64,000 nt of DNA from Vicinamibacterales bacterium. Its GTDB lineage: Bacteria > Acidobacteriota > Vicinamibacteria > Vicinamibacterales > JAMQPK01. Numbering within the stretch: the stretch's first letter is position 1; the number at the start of each line of letters is the position of its first letter. Below, piece after piece: positions 1-64,000 of this stretch. The stretch covers positions 24,666 through 88,665 of the forward strand of contig CAVUTO010000020.1 in the NCBI GenBank assembly GCA_963744405.1, given 5' to 3'. The notes below the pieces were generated by a model. That model saw only the letters and a list, made by a program, of their open reading frames with translations, had not been told where the DNA came from and made no database searches. The position numbers and the translations under genes were made by a program.

Positions 1-28
1 GGAAGCCGGACACGAAGCCGGGGGAAAT

Positions 29-1030
29 ATGCGGGCGCTGGCGATTGAGACAGAGCGGTTGGGGCGAATCTACAAATCGCGGAAGAACAGCAAGGACGAC
101 GCCAAAGAACGGGTCGCCCTCAGCGACGTCACACTGAGCGTGCCGAGAGGCGAGCTCTTCGGGCTGCTCGGCCCGAACGGCGCCGGTAAGACGACGCTCA
201 TCAAGATCCTCACGACGCTGCTCGCACCGTCGTCCGGCTGGGCGTGTGTCGAGGGCTACAACGTGCACCGCGAGCCTCACTTCGTGCGGCCGTGCATCAA
301 CATGGTCTCCGGCGGCGAGGCGTCGGGGTACGGGCTGCTGACCGTGCGCGAAAACCTGTGGATGTTCGCGCAGTTCTACGGGCTCAGCTCCGCGGACGCG
401 AACAGGCGAATTGTCGAGCTGCTCGACATCGTCAAAATGTCCGATCGCATGCACACCAAGTCGTCGCAGTTGTCCACAGGTCTCAGGCAGAAGATGAACA
501 TTGCCCGCGGATTTCTCACCGATCCGAAGGTGCTGTTTCTCGACGAACCGACCCTCGGTCTCGACGTCGAGGCCTCACGCGACGCGCGTCGCTACATTCG
601 GCGATGGGTAAACGATGACGCGACGCGTACGGTGCTGTTGACGACGCATTACATGGTCGAGGCCGATGAGCTGTGCGATCGAGTCGCGATCATCAACGCC
701 GGGCGGGTGCTTGCGTGCGATACGCCGTCGAGTTTGAAGCGGAGGCTGCAGCGGGAGCCGATCTTTCATCTCGAGACGACCCCGCTCGGCGACGGCGACG
801 CGGCGGCGCTCGCAGATCTGGCAGGCGTGCGCAAGGCGACACATCATGCCAGGGACGGCCGGTCCTCGATCGAGCTGATCCTGCAGGAGGAGCGCGTGCT
901 CGGTCCGGTGATCGGGCTGCTCGAGTCGAGACAAATCGGCCTGGTGACGCTTACCAAACGCGAGCCGACGCTCGAGGACGTGTTTGTCGATCTCGTGGGC
1001 CGCAGCATGGAGGAGGTGGAACATGGATAG
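29..1030 (+). CDS. ABC transporter ATP-binding protein (ABC-2/DrrA-type exporter ATPase)
   Basis: 333-aa ORF with Walker A GPNGAGKTT, signature LSTGLRQK and Walker B LFLDEPT. Followed by two ABC-2 permease genes. Confidence 0.93.
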   Translation: MRALAIETERLGRIYKSRKNSKDDAKERVALSDVTLSVPRGELFGLLGPNGAGKTTLIKILTTLLAPSSGWACVEGYNVHREPHFVRPCINMVSGGEASGYGLLTVRENLWMFAQFYGLSSADANRRIVELLDIVKMSDRMHTKSSQLSTGLRQKMNIARGFLTDPKVLFLDEPTLGLDVEASRDARRYIRRWVNDDATRTVLLTTHYMVEADELCDRVAIINAGRVLACDTPSSLKRRLQREPIFHLETTPLGDGDAAALADLAGVRKATHHARDGRSSIELILQEERVLGPVIGLLESRQIGLVTLTKREPTLEDVFVDLVGRSMEEVEHG

Positions 1031-1098
1031 TCGACAGTCGGCAGGCGAGAGGCGACAGTCGAGAGTCGACGGTCCAGAGTCCAGGGTCGACAGTCGGC
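1030..1098. repeat. Simple repeat, GTCGACAGTCGGC type
   Basis: The 13-mer GTCGACAGTCGGC occurs at 1030-1042 and 1086-1098, with related GCGACAGTCGAGAGTCGAC between them. It lies in the ATPase/permease junction. Confidence 0.7.
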
Positions 1099-1103
1099 TG
1101 TCG

Positions 1104-1934
1104 ATGGTTCAGGGTCGCGCGTCCGGGTGGCGGCTGTTCGCGCGAACAGTTGCCGCCAGGGCGTACCCGCGGCTCGTCATGAACGTGCGCGAGAAATGGT
1201 GGATGGTCTTCGACATCGTGCTGCCGCTCATCGGACTGTGCGCGTACGTGTTCATCTATCGCGCGAACAATGCGCCGGCCGATCTGATTGGGTTCGTGAT
1301 TATCGGCGGCGCGATGAGCGCGTACTGGATGAACGTTTTGTGGTCGATGGGGAACCAGCTCTTCTGGGAGAAGGAGACGGGCAACCTTGCGCTGTACATC
1401 ATGGCCCCGAACTCGATGATGGCGATTCTGCTGGGCATGGCGCTGGGCGGCATGTTCACGACGACCCTGCGCGCGGGCAGCATCCTCGCCCTCGGCAGCC
1501 TTCTGTTCGACGTGCAGTTCGCCGTCGAGAGCGTGCCGTTGCTGACGGCAGTGTTCGTGCTCTCGCTCGTCGCGCTCTATGGCATGGGGATGATGTTCGC
1601 GTCGATGTTCCTGCTTCTGGGCCGCGAGGGGTGGCATCTCGTGAACCTGGCGCAGGAACCGGTATTCCTCCTGTCGGGGACGTTTTTTCCGATCCGCAGC
1701 TTCAATTTCTGGGTTGCGGCGGGGGCGTCAATCATCCCGCTGACACTCGCGCTGGATGCGATTCGTCAGTTGTCGTTCAAGTCCGGCGCGGAGCTCGGCT
1801 TTCTCGACGTGCGAACCGAGGTGGCCGTGCTGGCTGTTCTCTGCCTCGTCTTCCTCACGGTTGCCCGCTGGTTGTTGAGGCACCTGGAGCGGGTTGCAAT
1901 TGCAGAAGGCAGACTAACGGAGGCAAGGGCGTAG
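1104..1934 (+). CDS. ABC-2 type transporter permease
   Basis: In frame with table ORF 984..1934. ATG 1104 gives the lead-in GWRLFARTVAARAYPRLV typical of ABC-2 permeases. Multi-pass hydrophobic. Alternative ATG at 1179. Confidence 0.8.
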   Translation: MVQGRASGWRLFARTVAARAYPRLVMNVREKWWMVFDIVLPLIGLCAYVFIYRANNAPADLIGFVIIGGAMSAYWMNVLWSMGNQLFWEKETGNLALYIMAPNSMMAILLGMALGGMFTTTLRAGSILALGSLLFDVQFAVESVPLLTAVFVLSLVALYGMGMMFASMFLLLGREGWHLVNLAQEPVFLLSGTFFPIRSFNFWVAAGASIIPLTLALDAIRQLSFKSGAELGFLDVRTEVAVLAVLCLVFLTVARWLLRHLERVAIAEGRLTEARA

Positions 1935-1943
1935 CAGCATCAC

Positions 1944-2125
1944 GGCGGTTCTGGGGTTCTGGGTTCTGTGGTTCTGGGTTCTGGTTCGGGGTTCCAGGTT
2001 CGGGGTTCTGGGTTCTAGATGCGGGTTCGATGGTTCTCAGTTCTTGCGTGCGCGGTACACCGAACCTAGAACCGAGAACCCAGAACCAGAACCCCAGAAC
2101 CCAGCACCCAGAACCCAGAACCGCC
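1944..2125. repeat. Long inverted simple repeat (GGTTCTGG arm / CCAGAACC arm)
   Basis: Left arm about 1947-2018 consists of degenerate GGTTCTG(G) units. Right arm about 2062-2122 is its reverse complement. Outer ends pair (GGCGGTTCTGG / CCAGAACCGCC). Sits between two permease genes of one operon. Confidence 0.85.
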
Positions 2126-2141
2126 AGCGTAGGGAGCAGGT

Positions 2142-2981
2142 ATGTGGACATCACTACGAACAGCGGCGTGGCTCGGATGGCAGATCGAGTCGAACTGGGC
2201 GTCGCCGGCTTTATTCGCGCTCTACTCGATCATCAAGCCGCTCACATCGGCGGCGATTCTCGTCGTCATGTTCGGCATGGTGACGCAGGGGAACTTCACC
2301 TCGGCGGCGTTCTCGTACATGTACGTCGGCAACGCTTTCTACATGTTCGTCGGGGCCATCATGGCGGGCATGGCGCAGTCCGTGGTTGACGATCGCGAGC
2401 GTTTCAGGACGTTGAAGTCGATGTATGTTGCGCCCGTCAGCATCCCGATGTATCTGATTGGCCGCGGCGTCGCGCGATTCCTCACGACGTCGCTGTCGGT
2501 GGTGATCACGCTCGGGTTCGGCATCGCGTTCCTGCATCTCCAATTGAATCCGGCCGAAGTGCGTTGGGGCCTGTTCATCGTCGCGCTGTGCATCGGTATC
2601 GCGATGCTGGCGATGATGGGGCTGGCCCTCGCAAGCCTCGTGCTCACCATTGCGCACGGATCGTGGCTCGTGGGAGAAGCCGTCGCCGGCGCGCTGTACC
2701 TCTTCTGCGGCGCCGTCTTTCCACTCGATGTGCTGCCGGCCTGGCTGAGGCCGATAGGCTACGCGATGCCGGTGACGTACTGGCTCGAACTCGTGCGACG
2801 CGCGCTCGTCGGCCGCGTCGCGCACCAGTATGCGTCGTTGTCAGGCATTGGCGATGGCGAGCTGCTCGTGCTGGTGGTCGCGATGACCCTGGCGCTCGGA
2901 GCACTCGCAGCAGCGACGTTCCGGCATTGCGATCATGTCGCGCGCGAGCGGGGACTCATTGATCGCACGACGAACTACTGA
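2142..2981 (+). CDS. ABC-2 type transporter permease (second permease)
   Basis: 279-aa multi-pass hydrophobic ORF, third gene of the ABC-2 operon. Confidence 0.85.
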   Translation: MWTSLRTAAWLGWQIESNWASPALFALYSIIKPLTSAAILVVMFGMVTQGNFTSAAFSYMYVGNAFYMFVGAIMAGMAQSVVDDRERFRTLKSMYVAPVSIPMYLIGRGVARFLTTSLSVVITLGFGIAFLHLQLNPAEVRWGLFIVALCIGIAMLAMMGLALASLVLTIAHGSWLVGEAVAGALYLFCGAVFPLDVLPAWLRPIGYAMPVTYWLELVRRALVGRVAHQYASLSGIGDGELLVLVVAMTLALGALAAATFRHCDHVARERGLIDRTTNY

Positions 2982-2987
2982 CGCCGA

Positions 2988-3180
2988 CGGATTAGGGATC
3001 AGGGATTGGGGATTCTGGATTGGCCGTCACGTCGTCCGTAAAACGATCGCCGGATTTCTGCTGATTCTCCGGACCCGAATGGCGGCGCATCGCCTCGGCG
3101 ATCATGCGAATGCTCTCAACGAGCAGCAGAAAGGCTTTCAATCTCCCAATCCCCCAATCTTCCAATCTTCCAATTCCGAT
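2988..3180. repeat. Inverted simple repeat (AGGGATTGGGGATT arm / CCAATCTTCCAAT arm)
   Basis: GGATTAGGGATCAGGGATTGGGGATTCTGGATTGG at about 2990-3025. The imperfect complement CAATCTCCCAATCCCCCAATCTTCCAATCTTCCAATTCC is at about 3139-3178. Confidence 0.75.
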
Positions 3181-3290
3181 GAGTTGTCCTGGACGGCGGA
3201 CACGGGGTGCTTCGTTTCGCAGAATTGCCCGGAATTATCAGCCATTTTCGGCGGCATGACGGTTGCACTCAAGACCGCACGGAGGTGGCC

Positions 3291-3950
3291 ATGGCTTTTC
3301 GATTTGCGCTTGCTCTCGTTCTGACGGTCTCGGCATTCTCGCTGGATGCGTCCGCTCAGCGAGGCAGGGGATATGGATACAGCGGCATCACGGTTTACGA
3401 GCATCCAGATTTCCGCGGAGACAGCATTACGTTGCGCAACGAAGTGCCAGACCTGCGGCAGCATGGGTTGAACGATCGGATCAGCAGCCTCGAAGTCGAC
3501 GGCAACCAGGCATGGGAGGTTTGCCGCGACGTCAATTTCGGGGGAGGGTGTCGCGTGTTTCAGGGAACGATCGACGACCTGAGAGCCGAAGGCTGGAACG
3601 ATCGCATCTCCTCGATGCGCGCGGTCGGATTCGTGCGGGGCAACAACGGCCGTGGATGGGGCTGGGGCAATCAACGAGGCAACACCAACTACCGTCAGTC
3701 GCGCCTTGTGCTCTACGATCGTCCGAACTTCCGAGGCGACGCGCGCGACGTCATGAACAACGCGACCAATCTGGGATCCACGGGCGACCGAGCCCGCAGC
3801 GTGCAGGTCCACGGCGGCGCGTGGGAGCTCTGCGAAGGTGCATCCCGCGACTCGCGCTGCGTCACGGTGAGCGAGGACGTTGCGGATCTGCGCAACCTCG
3901 GGCTTCGCAATGGCGTGACGTCGGCGCGTGAGGTCAGAAGGAATTGGTAG
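3291..3950 (+). CDS. Secreted beta/gamma-crystallin-like two-domain protein
   Basis: Start moved to ATG 3291, with GGAGG just upstream. Signal peptide MAFRFALALVLTVSAFSLDASAQ. Two copies of the motif hYEHPDFRGDS / LYDRPNFRGDA, each followed by a DRISS-type strand. Confidence 0.8.
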   Translation: MAFRFALALVLTVSAFSLDASAQRGRGYGYSGITVYEHPDFRGDSITLRNEVPDLRQHGLNDRISSLEVDGNQAWEVCRDVNFGGGCRVFQGTIDDLRAEGWNDRISSMRAVGFVRGNNGRGWGWGNQRGNTNYRQSRLVLYDRPNFRGDARDVMNNATNLGSTGDRARSVQVHGGAWELCEGASRDSRCVTVSEDVADLRNLGLRNGVTSAREVRRNW

Positions 3951-4048
3951 ATTGGGAGATTGGAAGATTGGAAGATTGGAAGATTAAGAAGACACTGAGG
4001 CTTTTCGTAATCTTCCAATCTACCCATCTTCCAATCTACCAATTCTTT
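3941..4048. repeat. Inverted simple repeat (TTGGAAGATTGG type) between convergent genes; likely bidirectional terminator hairpin
   Basis: Left arm is GAATTGGTAGATTGGGAGATTGGAAGATTGGAAGATTGGAAGATTA. Right arm is TAATCTTCCAATCTACCCATCTTCCAATCTACCAATTC. The outer 15 nt are perfectly complementary. No U-tract. Confidence 0.7.
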
Positions 4049-5838
4049 GTGCTGGTTACAGGTAAGCCAACCGCTTTCATCAGGGCGAGCGCGTTGCTGT
4101 GCGTGACTGGACCGGGTTTCATCCGGTAGTCGAAGATCAGCTCGCCGTCCTTCAACTCATCCTCGAAGTGCACGTTTACCGCCCGCCCTCCCGATTGATC
4201 CGCGATCGCCGTCAGCGCAAGATCGTGCGTCGTCGTCAGACCAATCGCGCCGCGATCGATCAGGTTGAGGAGCAGTGCCTGGGCGCCAATCCTGCGATCG
4301 TGGGAGTTGGTACCCTGAAACAGCTCGTCGAGTAGAAAGAGGAGAGCCGGCTCGCGCCCTGCGAGATCGGCGATGTGTCTGATCCGCGAAATTTCCGCGA
4401 AGAATCGCGAGCGTCCCGCCTGCAGCGAGTCGTGGACGTGCAGGTTCGCGCCTGCGGCGAGCGGCGTCAGCGTGAGATTGGCCGCCCGCACCGGTGCGCC
4501 GGCCATCGCCAGCACGGCATTCACCCCCACAGTGCGCAACAGCGTGCTCTTGCCCGACATGTTCGAGCCGCTCACGATCAGCAGGCGTGTCTGCGGCGTC
4601 AGCAGCACGTCGTTGCGCACCATGCGCGCAGCCGGCACCAGCGGATGGCCCAGGCTCGCGCCTTCGAATCGCGCCGGCCCTCCATCCTCGACGAAGATCG
4701 GGAACGGATCGTCCCCGTGTTCGTACGCATAGGCGGCCAGTGAACCCAGCGCCTCGTACTCGGCCACCGCCGAGAGCCATGCGATGACCTTCGCGCCGAA
4801 TTCGCGGCGCCAGCTTTCGATCGCCGACGCAAGATGCAGCCCCCACGACACAGTGGCCGCCAGTGGCGCAAAAAACGTGTTTCGACGCCAGTCCAGCATG
4901 TCGGCCAGCCGCTTGAGGCGACGGATGGCCTGGGATGGCATGACACCGCCGCTGTTCATCTGCGCGCGAATATCGATGAGTTGCGGGCTGCGGAAGGTCG
5001 ACTGCTCGACGAGCGAGAGCGTGTCGGCTAGAACGTCGAGCTGGCTGAGCGGCCTTTCGACACCGCGAATGATGCGCGACACGCGCTGACGCGACGGGCG
5101 CGTGAGGAGCATTTTAGCGATGATGACGGCCAATAGCGGCGCCACTGGACCCCCTCGCGCCCACAAGATAACCCCGCCGATGATGCCCGCCGCCAGCACA
5201 ACCGCCGCCGATCGCAGCCAAAGACGCTCTGGAGCTGCAGGCGCAGACGCCCATGCGCTGAGCGCGACGGTGTCGATGTCACGCGACGCTCCGCCGGCCG
5301 TGGCCAGCGTCTCGCGAAAATCCAGGGCCTCGCGGAGCTCAGCAATTGATTCCTGTCGCTCGCGAACGGTGGACACCGCGGCTGGAGCGCTCAGCCATCG
5401 TGCGAGCCGTTCTTCGCCGAGCTGGGTCCGGGCGCGAGAGAGCAGCTGGAACAATGAAGCTTGACCGAAAATATCGAGGTCTGGCGCGTAGAGATGCTCC
5501 TCGGTGAGAAACCGCACGCCCGTCTCGCCGATGCCGTGCCATCGGTCTTCAAGGCGTGCGATGCCATCTTCGTAAAACTTGACGGCCCGAGCCGCGCAGT
5601 CGAGCCTGCGAAGGACCCGGTCGTGCCACACAGCAAGCGCGACGAACGCGGAGATGGGAACGGCGAAGGTCCACGGCCAGATGTGCGCAGCAAACACCAG
5701 CCAGCCAGTGAGTGCGATCGCGGCAACGGCGGCCAGGCGGGCGTAGCTGATGCGTGCATCGAGGTGGGCGAGGCGCGCATGTTCTGCTGCGCGCGCCGCC
5801 CGTCTATCGCGATATTCAGTTAGCGCTGAAGGAGTCAA
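4036..5838 (-). CDS. MutS-related ATPase with membrane helices (MutS domain V family)
   Basis: 600-aa ORF with hydrophobic helices in the N-terminal half. C-terminal motifs GSNMSGKSTLLR (Walker A) and LFLLDELFQGTNSHDR. Confidence 0.85.
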   Translation of the reverse strand: MTPSALTEYRDRRAARAAEHARLAHLDARISYARLAAVAAIALTGWLVFAAHIWPWTFAVPISAFVALAVWHDRVLRRLDCAARAVKFYEDGIARLEDRWHGIGETGVRFLTEEHLYAPDLDIFGQASLFQLLSRARTQLGEERLARWLSAPAAVSTVRERQESIAELREALDFRETLATAGGASRDIDTVALSAWASAPAAPERLWLRSAAVVLAAGIIGGVILWARGGPVAPLLAVIIAKMLLTRPSRQRVSRIIRGVERPLSQLDVLADTLSLVEQSTFRSPQLIDIRAQMNSGGVMPSQAIRRLKRLADMLDWRRNTFFAPLAATVSWGLHLASAIESWRREFGAKVIAWLSAVAEYEALGSLAAYAYEHGDDPFPIFVEDGGPARFEGASLGHPLVPAARMVRNDVLLTPQTRLLIVSGSNMSGKSTLLRTVGVNAVLAMAGAPVRAANLTLTPLAAGANLHVHDSLQAGRSRFFAEISRIRHIADLAGREPALLFLLDELFQGTNSHDRRIGAQALLLNLIDRGAIGLTTTHDLALTAIADQSGGRAVNVHFEDELKDGELIFDYRMKPGPVTHSNALALMKAVGLPVTSTKNW

Positions 5839-5862
5839 ATCGCAAGGGCTCGCCCCGCGATC

Positions 5863-6324
5863 CTATCTGAAGGTGTACCCAACGCCGAATTTCAAGTCGG
5901 GGCTGCCCTCCATTCCGATCTTCAACTCGAAAAACAGGCGGCTGTTCTGTTTGGCGCCGACGATGAAATTGAAGCCGCCTTCTGTGTCGGAGTCCCCGTC
6001 GAAGTCGTACCAGTTGATGGTCGGCCCGCCGCCGACGTACAGGTTCCAGCCGCTTCGGCCGGGGAACGTGTACGTGAAGTCGAAGTTGCCGGCGACGAGC
6101 GTAGTGTCATCGCCGAGGCCGATGTCGACGCTCGGGCGAAACCGGAGACGATCGACGAGCGGACCGGTTTCGATGTGGCCCCCGAAATAGAACTGGTCGG
6201 GGTCGAGCGACAAGCCCGCCTGGGCACCCGGACTGACCTGTGCCTGTGCCGGAACCGCGGCTAGTGCACCGGTCACGCCGAGAAATACCAGACACACCCA
6301 AAACGACACACGAATACGACGCAT
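5863..6324 (-). CDS. Small outer-membrane beta-barrel protein
   Basis: Start at MRRIRVSFWVCLVFLGVTGALAAVPAQA (signal peptide). Alternating hydrophobic beta-strand pattern; C-terminus GVGYTFR. Confidence 0.6.
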   Translation of the reverse strand: MRRIRVSFWVCLVFLGVTGALAAVPAQAQVSPGAQAGLSLDPDQFYFGGHIETGPLVDRLRFRPSVDIGLGDDTTLVAGNFDFTYTFPGRSGWNLYVGGGPTINWYDFDGDSDTEGGFNFIVGAKQNSRLFFELKIGMEGSPDLKFGVGYTFR

Positions 6325-6366
6325 ATCTTTCCTCCTGCCCACCCCGTTACAAAATACGATCCAGGA

Positions 6367-7317
6367 GTGGCCAGTCCCCCGATGCAGTCAAACGGTACGT
6401 CTCTGATCCATGCGCGTGGCCTGACCAAGCGCTTCGGCGCTTTTCTCGCGGTCGACGGCATCAGCTTCGACGTGCGTCCAGGTGAAGCGTTCGGGTTCCT
6501 CGGACCGAACGGAGCGGGAAAGACGTCAACGATGCGCATGATTGCGTGCACGTCGCCTGCGAGCGACGGCGAGCTGCGCGTTCTCGACATGGACCCGCGC
6601 ACGCACGCCAGCGTCATCAAGGCGCGCCTGGGTGTCGTTCCGCAGCAGGACAATCTCGATACCGAAATTACGGTTCGGGAGAACCTGCTGATGTACGCGC
6701 GCTACTTTGATATCCCGCGGCATGTGGCCGAGAAGCGCGCCGACGCACTGCTCGAATTCGTGGAGCTGCCCGATCGCGCCGGCGCGCAGGTCGAATCGCT
6801 CTCGGGAGGCATGAAGCGGCGGCTGACGATTGCGCGTGCGCTTGTCAACGAGCCCGATCTGATTCTGCTCGACGAGCCGACCACGGGGCTCGATCCGCAG
6901 GCGCGTCACGTGGTGTGGGAGCGCCTGTACCAGTTGAAGCGGCGCGGAGCGACCTTGCTGCTGACCACACATTACATGGACGAGGCCGAGCGGCTCTGCG
7001 ATCGGCTCGTGGTGATGGACAAAGCCAAGATCGTCGCCGAAGGCTCGCCGCGCCAGCTCATCGCGGAGTATTCGACGCGCGAAGTGCTCGAACTGCGCTT
7101 TCCAGACGATGCCCTTGCAGCGCTGGACGGACGCTTGAGCGGCATCGGCGAGCGCGTGGAAATGTTGCCAGATCGCGTCCAGGTGTACACGACCGACGGC
7201 GAGCACGCCCTGCAGCAGGTGCATGCGCTCGGCGTCCCGCTGGCGAGCGCTGTTGTGCGGCGATCGACACTCGAGGATGTGTTCCTACGCATCACCGGAA
7301 GGGCCCTCATCGAGTGA
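6367..7317 (+). CDS. ABC transporter ATP-binding protein (ABC-2/NodI-DrrA type)
   Basis: Walker A GPNGAGKTS, signature LSGGMKRR, Walker B ILLDEPT. Table ORF starts at GTG 6367; ATG 6382 is an alternative start. Confidence 0.92.
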   Translation: MASPPMQSNGTSLIHARGLTKRFGAFLAVDGISFDVRPGEAFGFLGPNGAGKTSTMRMIACTSPASDGELRVLDMDPRTHASVIKARLGVVPQQDNLDTEITVRENLLMYARYFDIPRHVAEKRADALLEFVELPDRAGAQVESLSGGMKRRLTIARALVNEPDLILLDEPTTGLDPQARHVVWERLYQLKRRGATLLLTTHYMDEAERLCDRLVVMDKAKIVAEGSPRQLIAEYSTREVLELRFPDDALAALDGRLSGIGERVEMLPDRVQVYTTDGEHALQQVHALGVPLASAVVRRSTLEDVFLRITGRALIE

Positions 7318-8081
7318 CTGGCGCGTTTCGCGTCGTGCAGCGCAACGCGCTCGTCTACCGGCGCGCCTGGCGCGGATCTGTCTTCTCGAGCTTCCTGCAG
7401 CCGACGCTGTTTCTCCTCGCTATCGGCCTTGGGCTCGGCGCTATGGTTGACGCGGGCGGGGCTGCGCTGCCTGGTGGCGTCAGCTACGCAGAGTTCCTCG
7501 CGCCAGGGTTGCTCGCGGCGGCCGCGATGCAGGTAGCGGGTTTCGAATCCACCTACCCGGTACTCGGCAAGATGATGTGGTTTCGCAACTACGAGGCGAT
7601 TCTGGCGACGCCATTGGACGTGACGGATCTCGTGCTCGGGGAGCTGGCCTGGATTGCGGTGCGCTTGACGGCGATCGCCTCGGCATTCGTGCTGGTGATG
7701 ACTGCGTTCGACATTCCCCGCTCGCCGCTCGTCATTCTGGCGATTCCGGCCGTCGTGCTCACCGGACTTGCATTCGCGGCGCCGATCATGGCGTTTGCCG
7801 CGACACGGAAGCACTCGAACACGTTCAACGTGCTTTTCCGCTTCGTCCTCACGCCGCTCTTTCTATTTTCCGGCGTGTTCGTCCCCATCAGCCGGCTGCC
7901 GGAGCCGCTTGCTCGCGCGGCATGGCTGACGCCGCTGTTTCACGGCGTCGAGCTGGTGCGTGGTCTGGCGCTCGATACCGTCCCACCGGCGTGGCCGCTT
8001 CACGTCGCGTTCCTCGCGGCGCTTGCCGCCGCCGGCGTCACGATTGCCCGACAGGAATTTCGCCGGAGGCTCTATTCGTGA
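7314..8081 (+). CDS. ABC-2 type transporter permease
   Basis: GTG 7314 overlaps the ATPase stop (GTGA). N-terminus VTGAFRVVQRNALVYRRAWRGSVFSSFLQP is typical of ABC-2 permeases. In frame with table ORF 6915..8081. Confidence 0.85.
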   Translation: MTGAFRVVQRNALVYRRAWRGSVFSSFLQPTLFLLAIGLGLGAMVDAGGAALPGGVSYAEFLAPGLLAAAAMQVAGFESTYPVLGKMMWFRNYEAILATPLDVTDLVLGELAWIAVRLTAIASAFVLVMTAFDIPRSPLVILAIPAVVLTGLAFAAPIMAFAATRKHSNTFNVLFRFVLTPLFLFSGVFVPISRLPEPLARAAWLTPLFHGVELVRGLALDTVPPAWPLHVAFLAALAAAGVTIARQEFRRRLYS

Positions 8082-8914
8082 CCGGGTTGTTCAGCCCGTC
8101 GAGCCGCAGGACCATGCAGGCGACGGCGACGCTGGCGTTACCCTCGCCGCGGCGGTCGCTGCGCATGGTGCAGCGCAATCTGTTGGTCTACAAACACACA
8201 TGGATGGTGATCGTATCGGGGTTCTTCGAGCCGCTGTTCTATCTGCTCGGCATCGGTCTCGGTCTCGGGTCGATGGTCCCGCCAATCGACGGCGTAAGCT
8301 ACAGCGCTTTTGTCGCGCCGGGCCTGCTCGCGTCGAGCTGCCTGAACGGGGCCATTACTGACGGGTTTTTCAACATCCACTTCAAGCTGTACTTTCAGAA
8401 AACCTACGACGGCATCCTGGCCACACCCATGCGCGTGGGCGACGTGGTGTTCGGTGAGATGTTGTGGGCGCTCGGGCGCGGGTCGCTGTATGCAGCAGCC
8501 TTTCTTGCGGTGGTCTTGATGATAGGCCAGGTATCTGGACGACCGATGCTGCTCTCGCCGTGGGCGCTCCTGGCGTGGCCGGCAGCGGTGCTCGCCGCGT
8601 CTGCGTTTTCGGCCATGGCAATTTGTTTGACCACGTTTGCGCGCAAGGTGCAGGACTTCGACACCGTGATGGGCTTGCTCGTGATGCCGATGTTTCTCTT
8701 CAGCGGCATCTTCGTTCCTGTCACGCAGTTTCCGCTTCCCGTTCAGTGGATCGTGCGGGCGACGCCGCTGTACCACGCGGTCGGCCTCCTGCGACAGCTT
8801 ACAACCGGCAGCGTCAGCATCGCCATCGTCGAGCATCTGGCCTATCTCGCGGTCGCGGGGTTCATCGCATTCTGTGTCGCGCTGTACAGGCTGGAGCGAA
8901 CATTGATCAAGTGA
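8078..8914 (+). CDS. ABC-2 type transporter permease (second)
   Basis: GTG 8078 overlaps the previous stop (GTGA). Contains RMVQRNLLVYKHTWMVIVSGFFEPLFYLLGIG. Alternative ATG near 8114. Confidence 0.85.
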   Translation: MTGLFSPSSRRTMQATATLALPSPRRSLRMVQRNLLVYKHTWMVIVSGFFEPLFYLLGIGLGLGSMVPPIDGVSYSAFVAPGLLASSCLNGAITDGFFNIHFKLYFQKTYDGILATPMRVGDVVFGEMLWALGRGSLYAAAFLAVVLMIGQVSGRPMLLSPWALLAWPAAVLAASAFSAMAICLTTFARKVQDFDTVMGLLVMPMFLFSGIFVPVTQFPLPVQWIVRATPLYHAVGLLRQLTTGSVSIAIVEHLAYLAVAGFIAFCVALYRLERTLIK

Positions 8915-8931
8915 TGCTGAACGCGCCTGCA

Positions 8932-9150
8932 CCAGTATTTGCTGTCTCGACACAGAGGCACGGAGCCGCAGAGAAATTCATGTCTCGTTAGTGCATCGAC
9001 CTCGTGGGCCGCGAACGCGGCCCACGCCGCGCGAAGAAGGCGTGACGAATACAAGAGCCACCCGTGCAAACGACTCTTGATATTCGTCACGCCTTCTTCG
9101 CGCGGTGCGCCATGGCGCGAGGTCGATGCTCGCCTCTGTGCCTCTGTGTC
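8932..9150. repeat. Nested palindromic element E1 (four-way-junction-like core 8993-9129)
   Basis: - Conserved 26-mer CCAGTATTTGCTGTCTCGACACAGAG at 8932-8957.
- Stem A 8993-9004 / 9118-9129.
- Side hairpins 9006-9023 and 9107-9118.
- Central stem about 9029-9057 / 9074-9104.
- Outer stem 8949-8965 / 9134-9150. Confidence 0.8.
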
Positions 9151-9162
9151 AAAGTACAACCG

Positions 9163-9864
9163 ATGTTGTTTCTGATTATCGGTGTAGCGGTGACGGCCCT
9201 CGCCCACATGTGGCCGGCGCCGTTTGTCATCGATTGGATGGCTGGCGATCGCGCCGTGTGGGCCATGCCGCGAACAGATAAGCCGACGGTGTATCTGACG
9301 TTCGATGATGGACCGAATCCATCGACGACCCCCGATCTGCTCGACGTTCTAGCCGCCGAGGGCGCGCACGCGACGTTCTTCGTCATCGACGAGCATCTGC
9401 ATGACGAGACCGCGCCCATCGTGAGGCGCGCGTTCGAAGAGGGGCATGCTGTCGCGCTCCATTCATCGACGCGGCGCCCGATGCTGATGACTCCGAAAGA
9501 GCTCGGGCGCATGCTCCGCGCCGCTGCGGACCGCATCGAGATGCTCGCAGGCGGTACGCCGTGCCGGGCGTTCAGGCCGCATGCCGGCTGGCGAAGCGGG
9601 CAGATGTACATCGGACTCCGGGAGGCGGATTACCAGCTGATCGGGTTCGGCTGGATGCTGTGGGACTTCAACTGGTTCCGCGCGCGAAGCGCGGACAGTT
9701 CGGTCCGACGTATTGCTCCGCGCGTCTCCGACGGCGACATCATCGTGATGCACGATGGTGATGAATCAGCGCCGACACGAGACCAGCGCCATACGGTGGA
9801 TACCGTCAGACGGCTGATTCCGCAGCTCCGTGCACGGGGATTTTCGTTCGGGACCGTGTGTTGA
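9163..9864 (+). CDS. Polysaccharide deacetylase (NodB homology domain)
   Basis: Motifs TVYLTFDDGPNP, ATFFVI and HSSTRRP. Start moved to ATG 9163 (MLFLIIGVAV, TM anchor) because table ORF start 9064 lies inside palindromic element E1. Confidence 0.85.
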   Translation: MLFLIIGVAVTALAHMWPAPFVIDWMAGDRAVWAMPRTDKPTVYLTFDDGPNPSTTPDLLDVLAAEGAHATFFVIDEHLHDETAPIVRRAFEEGHAVALHSSTRRPMLMTPKELGRMLRAAADRIEMLAGGTPCRAFRPHAGWRSGQMYIGLREADYQLIGFGWMLWDFNWFRARSADSSVRRIAPRVSDGDIIVMHDGDESAPTRDQRHTVDTVRRLIPQLRARGFSFGTVC

Positions 9865-9879
9865 CGCTGGGACAGGCCT

Positions 9880-10524
9880 TCAGGCCCGTCCGGCCGCGGT
9901 GCGGCGCATCGACATCCAACGAAGCGAGAGCCCCATCGCGCAGCCCAATGCCACAAGCGACGGGGCCGCCAGCCACGGGCGCGAGCCCCCGTAGATGAGC
10001 GGAAAGTGATTGCTGATCATGAACAGCATCACCGCAGGTGCGATGATCGCGTTGTGGACGATGCGTTGCGGCCGCTGGTTGGTGTTGTTGAGCAGGATGC
10101 TGCCGAGCGTCCCGCCGAGATGGATGAAGACGGCGCGTCCCGTCATGAATTCGGCCAGCCCCTGGGCGATCGCGCCGACGAGAACCAGCGAGACGATAGT
10201 GGCCGCAGTTGGGCGTTGCGCCAGCAGGGTCCAGACCGCGTCGTAGAGGAGCCAGGTGAGCAACAGCACGGCAATCGCTACGCCCAACGCCATCCCCCAC
10301 GACTGGTCGGGCGTCGTAAGCGCTCCGCCCGCATAGTAGACGACGATAAGAAGCGCGAACCCGGTGAGCCATGCGACCCCGGCCCAGGCGCGCATCCAGG
10401 TATCCGCCGCCTGTTGAGGTGCGCCCTCGGCGAACGCCAGAGTCCAGATCTGTCCGATCCAGAGCACGGCGGCTACCACATGCAGCCAACGAAACAGCAG
10501 GTGGTGCAGCTCCCCGATGTCCAT
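9880..10524 (-). CDS. Integral membrane protein (N-terminal HHLLFRWLHVVAAVLWIG motif, PuuD/CopD-like)
   Basis: Multi-pass hydrophobic ORF. Start set to ATG 10524 so it does not overlap the divergent tldD. Functional assignment is weak. Confidence 0.6.
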   Translation of the reverse strand: MDIGELHHLLFRWLHVVAAVLWIGQIWTLAFAEGAPQQAADTWMRAWAGVAWLTGFALLIVVYYAGGALTTPDQSWGMALGVAIAVLLLTWLLYDAVWTLLAQRPTAATIVSLVLVGAIAQGLAEFMTGRAVFIHLGGTLGSILLNNTNQRPQRIVHNAIIAPAVMLFMISNHFPLIYGGSRPWLAAPSLVALGCAMGLSLRWMSMRRTAAGRA

Positions 10525-10559
10525 GCCAACGTTAGACGTATACTGACGAACTGGGTTCC

Positions 10560-12062
10560 ATGACAACGCGCGCCGTAGACGCCGACTTTCTCTCGCTGCC
10601 CCTCGATCGCCTCGCCGACGTTGCTCTGCAGATCGCCAGTCAGCGCGGCGCCACGTACGCCGACTTCCGCGTCGAGCGCCTTCGCAGTCACATCATCGTC
10701 GCACGCGATCGAGAGCTGCAGACGTCGGTCGAGAGCGAGACGGTAGGGTTCAGCGTGCGCGTCGTCGCGAAAGGCGCGTGGGGGTTCGCCGCGGGCATCG
10801 ATCTGACGACCGAGGCTGTGTCCGCCGTCGCGAGGCGTGCCGTCGAAGTCGCGGAAGCGCTCTCGCCGCTCAACACCGAGCCCGTTGTGCTGGCCGGCGA
10901 GCCCGTCTACAACGACACTTACGTGTCGAGCTACGAAATCGATCCCTTCGCTGTTCGCGAAGATAAGAAGATCGATTTTCTGCTCGCACTCAACGATCGC
11001 GCGCTCGCATCGAAATTGATCGACCGCGTCACCTCGCATGTCATGCTGGTCCGCGAGCAGAAATACCTGGCCTCTCTTGCGGGGTCGCGCATCGTCCAGC
11101 AGCGTGTTCGCGTGAAAGGGGACCTGACCGCCGTGCGCATCGACAAGGCCACTGGCGCCTTCGAGACGATGGGAAACGCGGCGCCGCCGGCCGGGAAGGG
11201 ATGGGAGTACTTCACGACGGGGTACGACTGGGAAAAGGACGCCGACGAGATTCCGTCGCTGTTGGAGCAGAAGATGGCGTCGCCCTCCGTCAACCCAGGC
11301 CGTTACGACATCGTCGTCGATCCGACCAACTTATGGCTCACGATTCACGAGTCGATTGGCCACTCGACCGAGCTCGACCGCGTGCTCGGATACGAGGCGA
11401 ACTACGCGGGCACATCGTTCGCAACGCTCGATAAACTCAACACTCTGCAATTCGGCGCGCCGATGATGCACGTGACGGGTGACCGCCAGGTCGAACATGG
11501 GCTGTCCACCGTCGGCTATGACGACGAGGGAGTGGCGGCGCAGACGTGGGATATCGTCCGCGACGGCGTGCTCGTAGGCTACCAGCTCGATCGGCAGATG
11601 GCGCACAAGCAGGGATTCGGGCGTTCCAACGGCTGTGCGTTCGCCGATCAGGCCGGCCGAGTGCCGTTGCAGCGCATGCCGAATGTGTCGTTGAGCGCCG
11701 GCGCCGAGCCCACTACGCTGACCGACCTCCTGTCGCGCATGGGCGACGGGCTCTACATCGTCGGCGACAAGAGCTGGTCGATCGACATGCAGCGCTATAA
11801 CTTTCAGTTCACGGGGCAGAAGTTCTTTCAGGTGCGCGGCGGAAAAGTCGTCGGGCAGGTCAAGGACGTGGCGTATCAGTCGCGCACGACTGATTTCTGG
11901 AACTCCATGGAAGCAGTTGGCGGGCCGTCGACCTACGTGTTGGGTGGCGCGTTCAATTGCGGCAAAGGTCAGCCCGGTCAGATCGCACCCGTCTCGCACG
12001 GGTGTCCTGCCGCGCTCTTTCGGCAGGTCAACATCCTCAACACCGCGCAGGAGGGGTCCTGA
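10560..12062 (+). CDS. tldD: Metalloprotease TldD (peptidase U62)
   Basis: 500-aa ORF with HESIGHSTELDRV (HExxxH) and overall TldD-like sequence. Followed by the partner PmbA gene. Confidence 0.92.
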   Translation: MTTRAVDADFLSLPLDRLADVALQIASQRGATYADFRVERLRSHIIVARDRELQTSVESETVGFSVRVVAKGAWGFAAGIDLTTEAVSAVARRAVEVAEALSPLNTEPVVLAGEPVYNDTYVSSYEIDPFAVREDKKIDFLLALNDRALASKLIDRVTSHVMLVREQKYLASLAGSRIVQQRVRVKGDLTAVRIDKATGAFETMGNAAPPAGKGWEYFTTGYDWEKDADEIPSLLEQKMASPSVNPGRYDIVVDPTNLWLTIHESIGHSTELDRVLGYEANYAGTSFATLDKLNTLQFGAPMMHVTGDRQVEHGLSTVGYDDEGVAAQTWDIVRDGVLVGYQLDRQMAHKQGFGRSNGCAFADQAGRVPLQRMPNVSLSAGAEPTTLTDLLSRMGDGLYIVGDKSWSIDMQRYNFQFTGQKFFQVRGGKVVGQVKDVAYQSRTTDFWNSMEAVGGPSTYVLGGAFNCGKGQPGQIAPVSHGCPAALFRQVNILNTAQEGS

Positions 12063-13420
12063 CCCTCCAGGAAACCATCGATCGAGTCCTGCGCCTGTCT
12101 AAAGCGGATGGCTGCATTGTCATCGGACGCCGGGTTGCGAGCGTCAATATCCGCTGGGCGCACAACACGGTGACCACCAACGGCGATGCTGATGAAGCGC
12201 AGTTGTCGGTGGTTTCGATCGCAGGCCGCCGCGTCGCGTCGGTGACGCGCACATACTTCCCGCCCGAGCGGCTGGAAGAAATCGTGCGCGAATCCGAAGC
12301 CGCGTGCGAGCGCCGTCCCGAGGCGCCCGACTATGTGCCGCTTCTCGCCGGGACGGGCGGCGGGAGCGACTGGCAGGCGCCTCCAGCCGATTCGGATATT
12401 CACGTGTTCGATCCGTTCGTGCCGCAGCTCCAGAAGTTGTACGAAGACGCGCGACGCGCCGACATCGCGACGTTCGGCTACTCGGAGTTTCAGACCGCGA
12501 CGACTTTCGTCGCCACTTCGACAGGGCTGAGGCGGCGGCATACCGAGCGCATCGGCAAGGTCGAGATCACCGGCAAAACGTCCGACTTCGCCCGGTCGTC
12601 GTGGGTTGGACAGATCACGCACGACTTTCTCGACATCAATTTGCGCGAGATGTTCGAGACGCTGCGCCAGCGCCTCGACTGGGCCGCGCGCAGCCTCGAG
12701 ATGCCGGCAGGCGCTTATGAAGTGCTGCTCGAGCCGTCTGCCGCCGCCGATCTCGCGATCGCCGCGTACTGGTTCATGACGCGGCGCGATGCCGACGAAG
12801 GGCGCAGCCCGTACTCGAGGCCGGGCGGCGGCACGCTCGTCGGCGACCGGCTTTTCGGGAATGTGAGCCTGTATTCGGATCCGGCTCATCCCGGCATCGA
12901 GGCCACGCCGTTTCATTACGGCGTCGACTCGGGGGGCGCTTCGTCGGTATTCGACAACGGGCTCGATCTCCGGCCTACTGAATGGGTGCGCGAGGGTGTG
13001 CTGCAGAATTTGATTACGCCGCGCTACTGGGCTGCGAAAGTCGGCGCGCCAACCGCGGTACCATACATCAACAATCTCATCTTCGAGGGCCGCGGGCCGT
13101 CGATGAACGAGATGATCGCCGAGACTTCCCGCGCGCTGCTCGTCACGTGTTTCTGGTACATCCGCACGGTAGATCCGCAGTCGGCGCTCGTCACGGGACT
13201 GACGCGCGACGGCGTATTTCTCATCGAGGGCGGGCGCGTGAAGGGCGCTGTCAATAACTTCCGTTGGAACATGAGCCCAATTGTGGCGTTGGCGCAGGCC
13301 ACACAGGTCGGGCGTAGCAGCCTGGCGCTCCCCCGAGAGCACGATGAGTTTCTCCGGTCGAAAGCGCCCGCGCTTCGCATCGAGCGTTTCAACATGAGCT
13401 CGGTCAGCGAGGCGAGTTAA
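12059..13420 (+). CDS. pmbA: PmbA/TldE family protein (peptidase U62 partner)
   Basis: In frame with table ORF 11957..13420. Proposed CTG start at 12059, 5 nt after AGGAGG and overlapping the tldD stop (CTGA). GTG 12002 and ATG 11957 are alternatives. Confidence 0.85.
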   Translation: MTLQETIDRVLRLSKADGCIVIGRRVASVNIRWAHNTVTTNGDADEAQLSVVSIAGRRVASVTRTYFPPERLEEIVRESEAACERRPEAPDYVPLLAGTGGGSDWQAPPADSDIHVFDPFVPQLQKLYEDARRADIATFGYSEFQTATTFVATSTGLRRRHTERIGKVEITGKTSDFARSSWVGQITHDFLDINLREMFETLRQRLDWAARSLEMPAGAYEVLLEPSAAADLAIAAYWFMTRRDADEGRSPYSRPGGGTLVGDRLFGNVSLYSDPAHPGIEATPFHYGVDSGGASSVFDNGLDLRPTEWVREGVLQNLITPRYWAAKVGAPTAVPYINNLIFEGRGPSMNEMIAETSRALLVTCFWYIRTVDPQSALVTGLTRDGVFLIEGGRVKGAVNNFRWNMSPIVALAQATQVGRSSLALPREHDEFLRSKAPALRIERFNMSSVSEAS

Positions 13421-13498
13421 TCGTCACTTCATTGGAAGATTGCTAGATTCGCAGATTGGAAGATTGTTTCCAGATTGAGGATTGCCTGATTGCAGATT
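13421..13498. repeat. Simple repeat (TTGGAAGATTG / CAGATTG type)
   Basis: CATTGGAAGATTGCTAGATTCGCAGATTGGAAGATTGTTTCCAGATTGAGGATTGCCTGATTGCAGATT fills the pmbA-adh spacer. Confidence 0.75.
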
Positions 13499-14688
13499 AT
13501 GACGGATATACGCGTGCTTACGGGCGACGGTTCGATCGATCGGCTTGGCGCGCTGGCAAAGGAACTGGGGTTTTCGCGGACGTTGCTCGTCGCCGATGCG
13601 GGGCTTGTCAGGGCCGGGCATCTCGAGCACGCGCACGCGTCGCTCGAGGGGGCCGGCGTGAACGCGCTCGAGTTCAGTGACTTCGGACCGAACCCGGATG
13701 CCGACATGCTCAATGCGGGCCGGCGCTACGCGGCAGGTAAGGGCATCGACTCGATCATTGGCCTGGGGGGCGGCAGCTCGCTCGACTGTGCCAAAGGGAT
13801 CAACTTTCTGCTGACGCAGGGGGGAGTCATTCACGATTTCCAGGGATACGCGAAAGCGACGAAGCCGATGTTGCCGATGATTGGCGTGCCGACGACTGCG
13901 GGTACGGGCAGCGAGGCGCAATCCTACGCCATCATTTCCGATCCCGCCACGCACAGGAAAATGGCGTGCGGCGATCCGAAGGTGGCATTCCGCGCGGTCA
14001 TCCTCGACCCGCGTCTCACGTTGACGCAGCCCGCATCGGTGACGGCTGCCGCCGGCTATGACGCCATCGCGCACGCGGTGGAAAGCTTCGTCTGCACGAA
14101 GCGGAATCCGCGATCGCAGGAGTTGTCGCTCGAAGCGTGGCGGCTGCTCGAGAGGAACTTCGAGCGCGTCGTTGCGGCGCCCGACGATCTCGAGGCTCGG
14201 GCCGCCATGCAATGGGGAGCGTTTTATGCCGGTACGGCGATCGAACTCTCGATGCTCGGCGCGACCCACGCCTGCGCAAATCCGCTAACCGCGCGGTACG
14301 GCACCACACACGGCAACGCCATCGCAATCCTGCTTCCGCACGTCGTCCGGTGGAATGCCGAGGCCGCAGAATCGCTGTACGCCGACCTGCTGCGTGTGTC
14401 GACCGCCCCCAGCGCCCCCAGCGCCCCCAGCGCCCCAGCGCCCCTAGCGCCCCCAGCGCCCCTAGCGCCCCCAACGCCCCTAGCGCCCCCAACGCGTGGG
14501 CGCTTGCCACGCGCCTGTCACAGCTCGCGTCCGCTGCCGGATTGCCGCGGACACTCGCCGACGCGGGCGCCTCTGCAATCGACCTCCCGGCGCTCGCCGG
14601 CGAAGCGGCCGGGCAGTGGACCGGCACGTTCAATCCGCGCCCATTCGACACGAAAGGGGCGCTGGAGATTTATCAATGCGCACTCTAG
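13499..14688 (+). CDS. Iron-containing alcohol dehydrogenase, frameshifted inside a 9-bp tandem repeat (possible pseudogene or indel error)
   Basis: - N-terminal 300 aa (GLGGGSSLDCAKG, Fe-ADH fold) lie in the frame of table ORF 13490.
- The conserved C-terminus (LATRLSQLASAAGLPRTLADAG..NPRPFDTKGALEIYQCAL) is in the frame of ORF 14137..14688.
- The switch is at the C-run 14433-14436. Confidence 0.85.
14404..14492 (+). repeat. Tandem repeat, 10 units of CGCCCC(C/T)A(G/A), encoding (SAP)n
   Basis: Units read directly: three CGCCCCCAG, one 8-nt CGCCCCAG at 14431-14438, then CGCCCCTAG/CGCCCCCAG/CGCCCCCAA alternating to 14492. Confidence 0.95.
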
Positions 14689-15816
14689 TCTGCGCCGCGT
14701 GTGCTGTCCTGTTGATACCGATGTTCGCAGGGGGCAACTCAAGTTGCGCACTACCGTCGGATACCGTGATTGCGCAACAACAAACGTCGTGGCCGCAGTT
14801 CCGCGCGAATCCACAGCTGACGGGCATCGCCTCATCGTCGCTGGCGCCGGCACTCAAGGTGATGTGGACGTTCGATGCCGGCGAGGCCATCGAGTCGTCT
14901 GCCGCGATCGCCGACGGTGCAGTTTACGTGGGATCGGCGGCGGGAGAATTGATCGCGCTCGATTTCCAGACCGGCGCCGTGCGCTGGCGGTACAAAACGG
15001 CCGAAATCGGCGAGTCGTCTCCGACTGTGGCGAACGGCGTGGTCTACGTGGGCGATCTCACGGGCACGTTTCACGCCGTCGACGCGAAAACAGGAACGGC
15101 GCTGTGGACGTTCAAGACGATGGGTGAGATTCGATCGTCGCCGGTTGTGGTGGGGGACAAGGTGCTGATCGGATCTTACGATCGGTTTTTGTACGCGCTA
15201 TCGACTGCGAAGGGCACGGTCTCGTGGAAGGTCGAATTTCAGGGTTACGTGCACGCGACGCCATCGGTGCTCGACGGCATCGCATATGTTTCGGGCTGTG
15301 ACGAAACGTTCCGGGGCATCCGTGTGGCCGACGGACGCGAGGTGCTGAACGTGCCGATCGGCGCCTACATGGGCGCATCAGCGGCACTCGCGGGAGGTGC
15401 CGCATACGTCGGCACATTCGAGAACGAGGTAATCGGCATCGACATGAAGGCGCGCAAAGTGATGTGGACGTATCGGCACCCCGAGCGGTTGTTTCCGGTA
15501 CTATTCGTCGGCCGCGCTCAGCCAGGGACGGGTGATCCTCGGCGGGCGCGACAAGATGATTCATGCGTTGGACGCGCAAACCGGCAAGTCGCACTGGACG
15601 TTCATGACGAACGCGCGCGTGGAATCCTCTCCGGCGGTCGTTGGCAATCGCGTATTCGTGGGTTCGACCGACGGTCGCCTGTACGAGTTGGATCTGATGA
15701 AAGGGTCGAAGATTTCGGAGTTCGACGCCGGCTCAGCCATTACTGCATCGCCTGCCGTGGCGAATGGCCGTGTCATTTTCGGCACCCACGATGGCCGCTT
15801 GTATTGCCTCGGATAG
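14676..15816 (+). CDS. PQQ-like beta-propeller repeat protein P1, frameshifted near 15495-15498
   Basis: ATG 14676, signal peptide MRTLVCAACAVLLIPMFAG and SWPQFRANPQLTG. The frame of ORF 14496 reads to ..TYRHPERLFP. Continuation YYSSAALSQGRVILGGRDKMIHALDAQTGK is in the frame of ORF 15532..15816. Confidence 0.85.
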
Positions 15817-15852
15817 GCCTGAACGGTGACGCGATACGTCGAAAGGGTTTCC

Positions 15853-16356
15853 CTATGCCGCTGCGCGACGGCTTCGTCGCTGACGAGTCCGCGCGGCTTT
15901 CCTTGCGGCGGCCCTTCGTAGCTGTGGTCCCTTGGTCCGCGCCCCACGTCGCGCGGCAGCGCTACGCGACCGTGCCGATCGGTGGCGTGCGGCGCTTCTG
16001 GCCTGGCGAGCGAGCGCCTTTCGTGACGCCGCGCGATGGCCTTCACGTCTCAGCGCCCGCGAGACAGCGCGCGAGCGTCGTGCCGACGGACGGCCATGGC
16101 GTCGTGCCGCCCGCGTGGCGTACTTCGCACTTTGCTTCGTTGTGGCTTTCGCGCGGCGTGGCGGCGGAAGCTTGACACCGGCCCGGCGCGCCTTCGAGAG
16201 TCCGATGGCGATCGCCTGCTTCGTCGAACGGGCGCCATGCTTGCCCTCTCGGACGTGCTCGATTTCCTCGCGAACGTACTCTCCAGCCTGGGTCGACGGT
16301 GCCTTGCCCCTGCGCTTCGCGCTCGCCGCCCGTCGCCTCGTTGCCTTTTCCGGCAT
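15853..16356 (-). CDS. Small basic protein: conserved N-terminal module plus Arg/Ala/Lys-rich tail (DUF6496-like, from memory)
   Basis: N-terminus QAGEYVREEIEHVREGKHGARSTKQAIAIGLSKARRAGVKLPPP, followed by about 110 aa rich in R/A/K/S (histone-H1-like composition). Confidence 0.75.
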   Translation of the reverse strand: MPEKATRRRAASAKRRGKAPSTQAGEYVREEIEHVREGKHGARSTKQAIAIGLSKARRAGVKLPPPRRAKATTKQSAKYATRAARRHGRPSARRSRAVSRALRREGHRAASRKALARQARSAARHRSARSRSAAARRGARTKGPQLRRAAARKAARTRQRRSRRAAA

Positions 16357-16625
16357 GTTGTCCCCCCCTTACGCATTCCGCGGAATTGTCAGAGTCGCGC
16401 GGGCTGTCCCGTGTCTTTCGACCGTTTGTCCTCTTGTCGACTTCATGTAGTGCATGCAACTTGCATACATGTTGGACGCACACGAGGGATACACAGATAC
16501 GCACGGAATGAAGCACCGTTGTACTCCTACGAACGCTGTACAGCGAACCTTCGCGAATGCTGTACCGCGGGCGTGACTCTGCAGCTTAAAGAGATGCATG
16601 CATCGCGCCAGAGAGGAGACGACGT

Positions 16626-17111
16626 TCACAACGACGCGGACAGGCTGTAGAACCCGCCGATGATCGCTCCGTAGATCAGGTGTGCGGCGATCGTAACGGC
16701 GGGAGTCCGGTATCCATAGTTGAGCGCAAAGAACCCGGGAGGCTGCAGGCGGCGGTTCGGCGTCGGGCCGTAATACTCGCTCACCATCCTCGGATGAAAT
16801 CCTGGAATCAGTGGCATGCCCGCGGCCAGCACAAAGAGCGCATGTGCCAGCCCGATTCCTGCGCCGAGCCACCACGTCGTCCACCCAATGCTTTCGAGCA
16901 TCACCGCGTACAGAAACGCAAAGATCCATCCGTTGACCACGTGAAATGCGGTTCCGACGACGAGCGCCCGATCTCTATCGGCCGTCAGAATGGTGCCGAG
17001 GAGGAAAGGGATGCTGATGCGCGTGAGGCCGACACCGTGACTGATGGACATGACCGTGGTGAGTGCAACTGTCGCGACAAATCCCCACAGCAGGATGCTC
17101 GCGACATTCAT
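16626..17111 (-). CDS. Hypothetical integral membrane protein
   Basis: 161-aa ORF with about 4 hydrophobic helices. ATG overlaps the stop of the upstream GH15 gene (ATGA). Confidence 0.7.
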   Translation of the reverse strand: MNVASILLWGFVATVALTTVMSISHGVGLTRISIPFLLGTILTADRDRALVVGTAFHVVNGWIFAFLYAVMLESIGWTTWWLGAGIGLAHALFVLAAGMPLIPGFHPRMVSEYYGPTPNRRLQPPGFFALNYGYRTPAVTIAAHLIYGAIIGGFYSLSASL

Positions 17112-18907
17112 CTTGTCCCGCGCTCCTGAAGTGCGAGTGCCGCGTTGATGAGCCCGATATGCGTCAGGCCCTGCGGGAAGTTGCCAAGTGCGGCGCCCGT
17201 CGACGGGTCGATTTCCTCGGCGAACAACCCGACATCGTTTGCATATTTCAAGAGGGCCTCGAACTGGTCTTCCGCCCTTGCGCGTTCATCCTGCTGCGCC
17301 AGACACGCAACTTCCCAGAAGCCGCAGATTCCGAATGCCCCTTCGCCTGGCGGCAGCCCATCATCTTCGTAATACCGATAGAGGAGGCTGTCGATGCCGA
17401 GCCGTTCCCGTATTCTGTCGCAGGTCGAGCGCATTCGAGAACCGTGCGCGTCGGCGTAGCCGTGAAGCGCAAGCAGGAGAAGGCTCGCGTCGACCTCGTC
17501 GCCATCCAGGACAGACACGTAGCTGCCAAGCTGTTCGTTGTAGCCGCGGGCTTCGATCTCTGCGCGCAGCGCGTCACGCTCCCGGAGGAATTCGGCGGCC
17601 GGCACGCGAAGAAAACCCGAATCGTGAAGTTTCAGCAGGCGATCCAGCGCAACCCAGCACAACGCTTTGGAATGGGTATGGTGGCGGCGGCCGCCGCGCC
17701 GCTCCCAGATTCCGTCATCGGGCAGGCGCCAGCGCGCGCACACGGCCCGCCCGAGCTCCACGAGATTGCTCTTCGATGCGCGGTCGAGCGTTCCGCCGCG
17801 AGACACCCATACGTACGCCGCGTCAGCGAGCTCGCCGTACGTGTCGAGCTGAAGTTGGTGTGCCGCCAGGTTGCCAACGCGTACCGGACGCGAATCTGCA
17901 TAGCCGGACAGGCCTGAGAGCTCCCGCTCGAGCAGATGCGACTCGCCGTAAACCCCATAAGCCATGTTGACCCTCGGCCATGTCAGCTTCGTTGCGTGCA
18001 GCAGCCACGACAGGAACGCTTCGGCTTCGATCTCGAAGCCGAGATCGACCAGGGCTCGAAGCGTCAGCGACGCATCCCGCAGCCAGCAGTATCGATAGTC
18101 CCAGTTGCGAATGCCCCCCGGCTTTTCCGGCAATGACGTGGTGGGTGCTGCCACGATCGCACCGGACGGCGCGTAGCTCAACAGCTTGAGGACGAGAGCG
18201 CTGCGTACGACCGCGTCGCGATAGGGCCCCTTGTAACGACACGCTGATGCCCAGTCGTTCCACCACGCGATCGATCGTTCAACTCGCCGATCGGCGTCTA
18301 CGCCCAGCGGTGCCTGAACGACCGGCATTCCATTCGCGTAGGTCAGGGAAAGATATGCGCCTTGGCCGGGCGAAAACACTGCCGATCCGGACAGGCGCTC
18401 GTGTCCTCGCTCGTGAGTCAACGGTATGTCGCTCGTCAGGGCGAGCACTCCGGCGCCATGCTCGCAATAGAACGTACGGCCATCTGCACGAATGGAAGGC
18501 ACCACTCGGCCGTAGTCGAAGCGCGGATCGAAGACCACCTCGACCGCCATGCGGCCTTTCAGGCACTCGACCTTCCGCAGCAGCTCGTGCTCCGGCCAAA
18601 GCTCACGCGATTTTGCGGCCTCGGTATCGACCGGCATCAAATCGGTCACGCGCAGCACGCCGGAACGGGTTGTGAAGATCGTCTCCAGCACATTGCTGTG
18701 GCCGATGTACCGGCGCGCGATCTCAGCAGTCTCAACCGGCCGCACGACGAAACGTCCACCGCGATCGGCGTCGAGAATGGCACCGAACACAGAGGGGCTG
18801 TCAAACCGCGGAAGGCACAACCAGTCGATGGATCCGGTAGCGGAAATCAACGCCGCCGATCGGCAGTCTCCGATGACGGCGTAGTCGCTGATAGGCTCAT
18901 GTGGCAC
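17108..18907 (-). CDS. Glycoside hydrolase family 15 (glucoamylase/trehalase-like)
   Basis: PISDYAVIGDCRSAALISATGSIDWLCLPRFDSPSVFGAIL and WLRDAS-type motifs. Start set to GTG 18907 (VPHEPISDY), because the upstream part of the table ORF runs through a simple repeat. Confidence 0.88.
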   Translation of the reverse strand: MPHEPISDYAVIGDCRSAALISATGSIDWLCLPRFDSPSVFGAILDADRGGRFVVRPVETAEIARRYIGHSNVLETIFTTRSGVLRVTDLMPVDTEAAKSRELWPEHELLRKVECLKGRMAVEVVFDPRFDYGRVVPSIRADGRTFYCEHGAGVLALTSDIPLTHERGHERLSGSAVFSPGQGAYLSLTYANGMPVVQAPLGVDADRRVERSIAWWNDWASACRYKGPYRDAVVRSALVLKLLSYAPSGAIVAAPTTSLPEKPGGIRNWDYRYCWLRDASLTLRALVDLGFEIEAEAFLSWLLHATKLTWPRVNMAYGVYGESHLLERELSGLSGYADSRPVRVGNLAAHQLQLDTYGELADAAYVWVSRGGTLDRASKSNLVELGRAVCARWRLPDDGIWERRGGRRHHTHSKALCWVALDRLLKLHDSGFLRVPAAEFLRERDALRAEIEARGYNEQLGSYVSVLDGDEVDASLLLLALHGYADAHGSRMRSTCDRIRERLGIDSLLYRYYEDDGLPPGEGAFGICGFWEVACLAQQDERARAEDQFEALLKYANDVGLFAEEIDPSTGAALGNFPQGLTHIGLINAALALQERGTR

Positions 18908-18910
18908 GTA

Positions 18911-18955
18911 GAGGTAAGGTAAAAGTAAAAAGAAGAAAGTGGAAGGTAAAAGAGG
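18911..18955. repeat. Simple repeat (GGTAAAAG / GAAAGTGGAAGG type)
   Basis: GAGGTAAGGTAAAAGTAAAAAGAAGAAAGTGGAAGGTAAAAGAGG. Related to the complement of 63951-64000. Confidence 0.65.
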
Positions 18956-19004
18956 CCCGCGCGACACTTCCATGACGCGCAACTTCTCTGCCTTTCGGGA
19001 AGGT

Positions 19005-19529
19005 TCAGACGTTCGAGGATTTGCGAAGTGCGAGCAGGGCGAGGAATCCGGGGAGGTACGCGATCGTCCAGCTGAGGAAATGCACGGCATAGTCCCATCC
19101 TTCAGGGTCGAAGGGCCGCCATATGCCGGAGATCAGATAAAAACCAAGACCCGACCCGATCATCGCCAGAACGCCCCGCAGCACAACCGATGAACTAGGT
19201 GCGCCAGGGGTGGGGAGAATTCGACCAACCAGGACGGCCAGCGCCATCCAGATGAAGGCCCATACGAAGAACATCACGGAGTAGCCCGCGACAGGTACCA
19301 AGAGATAAAAGCTGCCGGCGGCTGCGAGGCCAATGGCGGGGCCGTAGAGCGCTCCAGTCGGCGGCTTTTTGTATATCCAGCCGAAGTACGCACCGATGCA
19401 TAGAAACAGAAGTGCGCCGTGGGCGAGTCCGTAGACGACGCGATGGCGCAGATGCAGTCCGGCCCAGACGAAGTCACCGAGCGTGCTGACCGCAGCGATG
19501 AGCAAAGCCCCGATGACTGCGTTGCGCAT
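19005..19529 (-). CDS. Hypothetical integral membrane protein
   Basis: 174-aa ORF with 5-6 hydrophobic segments. Its start overlaps the MFS stop (TGATG), so it is probably co-transcribed. Confidence 0.7.
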   Translation of the reverse strand: MRNAVIGALLIAAVSTLGDFVWAGLHLRHRVVYGLAHGALLFLCIGAYFGWIYKKPPTGALYGPAIGLAAAGSFYLLVPVAGYSVMFFVWAFIWMALAVLVGRILPTPGAPSSSVVLRGVLAMIGSGLGFYLISGIWRPFDPEGWDYAVHFLSWTIAYLPGFLALLALRKSSNV

Positions 19530-20911
19530 CAGTCTGGCAGGTTATCCTTCGGCGGTTCCGGCAGCCAGAAGCTTGCGATAAATCCGACGAGATACACCGA
19601 GAATCCGACAGCGGCCGCCACGTACGCGAGTTTGATAGGGGCGTACGCCCGGTCCGGTGTCACGGCGAGCGTGGCGGAGAGCCACGCGAACGACGTGCCG
19701 ATGAGACGCCCGCCGATATTCGCCGCGAAGCTTTCCCCCGTCCCGCGCAGATACAGGGGATACACACGGGGGAGATAGTTGCCCCAGAAGCTGAATTGCG
19801 CGACCGTGAAAAACCCGGCGAGGAACATACCGATTTGCAGCCAGGTCAAGCTCGTCGTCGCTGCAATGGCGAACGTGAACGGCATGACCAACAGGCCTGG
19901 TACCTGAAACAGGCGGACGAGCTTTCTTCGGCTCACGATGATGACGGCGAGATAGGCGAGAGCAACCCGCCCGGCCAGCCCCCCGAACTCCTGCATCGTC
20001 GTGACCCTCGCGGCCGATTGCTGCGCCGTGAGCGCTGCGCGCGGAGCAGGCATGCCCTGCGTCATCTCGCGCACATCCGGCACACCGGGCACGATCTGCT
20101 GCACCTGCTGGATCGCTCCGAACGCCGCGCCATACGCGCACGCAAACATGATGGTCGTGACGATCGTCGTGCGCCGAAGGTCAGGGGCGAAGAGCGCGGC
20201 GATGCTCGGCCTGCGCAGCGTGCCGGCGAGCTTCTTCTGCTGCCACGCTGGTGATTCGGGCAGGAACGGGCGGATGAGAATCAGCGGGATGGCTGGAAGT
20301 ACCCCCGACATCAACGTGTAGCGCCACGGCGCGTGGGGATCGGACAGGCTGACGCCCAGCATGTTGAGCGACGGCAGGCTCGCAGCATAGGCGAGGCACA
20401 GCGTGTTGACCGCGGCGACCAGCAAGCCGCCGAGCGACGAGAACGCCTGTGTGTATCCGAGCACCTTCTCGCGCCGCTTGGCCTCGGGGAAGAGCTCGGC
20501 CAGCCAGGCTACTGCGGCGACGAACTCGACGCACACGCCTATGAATACGAAGCACCGCAGCACGAGCAGTATCCCGATCGAGGTCGAGAATCCCGAGAGA
20601 AACGCAGCGATCGCGTAGATGAGGATGCTGTAGGTCAGCACCCGTCTGCGGCCGAGCCTGTCGGTGAGATACCCGCCGATGAGGCCGAAGATGCCTCCGG
20701 CAAACGCCGGAATATAGAACAGCCGGCCGACCCACATCTGAAACTCCGGCGATCCAGGCACCGCGCCTGTCAATTCCAGCAATGCGGGCCTGACGATGAG
20801 CGGCAACATCAGGATCTCGTAGATATCGAAGGCGAAACCGATAGCGGCGATGACGCAGATGAGCCATTGCACCGGCGTGAGCCTGATGCCCGAGTCGACG
20901 GGTGAGGTCAT
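19529..20911 (-). CDS. MFS transporter
   Basis: 460-aa ORF with 12 hydrophobic segments and the DRLGRRR motif in loop 2-3. Confidence 0.88.
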   Translation of the reverse strand: MTSPVDSGIRLTPVQWLICVIAAIGFAFDIYEILMLPLIVRPALLELTGAVPGSPEFQMWVGRLFYIPAFAGGIFGLIGGYLTDRLGRRRVLTYSILIYAIAAFLSGFSTSIGILLVLRCFVFIGVCVEFVAAVAWLAELFPEAKRREKVLGYTQAFSSLGGLLVAAVNTLCLAYAASLPSLNMLGVSLSDPHAPWRYTLMSGVLPAIPLILIRPFLPESPAWQQKKLAGTLRRPSIAALFAPDLRRTTIVTTIMFACAYGAAFGAIQQVQQIVPGVPDVREMTQGMPAPRAALTAQQSAARVTTMQEFGGLAGRVALAYLAVIIVSRRKLVRLFQVPGLLVMPFTFAIAATTSLTWLQIGMFLAGFFTVAQFSFWGNYLPRVYPLYLRGTGESFAANIGGRLIGTSFAWLSATLAVTPDRAYAPIKLAYVAAAVGFSVYLVGFIASFWLPEPPKDNLPD

Positions 20912-21231
20912 GGGTGGCTCATGATAGCAACAACTGCGAATTCAAAGATGAACAGGAGATGAGGAGATCAGGGAGGTAGGAATCGCTCGGCTTCGTTTCT
21001 TCGTGGTCAGGCTCCAGCTCGTGTGGGCTGGAAAGCGCTGCCGAGCAGTCCGCCTATTGCGCCATGCACGCGCCGATCGTTGTCGCCACCAGGATCTTGA
21101 ACGCGACTGCGTCACGTAGTGGTAGTTGATGAAGGCTCGCAGGCTGTCAGACCCGCTCGCGCGAAATTGCGCCATCAGGTTCTGCCAATCCAGTCTGTCG
21201 GTCAGCGACTCGAGGAAGGATCTTAGAGTAC

Positions 21232-21275
21232 TTGACACTATTACGTTATACGTAGTATTACGTATGACGTACTAG
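21232..21275 (+). promoter_or_regulatory. Putative promoter with an array of ACGT-core repeats (candidate PadR operator)
   Basis: TTGACA at 21232-21237; TATTAC at 21256-21261. ATTACGT occurs at 21240-21246 and 21257-21263, TACGTA at 21250-21255 and 21259-21264. This AT-rich island lies 14-57 nt upstream of the padR ATG. Confidence 0.5.
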
Positions 21276-21288
21276 TGAGCACGCGACC

Positions 21289-21615
21289 ATGAAGAACCGG
21301 GATGATTCGCTCGACGGCTTGGGACGGTTCTCGGAACCCGCTCTTTACGTGATGATTTCTCTCGCCGATGGTCCAAAACACGGCTATGCGATGACTCAGG
21401 ACATCGAGGCGGTCTCAGGCCAGACCTTGGGGCCGGGAACGCTCTACGGTGCAATCGCGCGGCTCGAAGCGCGCAGGTGGATCGAACCGCTCCCCGCTGA
21501 AGATCGGCGCCGGCCCTACCGGCTGACGTCGGCGGGCCAGCGCGTGCTCCGGCACCGTCTCGAGAGCCTGCGCGCACTCGCGCGTGTGGGCCGGGCGAGG
21601 CTGGCGGAAGGATAG
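21289..21615 (+). CDS. PadR family transcriptional regulator
   Basis: 108-aa ORF with ALYVMISLADGPKHGYAMTQDIEAVSGQTLGPGTLYGAIARLEARRWIE (winged-helix PadR signature). Confidence 0.9.
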   Translation: MKNRDDSLDGLGRFSEPALYVMISLADGPKHGYAMTQDIEAVSGQTLGPGTLYGAIARLEARRWIEPLPAEDRRRPYRLTSAGQRVLRHRLESLRALARVGRARLAEG

Positions 21616-21625
21616 GGCGCGCGAC

Positions 21626-22129
21626 ATGAGGCCTTCTGCCGATCGCCTTCTTCGTCTCTACCCGCGTGCGTGGCGCGAACGTTATGGCGACGAGTTTCTC
21701 GCCATAGTCGGAGGCGCGCCACTCAAACTTCAGCAGGTTATTGACATCGTGTCGGGCGCGATAGACGCATGGTTATCGGCGGACGTCCGGAACGCAACAA
21801 GGCCATTTCATGCCATGTCCAGCGGAGGAAGATCTATGACGTTTAGTTCGTTGATAGCGTGTGAGCTGCGAAGCAACCGATATACAAAGCGCGACGCATT
21901 GATTGGCGCGGGCGTCATGATTGGCGCGAGTCTGCTCTTTTCGACGGCAGGAATCGCCGCAAAACGCGCGGGCTGGCCGACAACAGCGGACATCCTGCTC
22001 GCGATGGCCTTTCCGGGGTCGTGGATGCTCTCGATGCCGTTCTGGCTGCTGAAGGGGCAGCCGTGGAAGGCGCAGATGGTGATTGTGGGAACGACCCTCA
22101 TCCTGCTCGGCTACCTCGCGTCCATCTAG
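21626..22129 (+). CDS. PadR-associated membrane protein
   Basis: Start at MRPSADRLLRLYPRAWRERYGDEFLA, a lead-in common in genes downstream of padR. C-terminal hydrophobic helices. Confidence 0.7.
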   Translation: MRPSADRLLRLYPRAWRERYGDEFLAIVGGAPLKLQQVIDIVSGAIDAWLSADVRNATRPFHAMSSGGRSMTFSSLIACELRSNRYTKRDALIGAGVMIGASLLFSTAGIAAKRAGWPTTADILLAMAFPGSWMLSMPFWLLKGQPWKAQMVIVGTTLILLGYLASI

Positions 22130-22136
22130 ATCGCGT

Positions 22137-22372
22137 CCAGTATTTGCTGTCTCGACACAGAGACACAGAGGCGCAGAGAACGATCTCTGCGGGGAGCGTC
22201 AGAAAGCTTTGCGTTATGCATCGGCTTTTGCGCCGAAGGCGCGCTGGAAGAGACGAAGCGACAAATACAAGACTCGTCTCTCTTGTTTGGATCTTGTATT
22301 TGTCGCTTCGTCTCTTCCAGCGTCGGCCGTCTGACGGCCGACAAAAGCCGATGCTTCGTCTGCGTCTCTGCG
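22137..22372. repeat. Nested palindromic element E2 (four-way-junction-like core 22218-22354)
   Basis: - Identical 26-mer at 22137-22162.
- Stem A 22218-22230 / 22342-22354 (13 bp).
- Hairpin GCGCCGAAGGCGC at 22230-22242.
- Perfect 29-bp central stem 22244-22272 / 22292-22320.
- Hairpin 22322-22342. Confidence 0.85.
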
Positions 22373-22428
22373 TTGAATCATCACTCGCGTTCCTCTTGAT
22401 CTTCTGATCTCCTGTAATTTTGTGTGTT

Positions 22429-24057
22429 TTATCGCGCGAAGTAGCGTGCCAGTGTCGCCTCACGCGGTTTCGAGAAATCTTTCGTCGCAAACGACACAGC
22501 AATCATCAACAGTCCAGACATCAGCGTCATCGGCACCACTGGCAGCATTCCCATCACGAACGTGCCGGTTGCGCCGCGGGTCACGACTACCCAGTCACCT
22601 ATCGCCCACACGGCAATTGACGCTCCCGGTGGTGGCGCAGGAATCGCATTCTGGATGACCGCCACGGTCATCACGGCCGCCGCTGTCCACAGCGTCGTCG
22701 CCAGCGCCCCCCAGCGCGTGCTGTTTTTCCAGAAGAGTGCCGCCACGAGCAGAGGCACGAGCGACGCGTAGCCGGCAAATGCGTACTGAGTCGCGACGTC
22801 GAAGATTGATTGCGGTATGCGCAAAGCAATCAGATAGGCCATTGCCGTAACCAGGACGACGAAGATTCGCCCCGTCATCACCTGCATGCCGTGCCCGAAC
22901 CGCTTCGTGCCTTGATAGAACGTAAAGATGTCTTCGGTGAACATCGTCGACAACGCGAGTATCTGAGAGTCGCTCGCCATCACGGCGGCCATCACCGCGG
23001 CCCCCAGCATCGCGGCGAGCCACAGCGGCGCATATCCATCCACCAGCCTCAGGATCACGTCGTCGCCGGACGCCTGCGCGCGCAGGCGCGCCCGATCATC
23101 TGAGCTGAGGCTGGCGTCCGGGGCCGCAAGCTGCGCGCGCGCTTCGAGCTTGGTCTGAATGGCGGGAACTGCGGTCGCCTGATTTGCGACGACCCCCAGA
23201 AACACGGACGGCAGCCAGATGAAGAGCATGCAGATCGGATAGAGCACGATCGTCTTGCGGAAATACGTCACGTTGCGCGCCGTCAGGCAGAAGATGCAGA
23301 TGTGCGGGAATGCAATGGAGGAGAGCGGGATGAACGTGTAACTGAAGAAATATAAGGGCGAAATCCGCTCGCGTGTCAGCAGTGGCGACGTTGCCGGCGA
23401 CGCGAGCAGACCCTCCATCGCCTCGCGGAATCCGCCCATGCCGGTCCCGATGACGAACACGGCGATCGTTCCGAACAGCAGAAAAAGCGTCGTCTGCAGT
23501 GCGTTGACCCACGCGGTTCCCCGCATGCCGCCGAGGAAGACATACGCCATCACGACCGACGAGACGATGCCCCCGCCGACCTCATAAGGGATGTAGCCGT
23601 TGGTAATCGCGCGAAGCACGGTGCCGCCGCCCATCACCGCGATGATGATGTAGGGCACGAGGAGCGCCGCCTGCACAATGAAGATGACCGTGCCGATGTG
23701 CCGGCACTCCCACCGGTCGCGAAACATCTGCACCGGCGTCATGAAGTGGTTCCGTTTACCGAGCGCCCACAGCCGGGTCCCAATTGCTAAGAGACAGACC
23801 GGAATGACGAGCGCCGACGAGGACGCCATCAGCCCGAACGTGACGATGCCGTTGGCGAACGCGTGGCCCGAGGCGCCGAGAATCGAGAATGCCGTCATGT
23901 TCGTGCCGAACAACGACAGCAGGAACACGGTCGGGCCGAGCGATCGGCCGGCTAAAAAATAGTCTTCGGCATTGTTTCTGCGCGACGTGCGGAACGCGAA
24001 AATCCCGATGTAGAGGACGACCGCCAGATACAGGAAGACGACAAGCGCCGCGATCAT
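22429..24057 (-). CDS. Sodium:solute symporter family transporter
   Basis: 542-aa multi-pass ORF with N-terminus ..[12 protein letters not shown] typical of the SSS family. Preceded by a DUF3311-type small subunit gene. Confidence 0.9.
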
Positions 24058-24107
24058 CTGCTAGGCGTTCTCTGCGTCACTGCGTCGTTGCGGTGAGACA
24101 TGGAGAA

Positions 24108-24305
24108 TCATTCTTCGAGATGCGACGGCCAGGCGAACTTCACGAGCAGCCAGAGCACGGCAGATGAAGCTAGCGTGAAGGCTGCATGATAGAAGAGGCC
24201 AATCGGAAGAAATCCGAATACCAAGGGTCGCGCCTCGCGCCAGAACCAGAAGTCCTGATGCAGCATGTAAAGCAGAACCACCGCCGCGATCGCCACCGAT
24301 CTCAT
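24108..24305 (-). CDS. Small membrane protein (DUF3311-like partner of SSS transporter)
   Basis: 65 aa starting at ATG 24305: MRSVAIAAVVLLYMLHQDFWFWREARPLVFGFLPIGLFYH... Two TM helices. Confidence 0.7.
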   Translation of the reverse strand: MRSVAIAAVVLLYMLHQDFWFWREARPLVFGFLPIGLFYHAAFTLASSAVLWLLVKFAWPSHLEE

Positions 24306-24446
24306 GTTTAGTCGCAGGGGCCCCTCCGCCCCGTTCCGCCTCTCGCTTGCGTCCCTGGACTCTCGCTCGGGACGCCCTGAGGTTACTCGGAGGGCGGGGG
24401 CCCTCTGGCCCGCGCCGCTCGCGGCTGCGAATATACTACGCACCGT

Positions 24447-25529
24447 ATGAGCCTGGAGACCGATAAGGCGCGAGCTGCGCTCGATGCCCACGTTCGAGAA
24501 ATCGTCAATTGGCATTTCGATCCTGCGACGGGATCGCTATTCTGGTTGGAGTACGCCAAAAAACTCGGATGGGATCCGAGAAAGGAAGTCGGCGGATTCA
24601 GCGACCTGTCACGGTTCCCGGCGTTCGAAGACGAGTGGCTGCGCGGCGGTCCCGTGCAGCGCTGGATTCCGAAAGGGTTCGACGGCAAGCCGGTCTACGT
24701 GTTCGAGACCGGCGGCACGACCGGCATCCCCAAGACGCGGGTTGCGTTCGACGATTTCCGCACGGATTACGAGCTCTTCAGCCGAACGCTGCCCGACGAG
24801 TTTTTCCCCAAGGGTTCGAATTGGCTGATGCTGGGGCCTTCGGGCCCTCGCCGGCTCCGGCTCGCCGTCGAGCATCTCGCGCAGTTCCGTGGCGGAATCT
24901 CGTTCTGCGTCGACCTCGATCCACGATGGGTCATCAAGCTGATCAAGAAAGGCTGGATGGACCATCTCGATACGTACAAGGGTCACGTCATCGATCAGGC
25001 CGTGTCGATTCTGCAGGCCGGCCACGACATCCGGTGCATGTTTACAACGCCTAAGCTGCTCGAGTCGCTGGCGCTGCGTCTCGAGTCGATGGGGTCCTCG
25101 ATCCGGAAGGCGGGGATCACGGGCATTTTCTCGGGCGGCACCGAGTTCACGCCGCAGTGGAACCGCTTCGCGCATGAAGAGCTGCTCGACGGCGCGTATA
25201 TGACACCGACCTACGGCAATACGCTGATGGGCCTGGCGGCCAGCGCGCCAACCGGTCCCGAGAACAACTATAAAATTACGTATCACGCGCCGCAGCCGCG
25301 CGCGGTCATCGAAGTCGTCGACTTCGATGACGCATCGAAGCTCGTCGAGTACGGGCAGACGGGCCGTGTGAAATTGACGACGTTGACGAAGGAGTTTTTC
25401 GTGCCGGGATTTCTCGAGCGCGACGAAGGCGAGCGCGAGCCGCCGCACGACAAATATCCCTGGGATGGCGTCAGCGGCGTGCGGCCATTCAGGGGCTTCG
25501 CCGCGACAACGACAGTAGGGGTGTACTGA
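24447..25529 (+). CDS. Adenylate-forming enzyme (PaaK/LuxE-like, ANL superfamily)
   Basis: 360-aa ORF. Has FETGGTTGIPK (P-loop-like AMP motif) and GIFSGGTEFTP, plus PaaK/LuxE-like length and layout. Confidence 0.75.
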   Translation: MSLETDKARAALDAHVREIVNWHFDPATGSLFWLEYAKKLGWDPRKEVGGFSDLSRFPAFEDEWLRGGPVQRWIPKGFDGKPVYVFETGGTTGIPKTRVAFDDFRTDYELFSRTLPDEFFPKGSNWLMLGPSGPRRLRLAVEHLAQFRGGISFCVDLDPRWVIKLIKKGWMDHLDTYKGHVIDQAVSILQAGHDIRCMFTTPKLLESLALRLESMGSSIRKAGITGIFSGGTEFTPQWNRFAHEELLDGAYMTPTYGNTLMGLAASAPTGPENNYKITYHAPQPRAVIEVVDFDDASKLVEYGQTGRVKLTTLTKEFFVPGFLERDEGEREPPHDKYPWDGVSGVRPFRGFAATTTVGVY

Positions 25530-25534
25530 CGCTG

Positions 25535-25693
25535 TGGTTCTGGGTGCTGGGTGCTGGGGTTCTAGGTTCTGGTTCGGGGTTCTGGGTTCTTGGTTCGCCG
25601 ATCGAACCCGCGGACCTGAAACGCGAACCTAGAACCAGAACCCCAGAACCAAGAACCGGAACCTCAGAACCCCAGAACCTAGAACCCGGAACC
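25535..25693. repeat. Long inverted simple repeat (GGTTCTGG / CCAGAACC), second complete copy
   Basis: Left arm 25535-25597, right arm 25625-25693. Occupies the whole spacer between the stop at 25529 and ATG 25696. Confidence 0.85.
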
Positions 25694-25695
25694 GT

Positions 25696-27121
25696 ATGAT
25701 CACTATTCCAATTCTCCGTTGGGGCCAACCCTACTCGAGCATGGACGTCGATGAGCTGAAGCACTTCCTCACCGGCGAGCCGATTGCGCGGGTGGGCCGG
25801 GCGAATGCCGGCCTGATCCAGCGTGATATGCGCAAGGCCTCGAATGCACGCGACGCATTGCGCAAGATTCCAGTCACCGACCTGATCGCCATGATGAAAG
25901 TGGCGGGCGACCGGTATATGAACGCCGAGCTGCCGCTTGGGGACGGTTCGCAGACGCCCGATGATTTCGCCAGGCAGCAGTCGGCGAGCACCGGTCTGCC
26001 CGTGGCGCTGTGCCGCGCGAACATGAAGAAAAATCAGTTCGTCCTCAGCGAGATGGGCAACATCCTCAAGTCGCTGACGCGCGGCCTCGATCTGAACGTC
26101 CTCACGACCGGCTGCGGCGAAGAGAACGGCGTCCCGATCAGCTACCAGGCGCAGAGCCCTGTCCTCGGGCTCGTCCTCCCGTCGAATTCGCCTGGCGTGC
26201 ACACGCTGTGGCTGCCCATCATCCCGATGCAGATCGGGCTCGTGTTGAAACCGGGCCCGCAAGAGCCATGGACGCCCTTTCGCGTTGCCGAAGCCTTTTT
26301 CCAGGCCGGCATTCCGCGCGAAGCGATCTCGATTTATCCGGGCGAAGCCGAAGTCGGCGCAGCCGTGGTGGCTGCGTGCGGCCGGAGTTTGATTTTCGGC
26401 GGGACGGCCACGGTCGAACGTTACAAAGGCAACCCGCACGTGCAGGTGCACGGGCCCGGCTTCTCGAAGATCGTGTTCGGCGATGATTGCGTCGACGACT
26501 GGGAGCGCTACGTCGACATGATGGCCGACAGCGTCTTCCTGAACAGCGGCCGCGGCTGCATCAATTGTTCTGGCATCTGGGTCAGCCGCAACAGCCGCGA
26601 AATCGCCGATGCACTGGCCAAGCGCCTCGCGGCGATTCCGGCGCTGCCGCCGGACGACCCGAACGCCAGCCTTGCCGCGTTTACCGTTCCCGGAATGGCA
26701 GACGCGATCTCGCAGTCGATCGACGTCGACCTGAAGGCGGCCGGCGTCACCGACTACACCGCGAAGTACCGAGACACGCCGCGCGTCGTCAAGAACGGCC
26801 GGCGCAGAGTACCTGCTGCCGACAGTCGTGCACTGCGAATCGCCGGAGGCGGCCATCGCGTCGAAAGAGTACATGTTCCCGTTCGTCACCGTCGTCGAGT
26901 GTCCAGAGGCGAAGCTGCTCGAGGCTATGGGGCCGACGCTTGTCTGCACGGCGATTACGGAGAAACCGGAGCTGCGCCGAGAGTTGCTCGACGCGACGCA
27001 CATCGATCGGCTGAATCTCGGGCCCGTTCCGACCATCCGGCTCAACTGGCTGCAGCCGCACGAGGGCAACATCGTCGATTTTCTGTACCGGCCGCGCGCT
27101 CTACAATCAGCGCCAGTATGA
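25696..27121 (+). CDS. Aldehyde dehydrogenase superfamily / LuxC-like acyl-CoA reductase, frameshifted near 26797-26803
   Basis: VLPSNSPGVHTLWLPIIP and FLNSGRGCINCSGIWV (catalytic Cys context). After ..RVVKNG the homology continues in the frame of ORF 26828..27121 (AEYLLPTVVHCESPEAAIASKEYMFPFVTVVE). Confidence 0.8.
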
Positions 27122-28423
27122 GCGGAGCGAGCCCCTGAAGATCCTTTTCATCACCGCGGGCGCGGCGGGGATGTACTGCGGCAGCTGCCTGCGAGACAAC
27201 GCCCTCGCCGCCGAGCTGAAGTCCCGCGGGCACGATGTCGTCCTCGTTCCCCTCTACACGCCCACGCTGACCGACGAGCCCAATGTCAGCGAACAGCGCG
27301 TCTTTTTCGGTGGCATCAGCGTCTATCTTCAGCAGCACGCCGGGTTCTTCCGGTGGGCGCCCCGCATCTTCGACAAGTTGCTCGACGCGCCCTGGCTCAT
27401 CAAGGCCGCTTCCTCGAGATCGATTCCAACTGATCTGCGGTTGCTCGGCGAAATGACGATCTCGATGCTCAAGGGGGAGGATGGCTTTCAGCGCAAAGAG
27501 TTCGAGAAGATGCTCGAGTGGCTGGTGAGTGAGCCGGCGCCTGACGTCGTGCAGTTGCCGAACACATTGCTGGTGAGCCTCGCGCCGTCGCTGAGACGAG
27601 CTCTGAAGGCGCCGATCCACTGCACGCTGCAGGGCGAAGACCTGTTTCTCAACGCTCTCACGAAGCCACACCGTGCCGAATCGATCGACCTGATTCGGAA
27701 AAATGCGGAGTCGGTCGATCGGTTTACGGCGGTGAGCGAATATTACGCCGACTTCATGGCGAGCTACTTGTCAATTCCGCGCGTGAAAATCGACGTCGTG
27801 CCGCTCGGCATCAATCTCGATGGATTCGATCGAAGGCACGATGCGCCGGCTGAAAGGCCATTCACGGTCGGGTATCTTGCGCGGGTCGCGCCGGAGAAGG
27901 GGTTGCTGGGCCTGTGCGAAGCGTACGTGCAATTCAGGCAGATGCCAGGCGTCGATCGAGCGCGACTCGAAGTGGCCGGGCTATATCGCTGCCGATCAGC
28001 AACCGTATCTCGAAGCGATGCGAGCGGACGCTGACGAGCGCGGGCTTCGGCGCGGAATTTCACTATCGCGGCGCGCTCGACCGCGAGCAGAAGATCGATT
28101 TTCTTCGAAGCCTCGACGTCTTCTCGGTGCCGACGGTGTACGTCGAACCAAAGGGGCTGTTTCTGCTCGAGGCGATGGCGTGCGGAGTGCCGGTGGTGCA
28201 GCCGCGGCACGGCGCTTTTCCCGAAATGCTCGCAAAGACGTCGGGAGGGATCCTCGTCGCGCCGGGCGATGCGAAGAGCCTCGCCGAAGGGCTCCACGAA
28301 TTGTGGAAGAAGTCCGGCGCAACGCGTCGAGCTCGGCCGGAACGGCTTCGAAGGCGTCCGCAAACACTACAGCATCAGCCGGTCGGCCGATCGCATGCTC
28401 GAAGTGTATGCGACAGTAGGGTG
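27118..28423 (+). pseudogene. Glycosyltransferase family 4 (GT-B), at least four frame changes
   Basis: ATG 27118 overlaps the ALDH stop (ATGA). Frame switches are at:
- the C-run 27132-27135
- the G-run 27978-27980 (..LEVAG|YIAADQQPYLEAMRAD)
- about 28030-28055 (..AEFHYRGALDREQKIDFLRSLDVFSVPT..EAMACGVPVV)
- about 28313-28320 (..RVELGRNGFEGVRKHYSISRSADRMLEVYATVG stop 28423). Confidence 0.8.
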
Positions 28424-28444
28424 AAGGATTCCCGCAACAGAAAC

Positions 28445-29114
28445 GTGCTCAACGCTGAAAGGAGTCGGCAAATCGTTTCCGTCACCTCAAGGCGACCTGC
28501 CGGTGCTCTCCGATGTGTCATTGTCGTTCGCACCTGGTGATGCCGCGGCAATCATGGGACCGTCGGGGAGCGGGAAGAGCACCCTGCTGTACATTCTCGG
28601 CGCGCTCGAGCCGCCGACGACCGGGTCAGTGACGCTCGACGGCACCAATCCGTTCAGCTTGTCCCAGAAAGATCTCGCGGCGTTCCGCAACAAGGAAATC
28701 GGCTTCGTGTTTCAGGATCATTGCCTGTTGCCGCAGTGCAGCGTCATCGAGAACGTGCTCATTCCAACGCTCGTAGGGCCGGCCGATTCCGGCGGCGACG
28801 CGCACGCGCGCTTGCTGGTCGACCAGGTCGGACTTTCGCATCGCATCGCACACCTTCCGGGCCAGCTGTCCGGCGGCGAGAAGCAGCGCGTCGCGCTGGC
28901 TCGTGCGCTGGTTCGTCGCCCCCGGCTCCTGTTGTGCGACGAGCCGACGGGCAATCTCGATCGGGCTTCGGCCGAATCGGTCGCGTCGCTGCTCTTCGAG
29001 CTGCAGCGGAAGCAGCAGGCGATTCTGATTGTGGTGACGCATAGCGCCGATCTCGCCGCGCGGTTTCCCATCCGCTTCGATCTCGTCGATCGGAAGCTGC
29101 AGCGCGTGGCGTAG
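28445..29114 (+). CDS. ABC transporter ATP-binding protein (YbbA/LolD/MacB type), N-terminus possibly frameshifted
   Basis: Walker A GPSGSGKST, signature LSGGEKQR, Walker B LLCDEPT. In-frame upstream sequence LKGVGKSFPSPQGDLPVLSDVSL has no ATG/GTG. GTG 28445 is one frame off (switch near 28452-28455); CTG 28455 is the alternative. Confidence 0.85.
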
Positions 29115-29119
29115 CTCCG

Positions 29120-32100
29120 ATGAAAGCCAGCACTCTGCAGCGCCGAAGCCTTCGTCATTACTGGCGTACGAACGTCGCTGTTATCGGCGGCGTAGCCATT
29201 GCGGTCGCGGTGCTGGCCGGTGCGCTGATGGTGGGCGTCTCGGTTCGCGCAAGCCTCCGCGACCTCGTTTTGCAGAGGCTGGGTGCTACCGATCGCGTCA
29301 TCGTGGCTCAGGGATTCTTCCGGGAACAACTCGCGGGCGCGTTCGGTCGATGCCGTTCCGCTGATCCTTGTTGAAGGCTTTGTCGCAGCGCAGGAAAGCG
29401 GCCGCCGTGCGTCGCGCGTGCAGGTATACGCAGTTGACGATCGGTTCTGGCGGTTTCACGGCCTCGATCGCGTGAAAGCGCCGTCGGGCAACGAGGCGCT
29501 GCTGAGCGAAGGCCTTGCCGAGGAGCTCGCCGCCGCCGGCGGCCAGTCGGTGATTCTTCGCGTGGAGAGCTCATCGGCGATTCCAACCGAGTCGCTCCAC
29601 GGCAGGAAAGAAGACGTCGGCCGCAGCCTGCGGCTGACCGTGCGTCAGGTGCTCGCACGCGAGGACCTGGGGGAGTTTTCGCTCAGCCCGCGACAGGGTT
29701 CGATCCGCGCGATCTTCGTGCCGCTCGCCAGACTGCAGGCGCTCGCTCGAGCAGCGCCAGCGCGCGAACGCGATTCTGGTCGCCAGCCTCGATTCTGCCG
29801 GCGTGGAGCGGCGACTCCGCGAGTCTGCCCTCGTCGACGATCTCGGCGTGCGCGTGCGTGCGTTGGACGCGCTCGGTGTCATCGCTGTCGAAAGCCATAG
29901 CACGATTCTGAACGACGCGACTGCCGCCACGGCAATCCGGGCGGCCGAGCGCTCGAAGCTGAACGTGATACCCACGCTGACCTACCTGGCGAATTCAATT
30001 CGAGTCGGCGAGCGTGACATTCCATATTCCACAATTACGGCCATCGACCTGGGGGCGCTCGGCTGGGTGGGCGCGAAAGCCCAAAGCCAGGGGCCAGGCG
30101 CCATCGTCTTGAACGACTGGGCAGCGCGAGATTTGCGGGCCGCTGTAGGTGATCGCGTCACCATCGACTACTACGTGTGGGAGTCCGAAGGGCGGTTGCG
30201 AACGCAGGCGGCGGAATTCCTCGTTGCGCGCATCGTCCCCATTCTGGGACCTGCTGCGGACCGAGATCTCGTCCCCGAGTATCCGGGCATTACGGATTCG
30301 GATCGCGTCGCCGATTGGGATCCGCCGTTTCCGATCGACTTGAATCGCGTGCGTCCAATCGACGAGGAATACTGGAACCGCCATCGCGCGACGCCGAAGG
30401 CGTTCATTCCTATCGAGCGAGGACAGCAGTTGTGGAGTTCGCGCCACGGCGCCCTGACCGCGCTGCGCCTCGTTCCGCCGCGCGACACTTCGCTCGCGGA
30501 CGCGCGCGCGCAATATGAAACAGCGCTGCGCGCCGAGCTCGACCCGCTCGCGGCGGGATTTTCCGTGTATGACGTGCGCGCGCAGAGCCTCGCGGCGTCG
30601 AGTGGCGCGACCGACTTCGGCGAGTACTTCACCTACTTCAGTACGTTCCTGGTCGTCTCGGCGCTCCTGCTTGCCGGGTTGTTCTTCAAGCTCGGCGTCG
30701 AGCAGCGCCTGCAGGAAGTCGGGCTGCTGCAGGCGCTGGGGCTCGATCCCGCCGCGATTCGCCGCCTCTTTGCCGGCGAGGCGCTTGTCCTTGCGGTGAT
30801 TGGCGGCATAGCGGGCATCGCCGGCGCGATTGGCTACAGCGCGCTCATCATGCTCGGCCTGCGCACGTGGTGGGTCGGTGCCGTCGGGACGACGGCGCTT
30901 GCGCTGCACATCGACCCGGTTTCGCTCATCGCCGGCGCCGCTGCTGTCGTGTTGATCGCCGTCGCATCTATCTGGTGGTCCCTCCGCGCGCTCGCGTCCG
31001 CATCGACTCGGTCACTGCTGAAGGGGTCAGTCCCAGGCGTGGGGTCTGACCCCGGCGGGCGAAATCACTCAAAAAACCGGACAAGTGTGCCCTTGGGGTC
31101 TGACCCTCGTACTGCACTGGCAGCCGGCGGCTTTGCACTTGCACTGCTCATTGGGACTGCCGCCGGCGCCGTGCCGCGGGTGGCCGGATTCTTTGGCGCC
31201 GGCGCGCTCTCGCTCATCGCCATGCTGTGGTTGTCGTCGGCCTGGCTGCGCCGGGGACGCTGGGGCCCGCTTCACGGGCACGGCCCCTGGGCGGTGTGGC
31301 GGCTCGGATGGCGCAACACGGCATACCGGCCTGCGCGAAGTGTGCTGTGCATCGCGCTCATCGCCTTTGCGACCTTTGTCATCGTTGCCGTCGAGGCGTT
31401 CAAGCGCGACGAATCGGCCGCGTTGCTCGATCGTCAGTCGGGAGGTGGAGGATATCCGCTGCTGGTCGAGATGCTCCTTCCCGTCGTTCACGATCTCAAC
31501 GACACGTCAGGACGCGACGCGATGAATCTGCCCTCAGGCGGTGCGCTCCAGGATGTTCGCTTCGATCGCTTTCGGGTGCGCCCTGGCGAAGATGCGAGCT
31601 GCCTGAATCTCTACCAGCCGAAGAATCCGCGCATCATCGCGGCGACTCCGGATTTCATCAACAGCGGTCGATTTGCCTTTCATAGTTCGACGGCCGAAAC
31701 GCCGGAGGAGCGCGAGAACCCGTGGCTGTTGCTCAACCGCCCGCTCGAGGACGGCGTTGTGCCGGTTATCGCAGACGCCAACTCGATGACCTACGTGCTG
31801 CACATGAAGCTTGGCGACGAGTTCGTACTGCCGGGATCGTCCGAGCGCCCGGTCCGGCTCCGGCTGGTCGCGGCGTTGTCCGACAGCATTTTCCAGGGAG
31901 AGCTCGTGATGTCCGAGCAGCCCTTCGTGCGTCTGTTTCCCGAATGGGAGGGGTATCGGTTCTTCCTCGCGGACGCGCCCGCCGGGCAGGCACCGGCCGT
32001 GACCGAACTGCTGGAGTCGCGATTGTCGGATTTCGGCGTCGACGTGGCCTCGACGGCCGAACGCCTCGCGGGCTTTCACCGCGTTGAATATACTTACCTC

Positions 32101-32472
32101 TCGACCTTTCAGATGCTCGGGGGGCTGGGACTGCTGCTGGGAACGCTCGGTCTCGGCGCGATTCTTCTGCGGAATGTGCTCGAACGGCGGAGAGAGCTCG
32201 CGGTGCTGCGCGCGCTGGGCTACACGCGCCGGGATTTCCTGACGATGGTCGTGGCCGAGAATGTGCTGCTGCTGGTCGCGGGCCTCGCAATCGGTACGTT
32301 CTGCGCGCTGGTCGCAATCGCGCCAGTGTTTCTCGATCGCGGTGGACGATTGCCGATAGATACGCTGGCCCTGCTGCTCGTCGGCGTGTTGGGAACCGGG
32401 TTGCTTGCGTCGCTGGGGGCAATGGCCGCAGCCCTGCGATCGCCGTTGTTGTCGGCTTTGAAGACTGAGTAG
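29120..32472 (+). CDS. Large FtsX-family ABC permease (YbbP-like, two FtsX halves), two frameshifts
   Basis: N-terminus RRSLRHYWRTNVAVIGGVAIAVAVLAGALMVG. Frame switches are near 29343-29347 (..QLAGAF|VDAVPLILVEGF) and 29745 (..LARLQAL|LEQRQRANAILVAS). The remainder is table ORF 29803..32472, with two FtsX TM bundles. Confidence 0.85.
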
Positions 32473-32493
32473 TGTCCGCCTTCAGGCGGACCG
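32470..32493 (+). repeat. REP-like hairpin GTAGTGTCCGCCTTCAGGCGGAC
   Basis: Stem GTCCGCC / GGCGGAC with loop TTCA, 15 nt upstream of ATG 32508. One of four copies in this window. Confidence 0.8.
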
Positions 32494-32507
32494 TACGAGG
32501 ACAACTT

Positions 32508-33749
32508 ATGGACACATCACATCGTCTGGTCGTTGGAACCATCGTGCTCGCCGGATTCACTGTCGTCGTTGCCGGGCAGAACGCCGGTCCCGACTGGCCG
32601 CAGTGGCGAGGTCCTCGCCGCGACGGCACGCTCACGTCTTTCACCGAGCCGAAGGTCTGGCCCGATGCCCTCACTCAGAAATGGAAGATTACGGTCGGCG
32701 AAGGGTACGCGACGCCGATTCTCGTAGGCAATCGCATCTTTCAGTTTTCCCGCCAGGGCGAAAACGAAATCCTGCGCGCCATCGACGCGGAGAGCGGCAA
32801 AGTGGTCTGGGAGCAGAGCTACCCCGCGCCGTTCGAGATGACATCGGGCACTAAGCGTCATGGGCCGGGGCCGAAATCGACGCCGACCTTTGCGGACGGC
32901 AGAATCTTTACGCTCGGCATGAGCAGCATCGTGACGGCCTGGGATGCCGCGACAGGAAAGGTGCTATGGCGTATTCCGTCTGGCCCCCTGCAGCCTCAGT
33001 TCCACACGGCGATGTCGCCGCTGGTTGATCGCAGCCAGATGATTCTTCATCTCGGCGGCGACAAGCAGGGCACGCTCAACTCGTTCGATCCCGTGACTGG
33101 AAAAGTGCGATGGAGCTGGACCGGCGACGGACCCGCCTATGGATCGCCGATCATCACCGACCTCGGCGGCACCCGGCACCTCATGCTCTTCTCGCAGCAG
33201 AACTTCATCGGCGTAAACCCTGAGACCGGCGCGTTGTTGTGGAGTGTGCCCTTCGAGGCGCGCTCGACGACGAACTCCATCACGCCGCTGGTCTACGGCA
33301 ACACGATCATTGTTTCCGGTCAGGGCAAACCTGTCACCGCGTACATCGTCGCGAACAAGGGCGGCAAGTGGGTGGCCGATCTTGCGTGGGAAAACCCGGC
33401 GATCCAGATGTCGTTCAGCAACGGCGTGCTCATCGGCGATGCCATCTTCTCGATGTCTCCGCTCAACAGCGGCCAGTTCTTCTGGGCTGACGCGAAAACC
33501 GGCAAGACCTTGTGGCTGTCGGAGCCGCGCCAGGGCGGCAACGCGGCGATTACGCGCTCGGGCGATCTGTTGTTCGTGCTGAAGGACACGGGCGAGCTCA
33601 TGGTTGGCAAGGGAACGCCAGGCGTGGCCTTTACGCCTGCCAAGACCTACACGGTGGCCACGAGCGCCACCTGGGCGCCGCCGGTTATCTCGGGCAACCG
33701 CATCTTCGTGAAGGACGTCGAGACGCTCGCGCTCTGGACGTTGAACTAG
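32508..33749 (+). CDS. PQQ-like beta-propeller repeat protein P2
   Basis: ATG 32508 with GAGG upstream. TM/signal VVGTIVLAGFTVVVAG, DWPQWRGPRRDG motif and repeated propeller blades. Confidence 0.88.
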   Translation: MDTSHRLVVGTIVLAGFTVVVAGQNAGPDWPQWRGPRRDGTLTSFTEPKVWPDALTQKWKITVGEGYATPILVGNRIFQFSRQGENEILRAIDAESGKVVWEQSYPAPFEMTSGTKRHGPGPKSTPTFADGRIFTLGMSSIVTAWDAATGKVLWRIPSGPLQPQFHTAMSPLVDRSQMILHLGGDKQGTLNSFDPVTGKVRWSWTGDGPAYGSPIITDLGGTRHLMLFSQQNFIGVNPETGALLWSVPFEARSTTNSITPLVYGNTIIVSGQGKPVTAYIVANKGGKWVADLAWENPAIQMSFSNGVLIGDAIFSMSPLNSGQFFWADAKTGKTLWLSEPRQGGNAAITRSGDLLFVLKDTGELMVGKGTPGVAFTPAKTYTVATSATWAPPVISGNRIFVKDVETLALWTLN

Positions 33750-33770
33750 GCGAGCAAGGTATATTGACTC

Positions 33771-35099
33771 ATGGGTGACGCGCGCGGGACCACGGTTGAC
33801 GAGACAGAGATCGGCAGCTATTTCGTCGCTAACTATCCGCCGTTTTCCGTCTGGACTGCCGATGCCGTCGAGCGCGACGCGCTGCCGGCGTTGAGCTCGA
33901 CGCCGGCGCCTGTGCCGCTCGGGCTGTACCTGCACGTCCCGTTCTGCCGGAAGCGCTGCCATTTCTGCTACTTCCGCGTCTACACCGACAAGAACGCCCA
34001 GGAAGTCGAAGAATATCTCGACGTGATGGCGCGCGAGTGGGAGATCTACAACACCTATCCTGCGATCAATGGGCGCCCGCTCAACTTCGTATACTTCGGC
34101 GGCGGCACTCCCTCGTTCCTGTCGGTGCGCCAGTTGAGCGGCCTGGTGCAACGGTTGACCGCCGTCACTCCATGGTCGTCGGCTGAAGAGATCACGTTCG
34201 AGTGCGAGCCCGGCACGCTGACCGAACCGAAGCTTGCCGCCATTCGCGAGATGGGGGTGACGCGTCTCAGCCTCGGCGTCGAGAACTTCGACGATCACAT
34301 TCTCGAGGTGAACGGGCGGGCCCACCGGTCTCCGGAAATTCTCCGCGCGTATCAGTTTGCGCAGTCGCTCGGTTTTCCGCAGATCAACATCGATTTGATT
34401 GCCGGCATGCTCGGCGAAAGCGAGGAGAACTGGCAGCGGTGCGTGGAGAAAACCATCGAGCTCGCGCCCGACAGCGTCACCGTGTATCAGATGGAACTGC
34501 CGTTCAATACGACGATCAGCAGCGATGTGTTGAAGGGCACCGGCCGCTTCCAGGAGCACGTCGCGAGCTGGTCGACCAAGCGACGCTGGGTTGATGAGGC
34601 ATTCGAGGCGCTGCAGAAGGCCGGCTACACAATCGGCAGCGCGTACACCGCAGTGAAGGATCCCGAGCGCACGAAGTTCATCTATCGCGATCGCCTGTGG
34701 CAGGGCGCCGATTTGGCGGGGCTTGGCGTCGCGTCGTTCGGGCACATCAATGGCGTGCACATGCAGAATCTCGATCAATGGGACACATATAGCGGCAGGA
34801 TTCGCGAGGGCGCACTGCCGCTGAGCCGCGCGTACCGGCCCGACCAGGAAGAGCGGCTCATCCGCGAGCTCGTCTTGCAGCTGAAACTCGGCCGCGTCCG
34901 TCCGTCCTACTTCGCCGGAAAGTACGGCGTCGACATCCTGCAGCGGTTCGAAGGGCCGTTGCGCTCGCTCGATGCAGACGGCTTCCTTGCCGAAGCCGGC
35001 CCCGACAGCGTCACTCTCAGTCGCGCCGGACTCCTGCGCGTCGACTCATTCCTTCCACGGTTCTTTCAGCCGAAACATGCGGGCATCCGGTACACGTAA
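33771..35099 (+). CDS. HemN-like radical SAM protein (coproporphyrinogen III oxidase family / class C)
   Basis: CRKRCHFCYF (CxxxCxxC), YFGGGTPS, and a HemN_C-like C-terminal region. Confidence 0.88.
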   Translation: MGDARGTTVDETEIGSYFVANYPPFSVWTADAVERDALPALSSTPAPVPLGLYLHVPFCRKRCHFCYFRVYTDKNAQEVEEYLDVMAREWEIYNTYPAINGRPLNFVYFGGGTPSFLSVRQLSGLVQRLTAVTPWSSAEEITFECEPGTLTEPKLAAIREMGVTRLSLGVENFDDHILEVNGRAHRSPEILRAYQFAQSLGFPQINIDLIAGMLGESEENWQRCVEKTIELAPDSVTVYQMELPFNTTISSDVLKGTGRFQEHVASWSTKRRWVDEAFEALQKAGYTIGSAYTAVKDPERTKFIYRDRLWQGADLAGLGVASFGHINGVHMQNLDQWDTYSGRIREGALPLSRAYRPDQEERLIRELVLQLKLGRVRPSYFAGKYGVDILQRFEGPLRSLDADGFLAEAGPDSVTLSRAGLLRVDSFLPRFFQPKHAGIRYT

Positions 35100-35646
35100 G
35101 CGAACCGCGCGCATCAGCCACAACGGGATCCTGTTTCCGCTCGACTTCGTATACGCGAGGTCGGGTGTCGAACTTCCGCAGGTGAACGCGATCGATCCCG
35201 ACGACATTCCGCTGCCGTACCGATCGCTGCTCGTGCACAAGACCGACATGACGCTGACGCTCGAGCGTCATTTCGGCGGCCGTGTCGCGCTGCGTCCGCT
35301 CGCGACATTTCTTCACGGCCCATGGTATTTCCGTCGCGTTCTCCTCGCCCAGGAATACACCGGGCGCCCCGTCGAGATGGGCGCGATCCGCATCAGAATC
35401 GCTGCATTTCCCGCGCGCATCCAGAAGCAGATTCTGAAAAACGACGTGCCGCTCGGACGGCTCCTTCGCGACGGCGGCGTCGACTACGAAAGCCGGCCGA
35501 CTGTGTTTTTGTCGGTAACTCCGAATCCGGAGATGATGGGCGTGTTCTGGATGCGCGAGCCGAAGACGCTCTACGGCCGCCGGACCGAGATGATCCGCGA
35601 CGGCGCCAAAATCGGCGATATCGTGGAAGTGCTGCCGCTCGTATGA
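35077..35646 (+). CDS. Chorismate pyruvate-lyase-like protein (UbiC/DUF98 fold)
   Basis: TDMTLTLERHFGG, WYFRRVLL, VPLGRLLR and LYGRRTEMIRDGAKIGDIVEVLP align by eye with the E. coli UbiC segments MTKRFEQQG, YWLREILL, TPLGRYLF and [23 protein letters not shown]. Confidence 0.7.
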   Translation: MRASGTRKRTARISHNGILFPLDFVYARSGVELPQVNAIDPDDIPLPYRSLLVHKTDMTLTLERHFGGRVALRPLATFLHGPWYFRRVLLAQEYTGRPVEMGAIRIRIAAFPARIQKQILKNDVPLGRLLRDGGVDYESRPTVFLSVTPNPEMMGVFWMREPKTLYGRRTEMIRDGAKIGDIVEVLPLV

Positions 35647-35669
35647 ACTGCGAGCGGCACGACTAAACA

Positions 35670-36082
35670 ATGCCTTCTGAATACCGGCTGAAGCGCCGCG
35701 TGCAGTTCTACGAAACCGATATGGCCGGCATCGTGCACTTCAGCTGGTTCTTTCGCTATCTCGAAGAGGCCGAGCACGCGATGTGGCGCGAGGCCGGCGT
35801 CAGCATCGCCGACGGATCGGGCATCGGGTGGCCGCGCGTCGAAGCGTCGTTCGAGTTTCACCGGCCGTTAAGTTCGAAGACGAGTTCGAGGTGCACCTGC
35901 GTATCGTCGGCAAGGACGCGCGGACGATTCGCTATGAAGGCATCGTCTCGAAGGGCGACACCCGGATTGCGACGGGGAAGATCGCAGTCAAGTGCGTCAG
36001 CAAGAAGCCGGGGGAGCCGATGAAGTCGATCGACATTCCGCCTGAAATCGACGCCCTTTTCCAGGTGGCGCCTGGAGTCTGA
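35670..36082 (+). CDS. 4HBT-type acyl-CoA thioesterase (hotdog fold), frameshifted near 35863-35872
   Basis: VQFYETDMAGIVHFSWFFRYLEEAEH (YbgC/4HBT motif). After ..EASFEFHRP the homology continues in the frame of ORF 35783..36082 (KFEDEFEVHLRIVGKDARTIRYEG). Confidence 0.8.
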
Positions 36083-36083
36083 C

Positions 36084-37195
36084 ATGTCGAACGGGCAGCT
36101 CGCGCTGCAGTTCCTGATTCAGCTCGCGATTATCCTGATGGCGTGCCGGGCCGTCGGCGGCACTGATGCCTGCGCATCGGGCAGCCAAAGGTGATCGGCG
36201 AGATGATCGCCGGTATTCTGCTCGGCCCGTCGCTGCTCGGCCTGCTTCGCGCCGTCCGTGCAGGCGGCACTGTTTCCGCCCGCGTCGCTGCGGCCTGCTG
36301 TCGGTCGTGAGCCAGATCGGACTCGTGCTCTACATGTTCGTCGTCGGCATGCATCTGCACACGAGCTTCATCAAGCAGGCGTTCCGCGGTGCGCATGCTG
36401 ATTTCGCTCGCCGGAGTCGTCTGCGCCGTTCCTGCTCGGCGCAGCGCTGGCGTCAGTTTCTGTACGCAGACGGACCGTTTCTTCACGGCGAACGTCTCGA
36501 GCTGGCAAAGCATGATGTATCTCGGGCGCCGCGATGTCGGTGACGGCGTTTCCCGTGCTCGCGCGCATCATCCAGGAACGAGGCATCGGCGGCACGGCGC
36601 TGGGCACGCTGGCGCTGGCGGCGGGAGCCGTCGATGACATCATCGCGTGGACTCTGCTGGGCATCGTGCTTGCCAGCGTCGATCGCGACGTTTGAGATTG
36701 TCGCGATTCGTCGCGTCGCACGCGGTGTTCGTGGCATTCGTCGCTGGCGCGCTGATGCCGCGCGGGCAGGCTGACGGAGACACTCAGCCGAAGGATCGAG
36801 CCGGTCGCGTCGCACGTGCTGGTGCCTTTCTTCTTCGCCTACTCCGGCTTGTCGACGCAGTTGACGCTGCTGTGGTCGGCCGAACTGGTGTGGCTCTTGT
36901 TCGTGGTGATTTTGATCGCGTCGGTTGGAAAGGCGGTGGGATGTGGGGCGCAGCCCGGCTGGCCGGCAGGTCCAACCACGAAGCGATGGCGCTTGGCGCG
37001 CTCATGAACGCGCGCGGGCTGATGGAGCTCGTCATCCTGAACATCGGGCTGCAGCGCGGTCTGATCACGCCCACGCTTTTCACTGTGATGGTCACCATGA
37101 CGCTCGTGACGACGATGGCTGCGGGGCCACTGTTCGAACGGGTGTGGCGAGGATCGGCGGAGGTGCCGAATGGCGCAGGCGTCCCGGTCCGCTGA
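36084..37195 (+). pseudogene. Cation:proton antiporter (CPA2/Kef-type membrane domain), heavily frameshifted
   Basis: Recognisable fragments are scattered over all three frames:
- MSNGQLALQFLIQLAIILMACRAVG
- IGQPKVIGEMIAGILLGPSLLG
- LLSVVSQIGLVLYMFVVGMHLHTSFIKQ
- MSVTAFPVLARIIQERGIGGTALGTLALAAGAVDDIIAWTLLGIVLA
- HAVFVAFVAGALMP
- VLVPFFFAYSGLSTQ
- ALGALMNARGLMELVILNIGL. Confidence 0.75.
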
Positions 37196-38450
37196 GCGGC
37201 TGTCGGCGCTGATAGATCGCATCTACGGACGGAATCCGTTCTATACGCGAAAGCTCGACGCGGCTGGACTTGATCCGGCCTCGCTGAGGTTTCCGCGTGA
37301 TCTGTCCAAGCTGCCGGTGACGACGAAAAGCGAGCTGGTTGCCGATCAGCAATCCTCGCCGCCGTGGGGCACGAATCTCACAGAGCCGCTCGACCGATAC
37401 ACCCGGTATAACCAGACATCGTCCACGACGGGAAGCCCGCTTCGCTGGCTCGACACGAACGAAAGTTGGCAGTGGATGCTCGAGTGCTGGAAAGCCGTCT
37501 ATGAGGGCGCGAAGGTCGATTCGCGCGATCGCATCTTCTTTCCGTTTTCCTTCGGGCCGTTCCTCGGATTCTGGACGGCGTTCGAAGCGGGCTGCCAAAT
37601 CGGGGCCCTCTGCATTCCTGCCGGCGGCATGTCGAGCCAGGCGCGTCTCGCGATGATCGAGACATTGCGGCCGACGATCGTCTGCTGCACGCCGACATAC
37701 GCCCTTCGATTGCTCGAGGTCTCTGGTGAAGAGCGCGACGGCAAGCCCGATCTCTCCAAGAGCTCTGTGCGCATGCTGATCGTGGCAGGGGAGGCGGGTG
37801 GAAGTATTCCGTCGACGCGCGAACGGATCGAAAAAGGCTGGGGAGCGCGGGTGATCGACCATCACGGGCTCACCGAAGTTGGTCCGATCAGCTTCGAATG
37901 CTGGGAGGCTCCTGGCGCACTTCATCTGAACGAGGCTGAATACATCTGTGAGATTCTCGAGACCGACTCGGATCGACCGGTCGCGGACGGCGAACGGGGC
38001 GAGCTCGTGGTGACGAACCTCGGCCGGGCACCCAGTCCGCTGATTCGCTATCGCACCGGCGACATCGTCGTCCGGCGATCCGGCTCGTGCGCGTGCGGGA
38101 GCGGTTTTGCCCGTCTCGAAGGCGGCATCCTCTCGCGCGCCGACGACATGGTGAACGTGCGCGGCGTCAACGTCTATCCGTCTGCCGTTGAAGCGGTTGT
38201 GCGCCGGTTTCCCGAAGTGGGAGAGGACCGCGCCACTGTGACGGCAAATGGCGCGCTGCGGGAGCTGTCGATCGAGATAGAGATGGGTGGCGCTGATAGC
38301 GGAGCGGACGCCGCCGCGCGCATCGCGGCCGCGCTTCGCGAATCTCTCGGCCTGACGGTGCCTCTGCGTGTCGTCGATGCCGGCTCGCTTCCGCGCTTTG
38401 AAATGAAGGCCCGGCGGTTTGTAATTGCAGACCAGGGTCAGTCACCGTAG
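37170..38450 (+). CDS. Phenylacetate-CoA ligase family protein (PaaK / F390-synthetase-like aryl-acid ligase)
   Basis: 426-aa intact ORF with FYTRKLDAAG, QTSSTTGSPLRW (AMP motif), YRTGD and VNVRGVNVYP. Confidence 0.88.
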   Translation: MAQASRSAERLSALIDRIYGRNPFYTRKLDAAGLDPASLRFPRDLSKLPVTTKSELVADQQSSPPWGTNLTEPLDRYTRYNQTSSTTGSPLRWLDTNESWQWMLECWKAVYEGAKVDSRDRIFFPFSFGPFLGFWTAFEAGCQIGALCIPAGGMSSQARLAMIETLRPTIVCCTPTYALRLLEVSGEERDGKPDLSKSSVRMLIVAGEAGGSIPSTRERIEKGWGARVIDHHGLTEVGPISFECWEAPGALHLNEAEYICEILETDSDRPVADGERGELVVTNLGRAPSPLIRYRTGDIVVRRSGSCACGSGFARLEGGILSRADDMVNVRGVNVYPSAVEAVVRRFPEVGEDRATVTANGALRELSIEIEMGGADSGADAAARIAAALRESLGLTVPLRVVDAGSLPRFEMKARRFVIADQGQSP

Positions 38451-38487
38451 GGCTCAACTTAACGTAGGGCTCAACTTAAGTTGAGCC
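38446..38487 (+). terminator. Perfect 20-nt palindrome GGCTCAACTTAAGTTGAGCC with 16-nt direct repeat
   Basis: Palindrome at 38468-38487. CGTAGGGCTCAACTTA occurs at 38446-38461 (includes the stop codon) and again at 38463-38478. No U-tract. Confidence 0.5.
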
Positions 38488-38515
38488 TTACCGTTGTACG
38501 GTTAGGGATTAGGGA

Positions 38516-38836
38516 TTGGCTGGAGTGACACCGGAGATGCTGATCGAGCAGATGCGCAGCGGGCGTGCGCCGTTGATTCTCGACGTGCGCTCGAAGCGCG
38601 AGTTTGACGATGGCCACGTGCCCGGCGCCGTTCACGTTCCGTTTTGGCAGGTCGGCCGGCATTGGCGGAAATTTGTGTCGGCCCGCGAGCTGCCCGTTGT
38701 GGTGTACTGCGGTCATGGGCCGCGTGCCTACATGGCTGGCGCGTCGCTGAAGCGCAGAGGATTCACGAACGTGGTCTATCTGTCCGGACACATGAAAAGG
38801 TGGAAGGACATGAATCTTCCGCTCGAGGGGAAATAA
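38516..38836 (+). CDS. Rhodanese-like domain protein
   Basis: LILDVRSKREFDDGHVPGAVHVP and the active-site loop YCGHGPRA. Its stop overlaps the next ATG (TAATG). Confidence 0.85.
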   Translation: MAGVTPEMLIEQMRSGRAPLILDVRSKREFDDGHVPGAVHVPFWQVGRHWRKFVSARELPVVVYCGHGPRAYMAGASLKRRGFTNVVYLSGHMKRWKDMNLPLEGK

Positions 38837-40107
38837 TGGCGTCCATTTTCCGTGCTATCGCCGGCGTCACTGCGGTCCTGGGCCTGGCCTCCGCCTTCAC
38901 GCTTGCGCAGCAGGTCGAGGTGCGCATGGTGACCGTGGAAGGAGAGGGCACGAAGTACTGGCCCGTGTGGCGCGGTCCTTCGGGGCAGGGGCTCGTCACC
39001 GGGACGTATCCCGACAGTTGGTCTGCAACCGAAAACGTCGCGTGGAAGAAACCCGTAGCAGGCCGCGGCAACTCTTCCCCCATCGTCTGGGCCGACAGAA
39101 TTTTTCTGACGACCGCCCACGACGGCGGTCGCCGCGTGTCGTTGATTGCGTTCCGGCGGTCCGATGGCACGCAGTTATGGGAGACGTTCGCGCCCGACGG
39201 CAGAACAGGCCGCGCGCACTACAAGAACGGGCACGCCTCTGCGACGGCCTTGACCGACGGCACGCTCGTTTATGCGTCCTTCGGCAGCCGGGGGTTGGCG
39301 GCTTTCGACTTCAACGGCAAGCTCGTCTGGCACAAGGACCTGGGCGACGTCGACAACTATCACGGCGCGGCGGGGTCGCCGCTGCTTTACAAGAATCGCG
39401 TGATTCTCTATCAGGATTTTGACGGAGGCTCGTTTGTCGCCGCTTTCGACTCGCGCACCGGTAAGGAGCTGTGGCGCACTCCGCGGCGTGCGTCGGTCGG
39501 ATGGGGCACGCCGGTGGCGGTGCGCGTCGGCACGCGCGACGAGATCATCGTCAGCAGCCAGAGCGCCGTCACGGCATACGATCCCGACAGCGGCCGCGAG
39601 CTCTGGGTCTGCGATGGCAATTCTTTCGAAGTGATTCCGACTCCCGTCGTCGGCCACGGCCTCGTGTTCGCGTCATCGGGCCGCGTTGGGCCGACGTTGG
39701 CGATTCGGCCGGGAGGCCGCGGGAACGTGACGCGCACGCATCTCGCCTGGACGAGTCCGAAGGGGTCGCCGTTTGTGCCTTCGCCTATCGTCGTCGGCGA
39801 TCAGCTCTACATGGTGAACGACATGGCGAGCGTCGTCACCTCGTTCGACGCGGCTACGGGAAAAGTACTATGGCAGGGAAGACTGGGCGTGGCTCAGCGC
39901 GAAGGGTTTTCGGCATCGCCTGTCGCCGTTGACGGGAAAGTCTTCTTCACGAACGATCAAGGAGAGACGTTCGTGGTCAAGGCCGGCCCCACGTTCGAAC
40001 TGCTGCGCACCAATAGAATCGGCGAAACGACGCTGGCCTCGCCGGCGCTCGTCGACGGCCGCTGGTACATCAGGACGGATCGAAGCCTATTCGCCATCGG
40101 GAAATAG
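38836..40107 (+). CDS. PQQ-like beta-propeller repeat protein P3
   Basis: ATG 38836, signal peptide MASIFRAIAGVTAVLGLASAFTLAQQ, YWPVWRGPSGQG, ENVAWKKPVAGRGNSSPIVWADRIFL. Confidence 0.9.
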   Translation: MASIFRAIAGVTAVLGLASAFTLAQQVEVRMVTVEGEGTKYWPVWRGPSGQGLVTGTYPDSWSATENVAWKKPVAGRGNSSPIVWADRIFLTTAHDGGRRVSLIAFRRSDGTQLWETFAPDGRTGRAHYKNGHASATALTDGTLVYASFGSRGLAAFDFNGKLVWHKDLGDVDNYHGAAGSPLLYKNRVILYQDFDGGSFVAAFDSRTGKELWRTPRRASVGWGTPVAVRVGTRDEIIVSSQSAVTAYDPDSGRELWVCDGNSFEVIPTPVVGHGLVFASSGRVGPTLAIRPGGRGNVTRTHLAWTSPKGSPFVPSPIVVGDQLYMVNDMASVVTSFDAATGKVLWQGRLGVAQREGFSASPVAVDGKVFFTNDQGETFVVKAGPTFELLRTNRIGETTLASPALVDGRWYIRTDRSLFAIGK

Positions 40108-40116
40108 GGCGAATAA

Positions 40117-40164
40117 GGGGTCGGGAGGGTTTTCCTTCGACGCCGCGAAAACCCTCCAGACCCC
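40117..40164. terminator. Bidirectional hairpin between convergent propeller genes
   Basis: GGGGTCGGGAGGGTTTTC (40117-40134) pairs with GAAAACCCTCCAGACCCC (40147-40164), followed by TTTTATTTT. Confidence 0.7.
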
Positions 40165-40167
40165 ATT

Positions 40168-41490
40168 TTATTTTCCGATCGCGATTACCGCGTCGTCGGT
40201 GCGGATGAAAATTCGTCCACCAGACACGGCCGGCGAGGCAAGTTGTCGGGCGTTCAGCCGGTTCCGCGCGAGAACACGAGGGTTCTGTCCCGCGGAGAGC
40301 ACGATTGTCTGGCCATCCTCGCTCAACAGATAGATTTTGCCGTCGGCTGCAACAGGCGACGCGGTGAAAACGCCACCCGTTCGTTCCTGCCATACGCGCT
40401 GTCCGGTGCGTGCATCGATAGCACTCAGGACACCCACGTCGCCCGCCATGTAGAGCAGTCCGTTGTAGTGGACGAGCGACGAGACGTATGGCGCGCCCGT
40501 GTCGACGCGCCACGTGACGTGGCTCTTGCTGACGTCGCCCTTGCCCCCCGGCCGAATGGCCATGTACGGTCCGCTGCGGTATCCGCGGCTCGTGTAGATC
40601 GTGCCCTCGTGGAAGACAGGCATCGGTATCGGAAAGCGATTTTGCTCCTGAATGTGCCACAAGAGCTCGCCGGTTGCTGCATTGTGCCCGCTGACGCCTT
40701 CGCTCGAGTTCACGATCAGCTCGTGGGTACCGCCGGACTGGACAACCAGCGGTGTGCTGTAGGAGTTGAAGCTGCCGCCGCGATCGACGCGCCACTTCGT
40801 CTTGCCTGACGCCGTATCGAGGTTCAGCAGGTACGAATCGGTATCGTGATAGCAGATCAGAATCAGCGAATCGTTGAAGATCGCAGGCGAGCTGCTGTGG
40901 CCCCAGTTGATGTTGAACGGCGCGTATTCCAGGCCCAGATGCCGCGACCAGACGAGCTTGCCGGACATGTCGAGCGAGACGATCTGGCCCGTGCCGAACC
41001 ACGCGTAGACGCGCCGGCCGTCGGTAACCGGACTCGACGAGGCGAGATTGTGCTTGTCGTGCACCTCGGCGAGTTGTCCCTCTGCCGGCAGTTCGTACTC
41101 CCACACCTTGCGGCCATCGACGCGGTTCAACGCCGTGACGAGAAACACGACTTTGCCAGTGGCAGCTGCGGGGCCGCCACCGAGCGCGCGTTCTCCGGCC
41201 TCAGATGGATTACCGCCCTGCACGAGCGTCGGATGGTTGCCGGCTCGCCGAGCGCTGCGCCCGATCTGCGATGTCACGAACACGTGATCGCCCCACACGA
41301 TAGGCGACGAAATGCCGAGTCCGCGAACCGATGCTTTCCAGGCGACGTTCTCCGTGTCGCTCCAGCGCTCGGGCAAACCGGTTTCAGTGGAGACGCCCGT
41401 CGACGCCGGGCCTCTCCAATGCGGCCAATTGTCGGCGCGCACTTGCGCGAACGGCAGCACACACATCACGGCGAGAGCGAAGAGTCTCAT
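40168..41490 (-). CDS. PQQ-like beta-propeller repeat protein P4
   Basis: 440-aa ORF with signal peptide MRLFALAVMCVLPFAQVRA, NWPHWRGPASTG, ENVAWKASVRGLGISSPIVWGDHVFV. Confidence 0.9.
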   Translation of the reverse strand: MRLFALAVMCVLPFAQVRADNWPHWRGPASTGVSTETGLPERWSDTENVAWKASVRGLGISSPIVWGDHVFVTSQIGRSARRAGNHPTLVQGGNPSEAGERALGGGPAAATGKVVFLVTALNRVDGRKVWEYELPAEGQLAEVHDKHNLASSSPVTDGRRVYAWFGTGQIVSLDMSGKLVWSRHLGLEYAPFNINWGHSSSPAIFNDSLILICYHDTDSYLLNLDTASGKTKWRVDRGGSFNSYSTPLVVQSGGTHELIVNSSEGVSGHNAATGELLWHIQEQNRFPIPMPVFHEGTIYTSRGYRSGPYMAIRPGGKGDVSKSHVTWRVDTGAPYVSSLVHYNGLLYMAGDVGVLSAIDARTGQRVWQERTGGVFTASPVAADGKIYLLSEDGQTIVLSAGQNPRVLARNRLNARQLASPAVSGGRIFIRTDDAVIAIGK

Positions 41491-41619
41491 GGTGTCCTCG
41501 CCGCCATTATCGCGTGTTTGGTTGCCGTCGCGACACGTTCGAGCGCTTCACGAGTCCTTCATCTTCGCCGCGGCCCTCGTCTGGTAAACTCGCTGTCTTA
41601 ACCGAGAGTATTCCTATTC

Positions 41620-42936
41620 ATGCGCACCGTTCATGGCATCGCTGCTGCTCTCGTCGCTGTTCCCCTCGCGCTCGCGCCACTGGCGCAGGCGCCGACGGCA
41701 GATCGCTATTGGCCGCAGTGGCGGGGACCGCTCGCCAACGGGATTTCCCGGACCGCGAATCCCCCAACCGAATGGGGTGAAAGCAAGAACGTCAGGTGGA
41801 AGGTCGAGATTCCTGGACGGGGTTCGGCTTCTCCGGTGATTTGGGGAGATCGTGTGTTCGTGCTCACCGCGATTCCCGCCGCCGCGAGCGTGACGGACTC
41901 TCACGCCCCGCGGGGAGGCGTGAACCCCAGGAGCGTGCATCGGTATGTGGTGATGGCGCTCGACCGCCGGGACGGCCGTGTCGTGTGGCAGCAGACCGCG
42001 CGCGAAGAAGCCCCTCACGAGGCCTCGCACCAGGACAACGGCACGTGGGCTTCGGCGTCGGCGATGACAGACGGCCAGCACGTAATCGCGTCGTTCGAGT
42101 CGCGCGGCATTTACGCGTACGACATGAACGGCAAGCTGGTCTGGCAGAAAGATCTCGGCGACAAGTCAATGCGCAACGAGTTCGGCGAAGGCAGCACGCC
42201 GGTGCTCTACCGCAACCGCCTCGTTGTCGTGTGGGATCACACGAAAGGGTCCTACATCACAGCGCTGGACAAGAACACTGGCAACGAGCTCTGGCGTGTC
42301 ACGCGCGACGAAATCGACACGTGGGCGACTCCCTACGTCGTCGAGCACGATGGCCGTGCTCAAGTGATCGTGCCCGGCATGAACAAGCTGCACAGCTACG
42401 ATCTCGAGACCGGCGCCGTTGTGTGGCACAGCCAGGGATTGACGATGAACCCTATCCCCTCGCCGGTGGGCGAAGACGGTATCGTCATCGCGACGAGCGG
42501 GTTTCGGGGCAACAATCTCAAGGCCATCCGCATCGCCGACGCGAAAGGTGATCTCACAGGTTCGAAGGCGATTGTGTGGTCGCTCGATCGCGACACGCCG
42601 TACGTGCCGTCGCCCGTTCTCTACGACGGGTTCTTGTATCTCCTGAAGAGCAACTCGCCGATCGTGTCGGTGTTCGACGCGAAAACGGGCAAGCCGCACT
42701 ATCAACTTCAGCGGCTCGACGGATTGTCTGAGGTGTTCTCGTCGCCAGTGGGGGCCGCCGGACGCGTCTATATCACCGGCCGCGACGGCACGACGGTCGT
42801 GCTTCGAAACGGCGGGTCGTTCGACGTGCTCGCGAAGAACGTGCTGGACGACGGGTTCGACGCCTCGCCGGCGCTCGTCGACAGCGAGATGTACATGCGC
42901 GGCTATCGCTATCTCTACAGTCTCGGGGCCAAGTGA
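41620..42936 (+). CDS. PQQ-like beta-propeller repeat protein P5
   Basis: 438-aa ORF with a signal peptide, YWPQWRGPLANG, KNVRWKVEIPGRGSASPVIWGDRVFV. Confidence 0.9.
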   Translation: MRTVHGIAAALVAVPLALAPLAQAPTADRYWPQWRGPLANGISRTANPPTEWGESKNVRWKVEIPGRGSASPVIWGDRVFVLTAIPAAASVTDSHAPRGGVNPRSVHRYVVMALDRRDGRVVWQQTAREEAPHEASHQDNGTWASASAMTDGQHVIASFESRGIYAYDMNGKLVWQKDLGDKSMRNEFGEGSTPVLYRNRLVVVWDHTKGSYITALDKNTGNELWRVTRDEIDTWATPYVVEHDGRAQVIVPGMNKLHSYDLETGAVVWHSQGLTMNPIPSPVGEDGIVIATSGFRGNNLKAIRIADAKGDLTGSKAIVWSLDRDTPYVPSPVLYDGFLYLLKSNSPIVSVFDAKTGKPHYQLQRLDGLSEVFSSPVGAAGRVYITGRDGTTVVLRNGGSFDVLAKNVLDDGFDASPALVDSEMYMRGYRYLYSLGAK

Positions 42937-44240
42937 ATCCAGACGTCATCGTCATAGGCGGGGGGCCCGCCGGGTCAACCACATCCACCCTCATTGCTCA
43001 GCGGGGCTATCGTGTGCAGCTCTTCGAGCGCGATCGATTCCCGCGCTTTCATATCGGCGAGTCGCTGATTCCCGAAACCTACTGGGTGCTGCAGCGGCTG
43101 AGCATGCTTCCGAAGATGCGAGCCAGCCCGTTCGTGAAGAAATACAGCGTTCAGTTCGTCAATTCACGCGGCAGGGAGTCGGCGCCGTTCTACTTCTGGG
43201 ACAACAAGCCGCACGAGTGCTCGCAGACCTGGCAGGTCGTCCGCAGCGAATTCGACAAGATGATGCTCGAGAACGCGCGAGAGCATGGCGTCGATGCGCA
43301 AGAGAGCGTTCGCGTCCTGGAAGTGCTGTTCGACGGCGATCGTGCCGCCGGAGTGAAGATTCGCGACCATCAGAACAACGATCGCGACGTGTTCGCAAAG
43401 GTCGTCGTCGATGCGAGCGGCCAGACGGCTATGCTGCAGAATCGGTTCAAGCTGCGGCTCTGGGACCCGGTCCTGAACAAAGGCGCGATCTGGACCTACT
43501 GGGAGAACGCTTACCGCGACACGGGCCGCGACGAAGGCGCCACGCTGGTGATTCAGACCGGCGACAACCAAGGCTGGTTCTGGTACATCCCGCAGCACGA
43601 CAATGTCGTGAGCGTCGGCGTGGTCGCGCCGTTCGAGCATCTGTTCAACAAGGGCCGCGAGAGCCACGAAAAAACCTACGAGGATGAGGTCGAGAAGGCG
43701 CCTGGCGTGAAGCAGCGCCTCGCGAATGCGAAGCGCGTGACCGGCTACTTCGTGACGAAGGACTACTCGTATCGCGCGAAGCAGGTTGCCGGCAACGGCT
43801 GGGTGCTCGTCGGCGATGCGTTCGGGTTTCTCGATCCCCTGTACTCGTCCGGAGTGCTGCTCGCGTTGAAATCGGGCCAGCTCGCCGCCGACGCGATCGT
43901 CGTTGGGTTGGAAAAAGGGGACACGTCCGCCGCGCAGCTGGGTGCGTGGGGCGAGAATTTCAACCGCGGCGTGGATCGCATGCGGCGGCTGGTTTGCGAG
44001 TACTACGCGGGCTTCAGTTTCGGCGATTTTGTCAAAAATTACCCCGAGCTTCGGGGCACGGTCACCGACCTCTTGATCGGCGATCTCTTCGACGATCGCG
44101 TCGACAAAGTGTGGGCGCCGATGGAATCGCTGTACAAGCCGGGGAAATCGCGCATTCAGGATTGGACAGAGGGGACGGCGTCTGACGAAGCGGCAAACAA
44201 GGCGAACGAGCTGATCTTGCCCGAGGGGCGGAGGCGGTGA
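42933..44240 (+). CDS. FAD-dependent oxidoreductase with flavin-dependent-halogenase-like motifs
   Basis: GTG 42933 overlaps the P5 stop (GTGA). Motifs [11 protein letters not shown] (GxGxxG), [25 protein letters not shown] (WxWxIP) and [14 protein letters not shown]. No signal peptide. Confidence 0.8.
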
Positions 44241-45496
44241 TGCGAGTACTCGGTGTTGCGTTCTGCATACTGCTCAGTTGCGTAGGGACGGCTCGCGCGG
44301 AGAACTGGCCGCAATGGCGAGGTCCGTCGTTAAACGGCATCAGCCCAGAGACGAACCTGCCTGTGAAGTGGACGACGACGGAGAACATCGCGTGGAAGCT
44401 GCCGATGCCGGAGTTGTCGGGATCGACACCAATCGTCTGGGGCGACCGCATCTTTCTGAATGTCGCAGAGAAAGGTAGCCTGTTCCTGTGGGCGGTCGAT
44501 CGCAACAAGGGCGAGCCGATTTGGAAGCGCCATCTGAGCGACGGCGACAACCGGCAGCGTAAGCAGAACATGTCGACGCCGTCGCCTGTGACCGACGGCA
44601 CGAATGTGTGGGTGATGACCGGCACCGGCATCCTCAAGGCCTTCGACTTCAACGGCAAAGAGTTGTGGATGCGCGATATCCAGAAAGAGTACGGGCGCTT
44701 TGGCCTGAACTGGGGCTACGGATCGTCGCCGCTGATGCACGGCGATTCGCTGTTCGTGCAGGTGCTGCACGGCATGAAGACGGACGATCCGTCCTACATC
44801 CTGCGCATCAGCAAGGCGAACGGGCGCACCATATGGCGCCAGGAACGGCCGACGATCGCGCAGCGCGAGTCGCCTGACTCGTACACGACGCCTGCCATCG
44901 TGCGGCACGGTAACAACCTCGAGCTGGTCATCACCGGCGGCGATGCGGTGACGGGGCACGACGTCAACACAGGCCAAGAGCTGTGGCGCGCGGATGTGCT
45001 GAATCCCACCAACGATCTCGCGTACCGGATCGTCGCGTCGCCGGTCGTGCACGGCGAGCTCATCATCGCGCCAACGCGCGAACGGCCGATGGTGGTGATG
45101 CGGCCGGGCGGTCGCGGCGACGTCGCCAAAACGCACATCCTGTGGGAATTCCAAAACGGCCCTGATGTGCCGACGCCGGTCACCGATGGCACGTACCTCT
45201 ATGTCGTGAACGATCGCGGCATCATGTGGTGCCTCGACCCAAAAACGGGCAAGGAAATCTACGGAAAGCAGCGCCTGCGCCCGAGCACCTACAGCGGCTC
45301 GTTCACGCTGGCCGACGGCAAGCTCTACATCACGAACGAAGACGGGCTGACGACGGTGCTTCGCGCGGGTCCGAAGTTCGAGATTCTCGCGGAGAACGAC
45401 TTTGCTGATTATTCGCTGAGCACGCCTGCGGTGTCGGAAGGACAGATCTTCATTCGCACCACGGGCGCGCTGTGGGCGATTGGACAACGCAAATGA
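44240..45496 (+). CDS. PQQ-like beta-propeller repeat protein P6
   Basis: ATG 44240 overlaps the stop of the FAD enzyme (TGATG), with GGAGG upstream. [38 protein letters not shown]. Confidence 0.9.
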
Positions 45497-45535
45497 GAAT
45501 TGGAAGATTGGTAGATTTAGATTGCCAGATTAGAA
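45497..45535. repeat. Simple repeat (TTGGAAGATTGG type)
   Basis: GAATTGGAAGATTGGTAGATTTAGATTGCCAGATTAGAA fills the spacer. Duplicated and expanded at 48542-48597. Confidence 0.8.
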
Positions 45536-46084
45536 ATGCACGACAGCGCGCTGGTCGCGTTTTATCGAGGCGACGGACGCGATCATCGAGGCCGCTCGCT
45601 GAGCGATATCCACGAGTTCGACTTCTACGAGCTCGAATTTCATCACGACTACATCCAGTGGCTCTTCCCACTTCCTGAGCCGAGCGGCGCGAACGAGTCG
45701 GCGCCGTTGCTGTCAGAGCGCGACATCGCCGCATTTGCGTCAGACGACTCGCTCAGGAAAGCGCTGTTGCAATCATTGGAGCTCATGCTGCAGTTCTATT
45801 GCCTCGAGCCCGCAGTCCGCGGCGAGTCTGTCGAAGTCGTGCGCGGCCCCAACTACGACGAGCGGAGCGCTCTCTGGCTGACGGCCGGAAATCATAACTT
45901 CCTGCGCATCAGCAGGATGCTGCGCTCGCTGACGCTCCTGGGCTGTTCGGGCTACGCTGCGGCCTTGCTCGAGTGTCTCGAGGATATCTACGCTGAGAAC
46001 GCGCAGGCAATCGGCAATACGCCCATCGGGTACTGGCGCCGCGCCATAATGGGCCAGTCGTATGCCCCTCGCCGCTGGAACTAG
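45536..46084 (+). CDS. Opioid-growth-factor-receptor (OGFr) N-terminal-domain-like protein, copy 1
   Basis: HHDYIQWLFPLPEPSGAN and NHNFLRISRMLRSL match my recollection of the bacterial OGFr_N-like family. Confidence 0.75.
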   Translation: MHDSALVAFYRGDGRDHRGRSLSDIHEFDFYELEFHHDYIQWLFPLPEPSGANESAPLLSERDIAAFASDDSLRKALLQSLELMLQFYCLEPAVRGESVEVVRGPNYDERSALWLTAGNHNFLRISRMLRSLTLLGCSGYAAALLECLEDIYAENAQAIGNTPIGYWRRAIMGQSYAPRRWN

Positions 46085-48462
46085 ACTTGGCCCCTACGAG
46101 ATTCTCCTGCCGCTGGGAGCGGGTGGCATGGGCGAGGTCTACAAGGCCCGTGACACCAGGCTCGACCGCCTCGTCGCCATCAAAATCCTCCCGTCAGCAG
46201 ACCCTGAGTTGAGGCAGCGCTTCGAGCACGAGGCCAAGGCTGTGGCGGCGCTCTCGCATCCGAACATCTGCCTGCTGCACGATGTCGGCCACCAGCACGG
46301 CATTGATTTCCTTGTCATCGAGTACCTGGAAGGTGAGACGCTCGCCGACCGTTTGAAGGAAGGGCCTCTTGCCCATCATGTGATGTGCGATCTCGCTGTT
46401 CAAATTGCAGATGCGCTTGACACGGCGCACGCCGCTCACGTCGTCCACCGGGATCTCAAGCCCCACAACGTGATCATTACGAAGCGCGGTCAGGCCAAAG
46501 TGCTTGATTTCGGTCTTGCGAAAATCGGCGCGGCCGTGGGGCCGGGTGGATCGTCAGACAGCTCAGACGCGCCCACGAGGTTCGCCGCGACGCAGCTGAC
46601 GAGCCCGGGGAGCACCCTGGGAACTGTGGCGTACATGTCACCCGAGCAGGCGCGCGGCGAGCAGACGGATGTCCGGACCGACATCTTTTCGTTCGGCGCC
46701 ATGCTGTATGAGATGGCAACCGGCCGGCCGGCGTTTCCCGGCCGAACGCCCGCCATCGTTTTCGACGAAATTCTGAACAAGGCGCCCGTGTCGTCCGCGG
46801 TCGTGAACCCGGAGGTGGCCCCGGATGTGGATCGGGTCATCGCGAAGGCGCTCGAGAAGAATCGCGACGCGCGCTATCAGACCGCCGCCGATCTGCGTCG
46901 CGATCTCGAGCGTGCCCGGGATTCGAGGCGGCAACCGCGCGAGAACGACGGGCCACAGGCGTCCCGGGGTGTGACACGGCGACGGTCGATCCGCCTTGCG
47001 GCCCTGACCGCGGCTGCCGTTCTGCTTGTCGTCGTGCTGATCGCCAACCGCGAGCGCTTTCTGTCGAGCGCTGCCGTCGATTCGATCGACTCAATCGCCG
47101 TGCTGCCGTTCGTCAATGCCAGCGGTACTCCGGATGCGGACTATCTCAGCGACGGCATCTCGGGAACGCTGACGAATAACCTCGCGCGCGTGGGCGGTCT
47201 CCGGGTGATCCCGCGGACGCTCTCTGCGCGCTACAGGAACGGCGCGACAGATCCAGCTCAGGCGGGCAGGGAGCTGAACGCGCGGGCCGTCGTCACCGGC
47301 CGCGTGGTCCAGCGCGGCGACCAGCTCATCATTCAGGCCGAGCTGATCGATGTGGCAAGCGTCTCACAACTGTGGGGAGACCAATTCGAGCGTCCGCTCG
47401 CTGATGTCGTGAGTGTTCAGGCGGAGATCTCCAGGGCTATTGCAGACAATCTCCGACTGCGCCTTACGCCCGACGATCGACAGAACCTTACGGCCGGTGC
47501 CCCGCGCGATGCGATGGCGTATCAACTGTATCTTCGCGGTCAGTACGCGACGAACAAGCGGACGCGTGAGAGCTATCAGCAGGCAACCCAGTACTTCAAC
47601 CAGGCGTTGGCACGCGACCCTTCGTATGCGCTCGCCTATGCCGGACTTGCAGACGCCTACATCTGGCAAGGGTACTGGGGCTACCTGAACTCGGCTGACG
47701 CCTATCAGAAGGCGGTCGTGGCGGCGAGACAAGCCACCACGCTCGACGACCGATCGGCTGACGGGCACGCAGCGCTCGCGTGGATCAGTCTGTACCTATC
47801 AGTGGGATTGGGCACAGAGCGAGCGCGAGTATCAGCGGGCGATCGCGCTTGACCCGACCAACGCGGTGATTCGACGGATGTACGGCGAGTCGCTGGGCAC
47901 CCGCGGCCGCTTCGACGAGGCGATCGCGGAGATCCGCCGCGCGGTCGCGCTGGATCCGCTGTCGGGGCCCAGCGCAGTCGGACTCGGTTTCATGCTCAGC
48001 AACGCAGGTCACTTCGAGGAGTCAATTGCGGTTTTGAAACGCGCCATCGCGCTCGAGCCGGACCACACCCTCGCAAAGCTCGATCTTGCGCGCACGTACC
48101 GCCTCGCTGGGATGACCGACCTCGCCATTGCCGAAAGCCAGCGGATGGTTGACGCGGGCGATCCACTCGGTCCCGTGTTCCTCGCGGCCAGTTACGCGGT
48201 GGCCGGCCGCAAAGCGCAGGCGCGTCACCTCCTCGAATCCATAGTTGCGACAGCGCGATCAACTCAGAAGGGCAGCTTTGCGGTGGCGCTGGTTCTTGCC
48301 AGTCTCGGCGAGCGCGATCAAGCCTTCGAATGGCTCGAGCGAGCCTATCAGGAACACGACACGTTTCTCCCATGGCTTAGGGTTGATCCGGATCTTGCGT
48401 CGTTGCGTCACGATCCTCGTTTCGAGGAACTCGTTCGCCGGATTGGAATTCCGGAACGATAA
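46062..48462 (+). CDS. Ser/Thr protein kinase with TM segment, periplasmic domain and TPR tail; frameshift near 47795-47796
   Basis: GAGGMGEVYKA, HRDLKPHNV, DFGLAK, SPEQ. TM LAALTAAAVLLVVVLIA. After ..AWISLY the reading YQWDWAQSEREYQRAIALDPTNAVIRRMYGE continues in the frame of ORF 47866..48462 (TPR repeats). Confidence 0.85.
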
Positions 48463-48466
48463 CGCT

Positions 48467-48541
48467 TTGCCGGCAGTTTCAGAGGGGCAGATTTTCATCC
48501 GCACGACCGGGGCGCTGTGGGCGATTGGACAACGCAAATGA
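48467..48541 (+). pseudogene. 3-prime remnant (24 codons plus stop) of a PQQ-propeller paralogue
   Basis: Encodes [24 protein letters not shown] stop. Its last 23 residues equal the C-terminus of P6 (45425-45496). There is no upstream propeller body; it starts 5 nt after the kinase stop. Confidence 0.75.
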
Positions 48542-48597
48542 GAATTGGAAGTTTGAAGATTGGTAGATTGGAAGATTGGTAGATTGCCAGATTAGAA
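48542..48597. repeat. Simple repeat (TTGGAAGATTGG type), expanded copy
   Basis: GAATTGGAAGTTTGAAGATTGGTAGATTGGAAGATTGGTAGATTGCCAGATTAGAA. Confidence 0.8.
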
Positions 48598-49128
48598 ATG
48601 CACGACAGCGCGCTGGTGGCGTTTTATCGAGGTGATGGGCGCGACCATCGCGGCCGCTTATTGAGCCACATCCTCGGGTTCGGTCCCGACGAGCTCGAAC
48701 GTCATCACGACTACATCCAGTGGCTGTTCCCTTTGCCTGAACCAAGCGGCGCGAATCCATCGGCGCCGCTATTGTCGAAGGACGATATCGGCGCGTTCAA
48801 GTCCGATGAATCACTTCGAGAGGCCCTTATCGAGTCGCTCCAATTGATGCTGCAGTTTTATGGCTTCCACCTCGTCACCCGCGGTGCTCACGTCGAGATA
48901 ATGCGTGGCGCCAACTTCGACGAACGGAGCCGTGTCTGGCTCAGTCACGGCAACCATAATTTCCTGCGCATCAGCAGAATGCTGCGCTCAATGTCGCTAT
49001 TGGGCTCGAGCGAGCATGCCCAGGCGCTTCTAAAACGGCTCGAGCAGGTTTACGCCGGGCATATTCCAATCATAGGCACGACCACGATGGGTTTCTGGCG
49101 CAGGGCAGTGACGGAGGCGAACGAATGA
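48598..49128 (+). CDS. OGFr N-terminal-domain-like protein, copy 2
   Basis: Paralogue of 45536..46084 with the same N-terminus (MHDSALVAFYRGDGRDHRGR) and the same HHDYIQWLFPLPEPSGAN and NHNFLRISRMLRS motifs. Confidence 0.78.
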   Translation: MHDSALVAFYRGDGRDHRGRLLSHILGFGPDELERHHDYIQWLFPLPEPSGANPSAPLLSKDDIGAFKSDESLREALIESLQLMLQFYGFHLVTRGAHVEIMRGANFDERSRVWLSHGNHNFLRISRMLRSMSLLGSSEHAQALLKRLEQVYAGHIPIIGTTTMGFWRRAVTEANE

Positions 49129-49493
49129 GTCTCGGAAGGACGACACCGATTCTCCGGATTTTCGATGAGGTGAAAGCGAAGGAGTTCTACGTCGATTTCC
49201 TTGGCTTCACGGTCGACTGGGAGCACCGATTCGAGCCTGGGCTTCCACTCTACATGCAGGTCACCAGGGACGATTGCGTTCTGCATCTGTCGGAACACTA
49301 TGGCGACTGCAGCCCGGGCGCGGCGGTGCGGATCGAAACCGCGGACATCGACACATTTCACCGCGAACTAGCGGAAAAGAAATACAAATACGCGCGGCCG
49401 GGCATCCAAGAAATGCCATGGGGCACACGTGAAGTGTCTGTGAAAGATCCGTTCGGCAACCGTCTGACATTCTCGATGCCCGTCACCTCTTGA
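49125..49493 (+). CDS. VOC family protein (glyoxalase/bleomycin-resistance fold)
   Basis: 122-aa ORF with ILRIFDEVKAKEFYVDFLGFTVDWEHRF .. DPFGNRLTF. ATG overlaps the previous stop (ATGA). Confidence 0.85.
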   Translation: MSLGRTTPILRIFDEVKAKEFYVDFLGFTVDWEHRFEPGLPLYMQVTRDDCVLHLSEHYGDCSPGAAVRIETADIDTFHRELAEKKYKYARPGIQEMPWGTREVSVKDPFGNRLTFSMPVTS

Positions 49494-49546
49494 CCACGAG
49501 GCACGAAGACAGATCACGAAGGCGCGAAGACGCGAAGTCGAATGCT

Positions 49547-49731
49547 GAACACGATGACACGACGACACGATGAGCACGATGACGGACAAGGGATGACGGC
49601 CGGACGCAAACCGTGCGGTTTGATATCTTCAGCTAATTTTGATTGGGCAGGTGGTCCGCCTGAAGGGACACTACCGTCGCTCTTCGCGTAGAGCTTCATC
49701 GTGTCATCGTGCTCATCGCGTCATCGTGTTC
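49547..49731. repeat. Long inverted simple repeat (CACGATGA arm / CATCGTG arm) enclosing a REP-like hairpin
   Basis: Left arm GAACACGATGACACGACGACACGATGAGCACGATGAC (49547-49583). Right arm CATCGTGTCATCGTGCTCATCGCGTCATCGTGTTC (49697-49731). Confidence 0.75.
49653..49674 (-). repeat. REP-like hairpin, degenerate copy (GTAGTGTCCCTTCAGGCGGACC on minus strand)
   Basis: Plus strand reads GGTCCGCCTGAAGGGACACTAC. Two stem bases are missing relative to the other copies. Confidence 0.6.
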
Positions 49732-49934
49732 GGGTGTTCTTCGAGCGCGTCGTGTCGGCTAACGTAATTCTGCGGTGGGTCCTCGCCATGGCGGCCGCTG
49801 GGACAGGCGCATGAGTGACGAGCTTGCTCAGGCGCTGCGCGCGCTGGAGGAGGAGCTGCATAAGCCTGAGACGCGGCACGATCAGACGCGTATAGCGTCT
49901 TCATGTCGGCGTGATTTTCTGATGGAGTACCCCA

Positions 49935-50297
49935 ATGAGCAAAGCCGCGATCAGTGTGTTCGTGTTCGGGTGGTACATCCTGGCGAACGCGATCGTTCTT
50001 CTCGTCGCCCCGAACATGATGCTCGGCATGCTTGGATTGGAGCCGACGCGTGAGCCGTGGCTGCGTTTGCTGGGCTTGGTGACGCTGGCGCTGTCTGTGT
50101 ATTACATCCAGTCGGCGCGCGAGGAGCTAACAGGATTTTTCCGACTGACGACGTGGGGCAGAGCAGTAATCCTCGTCGGCACGATCGCGCTCACCGGTGC
50201 GGGCCTGGTGCCGAGAGTGATTGTGATATTCGGCATAGTAGACGCGGCGGGAGCCGTGTGGACCGCCGCTGCGCTGCGAACGTCCCGGAAGTCGTAG
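49935..50297 (+). CDS. Hypothetical integral membrane protein
   Basis: 120-aa ORF with 4 hydrophobic helices. Confidence 0.65.
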   Translation: MSKAAISVFVFGWYILANAIVLLVAPNMMLGMLGLEPTREPWLRLLGLVTLALSVYYIQSAREELTGFFRLTTWGRAVILVGTIALTGAGLVPRVIVIFGIVDAAGAVWTAAALRTSRKS

Positions 50298-50334
50298 TCC
50301 TGTTCAAGGCTGGAGTCGGTACTATGACTGTCAG

Positions 50335-50359
50335 GTCCGCCTAAAGGCGGACACCACCG
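50335..50359 (-). repeat. REP-like hairpin (GTGGTGTCCGCCTTTAGGCGGAC on minus strand)
   Basis: Plus strand reads GTCCGCCTAAAGGCGGACACCAC. Stem GTCCGCC/GGCGGAC. Confidence 0.75.
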
Positions 50360-50404
50360 ATGAGTTTCGCGTCTTCGCGCTCGTCGAGTCTTCGCATTTA
50401 GCGT

Positions 50405-50482
50405 TCATCGTGCCATCGTGCCATCGTGCCATCGTGCTCGTCGTGTCATCGTGACCAACCACCAACCACCCACCACCAACCA
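50405..50482. repeat. Simple repeats (CATCGTGC x4, then CCAACCA type)
   Basis: TCATCGTGCCATCGTGCCATCGTGCCATCGTGCTCGTCGTGTCATCGTGACCAACCACCAACCACCCACCACCAACC. Confidence 0.85.
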
Positions 50483-50485
50483 GCG

Positions 50486-50935
50486 TTACGCGGTCGGTCT
50501 GAAATACAGCACCATCCCGGCGCCGAGCGACGCGAGCACGAATCCCACGTACAACATCGGGTTCGGCGCGACCTTCGGCGGGTGGATTACCATCGAGAGC
50601 AGCACGTTGACGATGGGGGCGCCGCCGAAGACGAGCGGCATGACGTACACGGGGAGGCCGCCGCTGCGAAACGCCCAGATGATGCAGCCCGCTCCGATGG
50701 CGCCGAGCGCGCCGGCGATCGTCGCCACCATCAAGCCGGTCTGATTGAAGCCGGACAGACCGCCCTGCGACGCGAGCGTGGCGACCGGAATCAGCACACC
50801 GATCAGGAAGTACGCGACGCCCACGCACAACAACGCCTTGAGCGGGTTGCCGAGCATCACCTGGCCGCGATGGAGCAGTACGCCATACGCCCCCCAAGAC
50901 AGTACGGCGCCGAGCACGAAGACAAGCCATCTCAT
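50486..50935 (-). CDS. Hypothetical integral membrane protein
   Basis: 149-aa ORF with 4-5 hydrophobic helices. Confidence 0.7.
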   Translation of the reverse strand: MRWLVFVLGAVLSWGAYGVLLHRGQVMLGNPLKALLCVGVAYFLIGVLIPVATLASQGGLSGFNQTGLMVATIAGALGAIGAGCIIWAFRSGGLPVYVMPLVFGGAPIVNVLLSMVIHPPKVAPNPMLYVGFVLASLGAGMVLYFRPTA

Positions 50936-50963
50936 TTAGTCGCCTCGCAAATCCTGCTCCCAG

Positions 50964-51027
50964 TGGTTCTGGGTGCTGGGTTCTAGGTTCTTGGTTCTGG
51001 ATCTACGTTCTCGGTTCCCGGTTCGGT
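50964..51027. repeat. GGTTCTGG-type simple repeat, single arm
   Basis: GGTTCTGGGTGCTGGGTTCTAGGTTCTTGGTTCTGGATCTACGTTCTCGGTTCCCGGTTCGG. Confidence 0.8.
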
Positions 51028-51055
51028 GACTCGTCTGACTTCGTGCCTTCGTGGT

Positions 51056-52579
51056 CTATTTTGGAAGCGCGATCGCGAACAGCTGATTGCGGTTGTTGAG
51101 GAAGATCGTGCCGTGCGCCGGCGTCACGGTCGCGTACACCGAGCTGCCCATGTTCATTTCGGCCAGCACCTTCTTCTCGCGGCCGTGGGCGAGAACCGTG
51201 ACGTCGCCGTCTTCGTCGCCGATGTACACCTTGCCGTCAGCCACGAACGGCGATCCCCAGACAGCTGCGAACAGATCGTGCACCCAGATCTCCTTGCCGG
51301 TCGCGGCGTCGAGACAATACAGAAAGCCGCTGAAGTCTGAGATGTAGACGAGGCCGTCGGTGACGGCTGCGGTGGAGATCGAACGCCGGATCTTCGTGAA
51401 GTGCCATAACCGGCCGCTCTGCGTGATGTCACCACGCTTGGTCGCGTCGATGGCGTAGAAGTTGCCGACGCCCTCCCCGTGTTCGGGATCCTGACCGTTG
51501 GCGAGGTAGACGCGGTCGCCGACGATGACCGGCGTCGAGATCAATTCGTTGCGGGTTTTCGGCCAGACCGTCTCTTTGGGGTTCGTGTCGAACTCCCAGA
51601 GCTTCTTGCCGGTCTGCGCCTCGTAGCCGCGTGCCCATCCGTCCCCCTGCGCGGACACGACCTGCACGACCCCGCCGATCGTGCCGACCGCCGGCGGCGA
51701 CCACTGGCCGTGCAGAATGCGGTCTTCGACCGAGTTGTCCTCCCACACGAGCTTGCCTGTCGTTTTGTTCACCGCGATGATCGACGGCGCGCGCGGAGAG
51801 GGGATGTTCACATGGCTCTCGTCCTGCCCGTTCGATGTGCTGACGAAAACCAGATCGCCCCACAGCACTGGCGACGAGTTGGCCAGGTTGTGCGGATAGG
51901 TGCCCACTTCCTCCATCATGTCGAACGCCCAGATGACGTCTGCGTCGTTCATGCCGGTGAGTTTTTCGTCGGTCACCGGGCCGTCGTTTTCTTTGTCGCG
52001 AAAGCCTTCGATGTCGACGGCGAACAGCACGGCGCGATTGCTCACGTAATAGAGCGTCTTGCCGTCGACGAGCGGGGAAGAAGCCACGCCCTGATAGGGC
52101 CAGTCGTTGGCGCGCCCCGCCTCGAGCTTCGTGTGCGTGTGCTGCCACAGGAATTCGCCGTCGGTCTCGCGAAAGGCCATCAGCACGCCGCGGTCGCCGG
52201 GCTGCTTCGCATCGCGCACGCCTTCGTTGTTCGTGCCGACAAACACCGTCCCGCCCGCGACGACGGCATTCCCATAGCTCTGCGACCCGAGGTCCGCGAC
52301 CCACTTGATGTTCTTCTTCGTCTTCACGTCCCAGTCGGTCGGCAGGCCCTTCGCATTCGACACCATGTTGCGATCGGGGCTGCCGCCCCACATCGGCCAG
52401 TCGCCTGTGCCGGGATCGGACGCCGAAAGACCGGTGGCTGCCACGGTTACGACCAACGCAAGGGCAACATTGACGCAGAGGCGCGAAGGCGCAAAGAAGG
52501 CCTTGTTCTCAAGAAACGAATTACTTTGCGGCTCTGCGGCTCCGCGTCGAGGTTTGGGCGCTGTTGTCATGTCATTCAT
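51056..52579 (-). CDS. PQQ-like beta-propeller repeat protein P7
   Basis: 507-aa ORF with TM/signal VNVALALVVTVAATGLSA, DWPMWGGSPDRN and propeller blades. Overlaps the upstream P8 gene by 8 nt. Confidence 0.88.
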   Translation of the reverse strand: MNDMTTAPKPRRGAAEPQSNSFLENKAFFAPSRLCVNVALALVVTVAATGLSASDPGTGDWPMWGGSPDRNMVSNAKGLPTDWDVKTKKNIKWVADLGSQSYGNAVVAGGTVFVGTNNEGVRDAKQPGDRGVLMAFRETDGEFLWQHTHTKLEAGRANDWPYQGVASSPLVDGKTLYYVSNRAVLFAVDIEGFRDKENDGPVTDEKLTGMNDADVIWAFDMMEEVGTYPHNLANSSPVLWGDLVFVSTSNGQDESHVNIPSPRAPSIIAVNKTTGKLVWEDNSVEDRILHGQWSPPAVGTIGGVVQVVSAQGDGWARGYEAQTGKKLWEFDTNPKETVWPKTRNELISTPVIVGDRVYLANGQDPEHGEGVGNFYAIDATKRGDITQSGRLWHFTKIRRSISTAAVTDGLVYISDFSGFLYCLDAATGKEIWVHDLFAAVWGSPFVADGKVYIGDEDGDVTVLAHGREKKVLAEMNMGSSVYATVTPAHGTIFLNNRNQLFAIALPK

Positions 52580-54825
52580 TCGGTGAAAGTTTCACGTTGT
52601 CGATGTAGGCACCGAATTCTGCGTCGATGAAGAACCCGGGCGCCCCCTGACGATTGCCGATCGGATCGGTCTTGTCGATCTGCCAGGCCGCTGGCTCGGG
52701 CTCGCCGGCCGGCCATGCCTTACCGCGTGCGCGCACCTGTCCGTTGGGCAGATTCTCAACGCGCAGCTTGATCGTGTACCACGCATCGGGTTTCCATTCG
52801 AACGGCACCGTCACCGTGCGCTGCGTCTCGGGCTCCCACGGTTCGAGCTTGAGCCGCTGCGTCGTCCCATACAGGACGAGGCTATAGCGTTGCACCGTCA
52901 CGCCGACGTCAGCCTGCATGCGACGCCGGGTCGGAGCGCGCACGTCGGCCTGCATCGTGTAGTTCGCCCACTCGACCGGCCCGATGAAGAAACGGCCGCG
53001 CTTGAACAGTGTGTTCGTCGGCGTCTTGTGCAGCGCCTTCTGGCCATCGAGTGTCGCGACAGACAGAGGACCGAGCGGAGCAGCCCGCATTCACCCACCC
53101 AGTGGGGATTGCCTTTTCCGGCATCGTCTCGAACGTCTCGGTCCAGGGAAGCGGCCGCACGATGCGCGCGCGAGCCTCGCCGGTCAGCGTGCCGACCGTC
53201 GCCTTGATGAGGCCGGCCTGTTCTATGGGGTCGGCAGCGACGGTAAATGCCCCGTCCGCCACTGTGCCTTTCAGACCGTCGAGCGACCACGTGGCTTTCT
53301 CTTCGCGCAGGAAGCGTCCCCGGCTGTCGAACGAGCGTGCCGTGAGCTTCACGGTCTTGCCCGGCTCGAGCACGAGCTCCGTCGGCGACACCTGCACGTA
53401 TCCGGGGGCGCCTTCGCCGGTGACCGCCGGCTCGTCGACGGCCCAGCCGGTCAGCGTCTTCCGCTGCTTCGAGCCGATGGAGTAAATCGCATCGCTCGAG
53501 ACAAAAAACACCCGGCCGCGCGAGATGGCTGCGCCGCCGAACACCTGTTCTTCGGTGCCTTCCGATCCGCCGATGCTGTCTTTGCTGACCGGCAAGAGCA
53601 CTTCGCTGAGGATTTCGGCGCGATCAGCGTGGGGTCTGACGATGAAGAACTTGCCGTTCTCGGAGCCGACGTAGATTTTTCCATCGGCCATCACAGGCGG
53701 CGCCTTTTGCGACGTGCCGAGCGGCTGCGTCCACAGCTCTTTGCCACTCTCGATGTCGTACGCCTTCAGTCGCGATCCGTTCTCAATCTGGTAGAGGCGT
53801 GTGCCGTCGACGAGCGGCGACGAGAAGCCGAACTGCTCTCCGTAATGCACCCACTTCGTCGTTTTGATGTCGCCGGTCTGCGATCCGTCGATCGCGGCGA
53901 TCATCCCCATCATGTTGCCTGTCAGGTTCTCGTCGCCATGGGAAATGAGCACCGTGCTTCCGCTGACGACAACACCTGTGTTGATCGCGCGCTTTGCAGC
54001 GACGTAGCTCCACACTTTCTCACCGGTCTGCGGCTTGATCGCGTGGATCCCGCCATCGCCGAGACCGACGATCAGGAGGCGCGTCCCGTTGATCGTGGCG
54101 ATGTAGGGAGCGGCGTATGCCGTGTCGTACGGGCGGCCGCCCGGGTTCGACACATACACGATTTCGCCGGTGCGTTTGTTGAGCGCGATGATGCGATGCG
54201 AGCGCGGCGCCTGCGTGCCCCAGTTCGACACGGCCGCGCTCACGATTACCAGATCGCCGTCGACAATCGGCGACATCGTCCGGCCGCCGTGGGTCGTGAA
54301 TGCCGCGAATTCTTCGCCGATCGATCGCTGCCAGAGCGGCTTGCCTTCGGCAGACAGCGCGACGAGCGTGGCTCCGACGCCGAGTGCGTACACATTGCCG
54401 GTCTCCGGATCGGCGGCAGGCGAGGCCCATCCCACGCGATGCGGCGGCACGTCACTCTGGAAAATACTGAATTTGTATTCCCAGAGTACTTTGCCTGTGT
54501 CGGCATCGAGCGCCATCACGCGCTCCTGCAGCGATGGCCCGCGTCCCGACGGGTTCTGCACGTAGACGCGATTGCCCATCACAATCGGCGCCGAGCGGCC
54601 GCCGAACGGAACGCGCCACAGCAGATTGGTTCCCTTAAGATCCCATGAAGACGGAAGGCCGGTTTCGGCAGACTTGCCGTCGCGATTCGCTCCACGCGCC
54701 TCGGGCCAATCACCGAGCGCGACCCGTCGGCCTGTGCCGAGCGCAGTCGAGGCAGGGCCCTGGGCCCTTGCGGGGGCAGCAAGGCTCGAGCACACCATGA
54801 TGAGCGTCAAGAGCTTTTTCAGCAT
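52572..54825 (-). CDS. PQQ-like beta-propeller P8 fused to Ig-like and LamG/DUF1080-like C-terminal domains; frameshift near 53084-53087
   Basis: - Signal peptide MLKKLLTLIMVCSSLAAPARAQG and DWPEARGANRDG.
- After the propeller comes VQVSPTELVLEPGKTVKLTARSFD (Ig-like).
- After ..IPTGWVNA the sequence continues in the frame of ORF 52572..53090 (PLGPLSVATLDGQKALHK..FIDAEFGAYIDNVKLSPNE). Confidence 0.8.
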
Positions 54826-54889
54826 ACGATTCTGGATGTTACTTGAATACGTGCCGATGGAAAAGGTCGCTTACGAGAGGGTTGTCGTG

Positions 54890-57800
54890 ATGACTCACAA
54901 GGTGATGCAGGTGTTCGCGTGGACGCTCGTGCTGGTGGTCGGATTGAACGCGCAGAGCCATCGCGGTGCGATCCGCGGACGCGTGCTCGATGCGTCCGGT
55001 GCCGTTGTCGCGGGCGCTGCCGTCACCGCTGTCAACGAGGCGACCAACGAGACACGGGCGACGATGAGCGGCGAGGCCGGTGCGTTTACGCTCGCAGAGC
55101 TGGCGCCAGGCACCTGGCGGGTCGAAATTGGCGCACAAGGCCACAAGACGCACGTGGAGCGCGTCGTGCTCGCCGTCAACCAAGATCGGCGCGCTGATGC
55201 GCAGCTGGAAGTCGGCGCGTTGACCGATCGCGTCGAAGTGTCGGCACCGAACGTGGATCTGCGGCGCGATTCGCCAGCCATGGGCACCATCGTCGAGAAT
55301 CGCCAGATCCTGGACATGCCGCTCGACGGCAGAAACTTTCTCGAGTTGACGTTGCTCGCGCCCGGCACCGCCCCCGCCGCGCAAGGATCCGCGGGATCTG
55401 TCCGCGGCGATTTTTCGTTCAGCGTCAACGGCGGCCGAGAAGATTTCAACAGTTTCCTGCTCGACGGCGCAGACAACGTCGATCCGAAGCTCAATACCAC
55501 CGGCGTGCGTCCGCCCGTGGATGCGATTCAGGAATTCGAAGTGCTGTCGAGTACTCCCGAGGCTGCGCATGGCCGTCAGTCGGCGTCGCAAGTCAGCGTG
55601 GTGATGAAGTCGGGCACCAATCAGCTGCAGGGCACTGCTTATGCATTCTTCCGGAACGGCGCGCTCGACGCGACGAACTACTTCGCGCCGAAGGGCGAGC
55701 CCGATCCGGAATATCAGCGCACGCAGTCTGGATTCTCGATCGGCGGACCTATTGTGCGCGATCGGACGTTCTTCTTCGCCGACTACGAAGGCACGCGCGC
55801 CGACGAAGGCATCACCCGGATCAGCACAGTTCCCACCGACGCCGCGCGTAATGCGCTTCCCGCGTTCCTGACCCACCCTGTCGGCCGTGCAATTACGGAT
55901 CTCTATCCGAGCCCCAACCGTTCGACGCAGGTCGGCAACTACGTGGCGTCGCCGGCGCAAGTCGATCACACGGATCACTTCGATGTCCGCAGCGACACCG
56001 CGTTTGGCGGCGCATTCGACTTGATGGGGCGCTACAGCTTCGCCGATCGGCGCCTGTTCGAACCTTTCAGCGGCCCCGGGTTTTCGTCGCTGCCCGGGTA
56101 CGGCAGCGACGTCGCGCGGCGTGGCCAGAATGCCGTTGCAAGCGCGACGCACATTTTTTCGCCGAATGTACTCAACGAGACCCGTGTCGGCTTCAACCGC
56201 GTCTCGTCCAGCGTGTTCCCCCAGGACGGGAGCAGCGTCAACAGCAGCGTCGGACTTCCCGAGCCGTGGACGAACCCGCGCGATGCCGGTCTCAGCCTCA
56301 TCACCGTTTCCGGCTACTCTCCGCTGGGCCACGAATACAACAACCCGCAGAGCGGCACGACCAACACTATTCATGTCGCAGACACGATGACGTGGACTCG
56401 CGACAATCATCTGGTGAAGGCGGGATTCGACGCCCGCATGATTCGCCAGGACGCGTTTCGCGACGTACAGGCACGTGGGTCGCTGACGTTTACGGGCGCA
56501 CTGACCGGAAGCCCCCTCAACGATTTGCTTACAGGGCTGCCGACGTTCACGACGCTCGCACGTGTCGACAACCCGCAGCGGCTGAGAACGGAGTCGTATG
56601 CGTGGTTCGTCCAGGACAGCTACCGCGTGCGGCCGAACGTGACGATTTCGGCAGGTTTGCGGTACGACCTGACGTCGCCGCCGGTCGACGTGGACGATCG
56701 GGCGACCTTGTACAACACGGAGACCGGAACGTTGTCCCCGGTGGGCACCGATGGCCTGACGCGCGCCGGCTACGAGACCGACCGCAACAATTGGGCGCCG
56801 CGTATCGGCGCCGCCTGGACGGTTGACGAGGCCGCGACCACAGTGCTGCGGGGCGCGTACGGCATCCATTACAACCACTCGGCGCTCGCGCCCAGTGAAG
56901 GACTCTATTTCAGCGAACCGTATTTCAGCTTTTCCGCGTTCTTTCCCTCGCCGTTTGGTCTGGTGACGCTGAGCGATCCGTTTCCGAGCAACTTTCCAAT
57001 TCCGACGCCGAATCCGGCGTTCGGGTTTCAACCCGATCTGCGGACCCCGTTTCTGCACGAATTCAACGTCACGGTGCAGCGGCAGCTTGGAGCGACGCGC
57101 GTCGCGGAGGTGGCGTATGTCGGATCCCGCGGCCGCAGTCTGATAGCCGCGAGAGACATCAATCAGCCGGCGCCGAGCACGGCGATGCCGAACCTGCGTC
57201 CCGATCCGCGCTTTGCGGACATCACGCTGATGGAGTCGCGCGCGCGATCGGAGTTCGACAGCCTGCAGGCCAGGTTCCAGCAGCGCTATGCGTTCGGCTG
57301 CACGATGCTCGTGGCCTACACGCTTGGCAAGTCGATGGACGATGCGTCGGGCTTCTTTACGAGCGCGGGCGATCCGAACTTTCCACAGGACAGCAACAAT
57401 CCGGGCGTCGAGTGGGGGCGGTCGAACTTTGACGTGCGCCACCGGTTGTCGGTCAGCTTCTCGTACGACCTGCCGCTCGAGTTCACCATCAGCGGCATCG
57501 TGCAGATGCAGAGCGGCCGCCCATTTACCGTCGCGCTGCTGCCCGAGGTGGACAACAGCAACACAGGGCGCTCGTCGCTTGGTTTCGGTGCCAACGATCG
57601 TCCGAATGTCAGCGGCAACGCGACGGCGGGCAATCCCGGGCCGAATCAGTGGTTCAACACCGCAGCCTTCTCGATGCCCGCATACGGCACGTTCGGCAAT
57701 GCCGGCCGGAACATTCTCGACGGCCCGGGCTATCAGAACGTCAATCTCGCGCTGCTCAAGCGCGTGAGGCTGGGAGGACGAACGAGCCTGCAACTACGCG

Positions 57801-57934
57801 CCGAGGCGTTCAATCTGCTGAACCGCGCGAACTTCGATATCCCCGACAACTTCTACGGATCGCCGACTTTCGGTCAGGTGCTGTCAGCGGGCGCCCCACG
57901 CCACATCCAGTTCGGGGCGAGGTTCCTCTTCTAG
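54890..57934 (+). CDS. TonB-dependent receptor with carboxypeptidase-regulatory-like N-domain (Oar-like)
   Basis: Start at MTHKVMQVFAWTLVLVVGLNAQS. IRGRVLDASGAVVAGAAVTAVNEATNETR (CarboxypepD_reg-like), a long beta-barrel, and C-terminus RHIQFGARFLF. Confidence 0.9.
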   Translation: MTHKVMQVFAWTLVLVVGLNAQSHRGAIRGRVLDASGAVVAGAAVTAVNEATNETRATMSGEAGAFTLAELAPGTWRVEIGAQGHKTHVERVVLAVNQDRRADAQLEVGALTDRVEVSAPNVDLRRDSPAMGTIVENRQILDMPLDGRNFLELTLLAPGTAPAAQGSAGSVRGDFSFSVNGGREDFNSFLLDGADNVDPKLNTTGVRPPVDAIQEFEVLSSTPEAAHGRQSASQVSVVMKSGTNQLQGTAYAFFRNGALDATNYFAPKGEPDPEYQRTQSGFSIGGPIVRDRTFFFADYEGTRADEGITRISTVPTDAARNALPAFLTHPVGRAITDLYPSPNRSTQVGNYVASPAQVDHTDHFDVRSDTAFGGAFDLMGRYSFADRRLFEPFSGPGFSSLPGYGSDVARRGQNAVASATHIFSPNVLNETRVGFNRVSSSVFPQDGSSVNSSVGLPEPWTNPRDAGLSLITVSGYSPLGHEYNNPQSGTTNTIHVADTMTWTRDNHLVKAGFDARMIRQDAFRDVQARGSLTFTGALTGSPLNDLLTGLPTFTTLARVDNPQRLRTESYAWFVQDSYRVRPNVTISAGLRYDLTSPPVDVDDRATLYNTETGTLSPVGTDGLTRAGYETDRNNWAPRIGAAWTVDEAATTVLRGAYGIHYNHSALAPSEGLYFSEPYFSFSAFFPSPFGLVTLSDPFPSNFPIPTPNPAFGFQPDLRTPFLHEFNVTVQRQLGATRVAEVAYVGSRGRSLIAARDINQPAPSTAMPNLRPDPRFADITLMESRARSEFDSLQARFQQRYAFGCTMLVAYTLGKSMDDASGFFTSAGDPNFPQDSNNPGVEWGRSNFDVRHRLSVSFSYDLPLEFTISGIVQMQSGRPFTVALLPEVDNSNTGRSSLGFGANDRPNVSGNATAGNPGPNQWFNTAAFSMPAYGTFGNAGRNILDGPGYQNVNLALLKRVRLGGRTSLQLRAEAFNLLNRANFDIPDNFYGSPTFGQVLSAGAPRHIQFGARFLF

Positions 57935-59190
57935 GGGACTACTCTAGGGACTAGGGATTGGGGATTGGGGATTAGAAGGGCGGCGGCGCTGATGGCGCTG
58001 ACCGTCGCACCAAGAGTGTAGAACATCGCGGCGTAGCTACCTGTCGTCTCCACACACACCGCAAGCAACAGCGGCCCGACCGCGGACGCCAGCACAGTCA
58101 TTGCTTGTGCGACCCCCTGGATACGGCCCAGTTGGCGTCGGCCATACACACGCGGCCAGACGCTGAAGAACAACACCATCACGAGACCGCCGCCGAGCCC
58201 CATCATCACGGCCCAGACCAGCGCCTGTGTCGTTGAGGTGACATGCGGAAGCGCGAGCAAGCCCGCCGCCAGGATCAGGAGCGACATCGCCATCAATCGG
58301 TTCAGCGGGACGGAGCGGGCGAGCCAGCCGCCGATGAAATTTCCGGCGAGGCCGGTTATTGCGGTCACGACCAACGTCTGGTAATAGACGTTCGGTCCGA
58401 GACCGCGCTCGGACAGGATCGATTCGTTGAACAAACCGATGCCCGATGCGACCAGACCGTAAAGGGCTGCGCCGACGGCAAACACCCAGAACGCGGGGGT
58501 GCGCAGGGCGTCGTGGAGTGTATAGCCGTGCGGTTCCAGGTTCTGGGTGCTGGGTTCCGGGTTCTGGTTCGGGGTTCTGGGTTCTGGGTTCGCACCATCT
58601 GCTGCGAGGCCGATCGATTCCGGACTGCGCCGCACGAACAACAGCGCGAACGGCATCAAGCCTGCCAGAATCGCCGCGCCGACGGCAAACCACGCGACGC
58701 GCCAGCCGCGCGACTGTACAAGCGAGCCCACCGCCGGGAACGCGATCATGAAACCGACGCTCAGTACGACGCTGTAGATCGCCATGGCCACGTCGATGCG
58801 TCGAACGAACCACTGTCCGACCATGGTGATGCTCACGACCGACAACGCGCTCTGGCCAAGCGCGCGCGTCAGCGTGACGGCCACAGCGAGCTCCGCGAAT
58901 GTCGTGACGCGGCTCATCAGCACGACCGTCACACCGAGCGCCGCGGCTATAGTGCACAGCACGATCCTGCTTCCAAGTCGATCGATGAAACGGCCGACGC
59001 CGATTGCGCCCGCGGCGCCGATGAGCGTGGCCCAGAGATTGAGCTGCGCGTAATCAACGCGGCCGATGTCGAGGTCGGCGAGAAGAGGCTCGGTGATGAG
59101 CCCCAGCCCCTGTGTGCGCCCTGGCAGTGTGCCGACCATCGCGGCCGATGCCATCAACAGCACAACCCAGCCGTAGTAGACACGCTTCAC
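57931..59190 (-). CDS. MFS transporter (oxalate/formate-antiporter-like layout)
   Basis: 419-aa ORF with 12 hydrophobic segments. GTG start overlaps the mscS-like stop (GTGA). Central loop carries a repeat-derived insert. Confidence 0.88.
   Translation of the reverse strand: MKRVYYGWVVLLMASAAMVGTLPGRTQGLGLITEPLLADLDIGRVDYAQLNLWATLIGAAGAIGVGRFIDRLGSRIVLCTIAAALGVTVVLMSRVTTFAELAVAVTLTRALGQSALSVVSITMVGQWFVRRIDVAMAIYSVVLSVGFMIAFPAVGSLVQSRGWRVAWFAVGAAILAGLMPFALLFVRRSPESIGLAADGANPEPRTPNQNPEPSTQNLEPHGYTLHDALRTPAFWVFAVGAALYGLVASGIGLFNESILSERGLGPNVYYQTLVVTAITGLAGNFIGGWLARSVPLNRLMAMSLLILAAGLLALPHVTSTTQALVWAVMMGLGGGLVMVLFFSVWPRVYGRRQLGRIQGVAQAMTVLASAVGPLLLAVCVETTGSYAAMFYTLGATVSAISAAALLIPNPQSLVPRVVP
57938..57975. 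repeat. Simple repeat (AGGGATTGGGGATT type) overlapping the 3-prime end of the MFS gene
   Basis: CTCTAGGGACTAGGGATTGGGGATTGGGGATTAG encodes the last residues (..IPNPQSLVPRVVP) of the minus-strand MFS ORF. Confidence 0.8.
58532..58592. repeat. GGTTCTGG-type simple repeat inside the MFS coding sequence (in frame)
   Basis: GGTTCCAGGTTCTGGGTGCTGGGTTCCGGGTTCTGGTTCGGGGTTCTGGGTTCTGGGTTCG translates on the minus strand as ANPEPRTPNQNPEPSTQNLEP, in the central loop. Confidence 0.85.
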
Positions 59191-60242
59191 GTGAGAGACG
59201 GCGGGTCTGGCCGGTTAGCGAGCGATCTGATGGGAATGGCGATGCCTTCGGCCGCGAAGCGCTTGTGCAGCCGCTTCACGAACTCGTGCTTGATGAGGAA
59301 CTGGTCGACGAACTCCCGCGCGCGAAGATTCACAGAGAAGCCGACGCCGGGATCGCCGAACGTATGGAAGCGGACGAGCGGGTCGAAGCCCGGCACACCT
59401 CCCGGAACCGTGCGCATGACGTCGCGCGCCACTTCAGTGGTGATGGCTTCCACGCGATCGAGGTCGCTCCAATAATCGACACTGCCCTCGATCGTGACGA
59501 CCATCTCGTGCTCGGGCGAGTGAAAGTTGGTGACGATTGACTGCGAGAACTTCGCATTCGGCACGAGCACGGTGTTGTTCGACAACTGCCGCAAACGGCT
59601 CGCACGCCAGTCGATGTCGACGAGATACCCTTCTTCGCCCGACGACAGCTTGATGTAATTGCCGATGCGGATGTGCTTTGCGACGGTCAGGTAGAAACCC
59701 GCAAACAGATTCGCGAGTGTATCCTGCAGCGCCAGTGCGACGGCCAGGCCTCCCACGCCAAGAGCGGTAATCATCGGCGCGATCGCAAGGCCCAGCCCAT
59801 GGAGGACAACGGCCACGCCCACGATGAAGACGATGATTCGAACGAGGTTCTCGTTGAGCGTCGTCACCGGCATCGACGGATCGAGAACCGGACCGTGGAT
59901 GCGTACGAGGTTGACGAGCACTTCCGAGGCCAGGAACGTGAAAGACCCGGCGGCGACGACGTACAGCCCCTTGTCCAGCGCGATTGCAGCGTTCCCTGCG
60001 AGACCCCAGTAGCTCGAAGCGATGTAGATGCCGACGAGGACGCTCCAAAACGGAACCCGTCGCGCCACCGGTGCCACAATCAGATCGATCCAACGGCTTC
60101 TCGTTCGTCGCGCGAGACGGGCAAGCTGGTTCGCGACGATGTGGCGCGCGACACGCCCAATCAGGTACGCGATGCCGATGATGATGATGGAGAGCGCTAC
60201 GGTACGCGCCGAGGCGGGCCAGCCTTGGAAGTCCCAGGTCAT
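59187..60242 (-). CDS. Mechanosensitive ion channel (MscS family)
   Basis: 351-aa ORF with 3 N-terminal TM helices, LGVGGLAVALALQDTLANLFAG and the beta-domain motif IRIGNYIKL..GYLVDIDWRASRL. Confidence 0.9.
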   Translation of the reverse strand: MTWDFQGWPASARTVALSIIIIGIAYLIGRVARHIVANQLARLARRTRSRWIDLIVAPVARRVPFWSVLVGIYIASSYWGLAGNAAIALDKGLYVVAAGSFTFLASEVLVNLVRIHGPVLDPSMPVTTLNENLVRIIVFIVGVAVVLHGLGLAIAPMITALGVGGLAVALALQDTLANLFAGFYLTVAKHIRIGNYIKLSSGEEGYLVDIDWRASRLRQLSNNTVLVPNAKFSQSIVTNFHSPEHEMVVTIEGSVDYWSDLDRVEAITTEVARDVMRTVPGGVPGFDPLVRFHTFGDPGVGFSVNLRAREFVDQFLIKHEFVKRLHKRFAAEGIAIPIRSLANRPDPPSLT

Positions 60243-60252
60243 GCGTAGACGA

Positions 60253-60621
60253 TCATAAGTCTTTGGCGGCCGAACGGCGATGGCGGACGAGCACGACCGC
60301 GTAGATGGCGACGTTGATGGCGATCGCCAGGCCGCCGAGCATGAGTTGATCTCTGCGCGTCAGGCCGTTCGGGTAGAGCGCGGGCAGAATGTAACGAGCG
60401 ATGAAATCGCCCTCATAGCCCGCTTCGCCGCCGGCGCGGCGCAAGCGGTTTTCGAGCGGTGTCAGCGGGCAGATCCAGCCGGTGAATTCGATGAGCGCGC
60501 CCCAGATGACTGCGGGGATGTGCAGCCAGATGACGCGCGGCCAGCGGAGCGCGAGCAGGCCGCCGAGTACGACGAATACGACGAACGCGAAGTGCAGCGC
60601 GACGACGATGTCGGCGCCCAC
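60253..60621 (-). CDS. DUF2784-like membrane protein
   Basis: 122 aa with WICPLTPLENRLRRAGGEAGYEGDFIARYILPALYP, which matches my recollection of DUF2784. Confidence 0.75.
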   Translation of the reverse strand: MGADIVVALHFAFVVFVVLGGLLALRWPRVIWLHIPAVIWGALIEFTGWICPLTPLENRLRRAGGEAGYEGDFIARYILPALYPNGLTRRDQLMLGGLAIAINVAIYAVVLVRHRRSAAKDL

Positions 60622-60624
60622 GTG

Positions 60625-61152
60625 TTACTTGTCGGGTTGAATCGAAGCGAGCAGCTGCTCGAAATTCTTCTGCTCTGCCGCGATCGTCTTTGCCGGCCCC
60701 GTTAGTTTGAAAAACACGCTGCCGCCAGGACCCTCGACGATGGCGCCGACCAGGCGATAGGAGGCCGCCGGCTTCGACCCAGCCGACATCGGTCCACCCA
60801 TGCCCGTGTAGGTGCCCGATGTGTCGATCATCGTGACCGGTACGCCACGAACGGTTCGCTTGTCGATTTTGGCAACGGCAGGCTTGCCATCGGCTCCGAG
60901 CATCTGCGCTCGCCAACGCTCGATGTTCGCGTCGACGCCGCCGCCTTGCCCTGGTCCGAAGTAATTCACGACGCACTCCGCGATGCCCTGATCGCCGGCG
61001 GCCAGTGGAATCGAGTACGTCGCCGCCCGCATCGGCCGCGGAGCTTCGGCCTTCCATGTCGCGGGCGCGGTCCAGCGTACACCGGCAGCCGATTCGGCAA
61101 TCACGATTGCGGCAGACACGGCGAGTACCGCTACGAACAGAAGTTTGCGCAT
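60625..61152 (-). CDS. Secreted hypothetical protein
   Basis: Start set to ATG 61152, giving signal peptide MRKLLFVAVLAVSAAIVIAES. The upstream part of table ORF 60625..61404 runs into palindromic element E3. Confidence 0.65.
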   Translation of the reverse strand: MRKLLFVAVLAVSAAIVIAESAAGVRWTAPATWKAEAPRPMRAATYSIPLAAGDQGIAECVVNYFGPGQGGGVDANIERWRAQMLGADGKPAVAKIDKRTVRGVPVTMIDTSGTYTGMGGPMSAGSKPAASYRLVGAIVEGPGGSVFFKLTGPAKTIAAEQKNFEQLLASIQPDK

Positions 61153-61322
61153 ATTGATGAGTATATCGCCATGACTTGGAACAGGAGGGTAGGAGGATAG
61201 GAGGCGAGACCCAGCCCCATCAGTGCGGCGCCGCATCAAGAGAACGCGCGAGACATCCGAGTGACAGCGAGCCGGACCAAGACAACGAGGAACACAGATG
61301 ACATCACGGAGGCACGGGCGCC

Positions 61323-61460
61323 GCGTCGAGCGGACGCCGAAGGCGTCTCGCGAGAAAACACAGACGAAAAAACAAGACTGCCTGGATATCGAACGGTCTT
61401 GCATTTTTCGTCTGTGTTTTCTTGCGAGGCCGGCCGCTTCACGGCCGGCCAGCTCGACGC
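61323..61460. repeat. Nested palindromic element E3 (four-way-junction-like core)
   Basis: - Stem A 61323-61331 / 61452-61460.
- Hairpin GACGCCGAAGGCGTC at 61333-61347.
- Central stem about 61347-61378 / 61396-61428 (a few mismatches).
- Hairpin GGCCGGCCGCTTCACGGCCGGCC at 61428-61450. Confidence 0.8.
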
Positions 61461-61632
61461 GCCGCCGCAGAGCCGACTGACGCCGCCCACAGAGGAGCAG
61501 AATGCCTCCGCGCGTCCTCTGTGCCTTCGTGTTGAGACCAGGATCGTTGCGCGTGGTGCCGTCAATGAGGTTATGAAGCCGCTCTTAATCTTCGACGCTC
61601 CTGTTTTAGGTCTGAGAGCAGTTTGAGCCCTA

Positions 61633-62682
61633 CTACTTCACCAGCGTGAATTTCTGCATACGTCGGCCTGTGTCGGTCTCCGCGATATAAAGATTGCCGC
61701 GCGAATCGACGGCGACGGCGTGCCCATGGGTGAAATTTCCGAGCCAGTGTCCCGGACGCCCGAAGCTCGACAGAATTTGTCCGGTTGCATGATCGAGGAC
61801 ATGCAGCTGTTCGTTACGGCCGTTCATGACGTACATGAATTTCTGTTCGGGATCGCGCGAGAACGCAATCCACCACACCGTGCCGCGCGGATCCGGCAGC
61901 GTCGGAGTGCCGGTCTTGATCCAGATGTTCCTGATGAATTTGCCGCTTTTGTCGAATACCTGGACGCGCTGGCCCTGGCGATCGCAGACGTAGATCAGCC
62001 CTGCTCGGCTCATCGCGATGCAGTGAACGATCTGCGCGAACGCGCCGCCTGCGCCCGCTTCGATCTCCGGCTGCGTCGCCTGCTTTCCCCACTGGCGAAG
62101 GAATGTTCCATTGCGATCGAAGACCGCCACCCGCCGGTTGCCGTATCCGTCGGCGACGTAGACATCGCCGTTGGCGGGATCGACGACTACGCCGGCGGGA
62201 TTGAAGAATTGCGTGCGGCTGGAGTTGAGCAGTTGCCCCTTGGCCGTGCCGTCCGTGGTGTCGAAAACGCCGCGCTTCCCGATCTGGAGGAGGAGTTTTC
62301 CGTCATGAGACCACTTCTGGACGATACCGTCGCCATTGCCGGTAAGCCAGATGCTGTTTTCATGGTCGACGAAGCACCCGTGGATGACGCCGGGCACCGA
62401 GTTCGTGTCGCCGAACGAATGGACAAGGTTGCCGGCCAAATCGAATATCAACACCGACGGCGCCTGGATCGACGTCTCGGCTTCTTCTGCCGTGATGTCG
62501 CGCCGGTTGGTGACGACAAGATGATCGTGCGCGTCGGCGCAGATGCTGCCGGTGCGTCCGATGATCCATTTGTCGGGGAGGGGCTTCGGCCAGTACGGAT
62601 CGATCTCGAACTTCTGCGTATTCTGTGCGACGAGCGATGCCGAGAAGCACGAGACCAGCGCAAACAAAATGGCGTTTCGCAT
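61633..62682 (-). CDS. NHL-repeat six-bladed beta-propeller protein (secreted)
   Basis: Signal peptide MRNAILFALVSCFSASLVAQ. Repeated NPAGVVVDPANGDVYVADGYGNRRVAVFD-type NHL blades. Confidence 0.85.
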   Translation of the reverse strand: MRNAILFALVSCFSASLVAQNTQKFEIDPYWPKPLPDKWIIGRTGSICADAHDHLVVTNRRDITAEEAETSIQAPSVLIFDLAGNLVHSFGDTNSVPGVIHGCFVDHENSIWLTGNGDGIVQKWSHDGKLLLQIGKRGVFDTTDGTAKGQLLNSSRTQFFNPAGVVVDPANGDVYVADGYGNRRVAVFDRNGTFLRQWGKQATQPEIEAGAGGAFAQIVHCIAMSRAGLIYVCDRQGQRVQVFDKSGKFIRNIWIKTGTPTLPDPRGTVWWIAFSRDPEQKFMYVMNGRNEQLHVLDHATGQILSSFGRPGHWLGNFTHGHAVAVDSRGNLYIAETDTGRRMQKFTLVK

Positions 62683-62708
62683 TTATCCTCCGGTGTATCA
62701 CGTACTCA

Positions 62709-62785
62709 CAGAAGATCGGAAGGTCAAAAGATCAGAAGAGCGGCAGATGTTTTCGAAAAGACTCTCCTGATCTCCTGATCTTCTG
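62709..62785. repeat. Inverted simple repeat (GATCAGAAG arm / CTGATCTCCTGATC arm)
   Basis: CAGAAGATCGGAAGGTCAAAAGATCAGAAGAG (62709-62740) versus CTCTCCTGATCTCCTGATCTTCTG (62762-62785). Related units occur at 20950-20980 and 22392-22414. Confidence 0.7.
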
Positions 62786-62798
62786 TTCGACGTTGCGT

Positions 62799-63422
62799 CT
62801 AGTCCGGCAGGCCGTCGAAGAAATCGACGAGGCCTGTTTCGAGCGAGTACTCGGCGCCGACAACGGCAAGGCCCTGCTTGTCGATCAGCTCTTCGAGCAC
62901 GTCCGAGCCATGGCGAAGATGGCCTGCCGAGATGCAGACGTTGGCGCGCACGGCGTCGCGGACGAGCGCTTCGGGATCGCGTTTCAGTTCCGCTCGCAAC
63001 AACGGCTCGACCGCGGGCCGCACCCGGTCGACAATCGAATGAAGATTGCGCGACTGATTGATGGTGGGCCGTGTCAACTCGTCGATGGTGGCGAGAATCG
63101 CTCCGCATTGCGAGTGGCCGAGCACGACGACCAGTCGCGTCCCATAGCGCTCCGCCGCGAACTCGACGCTGCCGATCTGCGAGGGTGCGACGATATTGCC
63201 GGCGACCCGGATGACGAAGAGATCGCCGAGCCCCTGGTCGAAGATGATTTCGGCCGGCACGCGCGAGTCGGAGCAGCCCAGGATAATCGCGAACGGCTCC
63301 TGGCCGGCGGCCACCTCCGTGCGGCGCGCTTCGCTTGCCAGCGAATCGTGGCTGCGGACATTGGATACGAAACGACGGTTGCCGTCTCGCAGGCGTTGCA
63401 GGGCTTCGGGCGCTGGAATCAT
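62799..63422 (-). CDS. Beta-class carbonic anhydrase
   Basis: LGCSDSRVPAE and VLGHSQCGA (Zn ligands C, H, C) in a 207-aa ORF. Confidence 0.9.
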   Translation of the reverse strand: MIPAPEALQRLRDGNRRFVSNVRSHDSLASEARRTEVAAGQEPFAIILGCSDSRVPAEIIFDQGLGDLFVIRVAGNIVAPSQIGSVEFAAERYGTRLVVVLGHSQCGAILATIDELTRPTINQSRNLHSIVDRVRPAVEPLLRAELKRDPEALVRDAVRANVCISAGHLRHGSDVLEELIDKQGLAVVGAEYSLETGLVDFFDGLPD

Positions 63423-63444
63423 CGAGGCGTCATTGCAGTACGCT

Positions 63445-63918
63445 TCACTGCTCCGGAAATTTCACGAGCACGTAGGTGACGTGTTTGCCCTTCGGCACGA
63501 GAAACGCGTGCGGCACCGTTGCGGGAATATGGATGAGGTCGCCGGCGCCGAGCGGATGACGCGAGCCCCCTTCCAGCCGGGACCCGACGTACTCGCCAGG
63601 GCTCCCGGTCGCCTTCTTGTCGATCACCGTTCCGCCGAGCTGCAGCACCCCTTCGCCGCTCTGCACGAACACGAGATCGACGATGTTGTCGTGCTGCTCG
63701 GGAAAGCCGTCGGCATCGCGATACAGGAACCTGACGCGATGGTCTCCGAAGTCGGCGAGCGTCTCTCGTGCCGAATGATCGGCCCCGACCTTGTGCGACA
63801 GCGCCGCATCGCGCCGCTTCAGCTCGTCCGCCTTCCAAAGACGAAAGTCGGGATGATCCGCCGCAAAGACCGGAGCGACGAGTAGAACCACCGCCACCAC
63901 ACGAATCACGGCTCGCAT
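63445..63918 (-). CDS. Secreted cupin-domain protein
   Basis: Start at ATG 63918 (MRAVIRVVAVVLLVAPVFA). GDLIHIPATVPHAF is a cupin motif 2-like segment. Confidence 0.75.
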   Translation of the reverse strand: MRAVIRVVAVVLLVAPVFAADHPDFRLWKADELKRRDAALSHKVGADHSARETLADFGDHRVRFLYRDADGFPEQHDNIVDLVFVQSGEGVLQLGGTVIDKKATGSPGEYVGSRLEGGSRHPLGAGDLIHIPATVPHAFLVPKGKHVTYVLVKFPEQ

Positions 63919-63931
63919 GCGACACCTCCAC

Positions 63932-63955
63932 GTCCGGCTGAAGCCGGACACTACT
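63932..63955 (-). repeat. REP-like hairpin (GTAGTGTCCGGCTTCAGCCGGAC on minus strand)
   Basis: Stem GTCCGGC/GCCGGAC with loop TTCA. Lies 13 nt upstream of the cupin ATG, with GGAGG in between. Confidence 0.8.
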
Positions 63956-64000
63956 TTCTACGTTTCACTTTCTACGTTTCACTTTCCACTTTTTACTTTC
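63951..64000. repeat. Simple repeat (CTTTCTACGTTTCA / CTTTCCACTTTTTAC type), runs off the window end
   Basis: CTACTTTCTACGTTTCACTTTCTACGTTTCACTTTCCACTTTTTACTTTC contains a 15-nt unit repeated twice. Confidence 0.75.

Follow-up and report, generated by a model that had tools for sequence, protein, structure and literature searches.

What are the long hairpins of GGTTCTG and CAGAACC units that fill whole spacers between genes, even inside an operon, and how did they get there? The question was raised by two such hairpins in the window, i.e., the whole stretch of 64,000 nucleotides that was analysed (C20:24666–88665 of the Vicinamibacterales genome labelled G000; 5.15 Mb in 31 contigs, 63% G+C). 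Positions given without a contig are those of the window. An excess of heptamer repeats in bacterial genomes has been noted since 1990/2007, including the STRR sequences of cyanobacteria, and to our knowledge neither an origin nor a function has been established for such repeats.

Hairpins and solitary arms in the window

The original prediction named two complete hairpins and two single arms, one of them in frame within a coding sequence. All four were found to be present, together with hairpins of other unit families:

1104–1934, plus strand: ABC-2 permease gene, stop codon TAG 9 nt upstream of copy 1
1944–2016: copy 1, 5′ (G-rich) arm, 73 nt, about 10 degenerate GGTTCTG units, opening with the family terminus GGCGGTTCT
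2017–2061: copy 1, loop, 45 nt, without homology to the loops of other copies
2062–2125: copy 1, 3′ (C-rich) arm, 64 nt, CAGAACC units, terminal AGAACCGCC
2142–2981, plus strand: second ABC-2 permease gene, ATG 16 nt downstream of copy 1
2989–3174: hairpin of another unit family (GGGATTA/GATTGG type), directly 3′ of the second permease gene
3943–4043: ATTGGAAG / CCAATCTT hairpin between convergent genes, with the architecture and polarity of the GGTTCTG hairpins
25535–25693: copy 2 (5′ arm 25535–25596, loop 25597–25624, 3′ arm 25625–25693)
50964–51027, plus strand: solitary G-rich arm with the family 5′ terminus (GTGGTTCTGGGTGCTGGG), without partner arm, between two minus-strand genes
58532–58592, plus strand: solitary G-rich arm, in frame within an MFS transporter gene (57931–59190, minus strand)

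Both complete copies were predicted to fold into very stable stems. The minimum free energy of copy 1 was −123.4 kcal/mol compared to −78.7 ± 5.0 kcal/mol in dinucleotide shuffles (RNAfold; z −9.0), and that of copy 2 was −111 kcal/mol (z −9.6). The outermost bases of copy 1 are complementary (GGCGGTTCTGG / CCAGAACCGCC), in agreement with the pairing first described. The hairpins were also said to fill spacers within operons, which holds for copy 1: it lies between two ABC-2 permease genes that are preceded by an ABC ATPase gene, and the Shine-Dalgarno-like motif GGGAG of the second permease gene stays outside the hairpin. A search for strain variants found no contig encoding the exact downstream permease.

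The first base of copy 2 lies 5 nt past the stop codon of an unnamed gene (24447–25529), and the ATG of an aldehyde-dehydrogenase-family gene (25696–27138) follows 2 nt past its end. This ATG (region 25693–25698) was observed to have no Shine-Dalgarno motif, and other genes starting 1–3 nt from a hairpin end were found at C6:229867, C9:28954, and C12:138544. Translation starts that abut hairpins in this way would be buried in the stem unless the stem is cut or melted.

Of the arm inside the MFS transporter gene, 60 nt in frame encode NPEPRTPNQNPEPSTQNLEP in the central loop of the protein. Orthologues in the genus contain related inserts that differ in length; no insert is present in one genus member or in the out-group. 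A further in-gene array at 14404–14495 consists of 9-nt units (CGCCCCCAG; reverse complement CTGGGGGCG), a unit that also makes up the arms of a cassette at G000 C26:38012–38728 encoding a four-helix-bundle protein (see below). This array is probably another solitary arm trapped in coding sequence.

Two identities that had been set aside at the outset were not supported by the architecture of these copies either. The 7–8-nt units stand head to tail in two inverted blocks, whereas CRISPR arrays consist of 24–48-nt direct repeats with unique spacers. Rho-independent terminators did not fit, as the 3′ flank reads GC(T/C/A) and so on without a T-run or U-tract and as copies are situated between the cistrons of an ABC-2 operon; a simple scan of 20 kb for canonical terminators gave 24 sites compared to 13 expected, none of them at the hairpins.

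A genome-wide system of heptamer arrays

The GGTTCTG hairpins are one family within a genome-wide system and not peculiar to the four sites in the window. About 900 arrays of 7–8-nt units were found in the genome, divided into at least 89 unit families and including more than 100 inverted pairs; an inverted partner was present nearby for about one third of the arrays. Tandem Repeats Finder detected 833 period-7 and 565 period-8 clusters (roughly 286 canonical units of 6–8 nt), exceeding every period that is a multiple of three. By length, GGTTCTG is the largest family (55 arrays, 3.6 kb), with 35 hairpins and 37 single arms.

Relative to genes called with our own simple, crude caller (5023 genes, 84% coding), 74–83% of the period-7/8 arrays were intergenic compared to 16–18% of the period-9 and period-12 arrays. 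The 105 pairs for which both arms were called had a median length of 105 nt and a median loop of 22 nt, and filled a median of 69% of the spacer. Within co-directional (tandem) spacers, they were situated a median of 6.5 nt past the upstream stop codon and 29 nt short of the next start. Convergent spacers held 32 of the 105 pairs (about 31%) though they make up 17% of all spacers, and divergent spacers held 13 (about 12%) though they make up 17% of all spacers and 23% of spacer bases. A weak (4–5-fold) enrichment of a GTGACACGCGTGAC-like palindromic word was observed in about 10% of loops, belonging to several unrelated unit families (e.g., G000 C31:257699–257885).

The GGTTCTG arms form a discrete family within this system. 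In 80–86% of arms, the sequence starts with (A/T)GCGGTTCT and ends with AGAACCGC(T); a GGGTGCT variant is found repeatedly near unit 3, followed by a GGGGTTCT-GGTTC(C/T) pattern near units 4–5. These position-specific variants were found in both arms of the hairpins, in the 37 solitary arms and in the genus species G001, and the hairpin loops were mutually unrelated in sequence. The hairpins had been described as simple-sequence; this description does not cover the conserved ends, the position-specific variants and the place of these arms in a cassette family around a four-helix-bundle gene. The GGTTCTG pattern was present in 17 of 18 genus genomes (2–143 matches each) and nearly absent from other families of the order. 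Since a reversed, non-complemented control pattern gave 0 matches in 31 genomes, compared to 115 matches of the GGTTCTG pattern in G000, these tracts are not due to chance.

The order of the arms showed a strict polarity. All GGTTCTG pairs were G-first (35 versus 0 C-first), and across 89 unit families 314 arms followed the polarity of their family and three went against it. In the 5′ arm, G exceeded C in 248 arms, G equalled C in 62 (mostly with A exceeding T), and G was below C in seven. The G-rich arm is the 5′ arm on either strand: since a structure of G-arm, loop and C-arm is its own reverse complement, the order cannot be explained by the direction in which the DNA is transcribed or replicated, and the opposite order would fold equally well. 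For single arms, the G-rich strand was the sense strand of co-directional neighbours in 198 cases versus 85. Inverted pairs of the GGGAATC repeat in Xanthomonas are likewise always convergent (PMC4692102).

In relatives, the orthologous ABC-2 spacer had a length of 5 nt (G006) or 8 nt (G012) or contained repeats: (GGTCGCGTA)n in G001, (GCAGATG)n in G017, and, in both G004 and G009 but at differing copy numbers, (GCAGATTG)n plus (CTGAAGA)n. Where repeats were present, the sense strand was the G-rich strand in every case. This difference in content shows fast turnover and means that a given hairpin is not host-conserved. No target-site duplication, clean empty site or movement between near-identical strains was seen, and no direct repeat beyond the palindrome was visible at the ends of the GGTTCTG hairpins.

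Tests for selection on pairing were negative. In 68 hairpins from co-directional spacers, RNA stability did not differ between the sense and antisense strands (30 versus 37; Wilcoxon p 0.59), and the numbers of G-U pairs (189 versus 180) gave no strand-specific signature of selection at the RNA level. An arm was no more complementary to its own partner than to the arms of other copies (29.4 versus 29.6; permutation p 0.63). Pairing thus follows from the family consensus, and there was no sign of compensatory maintenance of pairing or of local inverted duplication.

Genes enclosed by the arms

At C12:6616–6711 and C12:7202–7269, GGTTCTG arms were found 490 nt apart around a small ORF matching PF05635 (23S_rRNA_IVP). 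This element (C12:6616–7269) thus consists of a GGTTCTG arm, a PF05635 gene and a CAGAACC arm, and its termini are those found in the bare hairpins; the same layout was found in G001. The C12 gene looks N-terminally damaged, the Pfam match covering residues 27–99 of 106. An NCBIfam match supports assignment of the four-helix-bundle proteins as Avd-like (PF05635/TIGR02436). The loops of bare GGTTCTG hairpins were not homologous to the sequence inside the gene-bearing cassette, and two genus members had GGTTCTG arms with no gene copy detected.

All 11 PF05635 loci in the genome adjoin 7–9-nt repeat arrays, and at six to eight of them the gene is enclosed by a matching pair of inverted arms. At least six inverted 9-mers between the flanks were found for 6 of the 11 loci compared to 1.3% of 4956 other genes (binomial p 2e-9). 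The arm units differ by locus and are the same units as those of the largest bare-hairpin families:

C12: GGTTCTG / GAACCCA
C19:88k: GGTAGGT / ACCTACC
C31: GGTGGTT / CAACCAC
C13: AGGGATT / AATCCCT
C26: CTAGGGGCG / AGCGCCCCT
C24: AAACGAA / TTCGTTT
C4: GAGTCGGG / CCGACTCC
C19:201k: AAAGTAG / CTACTTT
C18: AAGGGGT arm on one side only
C20 (G000 C20:111685–112160, 23 kb outside the window): ATTGGGAG arm on a single side

At the last of these loci, a transposase-like ORF was observed on the armless side, which suggests that the 3′ arm was removed by an IS insertion.

Homologues of the GGTTCTG-cassette protein in the genus carried arms that changed with protein identity:

At least 69% identity: arms GGTTCTG / GAACCCA, nine loci (for one of them, L202, only the right-hand arm is listed)
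49–56% identity: arms GGTTCCG-type / CGGAACC, four loci
36–40% identity: GGTTCG-based 8–9-nt units, e.g., GGTTCGAG, four loci

Judged from these sequences, arm unit and protein were shown to diverge together, stepwise within the genus. The association also extends across phyla. PF05635 loci from Acidobacteriota, Planctomycetota, Bacteroidota, Firmicutes, CPR, Proteobacteria, and others were found with a three-sequence alignment as query, and at a threshold of at least eight inverted 8-mers between a locus's own flanks, 42 of 75 loci had matching inverted flanks compared to 3.3% of mismatched flank pairs. Loci with the same unit shared 70% protein identity compared to 47% overall (Spearman p 5e-17; permutation p<0.002), a covariation that is partly confounded by host phylogeny, as host relatedness contributes to it.

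A screen of all genes for inverted 9-mers in their flanks yielded a second family, GxxExxY (TIGR04256/PF13366, PD-(D/E)XK fold). All eight GxxExxY loci lie between three-unit inverted octamer arms (e.g., GACACAGAG...CTCTGTGTC), and some of these cassettes also include a 137-nt four-way-junction palindrome. A whole cassette comprising arms, gene and inner palindrome recurs at three loci (G000 C19:168387–169062, C9:167904–168575, and C19:171433–171944). Across phyla, 51 of 75 GxxExxY loci had matching inverted flanks compared to 15% in controls, a control rate that is high because many phyla share CAC(A/G)GAGR arms. The window contains a gene-less member of this type:

8949–9150: G arm GACACAGAGGCACGGAGCCGCAGAG (GACACAGAG-type), ORF remnant ATGTCTCGTTAG, palindrome, C arm CTCTGTGCCTCTGTGTC (CTCTGTG-type)

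Arms and palindrome are retained and the ORF is reduced to a stub of four codons, ATG-TCT-CGT-TAG. This is a visible deletion derivative, in which a gene-bearing cassette has turned into a bare hairpin; such descent by ORF deletion is directly visible for the GxxExxY type only.

In the three recurring GxxExxY cassettes, homology was observed to extend about 30 nt upstream of the G arm, where it begins at ATCGCGGTGTTCTGA (G000 C19:168360–168386, C9:168576–168605 on the reverse strand, and C19:171405–171432). The crude gene caller reads this region as the last four codons and stop of three different upstream genes, and the gene upstream may obtain a new C-terminal tail, with its stop codon, from the cassette.

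The five Y1-transposase (RAYT-type) genes of the genome lack adjoining heptamer arrays, which bears out the earlier view that the hairpins are not classical REP elements. Beside two of them, longer repeats were observed: AAGTTGAGCCCTACAGAC in 2.5 copies at G000 C31:589026–589070 and a 30-nt hairpin unit in three copies at C6:92995–93086. Two copies of CGTAGGGCTCAACTTAA, the reverse complement of the C31 type, occur in the window at 38446–38479. These longer repeats are a system separate from the heptamer hairpins.

Origin and possible role of the hairpins

The closest parallels were found in the intervening sequences (IVS) of 23S rRNA. PF05635 proteins, the ORFs of these IVS, have a homologue in Avd of diversity-generating retroelements (PMC10053308). 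In IVS such as those of Leptospira and Coxiella burnetii (PMC4990558), a long inverted-repeat stem likewise surrounds a PF05635 (S23p/four-helix-bundle) ORF, which is often decaying. The 5′ stem arm of the C. burnetii IVS consists of tandem GACAGAT heptamers, purine-rich like the 5′ arms described here and strain-variable in number, and cleavage by RNase III takes place at the first repeat (PMC4990558). For the present hairpins, cutting by RNase III is predicted by this analogy. They differ from rRNA IVS in lying between or inside protein-coding genes instead of in helix 25 or 45 of 23S rRNA, in having repeat arms of 50–70 nt compared to a 28-bp IVS stem, and in that most copies, including those in the window, are without an ORF, which for the GGTTCTG type is found only at C12:6616–7269 and in genus homologues. 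Genes annotated as 23S_rRNA_IVP have also been seen wedged within cas operons (PMC3936711).

Published heptamer repeats share several of these features. Those of Xanthomonas and Nostoc have 7-nt units and an intergenic bias, lie near the upstream ORF (28 nt in Xanthomonas), are scarce between divergent genes, and change in length and sequence between close species; Xanthomonas genomes contain 70–75 inverted pairs each, with the same polarity as here (PMC4692102). GGGAATC repeat #15 of Xanthomonas overlaps the start of XCC0516, a PF05635 protein with solved structure, a connection on which the paper does not comment (PMC4692102, supplement). Paired inverted hepta- and octamer arrays of Geobacter metallireducens have been annotated as regulator sites (PMC2700814), TAACTGA heptamers are found in Beggiatoa (PMC4679880), and Mrazek's survey of 2007, as quoted in PMC4692102, reported heptamer over-representation in many bacterial genomes. 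In these published cases one or few units per genome were described and no gene family was tied to them, whereas at least 89 unit families were counted in the genome studied here, and every major family is matched to an enclosed four-helix-bundle or GxxExxY gene.

REP/REPIN-RAYT systems and Ssn GIY-YIG nucleases with NTS repeats (PMC11893778) resemble the present elements: inverted copies of a repeat stand on either side of a small gene, and the same repeat is scattered behind genes in tens to hundreds of gene-less copies. The proteins differ: judged by sequence, those found here are a four-helix bundle without known catalytic activity and a GxxExxY protein of PD-(D/E)XK fold. In addition, the repeats are tandem 7–8-nt arrays, not a single short palindrome. 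Correia elements of Neisseria, which are MITEs, fold within mRNA and are targets of RNase III. Like the hairpins, they are non-autonomous inverted-repeat elements that are co-transcribed with their neighbours and form long hairpins; unlike Correia elements, the hairpins have no transposase-bearing parent and an interior that is not conserved between copies, and no target-site duplication was seen. Of the features of a MITE, conserved terminal inverted repeats are present (GCGGTTCT...AGAACCGC, 80–86% of ends), but target-site duplications were not found and the parent-like element encodes a four-helix-bundle protein instead of a transposase.

The hairpins might alternatively be host elements, such as REP-like stabilisers of 3′ ends, terminators or insulators, with the four-helix-bundle and GxxExxY genes as parasites that home into their loops. 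Hairpins do outnumber genes (more than 100 versus 19), they sit tight behind stop codons and are scarce in divergent (promoter) spacers, their loops lack homology to the cassette interior, and rRNA IVS do occupy helix loops (PMC4990558). We nevertheless regard this explanation as unlikely, given that the arm unit changes in steps along with the protein lineage and, across phyla, varies with protein identity, that whole GxxExxY cassettes recur at three loci, that orthologous spacers carry different repeats or none, and that pairing is not maintained by compensatory change. Neutral microsatellites, formed in place by polymerase slippage and paired by chance or by local inverted duplication, would fit the same-site variation in copy number between G004 and G009 and the lack of selection for pairing, and PMC4692102 quotes a published proposal of a heptamer slippage bias. 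Conserved termini and position-specific variants common to dispersed copies and across species, together with the strong link to two gene families (p 2e-9), largely refute such an origin, which also conflicts with the absolute polarity (35 to 0; 314 to 3) and with own partner arms being no closer than others; its probability is very small.

Little weight can likewise be given to G-quadruplex regulatory repeats, as proposed for GGGAATC in Xanthomonas and GGGGAYT in Nostoc. (GGGTTCT)n conforms to the G3N4 pattern, and downstream of genes it is mostly the G-rich strand that is the sense strand (198 versus 85), but many sister families of the same architecture and polarity (AAAAACG, AAAGTAG, AACGAAG) cannot form a quadruplex, a 60-bp duplex competes with it in paired copies, and no gene-regulatory role was found in Xanthomonas either (PMC4692102). 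Mobilisation as REP/REPIN-type elements by a RAYT (Y1) transposase is the least probable of the alternatives: the elements are dispersed extragenic palindromes behind genes and the genome has five PF01797 genes, yet heptamer arrays flank none of the five, two of which adjoin repeats with longer units (18 and 30 nt), and the arms are 50–70 nt of tandem units, not REPs of 20–40 nt. A telomerase-like addition of repeats to a 3′ end at a break would be consistent with the polarity, with outer ends that are conserved and with loops that are unrelated; it is speculation, and we know of no enzyme for such a step.

The GGTTCTG/CAGAACC hairpins are probably gene-less, IVS-like cassettes that have arisen by loss of the ORF, with a stem that would be cut by RNase III and a protein that would recognise its own arms. 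In a full cassette, a small four-helix-bundle gene (PF05635/TIGR02436, Avd-like) follows a G-rich array of 7-nt units and precedes the inverted C-rich array; each protein lineage has its own arm unit, which the small protein may recognise. Bare hairpins would derive from gene-bearing cassettes through loss of the ORF, and both forms lie right after stop codons, in operons or between convergent genes. Once co-transcribed, the 50–70-bp stem would be a substrate for RNase III, as in 23S rRNA IVS, and an RNase III gene (rnc) is present in the genome. Such a cut would split the operon transcript and leave ends capped by stems. By analogy with 23S rRNA IVS, RNA processing or stability, as suggested in the original prediction, would be the most plausible role.

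No paper was found that connects genome-wide heptamer hairpins to PF05635 or GxxExxY genes, and for the GGTTCTG repeat itself the matches listed contained only unrelated T-cell-receptor papers. New here are the stepwise co-divergence of arm and protein, the polarity statistics and the negative tests for selection at the RNA level. A broader proposal, which we put forward tentatively and hold to be possible but doubtful, is that Avd-like and GxxExxY proteins recognise their own 7–8-nt units and drive the copying of cassettes and of bare hairpins, that the bacterial heptamer excess is largely the footprint of a single superfamily of IVS-like selfish cassettes spread over many phyla, and that the stems act as RNase III sites at which operon transcripts are cut between cistrons.

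The four-helix-bundle and GxxExxY families are very large, and we know of no function for them outside diversity-generating retroelements (Avd). The finding links two puzzles, the intergenic heptamer repeats and the four-helix-bundle and GxxExxY genes, as parts of the same cassettes. It also matters for annotation, as hundreds of spacers, some start-codon contexts and some in-frame protein inserts are shaped by these elements.

Follow-up and report, generated by a model that had tools for sequence, protein, structure and literature searches.

REP/BIME repeats, known from Enterobacteria, Pseudomonas and other bacteria, are non-coding, GC-rich, palindromic and intergenic, lie mostly between convergent or co-directional genes and arrange their modules as a mosaic in alternating orientations; roles in mRNA 3' end stabilisation, termination and protein binding have been proposed for them (PMC3733652, PMC2817692). 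The REP unit itself is a single hairpin of 20-40 bp that carries an unpaired GTAG or CGTC tag and occurs in hundreds of near-identical copies. REPINs, which are inverted REP doublets moved by RAYT transposases, form a long hairpin of inverted units, keep their arms paired and are thought to act as folded single-stranded DNA. The bacterial MITEs rich in secondary structure (Correia/CREE, ERIC, RUP, BOX and others) are intergenic and non-coding, span about 100-250 nt, end in terminal inverted repeats and are co-transcribed with their neighbours in either orientation; they show target-site duplications, have a related parent IS and accumulate uncompensated differences. The attC sites of integrons keep their structure over varying sequence, follow stop codons and act as a folded strand. 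Further afield, the ITRs of AAV and other parvoviruses form a T-shaped hairpin with flip and flop forms, a three-way junction at the end of a linear replicon whose flip/flop arises by terminal resolution, and hairpin-loop inversions are found in chloroplast non-coding DNA. For Acidobacteria, the candidate structured RNAs Acido-1 (RF01686) and Acido-Lenti-1 (RF01687) have been described (PMC2864571).

The element analysed here is a member of a previously undescribed family of nested palindromes that follow genes in soil Acidobacteria (Vicinamibacterales); in the literature on Acidobacteria palindromic repeats, nested palindromes, four-way-junction repeats and heptamer strings we found no description of it. 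The window (the whole stretch of 64,000 nucleotides that was analysed; G+C 62.8%) encodes proteins whose nearest homologues, up to 87-91% identical, are found in soil metagenomes and in MAGs that bear the names Vicinamibacterales or Acidobacteria. It holds three copies, flanked by unrelated housekeeping genes, and a sliding-window fold of its full length picks out these three as the most stable 150-nt stretches; an unfiltered covariance-model scan of the 64 kb returned no fourth. The original prediction had placed the cores at 8993-9129, 22218-22354 and 61323-61460 (137, 137 and 138 nt), and both positions and lengths proved exact. Those limits are the limits of the core, and the whole elements are larger, at about 8932-9161, 22137-22379 and 61286-61539, beginning 17, 7 and about 90 nt past stop codons.

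Copy 1 (8932-9161, plus strand) is located between an ABC-2 permease gene (stop at 8914) and a polysaccharide deacetylase gene (start at 9163), and is composed of a 26-mer end, a CACAGAG-type heptamer arm, the core and a complementary arm. The 26-mer, CCAGTATTTGCTGTCTCGACACAGAG (8932-8957, plus strand), is the asymmetric outer end of the composite element and is identical in copies 1 and 2; as first described, it has two exact matches in the window (8932 and 22137; 0 expected by chance), placed 17 and 7 nt past the stop codons, and other copies of the family have ends related to it. A 22-mer of this sequence had no match in the genome or metagenome contig collections, and the 26-mer is apparently specific to this genome or to unsampled relatives. 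The additional outer stem suggested for copy 1 was also recovered: its heptamer-type 5' arm GACACAGAGGCACGGAGCCG (8949-8968, plus strand) is 20 nt long and pairs, with 90% complementarity, with the 3' arm CGCCTCTGTGCCTCTGTGTC (9131-9150, plus strand). The core enclosed by these arms comprises, in order, the closing stem GCATCGACCTCG, a large GC hairpin, the central hairpin (9027-9105) and a small GC hairpin, and is in the family (model) orientation on the plus strand, where it scores 120 bits (70 on the minus strand). Copy 2 (22137-22379, plus strand) sits between the convergent genes of a PadR-linked membrane protein and a sodium:solute symporter (stops at 22129 on the plus and 22429 on the minus strand) and consists of the 26-mer, (GACACAGA)n, a leader hairpin (22172-22191), GCGTCAG (22196-22202), the core and a complementary arm (22355-22379); its core is in family orientation on the minus strand (131.8 bits, against 74.4 on the plus). 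Copy 3 (61286-61539, minus strand) lies between an NHL-propeller gene (stop at 61633) and a lipoprotein-like gene (start at 61152) and is built of a heptamer arm, a leader (GCGTCAG at 61483-61477), the core, again in family orientation on the minus strand (120.4 bits, against 62.4 on the plus), and a complementary arm.

The three cores had originally been read on the plus strand throughout, an arrangement we had to abandon. Hairpin order, loop and alignment all match copy 1 on the plus strand with copies 2 and 3 on the minus strand; column identity is then 76%, with few gaps, versus 70% with long gaps when all three are taken on the plus strand, and the covariance model tells the two orientations apart (120-132 versus 62-74 bits). 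A mean column identity of 76% also means that the window cores are strongly diverged. The flanks (26-mer and heptamer arms) run on the plus strand in copies 1 and 2 and on the minus strand in copy 3, so that the core of copy 2 runs opposite to its leader and 26-mer (type II), whereas in copy 3 the leader precedes the core on the 5' side (type I).

The fold of each core comprises a closing stem (12, 13 and 9 bp in copies 1, 2 and 3), a GC hairpin, a central hairpin of about 30 bp and a second GC hairpin, which meet in a junction with essentially no unpaired bases. The minimum free energies are -107.6, -99.9 and -94.9 kcal/mol (z = -14.3, -15.2 and -11.5; 0 of 200 shuffles as stable), the complementary strands are equally stable (-109.6, -99.3 and -92.7 kcal/mol), and DNA parameters give the same folds (-57.6 to -70.3 kcal/mol, z = -10.6 to -16.4). 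The four-helix fold first put forward for all three cores was in this way reproduced (z of -11 to -15) on both strands and with RNA and DNA parameters. The central stem of copy 2, given as a perfect 29 bp at 22244-22272/22292-22320, is indeed perfectly paired, and extends to 31 nt (22242-22272/22292-22322); the arms of copy 1 are perfect over 25 nt (9027-9051/9081-9105) and those of copy 3 match at 96% over 25 nt (61347-61371/61404-61428). The purine-rich left arm is likewise present, but on both strands, as an automatic outcome of the palindrome.

Beyond the window, an inverted-repeat screen of 27 related MAG stretches, fetched by way of the symporter, yielded a fourth copy of 135 nt (L020:21005-21139) in the Vicinamibacterales MAG MFD05747.bin.2.1. 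A covariance model built from the four copies (R1) found only these four in 648 kb. We then took a pattern from the conserved 3' half, TCTTGTWTT N19-26 CGCC NNN GGCG N5-8 CGAYGC, to the metagenome contigs and retrieved 60 soil contigs, in which R1 detected 40 full-length cores at 92-125 bits; at least eight further copies are broken off by contig ends (L035, L073, L066, L041, L075, L062, L037 and L060). The additional copies that the suggested check was to look for do exist, both in a MAG and in soil metagenomes. Searched with a second model from 44 copies (R2), the related MAG loci (604 kb) gave the L020 copy alone, a density of 1 in 604 kb as compared with 3 in 64 kb in the window, and the family is thus widespread but patchy. 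The plasmid and phage collections contained no match to the element. Its supposed lack of a known RNA family was upheld: Rfam 15 gave 0 matches at gathering score and none at E <= 5 on the whole window, the Acido-1 and Acido-Lenti-1 models matched nowhere in the window, and a search of the 301-nt region 8900-9200 at E <= 10 returned chance-level miRNA and sRNA matches only.

Across 44 diverged copies, the core is a perfect four-way junction of 131-138 nt in which length and the four helices are constant. The closing stem has the consensus GCRTCGAC...GTCGAYGC; the first hairpin (9 bp) has an invariant GGCCG/CGGCC; the central hairpin (about 30 bp) is hypervariable in its lower part and conserved at its AT-rich apex, GAATACAAGA/TCTTGTATTC; the small hairpin (5 bp) reads GCGCC-NNN-GGCGC; and a loop motif GGAT..TCG recurs. 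The core caps a longer palindrome with arms made of 7-8-nt tandem repeats (CACAGAG, CGCAGAG, CACGGAG, CACGAAG, CAGAAGA), often adjoined by an asymmetric leader. The ends of this outer module, TGTCTCGAC.../...GTCGAGACA, recur in several copies, sometimes with a one-sided extension by CCAGTATTTGC, and further repeat layers, for example (CAGGAGA)n/(CTCCTGA)n and (GCAGATT)n, lie outside it. Many other hairpins with tandem-repeat arms are carried by the same genomes.

The element has no coding capacity and shares with REP/BIME repeats the GC-rich, palindromic, intergenic character and the mosaic of modules in alternating orientations. By a GC3-based neighbour heuristic, 16 copies are found between convergent, 8 between tandem and 2 between divergent genes, that is, mostly in the extragenic positions between convergent or co-directional genes that are typical of REP/BIME (for the window as a whole, gene mapping by GC3 proved too noisy for use). 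It differs from the REP unit in its length of 131-138 nt, in having four helices instead of one hairpin, in its strongly diverged copies with a hypervariable central stem, and in being nested in tandem-heptamer arms. The unpaired tag is also missing; about half of the copies have CGTC, within GCGTCGAC, but it lies within a stem and the ends are fully paired. From REPINs, with which it shares the long hairpin of inverted units and the paired arms, the element is set apart by this lack of a tag, by its branching and by the lack of a near-identical population in the 64-kb window. Length, intergenic position, presumed co-transcription with neighbours in either orientation and terminal inverted repeats (the whole element is palindromic) recall the MITEs, whose target-site duplications and parent IS were not found here and whose differences are uncompensated, while those between our copies are overwhelmingly compensated. 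Like the element, the AAV ITR is a nested palindrome, about 140 nt long, whose closing stem encloses small palindromes and whose asymmetric parts occur in both orientations, and the inversions of chloroplast hairpin loops are comparable to the flips described below; these are analogies only, the element having internal chromosomal sites and a four-way junction.

The compensatory changes on which the original prediction relied were suggestive with three copies and are now firmly confirmed. The evidence comes from a model-guided alignment of 44 copies (A6), which replaced structurally imperfect MAFFT alignments. The metagenome copies were chosen by a pattern that fixes 22 nt of the 3' half, so that conservation there arises by construction and that of the pairing partners partly so; this constraint reaches neither the central stem, which is hypervariable, nor the GGCCG/CGGCC that is invariant in the first hairpin. 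Among these phylogenetically related copies, some of which are mutual orthologues, 96.9% of cells are paired, against 78.7% in shuffled alignments and 35-49% with slid partners; doubly changed cells number 448, against 121 in shuffles; and 32 of 55 pairs covary, including 21 of the 23 central-stem pairs, at many of which three or four kinds of pair are about equally frequent. RNAalifold arrives independently at the same four-way junction (-99.3 kcal/mol, covariation term -11.5), and so, free of any alignment, does single-sequence folding, in 39 of the 44 copies by script and in the remaining five, which differ only in a closing-stem mismatch, by eye. The pairing is strand symmetric. Of the 2411 paired cells, 2295 are Watson-Crick, 42 are G·U on the model strand and 35 are A·C, which is G·U on the other strand; selection on an RNA from one strand should give G·U far in excess of A·C, and the parity seen means that pairing is kept equally on both strands. 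This strand-equal compensation points to a REP/BIME-like structural repeat, as opposed to a one-strand RNA gene, and of the two possibilities left in the original prediction, a structured RNA or a structured DNA of MITE/REP type, it favours the strand-symmetric DNA palindrome. Two-sided differences are 0.2 times as frequent as one-sided ones in nearly identical copies and about 4-5 times as frequent in diverged copies, which indicates that mutation comes first and compensation or correction later. Instant copying from arm to arm as the sole source of compensation is ruled out, since the closest copies differ mostly on one side.

Parts of the element also occur in both orientations. The conserved asymmetric leader (TTTCTCTGYGGGCNGCGTMAGRGGGCTCCGYGG) is 5' of the core in 15 copies and 3' of it, reverse-complemented, in 11, as counted with a strict regular expression, so that core and leader run in opposite directions in about 40% of typed copies. 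Between cores that are otherwise 89-92% identical, the apical loops match only as the reverse complement (copy 3 against L072, score 9 versus -4; L088 against L084, 8 versus -4). At one orthologous site, between the membrane protein and deacetylase genes, the leader plus core is inverted in L004 relative to L020 and L003. Inversion therefore takes place at three nested levels, those of loop, core and leader plus core. Where the neighbouring genes are in tandem, the leader is on the sense strand in about 2 cases and on the antisense strand in about 5.

In our preferred interpretation, to which we assign a probability of roughly 0.45, the elements would form a mosaic, nested-palindromic, non-coding intergenic family of REP/BIME type that acts through its structure, independently of orientation, at the 3' ends of genes. 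Most likely, whichever strand is transcribed into the element would yield a very stable branched hairpin, which could protect the 3' ends of transcripts, or define them, and insulate adjacent transcription units, which are often convergent. Selection on both transcripts, together with template-switch (quasipalindrome) correction at the DNA level, would maintain the perfect arms; such correction would also explain the inversions, so that one process would serve for both arms and flips. Several points stand against this interpretation. The element has no U-tract or terminator consensus, and a role in termination is not needed, given that ordinary A-run/stem/T-run terminators occur in the same window (40112-40169). 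A four-way junction with invariant blocks and a conserved asymmetric leader is more elaborate than a roadblock needs, which hints at a specific protein partner. Close relatives (L001, L021 and L008) manage without the element at the same sites.

The history of the orthologous sites bears on whether the element moves. At the site of copy 3, where the window core is intact, L043 has an orthologous copy, L001, with flanking proteins about 88-91% identical, has no element in its 150-nt spacer and L002 has a different tandem-repeat hairpin. At the site of copy 2, also intact in the window, L003 retains the outer arms and leader with the core replaced by a mere GCGTCGACGC, the core of L004 is internally deleted, and L021, L005 and L008 carry other hairpins. 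Opposite the intact copy 1, L004 has the outer arms, a 26-mer-like end and only a remnant of the closing arm. At the L020 site the window has 15 bp between the genes; the copy is intact in L020, its left half is kept in L003 and its central hairpin is gone in L004. Orthologous copies persist in relatives that share about 74-90% identity with the window in their flanking proteins. The central stem evolves fast at such sites; between the L020 and L003 copies the central arm is heavily different, yet that of L020 is perfectly paired. Deletion end points fall at microhomology or at hairpin bases. We take the elements to be old residents that are evidently decaying by deletion.

A non-autonomous mobile element of REPIN or MITE type, whose folded single strand or cruciform would be recognised and copied or moved into intergenic hairpins by an HUH/Y1 transposase of the RAYT or IS200/IS605 type or by a recombinase, could account for several of these observations. 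There are dozens of copies at unrelated loci, several contigs end inside an element as is typical of repeats, presence is patchy, the invariant stem blocks suggest recognition by a protein, and the recurring outer-module ends look like terminal inverted repeats. The cores of L072 and L043 are 96% identical, with flanks that are unlike beyond the outer stem, and the joint in L003 looks like a clean empty site. We considered this joint as an empty target or the trace of a target-site duplication and rejected it, because it is the expected product of deletion between the GTCGAC copies of the closing stem; at the same sites L004 has lost internal parts of the element, and of the 21 GCRTCGAYGC sites in 927 kb only the L003 joint is in an element context. 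Beyond the self-complementary GTCGAC of the closing stem, neither the core nor the outer module is flanked by direct repeats; the core ends are otherwise inverted and not direct repeats, so the target-site duplications proposed as a check are not there, and no end structure of the classical MITE kind, with a parent IS that could be identified, was found. The window has no near-identical paralogues, no transposase is annotated among the genes adjoining its three copies, and copies stay at orthologous sites. We regard mobility as rather unlikely, though it deserves consideration.

The same evidence of correction and flipping could be produced by a functionless palindrome that perpetuates itself. 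Here, intramolecular template switching during replication would mend the arms without selection and invert loops and modules as a by-product, and the palindrome would persist only at harmless places, downstream of genes. The strand-symmetric G·U and A·C counts, the almost exclusively Watson-Crick pairing, the inversions at all three levels, the deletion end points, the rapid evolution of the central stem and the many other tandem-repeat-arm hairpins in the same genomes fit such an origin. It does not explain why a length of 131-138 nt and a four-helix architecture have stayed constant over 44 diverged copies, or why GGCCG/CGGCC, which the search did not impose, is invariant, and the conserved leader and GGAT..TCG motif argue for constraint beyond complementarity. 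We consider a purely neutral palindrome improbable.

Less probable still is that one defined strand of the core is transcribed into a strand-specific structured non-coding RNA, whether a trans-acting sRNA or a 3' or 5' UTR element that regulates in cis. The very strong covariation, the well-defined fold, the conserved sequence blocks and, in the window, the placement soon after stop codons with outer ends co-oriented with the upstream gene are what such an RNA would show. The near-equal G·U and A·C counts reveal no strand excess, however, and the frequent inversion of the core relative to its leader, the flips of the apical loop and the occurrence in both orientations in tandem-gene contexts all speak against a defined strand; no consensus of a promoter or a terminator, including a U-tract, turned up in scans around copy 1, and Rfam offers no match. 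Finally, a recombination site that acts as a folded single strand, of attC (integron) or Xer-substrate type, would suit the conserved structure over varying sequence, the position directly past stop codons and the integron-integrase-like genes downstream of the symporter in two relatives (L017 and L025, read by eye). It is largely refuted because the ends GCRTCGAC/GTCGAYGC lack the R''/R' core sites (RYYYAAC/GTTRRRY) of the attC R/L boxes, while perfect pairing leaves no extrahelical bases, the basis of attC strand choice, and the copies are scattered in mixed orientations among housekeeping genes with no cassette array.

A bolder interpretation is that the core may be a dedicated protein-recognition module that acts as a DNA (or RNA) four-way junction, either a Holliday-junction-like cruciform or a folded strand. 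Its invariant blocks GGCCG/CGGCC, GCGCC/GGCGC, GCRTCGAC and GAATACAAGA would be read by a putative structure-specific recombinase, nuclease or nucleoid protein of Vicinamibacterales. We view this as speculative and would not expect it to hold. If it were true, that protein's activity would have left its footprint in the flip-flopping of loop, core and leader, and the module, together with the genome-wide vocabulary of 7-8-nt tandem-repeat hairpins, would amount to a new kind of intergenic DNA-structure system.

The Vicinamibacterales are abundant, mostly uncultured soil bacteria whose non-coding DNA is essentially unexplored. The family provides a clean case of very strong covariation without a one-strand RNA gene; the symmetry test of G·U against A·C and the flip-flop of modules demonstrate that palindromic DNA repeats can mimic the signatures of non-coding RNA in covariation screens. 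It is large, well defined and absent from Rfam, and the covariance models R1 and R2 allow a census across genomes that would address whether the element is mobile, which protein reads it and whether it shapes transcript ends or genome stability. Around the element, a limited set of 7-8-nt tandem repeats makes up a whole system of hairpins, which likewise seems undescribed and may be the more general phenomenon.

Within this genome, copies 1 and 2 of the composite element are paralogues and carry the same asymmetric outer end, a 26-mer at 8932-8957 and 22137-22162, and the same CACAGAG heptamers, whereas the orthologous elements in related metagenome-assembled genomes (MAGs; L004:20225-20385 and L003:11700-11800) have other ends and other heptamers (CGCGGAG, CGCCGAG). 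Because the ends are identical between paralogues and differ in the orthologues, the sequences suggest that the copies inside one genome undergo concerted evolution or gene conversion. On sequence grounds, the apical loop of the central hairpin is also non-random: many of these loops have in common a (C/T)GGAT(N0-2)TCG motif (instances are CCAGGATCGTGTAG, GGGATTTCGAACC, and GGATATCGAGC), which is found in both orientations. Examples are the loop of copy 3 at window 61379-61395 and those of the loci L089, L088, L059, L032, L072, and L071.

In the related locus L002, the orthologue of the copy 3 site holds, instead of the element, an additional gene of 210 amino acids (L002:11246-11878) and a hairpin whose arms are (AGTCGGCAGTCT)n repeats (L002:11880-11985). 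Two further loci, L017 (approximately 11900-12040) and L025 (approximately 11850-12040), contain reading frames that, when the DNA is read by eye, look like integron-integrase-type tyrosine recombinases. These frames sit downstream of the sodium:solute symporter gene, and the likeness lies in motifs such as VSASTQNQALCAVLFLFEVVLG and IRTVQELLGHKDVSTT.

The palindromic modules have ordinary company. A canonical bidirectional intrinsic terminator, consisting of an A-run, a GC-rich 23-nt stem, and a T-run, lies between convergent genes at window 40112-40169, and many related loci have similar terminators at about position 3100-3290; the modules therefore coexist with ordinary terminators. The highest tandem-repeat (TRF) score in the window belongs to a 9-nt repeat, (CGCCCCCAG), at 14404-14495, with 10 copies and 86% matches.

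Tandem repeats of 7-8 nt are abundant in the intergenic DNA of the window and draw on few unit types, among them GGTTCTG, ATTGGAAG, CAGGAGAT, ACACGATG, AGTCGAC, and TAGGGAT. They occur at 1029-1104, 1947-2122, 2989-3174, 3943-4043, 13431-13466, 20953-20972, 22393-22414, 25531-25693, 45499-45531, 48544-48597, 49549-49729, 50366-50482, 50965-51017, 57945-57975, 58539-58591, 61183-61204, 62709-62785, and 63951-64000. Many have a complementary partner, with which they form long hairpins directly 3' of stop codons. A tandem-repeat hairpin at 49546-49739 has (ACACGATG)n/(TCATCGTG)n arms and holds in its loop an unrelated insert of approximately 120 nt. The loops of hairpins with tandem-repeat arms seem to house varied inserts, the four-way-junction core among them. 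The same 7-8-nt units are seen again in other Vicinamibacterales MAG loci and next to the copies of the element from soil metagenomes, and this vocabulary of tandem-repeat hairpins may be a more general phenomenon than the four-way-junction element itself.

Follow-up and report, generated by a model that had tools for sequence, protein, structure and literature searches.

In mycobacteria, p-HBA glycolipids are products of the p-HBAD/PGL system, which served as the analogy in the initial annotation of the locus described here. Further relevant systems are the ehp phenazine cluster of Pantoea agglomerans, in which an ALDH gene adjoins an AMP-binding gene, and the flavin-dependent halogenases, several of which, among those matched in this work, act on thioester-tethered aromatic substrates. 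Clusters combining a chorismate lyase with a flavin-dependent halogenase give rise to halogenated phenolics (PMC10579414).

Organization and integrity of the locus

The locus lies in a window of 64,000 nt (contig CAVUTO010000020.1) of a Vicinamibacterales bacterium. Twelve genes, all on the plus strand, were found within 24447-38450 using Pfam and NCBIfam, with start/stop overlaps verified at 35077/35099, 37170/37195 and 32472. In this respect the initial annotation was accurate, and the domains are roughly those it had listed. However, position 38450, at which it had ended the interval, is not the limit of the cluster, which runs on up to a halogenase-family gene at 42933-44240. The locus is the Vicinamibacterales form of an uncharacterised biosynthetic cluster that is conserved in several bacterial phyla. 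This common cluster is undescribed.

Comparison with approximately 170 related loci revealed the identical 12-gene order in L002, where every gene is intact, and a near-identical order in L001 and L004-L018, so the expected synteny in relatives does exist. Relative to the intact orthologues, the window copy contains at least 10 single-base frameshifts and six of its genes are broken (ALDH, 1; GT4, 2; FtsX, 2; 4HBT, 1; CPA2, at least 3; rhodanese-propeller, 1). Because the orthologous loci are intact, these breaks are probably errors of long-read assembly.

A core cassette shared between phyla

According to the gene neighbourhoods, the locus is a composite of a core cassette and clade-specific genes. 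Besides a secreted PQQ_2 propeller and a small membrane protein, the core comprises a HemN-like radical SAM (rSAM) enzyme, a UbiC-like protein, a halogenase-family enzyme, a PaaK-like ligase, a hotdog thioesterase and a GT4 glycosyltransferase. It is present in Vicinamibacteria, Lentisphaeria and Calditrichota as well as on many contigs from soil metagenomes. The order in Vicinamibacteria (rSAM, UbiC-like, halogenase, (GT4), 4HBT, (membrane protein), PaaK) is repeated in the soil contigs, in Lentisphaeria, where the core genes overlap, and in Calditrichota. A distant metagenome group has less constant partners (PaaK in 2/15, GT4 and 4HBT each in 8/18). Of 67 genome loci, only about 12-15 have the two first genes of the locus, an EhpF/EhpG-like pair, and the ABC/FtsX exporter beside the core, and in other phyla these genes are absent from its neighbourhood, which does not agree with one fixed 12-gene unit.

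The UbiC-like core protein is encoded at 35077..35646 (189 aa; features are on the plus strand unless stated otherwise). Its ORF has no match in Pfam or NCBIfam even at E <= 10, and neither Chor_lyase nor DUF98 of Pfam recognises the family. A profile search against the PDB gave 2NWI (DUF98; E=8e-5), and with an AF2 model (pLDDT 79) Foldseek returned 2NWI at the top (E=8e-8), followed by UTRA domains and E. coli UbiC. In hhalign the alignment to UbiC has 85% probability (E=6e-6) and places R86 on R76, while E184 is one residue out of register with E155. R86, kept in 118/121 sequences, and E184, kept in 111/121, are nearly invariant in the family (1303 clusters at 50% identity), as are M58 and a PLG motif. 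Natural fusions join the UbiC-like domain to the HemN-like enzyme (P0202) and to the PaaK-like ligase (P0240). Profiles and the predicted structure thus point to a distant UbiC/DUF98 homologue of the chorismate-lyase/UTRA fold in which the catalytic Arg is retained. The lyase-family identity proposed earlier is upheld at this level, although a plain Pfam/NCBIfam HMM search does not recover it. Of the three findings that could have overturned the initial annotation (no synteny in relatives, no lyase similarity, a locus non-functional in every strain), none was obtained outright, the plain Pfam search for the lyase being the one that fails.

The halogenase-family gene (42933..44240) was missing from the earlier gene list, which thereby overlooked the most telling partner: 46/78 genome loci and 31/41 loci from metagenomes have it directly 3' of the UbiC-like gene. 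It is a core member that was displaced downstream in the clade of the window. Its product carries the motifs GGGPAG and WFWYIP and the conserved Lys in KYSVQF, and scores with CmlS (208.7 bits), QhpG (142.7) and the GG-reductase superfamily (128) in NCBIfam. Nine of its top ten PDB matches are named halogenases (8ZOP with 2e-63, 5BUK, 7FCO, 3E1T, 5DBJ, 5BUL, 5BVA, 3I3L and 8GU0), among them Mpy16, Bmp2, PltA, CndH, ChlB4 and CmlS; the tenth is the uncharacterised flavoprotein 3NIX.

In 67/73 and 45/46 loci the UbiC-like gene has upstream of it the gene for the HemN-like enzyme (33771..35099; Pfam Radical_SAM). This enzyme scores below the NCBIfam cut-offs for HutW (171.6 bits) and HemN (169.3), matches HemN (7e-33) and NocN (9e-25) in the PDB and contains the motifs CRKRCHFCY and GGGTP, but lacks the fourth Cys of HemN. 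The PaaK-like aryl/arylacetate-CoA ligase (37170..38450; Pfam AMP-binding and AMP-binding_C_2) reaches 189-199 bits with PaaK, below the cut-off, and also matches FlxY, BagE/FevW and the DVU_1553 family in NCBIfam; in 66/69 genome loci no more than 7 kb separates its gene from the UbiC-like one. The hotdog 4HBT/YbgC-like acyl-CoA thioesterase (35670..36079, end approximate; Pfam 4HBT and 4HBT_2) is shifted by a 1-nt deletion near 35868. Its intact 137-aa orthologue matches YbgC/FadM (54 bits), and in the PDB aq_1494 (8e-17) and the 4-hydroxybenzoyl-CoA thioesterase 5WH9 (4e-8).

The glycosyltransferase was correctly placed in GT4 (Pfam Glyco_transf_4 and Glyco_trans_4_4), but not its start, since the ATG at 27118 meets a stop after six codons. 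Homology begins at a CTG codon at 27135, giving 27135..28421 (start approximate) with two compensating frameshifts, between which about 28022-28309 is read in frame 2; intact orthologues (427-451 aa) carry Glycos_transf_1 too. GT4 homologues of other phyla (34-50% identity) are encoded between the halogenase and thioesterase genes.

The secreted PQQ_2 (BamB-like) propeller (32472/32508..33749; Pfam PQQ_2, 103 bits) has a signal peptide and a WPQWRGP motif. Its position upstream of the rSAM gene is found also in L084, L105-L169 and L176 and recurs across other phyla; it is a core member and no bystander. Four more propellers follow: a rhodanese-PQQ_2 fusion (38543..40107; Pfam PQQ_2 and tblastn with the 507-aa protein of L002) with a frameshift near 38824-38884, and three secreted PQQ_2 proteins with signal peptides, a paralogue on the minus strand (40168..41490; 115.7 bits) and two (41620..42936, 123 bits; 44237..45496, 97.8 bits) whose stop and start, respectively, overlap the start and stop of the halogenase-family gene by 4 bp.

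Clade-specific genes

Genes 1 and 2 had been described as a LuxE/LuxC-like pair. An adenylating enzyme and an ALDH-superfamily protein are indeed encoded, but neither LuxE nor LuxC of Pfam matches them, and the similarity is to EhpF/EhpG instead. The EhpF-like ANL-superfamily enzyme (24447..25529, 360 aa) lacks the C-terminal domain and has only a weak AMP-binding match in Pfam; its L001 orthologue matches EhpF (PDB 3HGU/3L2K; E=1e-42, residues 24-365), and identity among the best 120 clusters in Vicinamibacterales is 82-92%. The EhpG-like protein (25696..27115, end about; Pfam Aldedh, 59.9 bits), in which a 1-nt insertion near 26800 changes frame 1 to 2, is presumed to be its reductase partner. 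Its orthologue resembles the Pantoea ehp ALDH (24.9% identity, 87% coverage, E=2e-21). The pair travels with GT4 only in Vicinamibacterales. Besides the place of GT4 in the core of other phyla, two loci tie this upstream block to the core: L092 has its rSAM and 4HBT genes inserted between the EhpF-like and ALDH genes, and L182 carries the EhpF-like/ALDH/GT4 trio and the UbiC-like gene on a single contig, some 17 genes apart.

The exporter consists of a LolD/YbbA/FtsE-like ATPase (28445..29114, start region uncertain, homology beginning at 28452-28455 in frame 3; Pfam ABC_tran, 117.7 bits), whose top NCBIfam models LolD (225 bits) and YbbA (193 bits) are both below cut-off, and a large permease in which Pfam recognises two FtsX domains and MacB_PCD (29120..32472; frameshifts near 29350 and at 29725-29745; intact orthologues, 1104-1146 aa). 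No ABC/FtsX genes are present beside the trio in L182, which weakens the notion of a dedicated exporter. The exporter is variable and clade-specific rather than core. The CPA2-type cation/proton antiporter remnant reported at 36084 was recovered (36084..37195), split across three frames, with Pfam Na_H_Exchanger on the 3' fragment. The gene is intact in L002 (366 aa) and absent from L001, and in other phyla its slot is taken by a DMT/EamA-like membrane protein of about 188 aa (L106, L135, L178).

Proposed pathway and alternatives

From gene content, synteny, fusions, remote homology and motifs we infer each chemical step, their order and the product. Most likely, the cluster would convert chorismate to a modified, glycosylated hydroxybenzoate-type compound, the modification probably including halogenation. 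The UbiC-like enzyme would cleave pyruvate off chorismate or a close derivative, giving 4-hydroxybenzoate, and the ligase would form its CoA thioester. The halogenase-family enzyme (halogenation or hydroxylation) and the HemN-like enzyme could then tailor the thioester-bound ring; the latter is likely to C-methylate in the manner of class-C radical SAM methyltransferases, but this role is a guess. The thioesterase would free the acid, to which GT4 would add a sugar. In Vicinamibacterales GT4 has moved beside the EhpF/EhpG-type pair, which would next, after glycosylation, reduce an aryl carboxylate to the aldehyde via an acyl-adenylate, and in the window's sub-clade the LolD/FtsX-type exporter and the CPA2 membrane protein have been added. 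Export presumably takes the product to the periplasm, the site of the co-encoded propellers.

Several findings count against this reading. The fold of the UbiC-like protein is also that of the non-catalytic UTRA ligand-binding domains retrieved by Foldseek, which counts against a lyase, as do the failed Pfam models and the E184 offset, while the conserved Arg argues for one. The halogenase-family enzyme may hydroxylate rather than halogenate, given its additional NCBIfam scores to the monooxygenases QhpG, LodB and GoxB; the named halogenases prevail among its PDB matches, and the use of thioester-tethered aromatics by several of them fits the logic of ligase and thioesterase. Finally, the high conservation between phyla (rSAM, 55-60% identity), the single copy and the neighbouring housekeeping genes suit primary or cofactor metabolism better than a halogenated secondary metabolite. 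The cluster also contains no genes for a carrier protein, a flavin reductase or a P450, which likewise speaks against the proposed route, as does the lower constancy of PaaK, GT4 and 4HBT in the distant metagenome group. Since the UbiC-like protein, ligase, thioesterase and GT4 are linked across phyla, a glycoside derived from chorismate/4-hydroxybenzoate is nevertheless reasonable. The conversion of chorismate to such a compound is our best overall explanation, held at slightly less than even odds. The p-hydroxybenzoate-derived glycoconjugate of the initial annotation was thus a sensible product class, but the halogenase was omitted and the exporter treated as core.

Comparison with known systems

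The analogy to mycobacterial p-HBA glycolipids holds for the pathway logic. Unlike the p-HBAD/PGL system, the window cluster has no FadD22-type FAAL, PKS or MmpL, and its lyase-like protein is outside Pfam DUF98. Thus, the two share a likeness of logic, not membership.

Gene content of the locus

The initial annotation had described a run of twelve plus-strand genes at 24447-38450, and this observation was confirmed, since the ORF listing and the HMM scans bore out both the run and its domain content. Gene 1 (24447-25529) encodes an ANL-type adenylating enzyme without C-terminal domain and gene 2 an ALDH-superfamily protein. The run further comprises a GT4 glycosyltransferase gene and the genes of an ABC exporter, of which the ATPase is LolD/YbbA-like and the very large permease combines MacB_PCD with two FtsX domains. 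It also encodes a signal-peptide PQQ_2 propeller (32472-33749), a HemN-like radical SAM (rSAM) enzyme, a UbiC-like protein of 189 aa (35077-35646), a 4HBT hotdog thioesterase and a PaaK-like ligase, and it contains fragments of a CPA2 antiporter. The context of the locus was read from related loci gathered with A3 and A4, sub-alignments of the UbiC-like profile A2; 80 genome and 80 metagenome loci were scored, and gene calls on selected contigs were added. Synteny of the gene set was indeed found in relatives: the twelve-gene order is identical in L002, a related locus on a short-read JGI contig, where every gene is intact, and it is also conserved in sister MAGs.

Frameshifts in the window copy

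Using intact orthologues in tblastn, we detected at least 10 frameshifts in 16 kb of the window locus. The CPA2 gene accounts for at least three of them, the FtsX permease and GT4 genes for two each (those of the GT4 gene compensate one another), and the ALDH, thioesterase and downstream rhodanese-propeller genes for one each. This tally covers the locus, the GC3 frame-plot of the whole window being too noisy for counting. Such a number of breaks would fit a decaying pseudogene array without function in this organism, and so would the state of the CPA2 gene, which is split over three frames and shows just 42-59% identity to its orthologue. We nevertheless regard decay as very improbable. At three of the four inspected sites the break consists of one base inserted or lost in the window alone, and all alignable relatives are intact there in the nucleotide alignment (the fourth site, in the FtsX gene near 29350, was without alignment). 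Moreover, the window proteins share 81-94% identity with those of L002, tblastn revealed no in-frame stops, and in the sister loci from 'MFD' long-read MAGs different genes are broken than in the window. Private single-base indels, differing breaks in long-read sisters and an intact short-read L002 form the pattern of long-read indel error, and the frameshifts are thus probably assembly errors. Among the broken genes, CPA2 is most likely to be a real casualty. With respect to gene starts, the homology of the GT4 sets in at a CTG, in another frame than the ATG further upstream at 27118 (27118-27140), and that of the ABC ATPase does not share the frame of the GTG at 28445 (28445-28455); both starts probably carry further single-base errors.

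The UbiC-like protein is a remote chorismate-lyase homologue

The protein encoded at 35077-35646 had been assigned to UbiC/DUF98. This is where the observation is weakest: in our Pfam and NCBIfam searches the protein gave no match even at E <= 10 and did not reach the gathering threshold of PF04345 or PF01947, and distant members of its family were likewise without a match. What stood of the assignment is a remote fold homology and the key Arg. We found 983 close homologues, mostly from Vicinamibacterales, and 1303 clusters at 50% identity in an exhaustive search; named members belong to Lentisphaeria and Calditrichota. Against the PDB, a profile confined to close homologues (A1) gave a chance match only, and a deeper one (A2) was required; the profile built on 42 diverse members matched one solved structure, AF1396 (2NWI, Pfam DUF98), with E=8e-5. 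When the AF2 model (pLDDT 79) was submitted to Foldseek, 2NWI came first (E=8e-8, TM 0.75), followed by GntR-type UTRA domains and E. coli chorismate lyase (1G81/1G1B, E about 1e-4). The predicted structure and the profile agree on a chorismate-lyase/UTRA fold, which, judged by the model, is also common to non-catalytic UTRA domains.

Alignment with E. coli UbiC by hhalign, for which the UbiC sequence was checked against 1G1B, yielded a probability of 85% and E=6e-6. It paired DMTxTLE with DSMTKRFE of UbiC, R86 with R76 and PLG with PLG; when the alignment was extended, E184 lay one residue off E155. We take R76 and E155 of UbiC to be catalytic or product-binding residues. Among 121 family members, R86 is conserved in 118, M58 in 119, G127 in 118, R168 in 116 and E184 in 111. 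The family thus has its fold in common with UbiC/DUF98 proteins (PF04345/PF01947, Rv2949c-like, 2NWI), and further motifs of UbiC (R76-E-I-L-L, PLGRY, LWGRR, TELFLP) have counterparts in it (R86-x-V-L-L, PLG, LYGRR, VEILP), but identity is about 13-17% and neither Pfam model matches. By profile and predicted structure, the UbiC-like protein is truly, though distantly, homologous to proteins of the chorismate-lyase fold and retains the key Arg, but it lies outside both Pfam families.

Partner enzymes

In the rSAM enzyme the motif CRKRCHFCY has a Tyr where HemN has its fourth Cys, in all five orthologues, and the score against TIGR00538 (HemN) is 169.3 bits at a cut-off of 324.95; HemN proper was ruled out on these two grounds. 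Matches among solved structures were HemN (7e-33) and the methyltransferase NocN (9e-25). With the class C rSAM methyltransferases (NosN/NocN, TbtI, ChuW/HutW) the enzyme shares the HemN-like core, CxxxCxxC, GGGTP and the lack of the fourth Cys, but it scores under every curated cut-off (HutW, 171.6 bits versus 400).

The gene for a halogenase-family FAD enzyme lies at 42933-44240, outside the interval of the initial annotation. The window protein and its orthologues in L001, L084, L106 and L135 carry the motifs GGGPAG and WFWYIP (GxGxxG, WxWxIP), and the candidate catalytic Lys in (K/R)KYSVQF is kept in all five sequences, at a position which presumably fits the K-x-x-[IV]-x-F pattern of PrnA/RebH. 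Of the ten best-matching PDB entries, nine are named halogenases of the flavin-dependent type, among them 8ZOP, Mpy16, ChlB4, CndH, PltA, Bmp2, CmlS and RadH (8ZOP, 2e-63; 5BUK, 1.6e-57; further 7FCO, 3E1T, 5DBJ, 5BVA and 3I3L), and the tenth, 3NIX, is an uncharacterised flavoprotein. The best NCBIfam match, CmlS, reached 208.7 bits, far under the equivalog cut-off of 900. Since the enzyme also scores with models of the quinone-cofactor maturases QhpG, LodB and GoxB, it could instead hydroxylate, as a monooxygenase like QhpG/LodB. A geranylgeranyl-reductase reading was rejected, the score of 128-137 bits being below the cut-off of 158.8 and the halogenase motifs being present. Neither a carrier protein nor a flavin reductase is encoded in the cluster.

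The ligase shares the architecture AMP-binding plus AMP-binding_C_2 with PaaK and scored 188.8-208 bits against TIGR02155, under the equivalog cut-off of 646, and is called PaaK-like only. Solved relatives of the hotdog thioesterase include 4-hydroxybenzoyl-CoA thioesterase. Between the thioesterase and ligase genes of some loci we noticed a gene for an EamA/DMT-like membrane protein of about 188 aa (L106, 11860-12423; L135, 5940-6506; L178, 12805-13377), which is conserved between the soil-metagenome loci L106 and L135 and the Calditrichota locus L178; L106 and L178 share GMTWL...SWG.YG.FLH.GQ..MGDPVNGRYKAFLFVGIAY. In the window clade this slot is filled by the CPA2 gene.

A core cluster conserved across phyla

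The HemN-like rSAM gene was found upstream of the UbiC-like gene in 67 of 73 genome loci and 45 of 46 metagenome loci, and the halogenase-family gene directly downstream of it in 46/78 and 31/41, respectively. A hotdog thioesterase gene is present within 4.5 kb of the UbiC-like gene in 70/73 genome and 8/18 metagenome loci, a PaaK-like ligase gene within 7 kb in 66/69 and 2/15, and a GT4 gene within 4.5 kb in 0/73 and 8/18. The order is propeller, rSAM, UbiC-like, FAD enzyme, GT4 and 4HBT in Lentisphaeria, where the reading frames overlap, and the same in a soil group, in which an EamA-like membrane protein of 187 aa and PaaK follow; in Calditrichota it is UbiC-like, FAD enzyme, 4HBT, a membrane protein of 190 aa and PaaK. 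The halogenase-family gene is a constant member of the cluster, which in the sub-clade of the window has moved downstream of the ligase gene, and it alters the predicted chemistry. In four metagenome loci (L141, L142, L147 and L149) a gene with two ABC ATPase domains follows the UbiC-like gene in place of the halogenase-family gene.

Natural fusions were also detected. Protein P0202 joins the rSAM and UbiC-like domains and P0240 the UbiC-like and PaaK-like domains, and between them the two fusions tie this trio together. The P0202 fusion occurs in L086 and L087 from marine metagenomes, flanked by propeller and 4HBT genes and preceded by rhodanese and MauE-family genes; the P0240 fusion was found in L089.

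The upstream genes and their link to the core

Genes 1 and 2 had been read as LuxE and LuxC. This identity was dropped: the LuxE (PF04443) and LuxC (PF05893) HMMs left both genes unmatched, weak AMP-binding (24.2 bits) and Aldedh (59.9 bits) matches were obtained instead, and EhpF/EhpG fit better. Gene 1 matches EhpF (PDB 3HGU) over its full length (E=1e-42), and gene 2 is a homologue of the ALDH encoded directly downstream of the AMP-binding gene in the phenazine (ehp) cluster of Pantoea agglomerans, a pair named ehpF/ehpG (PMC11278526). As in the Pantoea D-alanylgriseoluteic acid cluster, a ~360-aa ANL enzyme without C-terminal domain is followed by an ALDH-family protein; however, phenazine genes are absent here, the substrate would be a benzoate-type acid, and the sequences are only distantly alike (about 25% identity for the ALDH). 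What EhpF and EhpG do is likewise a matter of proposal: Bera et al. reportedly suggested in 2010 that the two proteins reduce an aromatic carboxylate to the aldehyde via the adenylate. In the window, L001, L002, L092 and L182 these genes lie next to each other or nearly so. The EhpF-like protein is unusually conserved, with 82-92% identity in the best 120 clusters among at least 8000 candidates, well above what its neighbours show (the FtsX permease has about 58% identity to that of L001). The exporter genes have the architecture of LolCDE/YbbAP/MacB systems (ABC_tran; MacB_PCD plus two FtsX), but the equivalog scores were not reached (ATPase: LolD, 225 versus 307.75 bits, YbbA, 193 versus 336; permease: ADOP, 53 versus 622 bits, LolCE, 17.6).

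The EhpF/EhpG-like pair, the GT4 gene and the ABC/FtsX genes adjoin the core only in the sub-clade of the window (about 12-15 of 67 loci), and in other phyla neither the pair nor ABC/FtsX was found near the UbiC-like gene. This raises the possibility that upstream block and core are functionally unrelated operons, which adjoin by chance in one clade. The core indeed stands alone in most Vicinamibacteria loci, gene 1 is followed by a gap of 167 bp, and the EhpF-like protein is far more conserved than the core proteins, which suggests a different selective regime. However, in other phyla a GT4 with 34-50% identity to the window-type GT4 of L002, and presumably its orthologue, is encoded within the core; in L092 the EhpF-like and ALDH genes are separated by the rSAM and thioesterase genes, which lie on the opposite strand; and L182 holds both sets on a single 77-kb contig, the EhpF-like/ALDH/GT4 genes being together about 17 genes from the UbiC-like gene. 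That the sets stay close in three differing arrangements argues for functional coupling, and we consider a chance neighbourhood unlikely. Because of the core GT4 elsewhere and the arrangements in L092 and L182, we see the EhpF/EhpG-like pair as a Vicinamibacterales addition travelling with the GT4, and the ABC/FtsX exporter as an optional neighbour. This bears on the initial annotation, which in its strict version took all twelve genes for one dedicated pathway, analogous to mycobacterial p-HBAD/PGL synthesis, for a p-hydroxybenzoate glycoconjugate exported by a YbbA/YbbP-like ABC transporter. Its interpretation is partly supported, by the conserved twelve-gene order and by the linkage of UbiC-like, ligase, thioesterase and GT4 genes across phyla. 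In its strict form there is little probability to it: it omits the halogenase-family gene and the propellers, FadD22-type FAAL, PKS and MmpL are all absent, the lyase-like protein is outside Pfam DUF98, and of 67 genome loci, 12 have the supposed dedicated exporter at most 7 kb from the UbiC-like gene, while in L182 it is missing beside the EhpF-like/ALDH/GT4 trio.

PQQ_2 propellers

In addition to the propeller at 32472-33749 (plus strand), the window encodes a rhodanese-PQQ_2 fusion (38543-40107, plus), secreted propellers at 40168-41490 (minus; a paralogue), 41620-42936 (plus) and 44237-45496 (plus), and paralogues at 51056-52579 and 52909-54825 (both minus). At least seven secreted PQQ_2 (BamB-like) paralogues, one of them rhodanese-fused, within 23 kb represent a striking local expansion, which is likewise seen in L001, L002 and L182. 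In the propeller/halogenase/propeller run at 41620-45496 the genes overlap by 4 bp at 42933/42936 and 44237/44240, a sign that the flavoenzyme, which is cytoplasmic, is translationally coupled to two secreted proteins.

Directly downstream of this block, a Ser/Thr protein kinase-TolB_N-TPR fusion is encoded at 46062-47852, and Pkinase-Tricorn/PD40 genes occur near the EhpF-like locus of L182. The stretch 47900-51000 has the lowest G+C of the window (0.579) and contains no ORF of at least 200 aa; the Rfam scan gave no match there or elsewhere in the window. ORFs of 44-45 aa were seen in L001 (13734-13868, between two propeller genes) and in L003 (18701-18838, between a propeller and the halogenase-family gene). 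They are probably spurious, because their sequences are mutually unrelated.

Proposed pathway and alternative functions

We propose that the UbiC-like enzyme would convert chorismate to 4-hydroxybenzoate, from which the PaaK-like ligase would make the CoA thioester. The thioester-bound ring may then be tailored by the halogenase-family enzyme, several of whose nearest characterised relatives act on thioester-tethered aromatics, and possibly also by the HemN-like enzyme. The hotdog thioesterase would release the acid, which the GT4 would glycosylate, and in the clade of the window the EhpF/EhpG-like pair may reduce the carboxylate. Candidates for export are the small membrane protein, the CPA2 protein and ABC/FtsX. 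Every step of this chemistry is read from sequence similarity, and the secreted propeller, though constant, stands outside the scheme.

Strong cross-phylum conservation (55-60% identity for the rSAM enzyme) and housekeeping neighbours suggest a role more central than that of a typical antibiotic, and a cofactor for the propellers is one possibility. The cluster would then not make a secondary metabolite but would supply the secreted PQQ_2 propellers encoded beside it with a cofactor or ligand, aromatic or of the quinone type, that is exported. In line with this, a signal-peptide propeller is encoded upstream of the rSAM in Vicinamibacteria, the soil group, Lentisphaeria and the P0202 fusion loci, the halogenase-family gene of the window overlaps propeller genes on both sides, and its product resembles the maturases QhpG, LodB and GoxB; further, the conserved small membrane protein could export the product, and the propellers weakly match the 'acido-empty-quinoprotein' model. 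However, propellers of the PQQ_2/BamB-like kind serve mostly as scaffolds without enzymatic activity and have multiplied greatly in this genome (at least eight in the window), so that the adjacency may be incidental, and the Calditrichota loci have no propeller within 10 kb. We hold a cofactor pathway to be distinctly unlikely, and rate as highly improbable its boldest form, in which a cofactor or ligand of a new kind, made from chorismate and exported by the cassette, would provide the 'empty quinoproteins' of PQQ-less phyla such as Acidobacteriota with a cofactor of their own. The same low probability applies to a catabolic or detoxification module for aromatic acids, in which the UbiC-like protein would be a non-catalytic ligand-binding domain of the UTRA type. 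A ligase together with a hotdog thioesterase resembles the pair PaaK/PaaI, the fold is that of UTRA effector domains as well, and a Pfam lyase match is absent. Against it stand the near-invariance of the Arg aligned with the catalytic Arg of UbiC and of the M, PLG and E elements, the presence of a GT4 and a halogenase-family enzyme, which is unusual for catabolism, and the lack of ring-cleavage and beta-oxidation genes nearby.

The reading of the cluster as a biosynthetic pathway from chorismate is of interest for several reasons. If the FAD enzyme is a halogenase, a halogenated glycoside derived from hydroxybenzoate would be made out of primary metabolism by Acidobacteriota that abound in soil (Vicinamibacteria) and by some Lentisphaerota and Calditrichota, which bears on the origin of natural organohalogens in soil. 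If it is not, the cassette is nonetheless a sign of a new pathway branching from chorismate, in which lyase and rSAM act as a pair. Further, the UbiC-like family, with its 1303 clusters, has no Pfam or NCBIfam model or described function, is nearly always paired and sometimes fused with an rSAM, and usually lies beside a halogenase-family enzyme. Last, the cluster is amenable to a direct test, with five to eight genes in a heterologous host.

Comparison with known systems

The initial annotation had stated that no acidobacterial system of such composition is known to have been described; in agreement, our full-text literature search for this gene combination yielded no description, and among NCBIfam equivalogs none covers any member of the cluster. 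We know of no UbiC or Rv2949c that is paired or fused with a HemN-like rSAM, unlike nearly all UbiC-like loci, nor, to our knowledge, has a fusion of a class C rSAM to a chorismate-lyase-like domain been described.

The likeness drawn to mycobacterial p-HBAD/PGL synthesis (Rv2949c, FadD22, Pks15/1, glycosyltransferases, MmpL7) extends to the logic, namely chorismate-derived 4-hydroxybenzoate, activation by adenylation, glycosylation and export. However, the PKS, the FAAL-ACP didomain and MmpL are missing from the window locus and its relatives, the lyase-like protein is outside PF01947, the glycosyltransferase is a GT4, and a halogenase-family enzyme, an rSAM and a propeller are present. Judged by its sequences, the cluster does not belong to the p-HBAD/PGL systems by any tested feature.

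Gene clusters in which a chorismate lyase is paired with a flavin-dependent halogenase have been established as a source of halogenated phenolics, as in bmp/tetrabromobiphenyldiol biosynthesis (PMC10579414). In the bmp and ambigol clusters, as here, a gene of the chorismate-lyase type is directly coupled to one of the flavin-dependent-halogenase family. Ambigol biosynthesis involves a chorismate lyase, an adenylating enzyme, a carrier protein, a halogenase and a thioesterase, so that adenylating ligase and thioesterase are shared as well, and this combination suggests halogenation of thioester-bound 4-hydroxybenzoate. Unlike in these systems, carrier protein and P450 coupling enzyme are missing and CoA would be the handle, the lyase-like protein comes from a separate, unmodelled family, and the HemN-like rSAM, GT4, secreted propeller and small membrane protein are additional constant partners of a cluster that spans several phyla with a housekeeping-like distribution. 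By analogy, the pathway logic would be a variant of the known chorismate-lyase/halogenase/ligase/thioesterase routes; novelty seems to lie in the lyase-like family, in its coupling to a HemN-like rSAM and in its GT4 and propeller partners.

Follow-up and report, generated by a model that had tools for sequence, protein, structure and literature searches.

The closest described relatives of the enzyme considered here are the short flavin-dependent halogenases CndH (3e1t), CmlS (3i3l), PltA (5dbj), Mpy16 (5buk), ChlB4 (7fco), Bmp2 (5bva) and 8zop ('Halogenase'), whose signature motifs comprise GxGxxG, GES, a catalytic lysine, WxWxIP and GDAxxFxDPxxSxG. We take the catalytic lysine to be K79 in PrnA, K76 in CndH and K71 in CmlS. 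A partner flavin reductase or carrier protein is commonly encoded near halogenases, without being obligatory. A halogenase-like fold is also found in the peptidyl-tryptophan hydroxylases QhpG, LodB and GoxB, cytoplasmic flavoenzymes which serve periplasmic or secreted enzymes and give tryptophylquinone enzymes their protein-derived cofactor, and the QHNDH operon additionally contains a radical SAM enzyme, an ABC exporter and a propeller subunit. QhpG, of CmlS-like fold, acts on protein tryptophan before export (PMC7876137). In Planctomycetales strain 10988, the chorismate-lyase-like BaaA is encoded adjacent to the halogenase-like BaaB, in a locus proposed for 3,5-dibromo-p-anisic acid with 4-hydroxybenzoate as the proposed substrate, which is not genetically validated (bioRxiv 10.1101/723874).

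In this study, we analysed a window of 64,000 nt, the whole stretch of DNA to which all coordinates below refer, in which a gene for a flavin-dependent halogenase-like enzyme (FDH; 42933..44240, plus strand, GTG start, 435 aa, Pfam PF04820) lies between the genes of two Sec-exported propellers, P5 (41620..42936, plus strand, 438 aa; 8-bladed, PQQ_2/BamB-like, Pfam PQQ_2 at 1.6e-35) and P6 (44240..45496, plus strand, 418 aa counted from the ATG; Pfam PQQ_2 propeller). The Pfam labels are thus PQQ_2 for both flanking genes and Trp_halogenase for the middle gene; the host is a soil acidobacterium. At the P5/FDH junction, caaGTGAatc, the FDH GTG overlaps the P5 TGA by 4 nt, while at the FDH/P6 junction, gcgGTGATGcga, the FDH TGA and the P6 ATG overlap by 1 nt, and a Shine-Dalgarno sequence, GGAGG, precedes the ATG by 5 nt. 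The three open reading frames and the GTGA and TGATG overlaps described in a sequence-only reading of this stretch could be confirmed, as could its placement of a cytoplasmic enzyme between exported propellers, since the N-termini of P5 and P6 are hydrophobic and of Sec type, followed by WPQWRGP, and FDH opens straight into a Rossmann strand. In bacterial operons, genes that overlap do so most often by 4 nt or 1 nt; the P5-FDH-P6 overlaps speak for co-transcription, but taken alone they are nothing out of the ordinary. The coupled three-gene unit proposed in that reading stands as a shared transcription unit whose 5' junction is kept, as overlap or direct abutment, in the close relatives that form the triad clade; its 3' overlap, however, occurs only in the window, with spacers of 40–120 nt at this junction in relatives.

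Judged by its sequence, the middle gene is an intact, cytoplasmic, FADH2-type halogenase homologue of the short type. The Trp_halogenase profile PF04820 matches FDH with 93.7 bits (E 1.5e-26, cut-off 21), and its best PDB matches are halogenases (E 2e-63 to 7e-37), individually 8zop (2e-63), Mpy16 (1.6e-57), CndH (3.4e-56), PltA (1.8e-49) and CmlS (8e-45), compared with ~1e-14 for geranylgeranyl reductases and 1e-7 or weaker for epoxidases and monooxygenases. FDH grouped with the non-tryptophan halogenases CndH, CmlS, PltA, Mpy16, ChlB4 and Bmp2, and its alignment with Mpy16 and ChlB4 reaches residue ~400, covering the C-terminal helical region. The earlier suggestion of a resemblance to non-tryptophan halogenases such as CmlS and PltA is thereby borne out, with geranylgeranyl reductases far behind (~1e-14 versus 1e-63 to 1e-45 for the best solved halogenases). 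All motifs quoted for FDH were found, namely GGGPAG (residues 9–14), HIGESLIP (40–47), FVKKYSVQF (67–75), GWFWYIP (214–220) and a 14-residue motif at 294–307, with E43, K70 and WFWYIP (215–220) as key residues. HIGESL aligned to the halogenase GES motif, and the proposed check of the catalytic lysine came out in favour of a halogenase, with K70 aligned to chain position 76 of CndH, i.e. K76, and to the KK pair of CmlS. Across 82 orthologues, K70, E43, W215, W217, I219 and P220 are invariant (82/82), as is GGGPAG, while K69 varies.

Assignment to narrower families was tried with NCBIfam models and rejected for the CmlS equivalog (NF033113; 208.7 bits, cut-off 900), the geranylgeranyl reductase family (TIGR02032; 128.3 bits versus a subfamily cut-off of 158.8) and the equivalogs QhpG (142.7 versus 240), LodB (93.3 versus 400) and GoxB (67.8 versus 400), although QhpG is the second-best NCBIfam match of FDH, with LodB and GoxB next. 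Direct comparison with QhpG (7ctq) aligned the GD motif only (E 8e-5). Neither a QhpC-, LodA- or GoxA-like substrate gene nor an NRPS/PKS gene was seen in the FDH locus, and among the neighbours in the window and in loci L001–L003 and L084–L086 there is no flavin reductase or carrier protein. Nor do the short gaps between genes in the FDH loci leave room for a hidden ACP.

The FDH orthologue group is represented in two phyla, Acidobacteriota (Vicinamibacterales) and Planctomycetota; many species-representative genomes carry the gene, cultured Gemmata among them. Identity over the two phyla is 69–93%, and in 212 of the 435 columns it reaches at least 95%. So strong a conservation is seldom seen in a tailoring enzyme of secondary metabolism and may point to a more central function. 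The exact propeller-FDH-propeller triad was observed in only 9 of the 72 loci with enough flanking sequence, in which FDH is at least 86% identical and which all fall into one Vicinamibacterales clade of the FDH tree. The triad, whose conservation had been put forward as a check, is consequently not a conserved unit. Elsewhere in Acidobacteriota, FDH shares an operon with a HemN-like radical SAM enzyme, its most constant neighbour there, and a hotdog thioesterase, often with a PaaK-like aryl-CoA ligase and sometimes with a UbiC-like lyase. In Planctomycetota, a MarR regulator is encoded directly upstream of FDH and propellers are missing nearby; distant UbiC-like genes also lie close to the FDH genes of the planctomycete loci L079 and L083. 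Over 83 loci, the radical SAM and thioesterase genes each adjoin FDH in ~42; the ligase does so in ~24, the UbiC-like gene in 11, and intergenic gaps measure 7–60 nt. The long-standing gene partners of FDH are therefore cytoplasmic small-molecule enzymes, not propellers.

In the window itself these partners lie 5–9 kb upstream of FDH, where they had been overlooked. They begin with the radical SAM enzyme (33771..35099, plus strand, Pfam Radical_SAM), which is of HemN/HutW-like class C type and scores below the cut-offs of NCBIfam HutW, HemN and HemW. The next open reading frame (35077..35646, plus strand, 189 aa) shares profile and predicted-fold similarity with the UbiC/UTRA group and is a putative chorismate lyase of UbiC/DUF98-like type: homologues are annotated as chorismate-pyruvate lyase by JGI, its profile matches PDB 2nwi (E 0.006), and its AF2 model (pLDDT 89.7) retrieves 2nwi in Foldseek (E 2e-7, TM 0.66–0.77) and gives TM 0.53–0.62 with E. 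coli UbiC, for which hhalign yielded E 4e-4 with a manually entered reference sequence. It is followed by a 4HBT-type hotdog thioesterase (35670..36082, plus strand, Pfam 4HBT_2/4HBT on both halves), frameshifted near 35867 according to tblastn matches in two frames and intact in relatives, and by the tblastn-detected remnant of a CPA2 Na+/H+ exchanger (36525..37150, plus strand), which covers only residues 194–241 and 382–455 of the L084 protein; elsewhere in Acidobacteriota and in Planctomycetota, the FDH operon is bordered by intact exchanger copies. The PaaK-like aryl-CoA ligase (37170..38450, plus strand, Pfam AMP-binding and AMP-binding_C_2) has PaaK and FlxY as best NCBIfam matches, both below cut-off, and a single-domain rhodanese (38516..38836, plus strand, Pfam Rhodanese 2.9e-20) is shared by the triad clade and L084. 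Propeller c (40168..41490, minus strand, PQQ_2) separates P5-FDH-P6 from this operon.

We identified nine propeller genes across the window, with all but one between 32.4 and 54.8 kb. Those described here all match PQQ_2 and include, besides P5, P6 and c, propeller a (32472..33749, plus strand), whose start abuts the end of an FtsX gene, propeller b (38836..40107, plus strand), orthologues of which are repeatedly found upstream of the operon in further genomes, and propeller d (51056..52579, minus strand) and a 638-aa propeller (52909..54825, minus strand), both upstream of TM149, a conserved 149-aa membrane protein (50486..50935, minus strand) without a Pfam family match that is encoded near the operon in ~27 loci. 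On the other side, an ABC ATPase (28503..29114, plus strand, Pfam ABC_tran) precedes a MacB/FtsX-type permease (29120..32472, plus strand, Pfam FtsX) with two frameshifts by tblastn against the L085 permease, in the same gene order as in L085 and L086. The succession of aldehyde dehydrogenase, GT4, ABC, FtsX, propellers, operon and Na/H exchanger is likewise common to the window, L085 and L086. The best PDB matches of the P5 AF2 model (pLDDT 85) are BamB (TM 0.62–0.77) and tetrathionate hydrolase. With BamB, P5 and P6 share the fold only (TIGR03300; 45.6 and 68.3 bits, cut-off 285.2), a PQQ dehydrogenase model scored 29.5 bits versus 480 with the propellers, and the P5 signal peptide has no cysteine, hence no lipobox. 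Orthologues of b, d, P6 and P5 adjoin the ligase-containing operon in varying gene orders: those of d (70–96% identity) recur beside it, those of P5 (67–71%) were in the same neighbourhood in 3/3 contigs sampled from the P5 side, and those of P6 (66–71%) sit after the FtsX permease instead. Propellers within 10 kb accompany 13 of 15 ligase-bearing but 4 of 14 ligase-free acidobacterial loci (n=29; Fisher p = 0.0025, phylogeny ignored). Propellers, MacB-type ABC transporter and small membrane protein thus make up an envelope module that keeps returning next to the ligase-containing operon. The link between halogenase and propellers raised in the sequence-only reading thus does not persist as a triad, but does so in this looser form, at neighbourhood level, where it is real but lineage-restricted, extending over many Vicinamibacterales.

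We propose a model, held at about even confidence, in which the substrate halogenated by FDH is an aryl acid or thioester derived from chorismate and the coupling of FDH to propellers is the result of an operon rearrangement; that the partner pathway starts from chorismate is probable. The UbiC-like lyase would convert chorismate to 4-hydroxybenzoate or a similar aryl acid and the PaaK-like ligase would turn this acid into a CoA thioester. FDH, using FADH2, O2 and halide, would generate hypohalous acid, steered by K70 onto the aryl ring. The thioesterase would then free the product, and the radical SAM enzyme may modify it further, perhaps by C-methylation. In the lineage of the window, a rearrangement would have pulled the FDH gene out of the operon and placed it after P5 and before P6, with operon compaction accounting for the overlapping codons. 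It should be noted that these overlaps do not show an action of FDH on the propellers. Against this model, the ligase-free form of radical SAM enzyme, FDH and thioesterase leaves the thioester source unexplained, the UbiC-like gene lies beside FDH in a minority of loci only, the loci examined have no flavin reductase or carrier protein, and the conservation of FDH is high for a tailoring enzyme. A direct tie between pathway and propellers may nevertheless exist, because orthologous propellers recur beside the operon.

In one such reading, pathway and propellers would be one system, in which a small aromatic molecule made by the cytoplasmic operon, FDH included, is exported via ABC/FtsX or TM149 and serves as periplasmic ligand, substrate or cofactor of the PQQ-enzyme-like propellers. 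We consider both the export and this use unlikely, even though the recurrence of b, d, P6 and P5 orthologues at the ligase-containing operon, the ligase association, the common locus boundaries and the clustering of eight of nine propeller genes all point in this direction, since FDH orthologues of 69–79% identity with identical active-site residues occur propeller-free (radical SAM-FDH-thioesterase, and MarR-FDH in Planctomycetota), and on the propellers no ligand or cofactor site was identified, the P5 model matching generic 8-bladed propellers only. Propeller placement also looks promiscuous, because propellers are coupled to upstream genes as unrelated as FtsX and a TonB-receptor-like outer-membrane protein. 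The most specific form, in which ABC transporter, PQQ-less propellers, membrane protein, operon and CPA2 antiporter act together and a halogenated aromatic derived from chorismate is exported as a new propeller cofactor or ligand, seems decidedly improbable. The opposite extreme, that the propellers are an expanded, mobile paralogue family related to FDH by chance, would suit homologues numbering in the thousands, the 20–37% identity of six aligned window paralogues to P5, variable gene orders with a transposase inside one locus, and the FDH-P6 overlap of a single genome. We regard it as quite unlikely, as the propellers that accompany the operon in many genomes are not random paralogues but belong to the same orthogroups, at 66–79% identity, and all three independently sampled P5 orthologues were in that locus.

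Two further readings concern the reaction itself. FDH might not be a halogenase in vivo, but a hydroxylase or other flavin oxygenase of a conserved primary pathway, for example one modifying a quinone or lipid head group alongside a radical SAM methyltransferase resembling MenK and a thioesterase of DHNA-CoA type. The HemN-like class to which the radical SAM partner belongs includes menaquinone C-methyltransferases, and the extreme two-phylum conservation and wide distribution of the gene would fit a primary function; halogenase-fold enzymes such as QhpG are, moreover, monooxygenases (PMC7876137). However, the halogenase-specific lysine and WxWxIP motif are invariant, the FDH sequence is far nearer to proven halogenases than to any monooxygenase, and MarR directly upstream in Planctomycetota suggests an inducible gene rather than a housekeeping one, so that we judge both the general reading and its quinone or lipid example unlikely. 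The least probable is that FDH halogenates or hydroxylates Trp or Tyr of nascent propellers before Sec export, yielding a protein-derived cofactor. The rank of QhpG, LodB and GoxB among the NCBIfam matches, the P5-FDH junction, tight throughout the triad clade, and the invariant WPxW(R/G)G after the propeller signal peptide would speak for it, but the cut-offs of all three models are missed, direct QhpG similarity is limited, FDH orthologues at 70–79% identity lack an adjacent propeller and the conserved partners act on small molecules. The W-rich motif is no marker of FDH-adjacent propellers, because it directly follows the signal peptide in all six aligned paralogues, adjacent to FDH or not.

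Only the lineage of the window has FDH between two secreted propeller genes. P5 and P6 share the 8-bladed PQQ_2-type fold and Sec signal of BamB and PQQ-dependent dehydrogenases, but, unlike these, lie in loci holding many propeller paralogues, and P5 lacks a lipobox cysteine. With QhpG, LodB and GoxB, FDH has the halogenase-like fold in common; those systems, however, have a QhpC- or LodA-like substrate gene, which the FDH locus does not, and the radical SAM enzyme of QHNDH is of QhpD type, whereas that of the FDH operon is HemN-like. The BaaA/BaaB locus, likened here by description, resembles the FDH loci in the adjacency of chorismate-lyase-like and halogenase-like genes and belongs to a phylum which also carries the FDH orthologue group, but is described without a radical SAM enzyme, a ligase, a thioesterase or propellers. 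With the short halogenases named above, FDH shares both fold and signature motifs. In contrast to them, its locus is devoid of carrier protein, NRPS/PKS gene and flavin reductase, its orthologue group is conserved to a much higher degree than is typical of tailoring halogenases, and it is partnered by the HemN-like radical SAM enzyme, hotdog thioesterase, PaaK-like ligase and UbiC-like lyase described above.

We show that FDH, the flavin-dependent halogenase-like enzyme of the window (42933-44240, plus strand; 435 aa, GTG start; Trp_halogenase, Pfam 1.5e-26), carries an intact catalytic signature and is tightly linked in operons to genes for a radical SAM enzyme (rSAM), a thioesterase, a ligase and a UbiC-like protein. 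From a sequence search of the PDB, the top matches were all halogenases (8zop 2e-63, Mpy16 1.6e-57, ChlB4 2.3e-56, CndH 3.4e-56), with further halogenase matches to PltA (1.8e-49), Bmp2 (about 1e-46), CmlS (8e-45) and RadH (7e-37), whereas geranylgeranyl reductases reached about 1e-14 at best. The best NCBIfam model was CmlS with 208.7 bits, far from its equivalog cut-off of 900, while the geranylgeranyl reductase subfamily model stayed at 128.3 bits, below its cut-off of 158.8, and a geranylgeranyl reductase identity was therefore rejected. In the alignment, K70 (in FVKKYSVQF) lies opposite CndH chain position 76 and the CmlS KK pair, and HIGESL is aligned to the halogenase GES motif. K70, E43, W215, W217, I219 and P220 are unchanged in 82 of 82 orthologues; adjacent K69 is variable. 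The likeness to CmlS/PltA-type halogenases seen in the sequence-only reading is thus borne out, with the catalytic Lys and the WxWxIP motif kept, and the outcome named there as speaking against it, a grouping with geranylgeranyl reductases and loss of the Lys, was found neither in the PDB and NCBIfam searches nor in the alignment of K70. FDH is halogenase-like on all sequence criteria examined, the match to solved halogenases being decisive, and at this level it is an uncharacterised new member of a known family. A literature search on PDB entry 8ZOP returned nothing relevant.

An exact look-up of the FDH product gave no identical gene product in the sequence collection searched. The nearest homologues, with up to 93% identity, stem from Vicinamibacterales MAGs, and identities of 69-79% are observed in other Vicinamibacterales and likewise in Planctomycetota (among them Gemmataceae, Pirellulales and the cultured Gemmata algarum). 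Across these orthologues (69-93% identical), spanning Acidobacteriota and Planctomycetota, 212 of the 435 alignment columns show at least 95% identity, and the next full-length relatives beyond the group follow at 54%, 50% and 48%. A neighbour-joining tree sets the planctomycete clade apart from the acidobacterial one, in which gene-context types come out as coherent groups. Three contigs come from MAGs labelled 'Cyanobacteriota' (L022), 'Candidatus Kuenenia stuttgartiensis' (L041) and 'Bifidobacteriaceae' (L075). Their locus types, acidobacterial for L022 and L075 and planctomycete MarR-FDH for L041, are at odds with these labels, which suggests mis-binning or mislabelling.

For gene context, window proteins were mapped by tblastn onto 83 related loci and all nearby ORFs were clustered de novo. 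In Acidobacteriota, FDH has two steady neighbours, a HemN/HutW-like rSAM and a hotdog thioesterase of the 4HBT type. Each of these genes is present in about 42 of the 83 loci, a PaaK-like aryl-CoA ligase in about 24 and a 190-aa protein in 11, with gaps of only 7-60 nt between the genes. Two main arrangements occur, rSAM-(190 aa)-thioesterase-ligase-FDH and rSAM-FDH-thioesterase. In the window, the partners lie 5-9 kb upstream of FDH (rSAM 33771-35099, UbiC-like ~190-aa protein 35077-35646, thioesterase 35670-36082, ligase 37170-38450), split from FDH and its flanking propellers by a minus-strand propeller at 40168-41490. Homologues of the ~190-aa protein are called chorismate lyase in the JGI annotation, PDB 2nwi was matched by profile search, and the AF2 model (pLDDT 89.7) gave TM scores of 0.66-0.77 with 2nwi and 0.53-0.62 with E. 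coli UbiC; single-sequence Pfam and PDB searches with the 189-aa ORF gave no match. Annotation, profile and model together identify it as a predicted UbiC/DUF98-like chorismate lyase homologue. In Planctomycetota, a MarR regulator directly precedes the FDH gene, a CPA2 Na+/H+ exchanger is close by in some loci and no acidobacterial partner gene adjoins FDH, with distant UbiC-like genes 1.5-6 kb away in two loci (L079, L083). The MarR-linked orthologue is present in Gemmata algarum and in further cultured Gemmata. Intact CPA2 exchanger genes also adjoin the FDH operon of other Acidobacteriota and, in some Planctomycetota, MarR-FDH, an association across phyla; the window has just two fragments of this gene (36525-37150), between thioesterase and ligase. 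In the literature we found no account of a HemN-like rSAM, hotdog thioesterase, PaaK-like ligase and halogenase together, nothing relevant on Vicinamibacter and halogenases, and no published description of an operon of rSAM, UbiC-like lyase, thioesterase, ligase and halogenase by an ABC/propeller module.

FDH is flanked by the plus-strand propeller genes P5 (41620-42936; 438 aa; PQQ_2, Pfam 1.6e-35) and P6 (44240-45496; 418 aa counted from ATG; PQQ_2, Pfam 9.6e-28). From the junction sequence caaGTGAatc it follows that the FDH start and the P5 stop share 4 nt, and from gcgGTGATGcga that the FDH stop and the P6 ATG share 1 nt; GGAGG is located 5 nt before this ATG. Coordinates and junctions hence confirm the three ORFs with GTGA and TGATG overlaps described from sequence alone, and the assignment of export signals to the propellers only also holds: in P5 and P6 an N-terminal, hydrophobic signal peptide of the Sec type precedes WPQWRGP, and FDH starts at once with a Rossmann strand. 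Regarding the co-translation proposed in the same reading, both overlaps are real, but such 4-nt and 1-nt overlaps are ordinary in compact bacterial operons and therefore support co-transcription, nothing more. A promoter and terminator scan of 41300-46300 gave nothing bearing on operon structure that exceeded shuffled background. Export of FDH as a Tat 'hitch-hiker' with a propeller was rejected, since the twin-arginine motif is absent from both signal peptides.

Among the 72 loci having at least 1.5 kb on either side of FDH, the propeller-FDH-propeller triad was present in nine, all with FDH identity of at least 86% and all in a single clade; one locus (L002, FDH 79%) retains only the upstream propeller and another (L010) only the downstream one. 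Overlap or direct abutment of P5 stop and FDH start is maintained throughout the triad clade, while the overlap of FDH stop and P6 start is confined to the window, relatives having spacers of 40-120 nt made of short tandem repeats. Conservation in other genomes thus exists, but within one clade and without the 3' overlap, and the P5-FDH-P6 coupling is a lineage-specific rearrangement, not a conserved functional triad. The spacer repeats in L004-L012 (about 11300-11420 in each locus) are GAAAAC-, GGGATTA-, AGTCGAA- and GAAAGTA-type units varying by genome; in the window the spacer after the FDH stop is wholly lost. A single-domain rhodanese gene between the ligase and propeller b (38516-38836) is restricted to the triad clade and L084, one of three contigs picked from the P5 side.

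At larger scale, orthologues of P6 and of the further window propellers b and d (66-79% identity) recur next to the ligase-containing operon in varying order, those of P6 mostly immediately after an FtsX permease. Three P5 orthologues (67-71% identity, long contigs), sampled from the propeller side, lie within the same locus in 3 of 3 cases. The order in L084 is PQQ, rSAM, UbiC-like, Na/H, 4HBT, ligase, rhodanese, PQQ, P5, FDH, TonB-receptor-like OMP, PQQ, and that in L085 is Aldedh, GT4, ABC_tran, MacB/FtsX, PQQ, P5, PQQ, TM149 (minus strand), rSAM, 4HBT, ligase, FDH, Na/H; L086 follows L085 with a UbiC-like gene added. Window and L085/L086 share the left border Aldedh, GT4, ABC_tran, FtsX, after which the window has propeller a. 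Of 29 acidobacterial loci with sufficient flanking sequence, 15 carry the ligase and 14 do not; propellers are found no more than 10 kb away in 13 of the former and 4 of the latter (Fisher p = 0.0025, with no phylogenetic correction). Propellers are missing from the rSAM-FDH-thioesterase loci and from every planctomycete locus, yet the FDH active-site residues there are identical. By its model (pLDDT 85), P5 is an 8-bladed propeller of a generic kind, nearest to BamB (TM 0.62-0.77) and tetrathionate hydrolase, the fold search alone being informative, as a sequence search of P5 against the PDB gave nothing at E <=0.01; P5 and P6 stay below the NCBIfam cut-offs of the BamB and PQQ-dehydrogenase families. 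The propeller-operon link is therefore one at neighbourhood level, in part of the Vicinamibacterales only, and propeller-free loci as well as propellers coupled to other upstream genes count against a direct dependence of FDH on propellers. A PQQ_2 gene directly follows TonB-receptor-like OMPs (CarboxypepD_reg + OMP_b-brl_4, ~1030 aa) in L084 (10623-14969) and L002 (14082-17362), so that propellers are coupled to outer-membrane barrels too, besides FtsX or FDH. The 149-aa membrane protein TM149 (50486-50935, minus strand), multi-span and of no Pfam family, is found in about 27 loci, usually divergent from the rSAM gene or downstream of FDH, adjoining propellers.

That propellers surround FDH by pure chance is very unlikely, since the same propeller orthogroups persist at the locus. 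The recurrent operon-propeller neighbourhood would fit a single system in which the pathway product serves the periplasmic propellers, a reading we consider quite improbable in view of the FDH contexts free of propellers. An enzyme of the QhpG/LodB type modifying the propellers as its protein target is hardly credible: QhpG has a halogenase fold and ranks second in NCBIfam for FDH, but family cut-offs are missed, direct sequence similarity is marginal and the FDH partners are small-molecule enzymes. The extreme conservation of FDH might also be expected of an oxygenase that belongs to a conserved primary pathway and does not halogenate; with the invariant Lys and the WxWxIP motif standing against it, we regard this as unlikely.

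FDH, P5 and P6 have intact reading frames, unlike GT4 (27135-28409), the MacB/FtsX permease (29120-32472) and the thioesterase, which extend over 2-3 frames each compared to intact relatives, probably through long-read indel error and not as true pseudogenes. The nearest relatives are MAGs labelled MFD...bin. A direct duplication (45424-45817 and 48469-48879) of the P6 3' end, spacer and 5' part of an OGFr_N-domain gene, with 87 nt at 86% and 300 nt at 75% identity, leads to two OGFr_N genes (45536-46084 and 48598-49128); a Ser/Thr kinase (46062-47852) and a TPR protein (47866-48462) lie between the copies. A 984-aa minus-strand ORF (54839-57793) has no Pfam match.

Vicinamibacterales are abundant soil bacteria and, to our knowledge, almost none of their secondary or specialised metabolism is characterised. 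With its invariant catalytic residues, its sharing with Planctomycetota and a compact, probably chorismate-fed operon, FDH offers a concrete candidate, open to testing, for how organohalogens are formed biologically in soil and for a role in soil halogen cycling. The MacB-type transporter and PQQ-like propellers recurring beside the operon are a lead, not a result, which might hint at what a very large, uncharacterised family of periplasmic propellers does. Being a lineage-specific rearrangement, translational coupling of FDH to two propellers is of modest interest alone; the value rests on the conserved operon and the possible pathway-propeller link, codon overlaps aside.

We propose a pathway in which the UbiC-like protein would use chorismate to make 4-hydroxybenzoate or an aryl acid akin to it, to be activated by the ligase as a CoA thioester in place of a carrier-protein tether. 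FDH would then halogenate the ring by hypohalous acid under guidance of K70, the thioesterase may release the product and rSAM could add one further modification. The closest solved relatives of FDH, PltA, Mpy16, Bmp2 and ChlB4, use the carrier-protein tether. Weak points are the lack of a flavin reductase and a carrier protein among the genes at the loci examined, the unexplained ligase-free architecture (rSAM-FDH-thioesterase), the occurrence of the UbiC-like gene in a minority of loci only, and a conservation of FDH above that expected of a tailoring enzyme. For planctomycete 3,5-dibromo-p-anisic acid, the chorismate-lyase-like BaaA and the halogenase-like BaaB have been proposed, without genetic proof (bioRxiv 10.1101/723874). 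This pairing of a lyase-like with a halogenase-like protein is similar to that of the UbiC-like protein and FDH described here.
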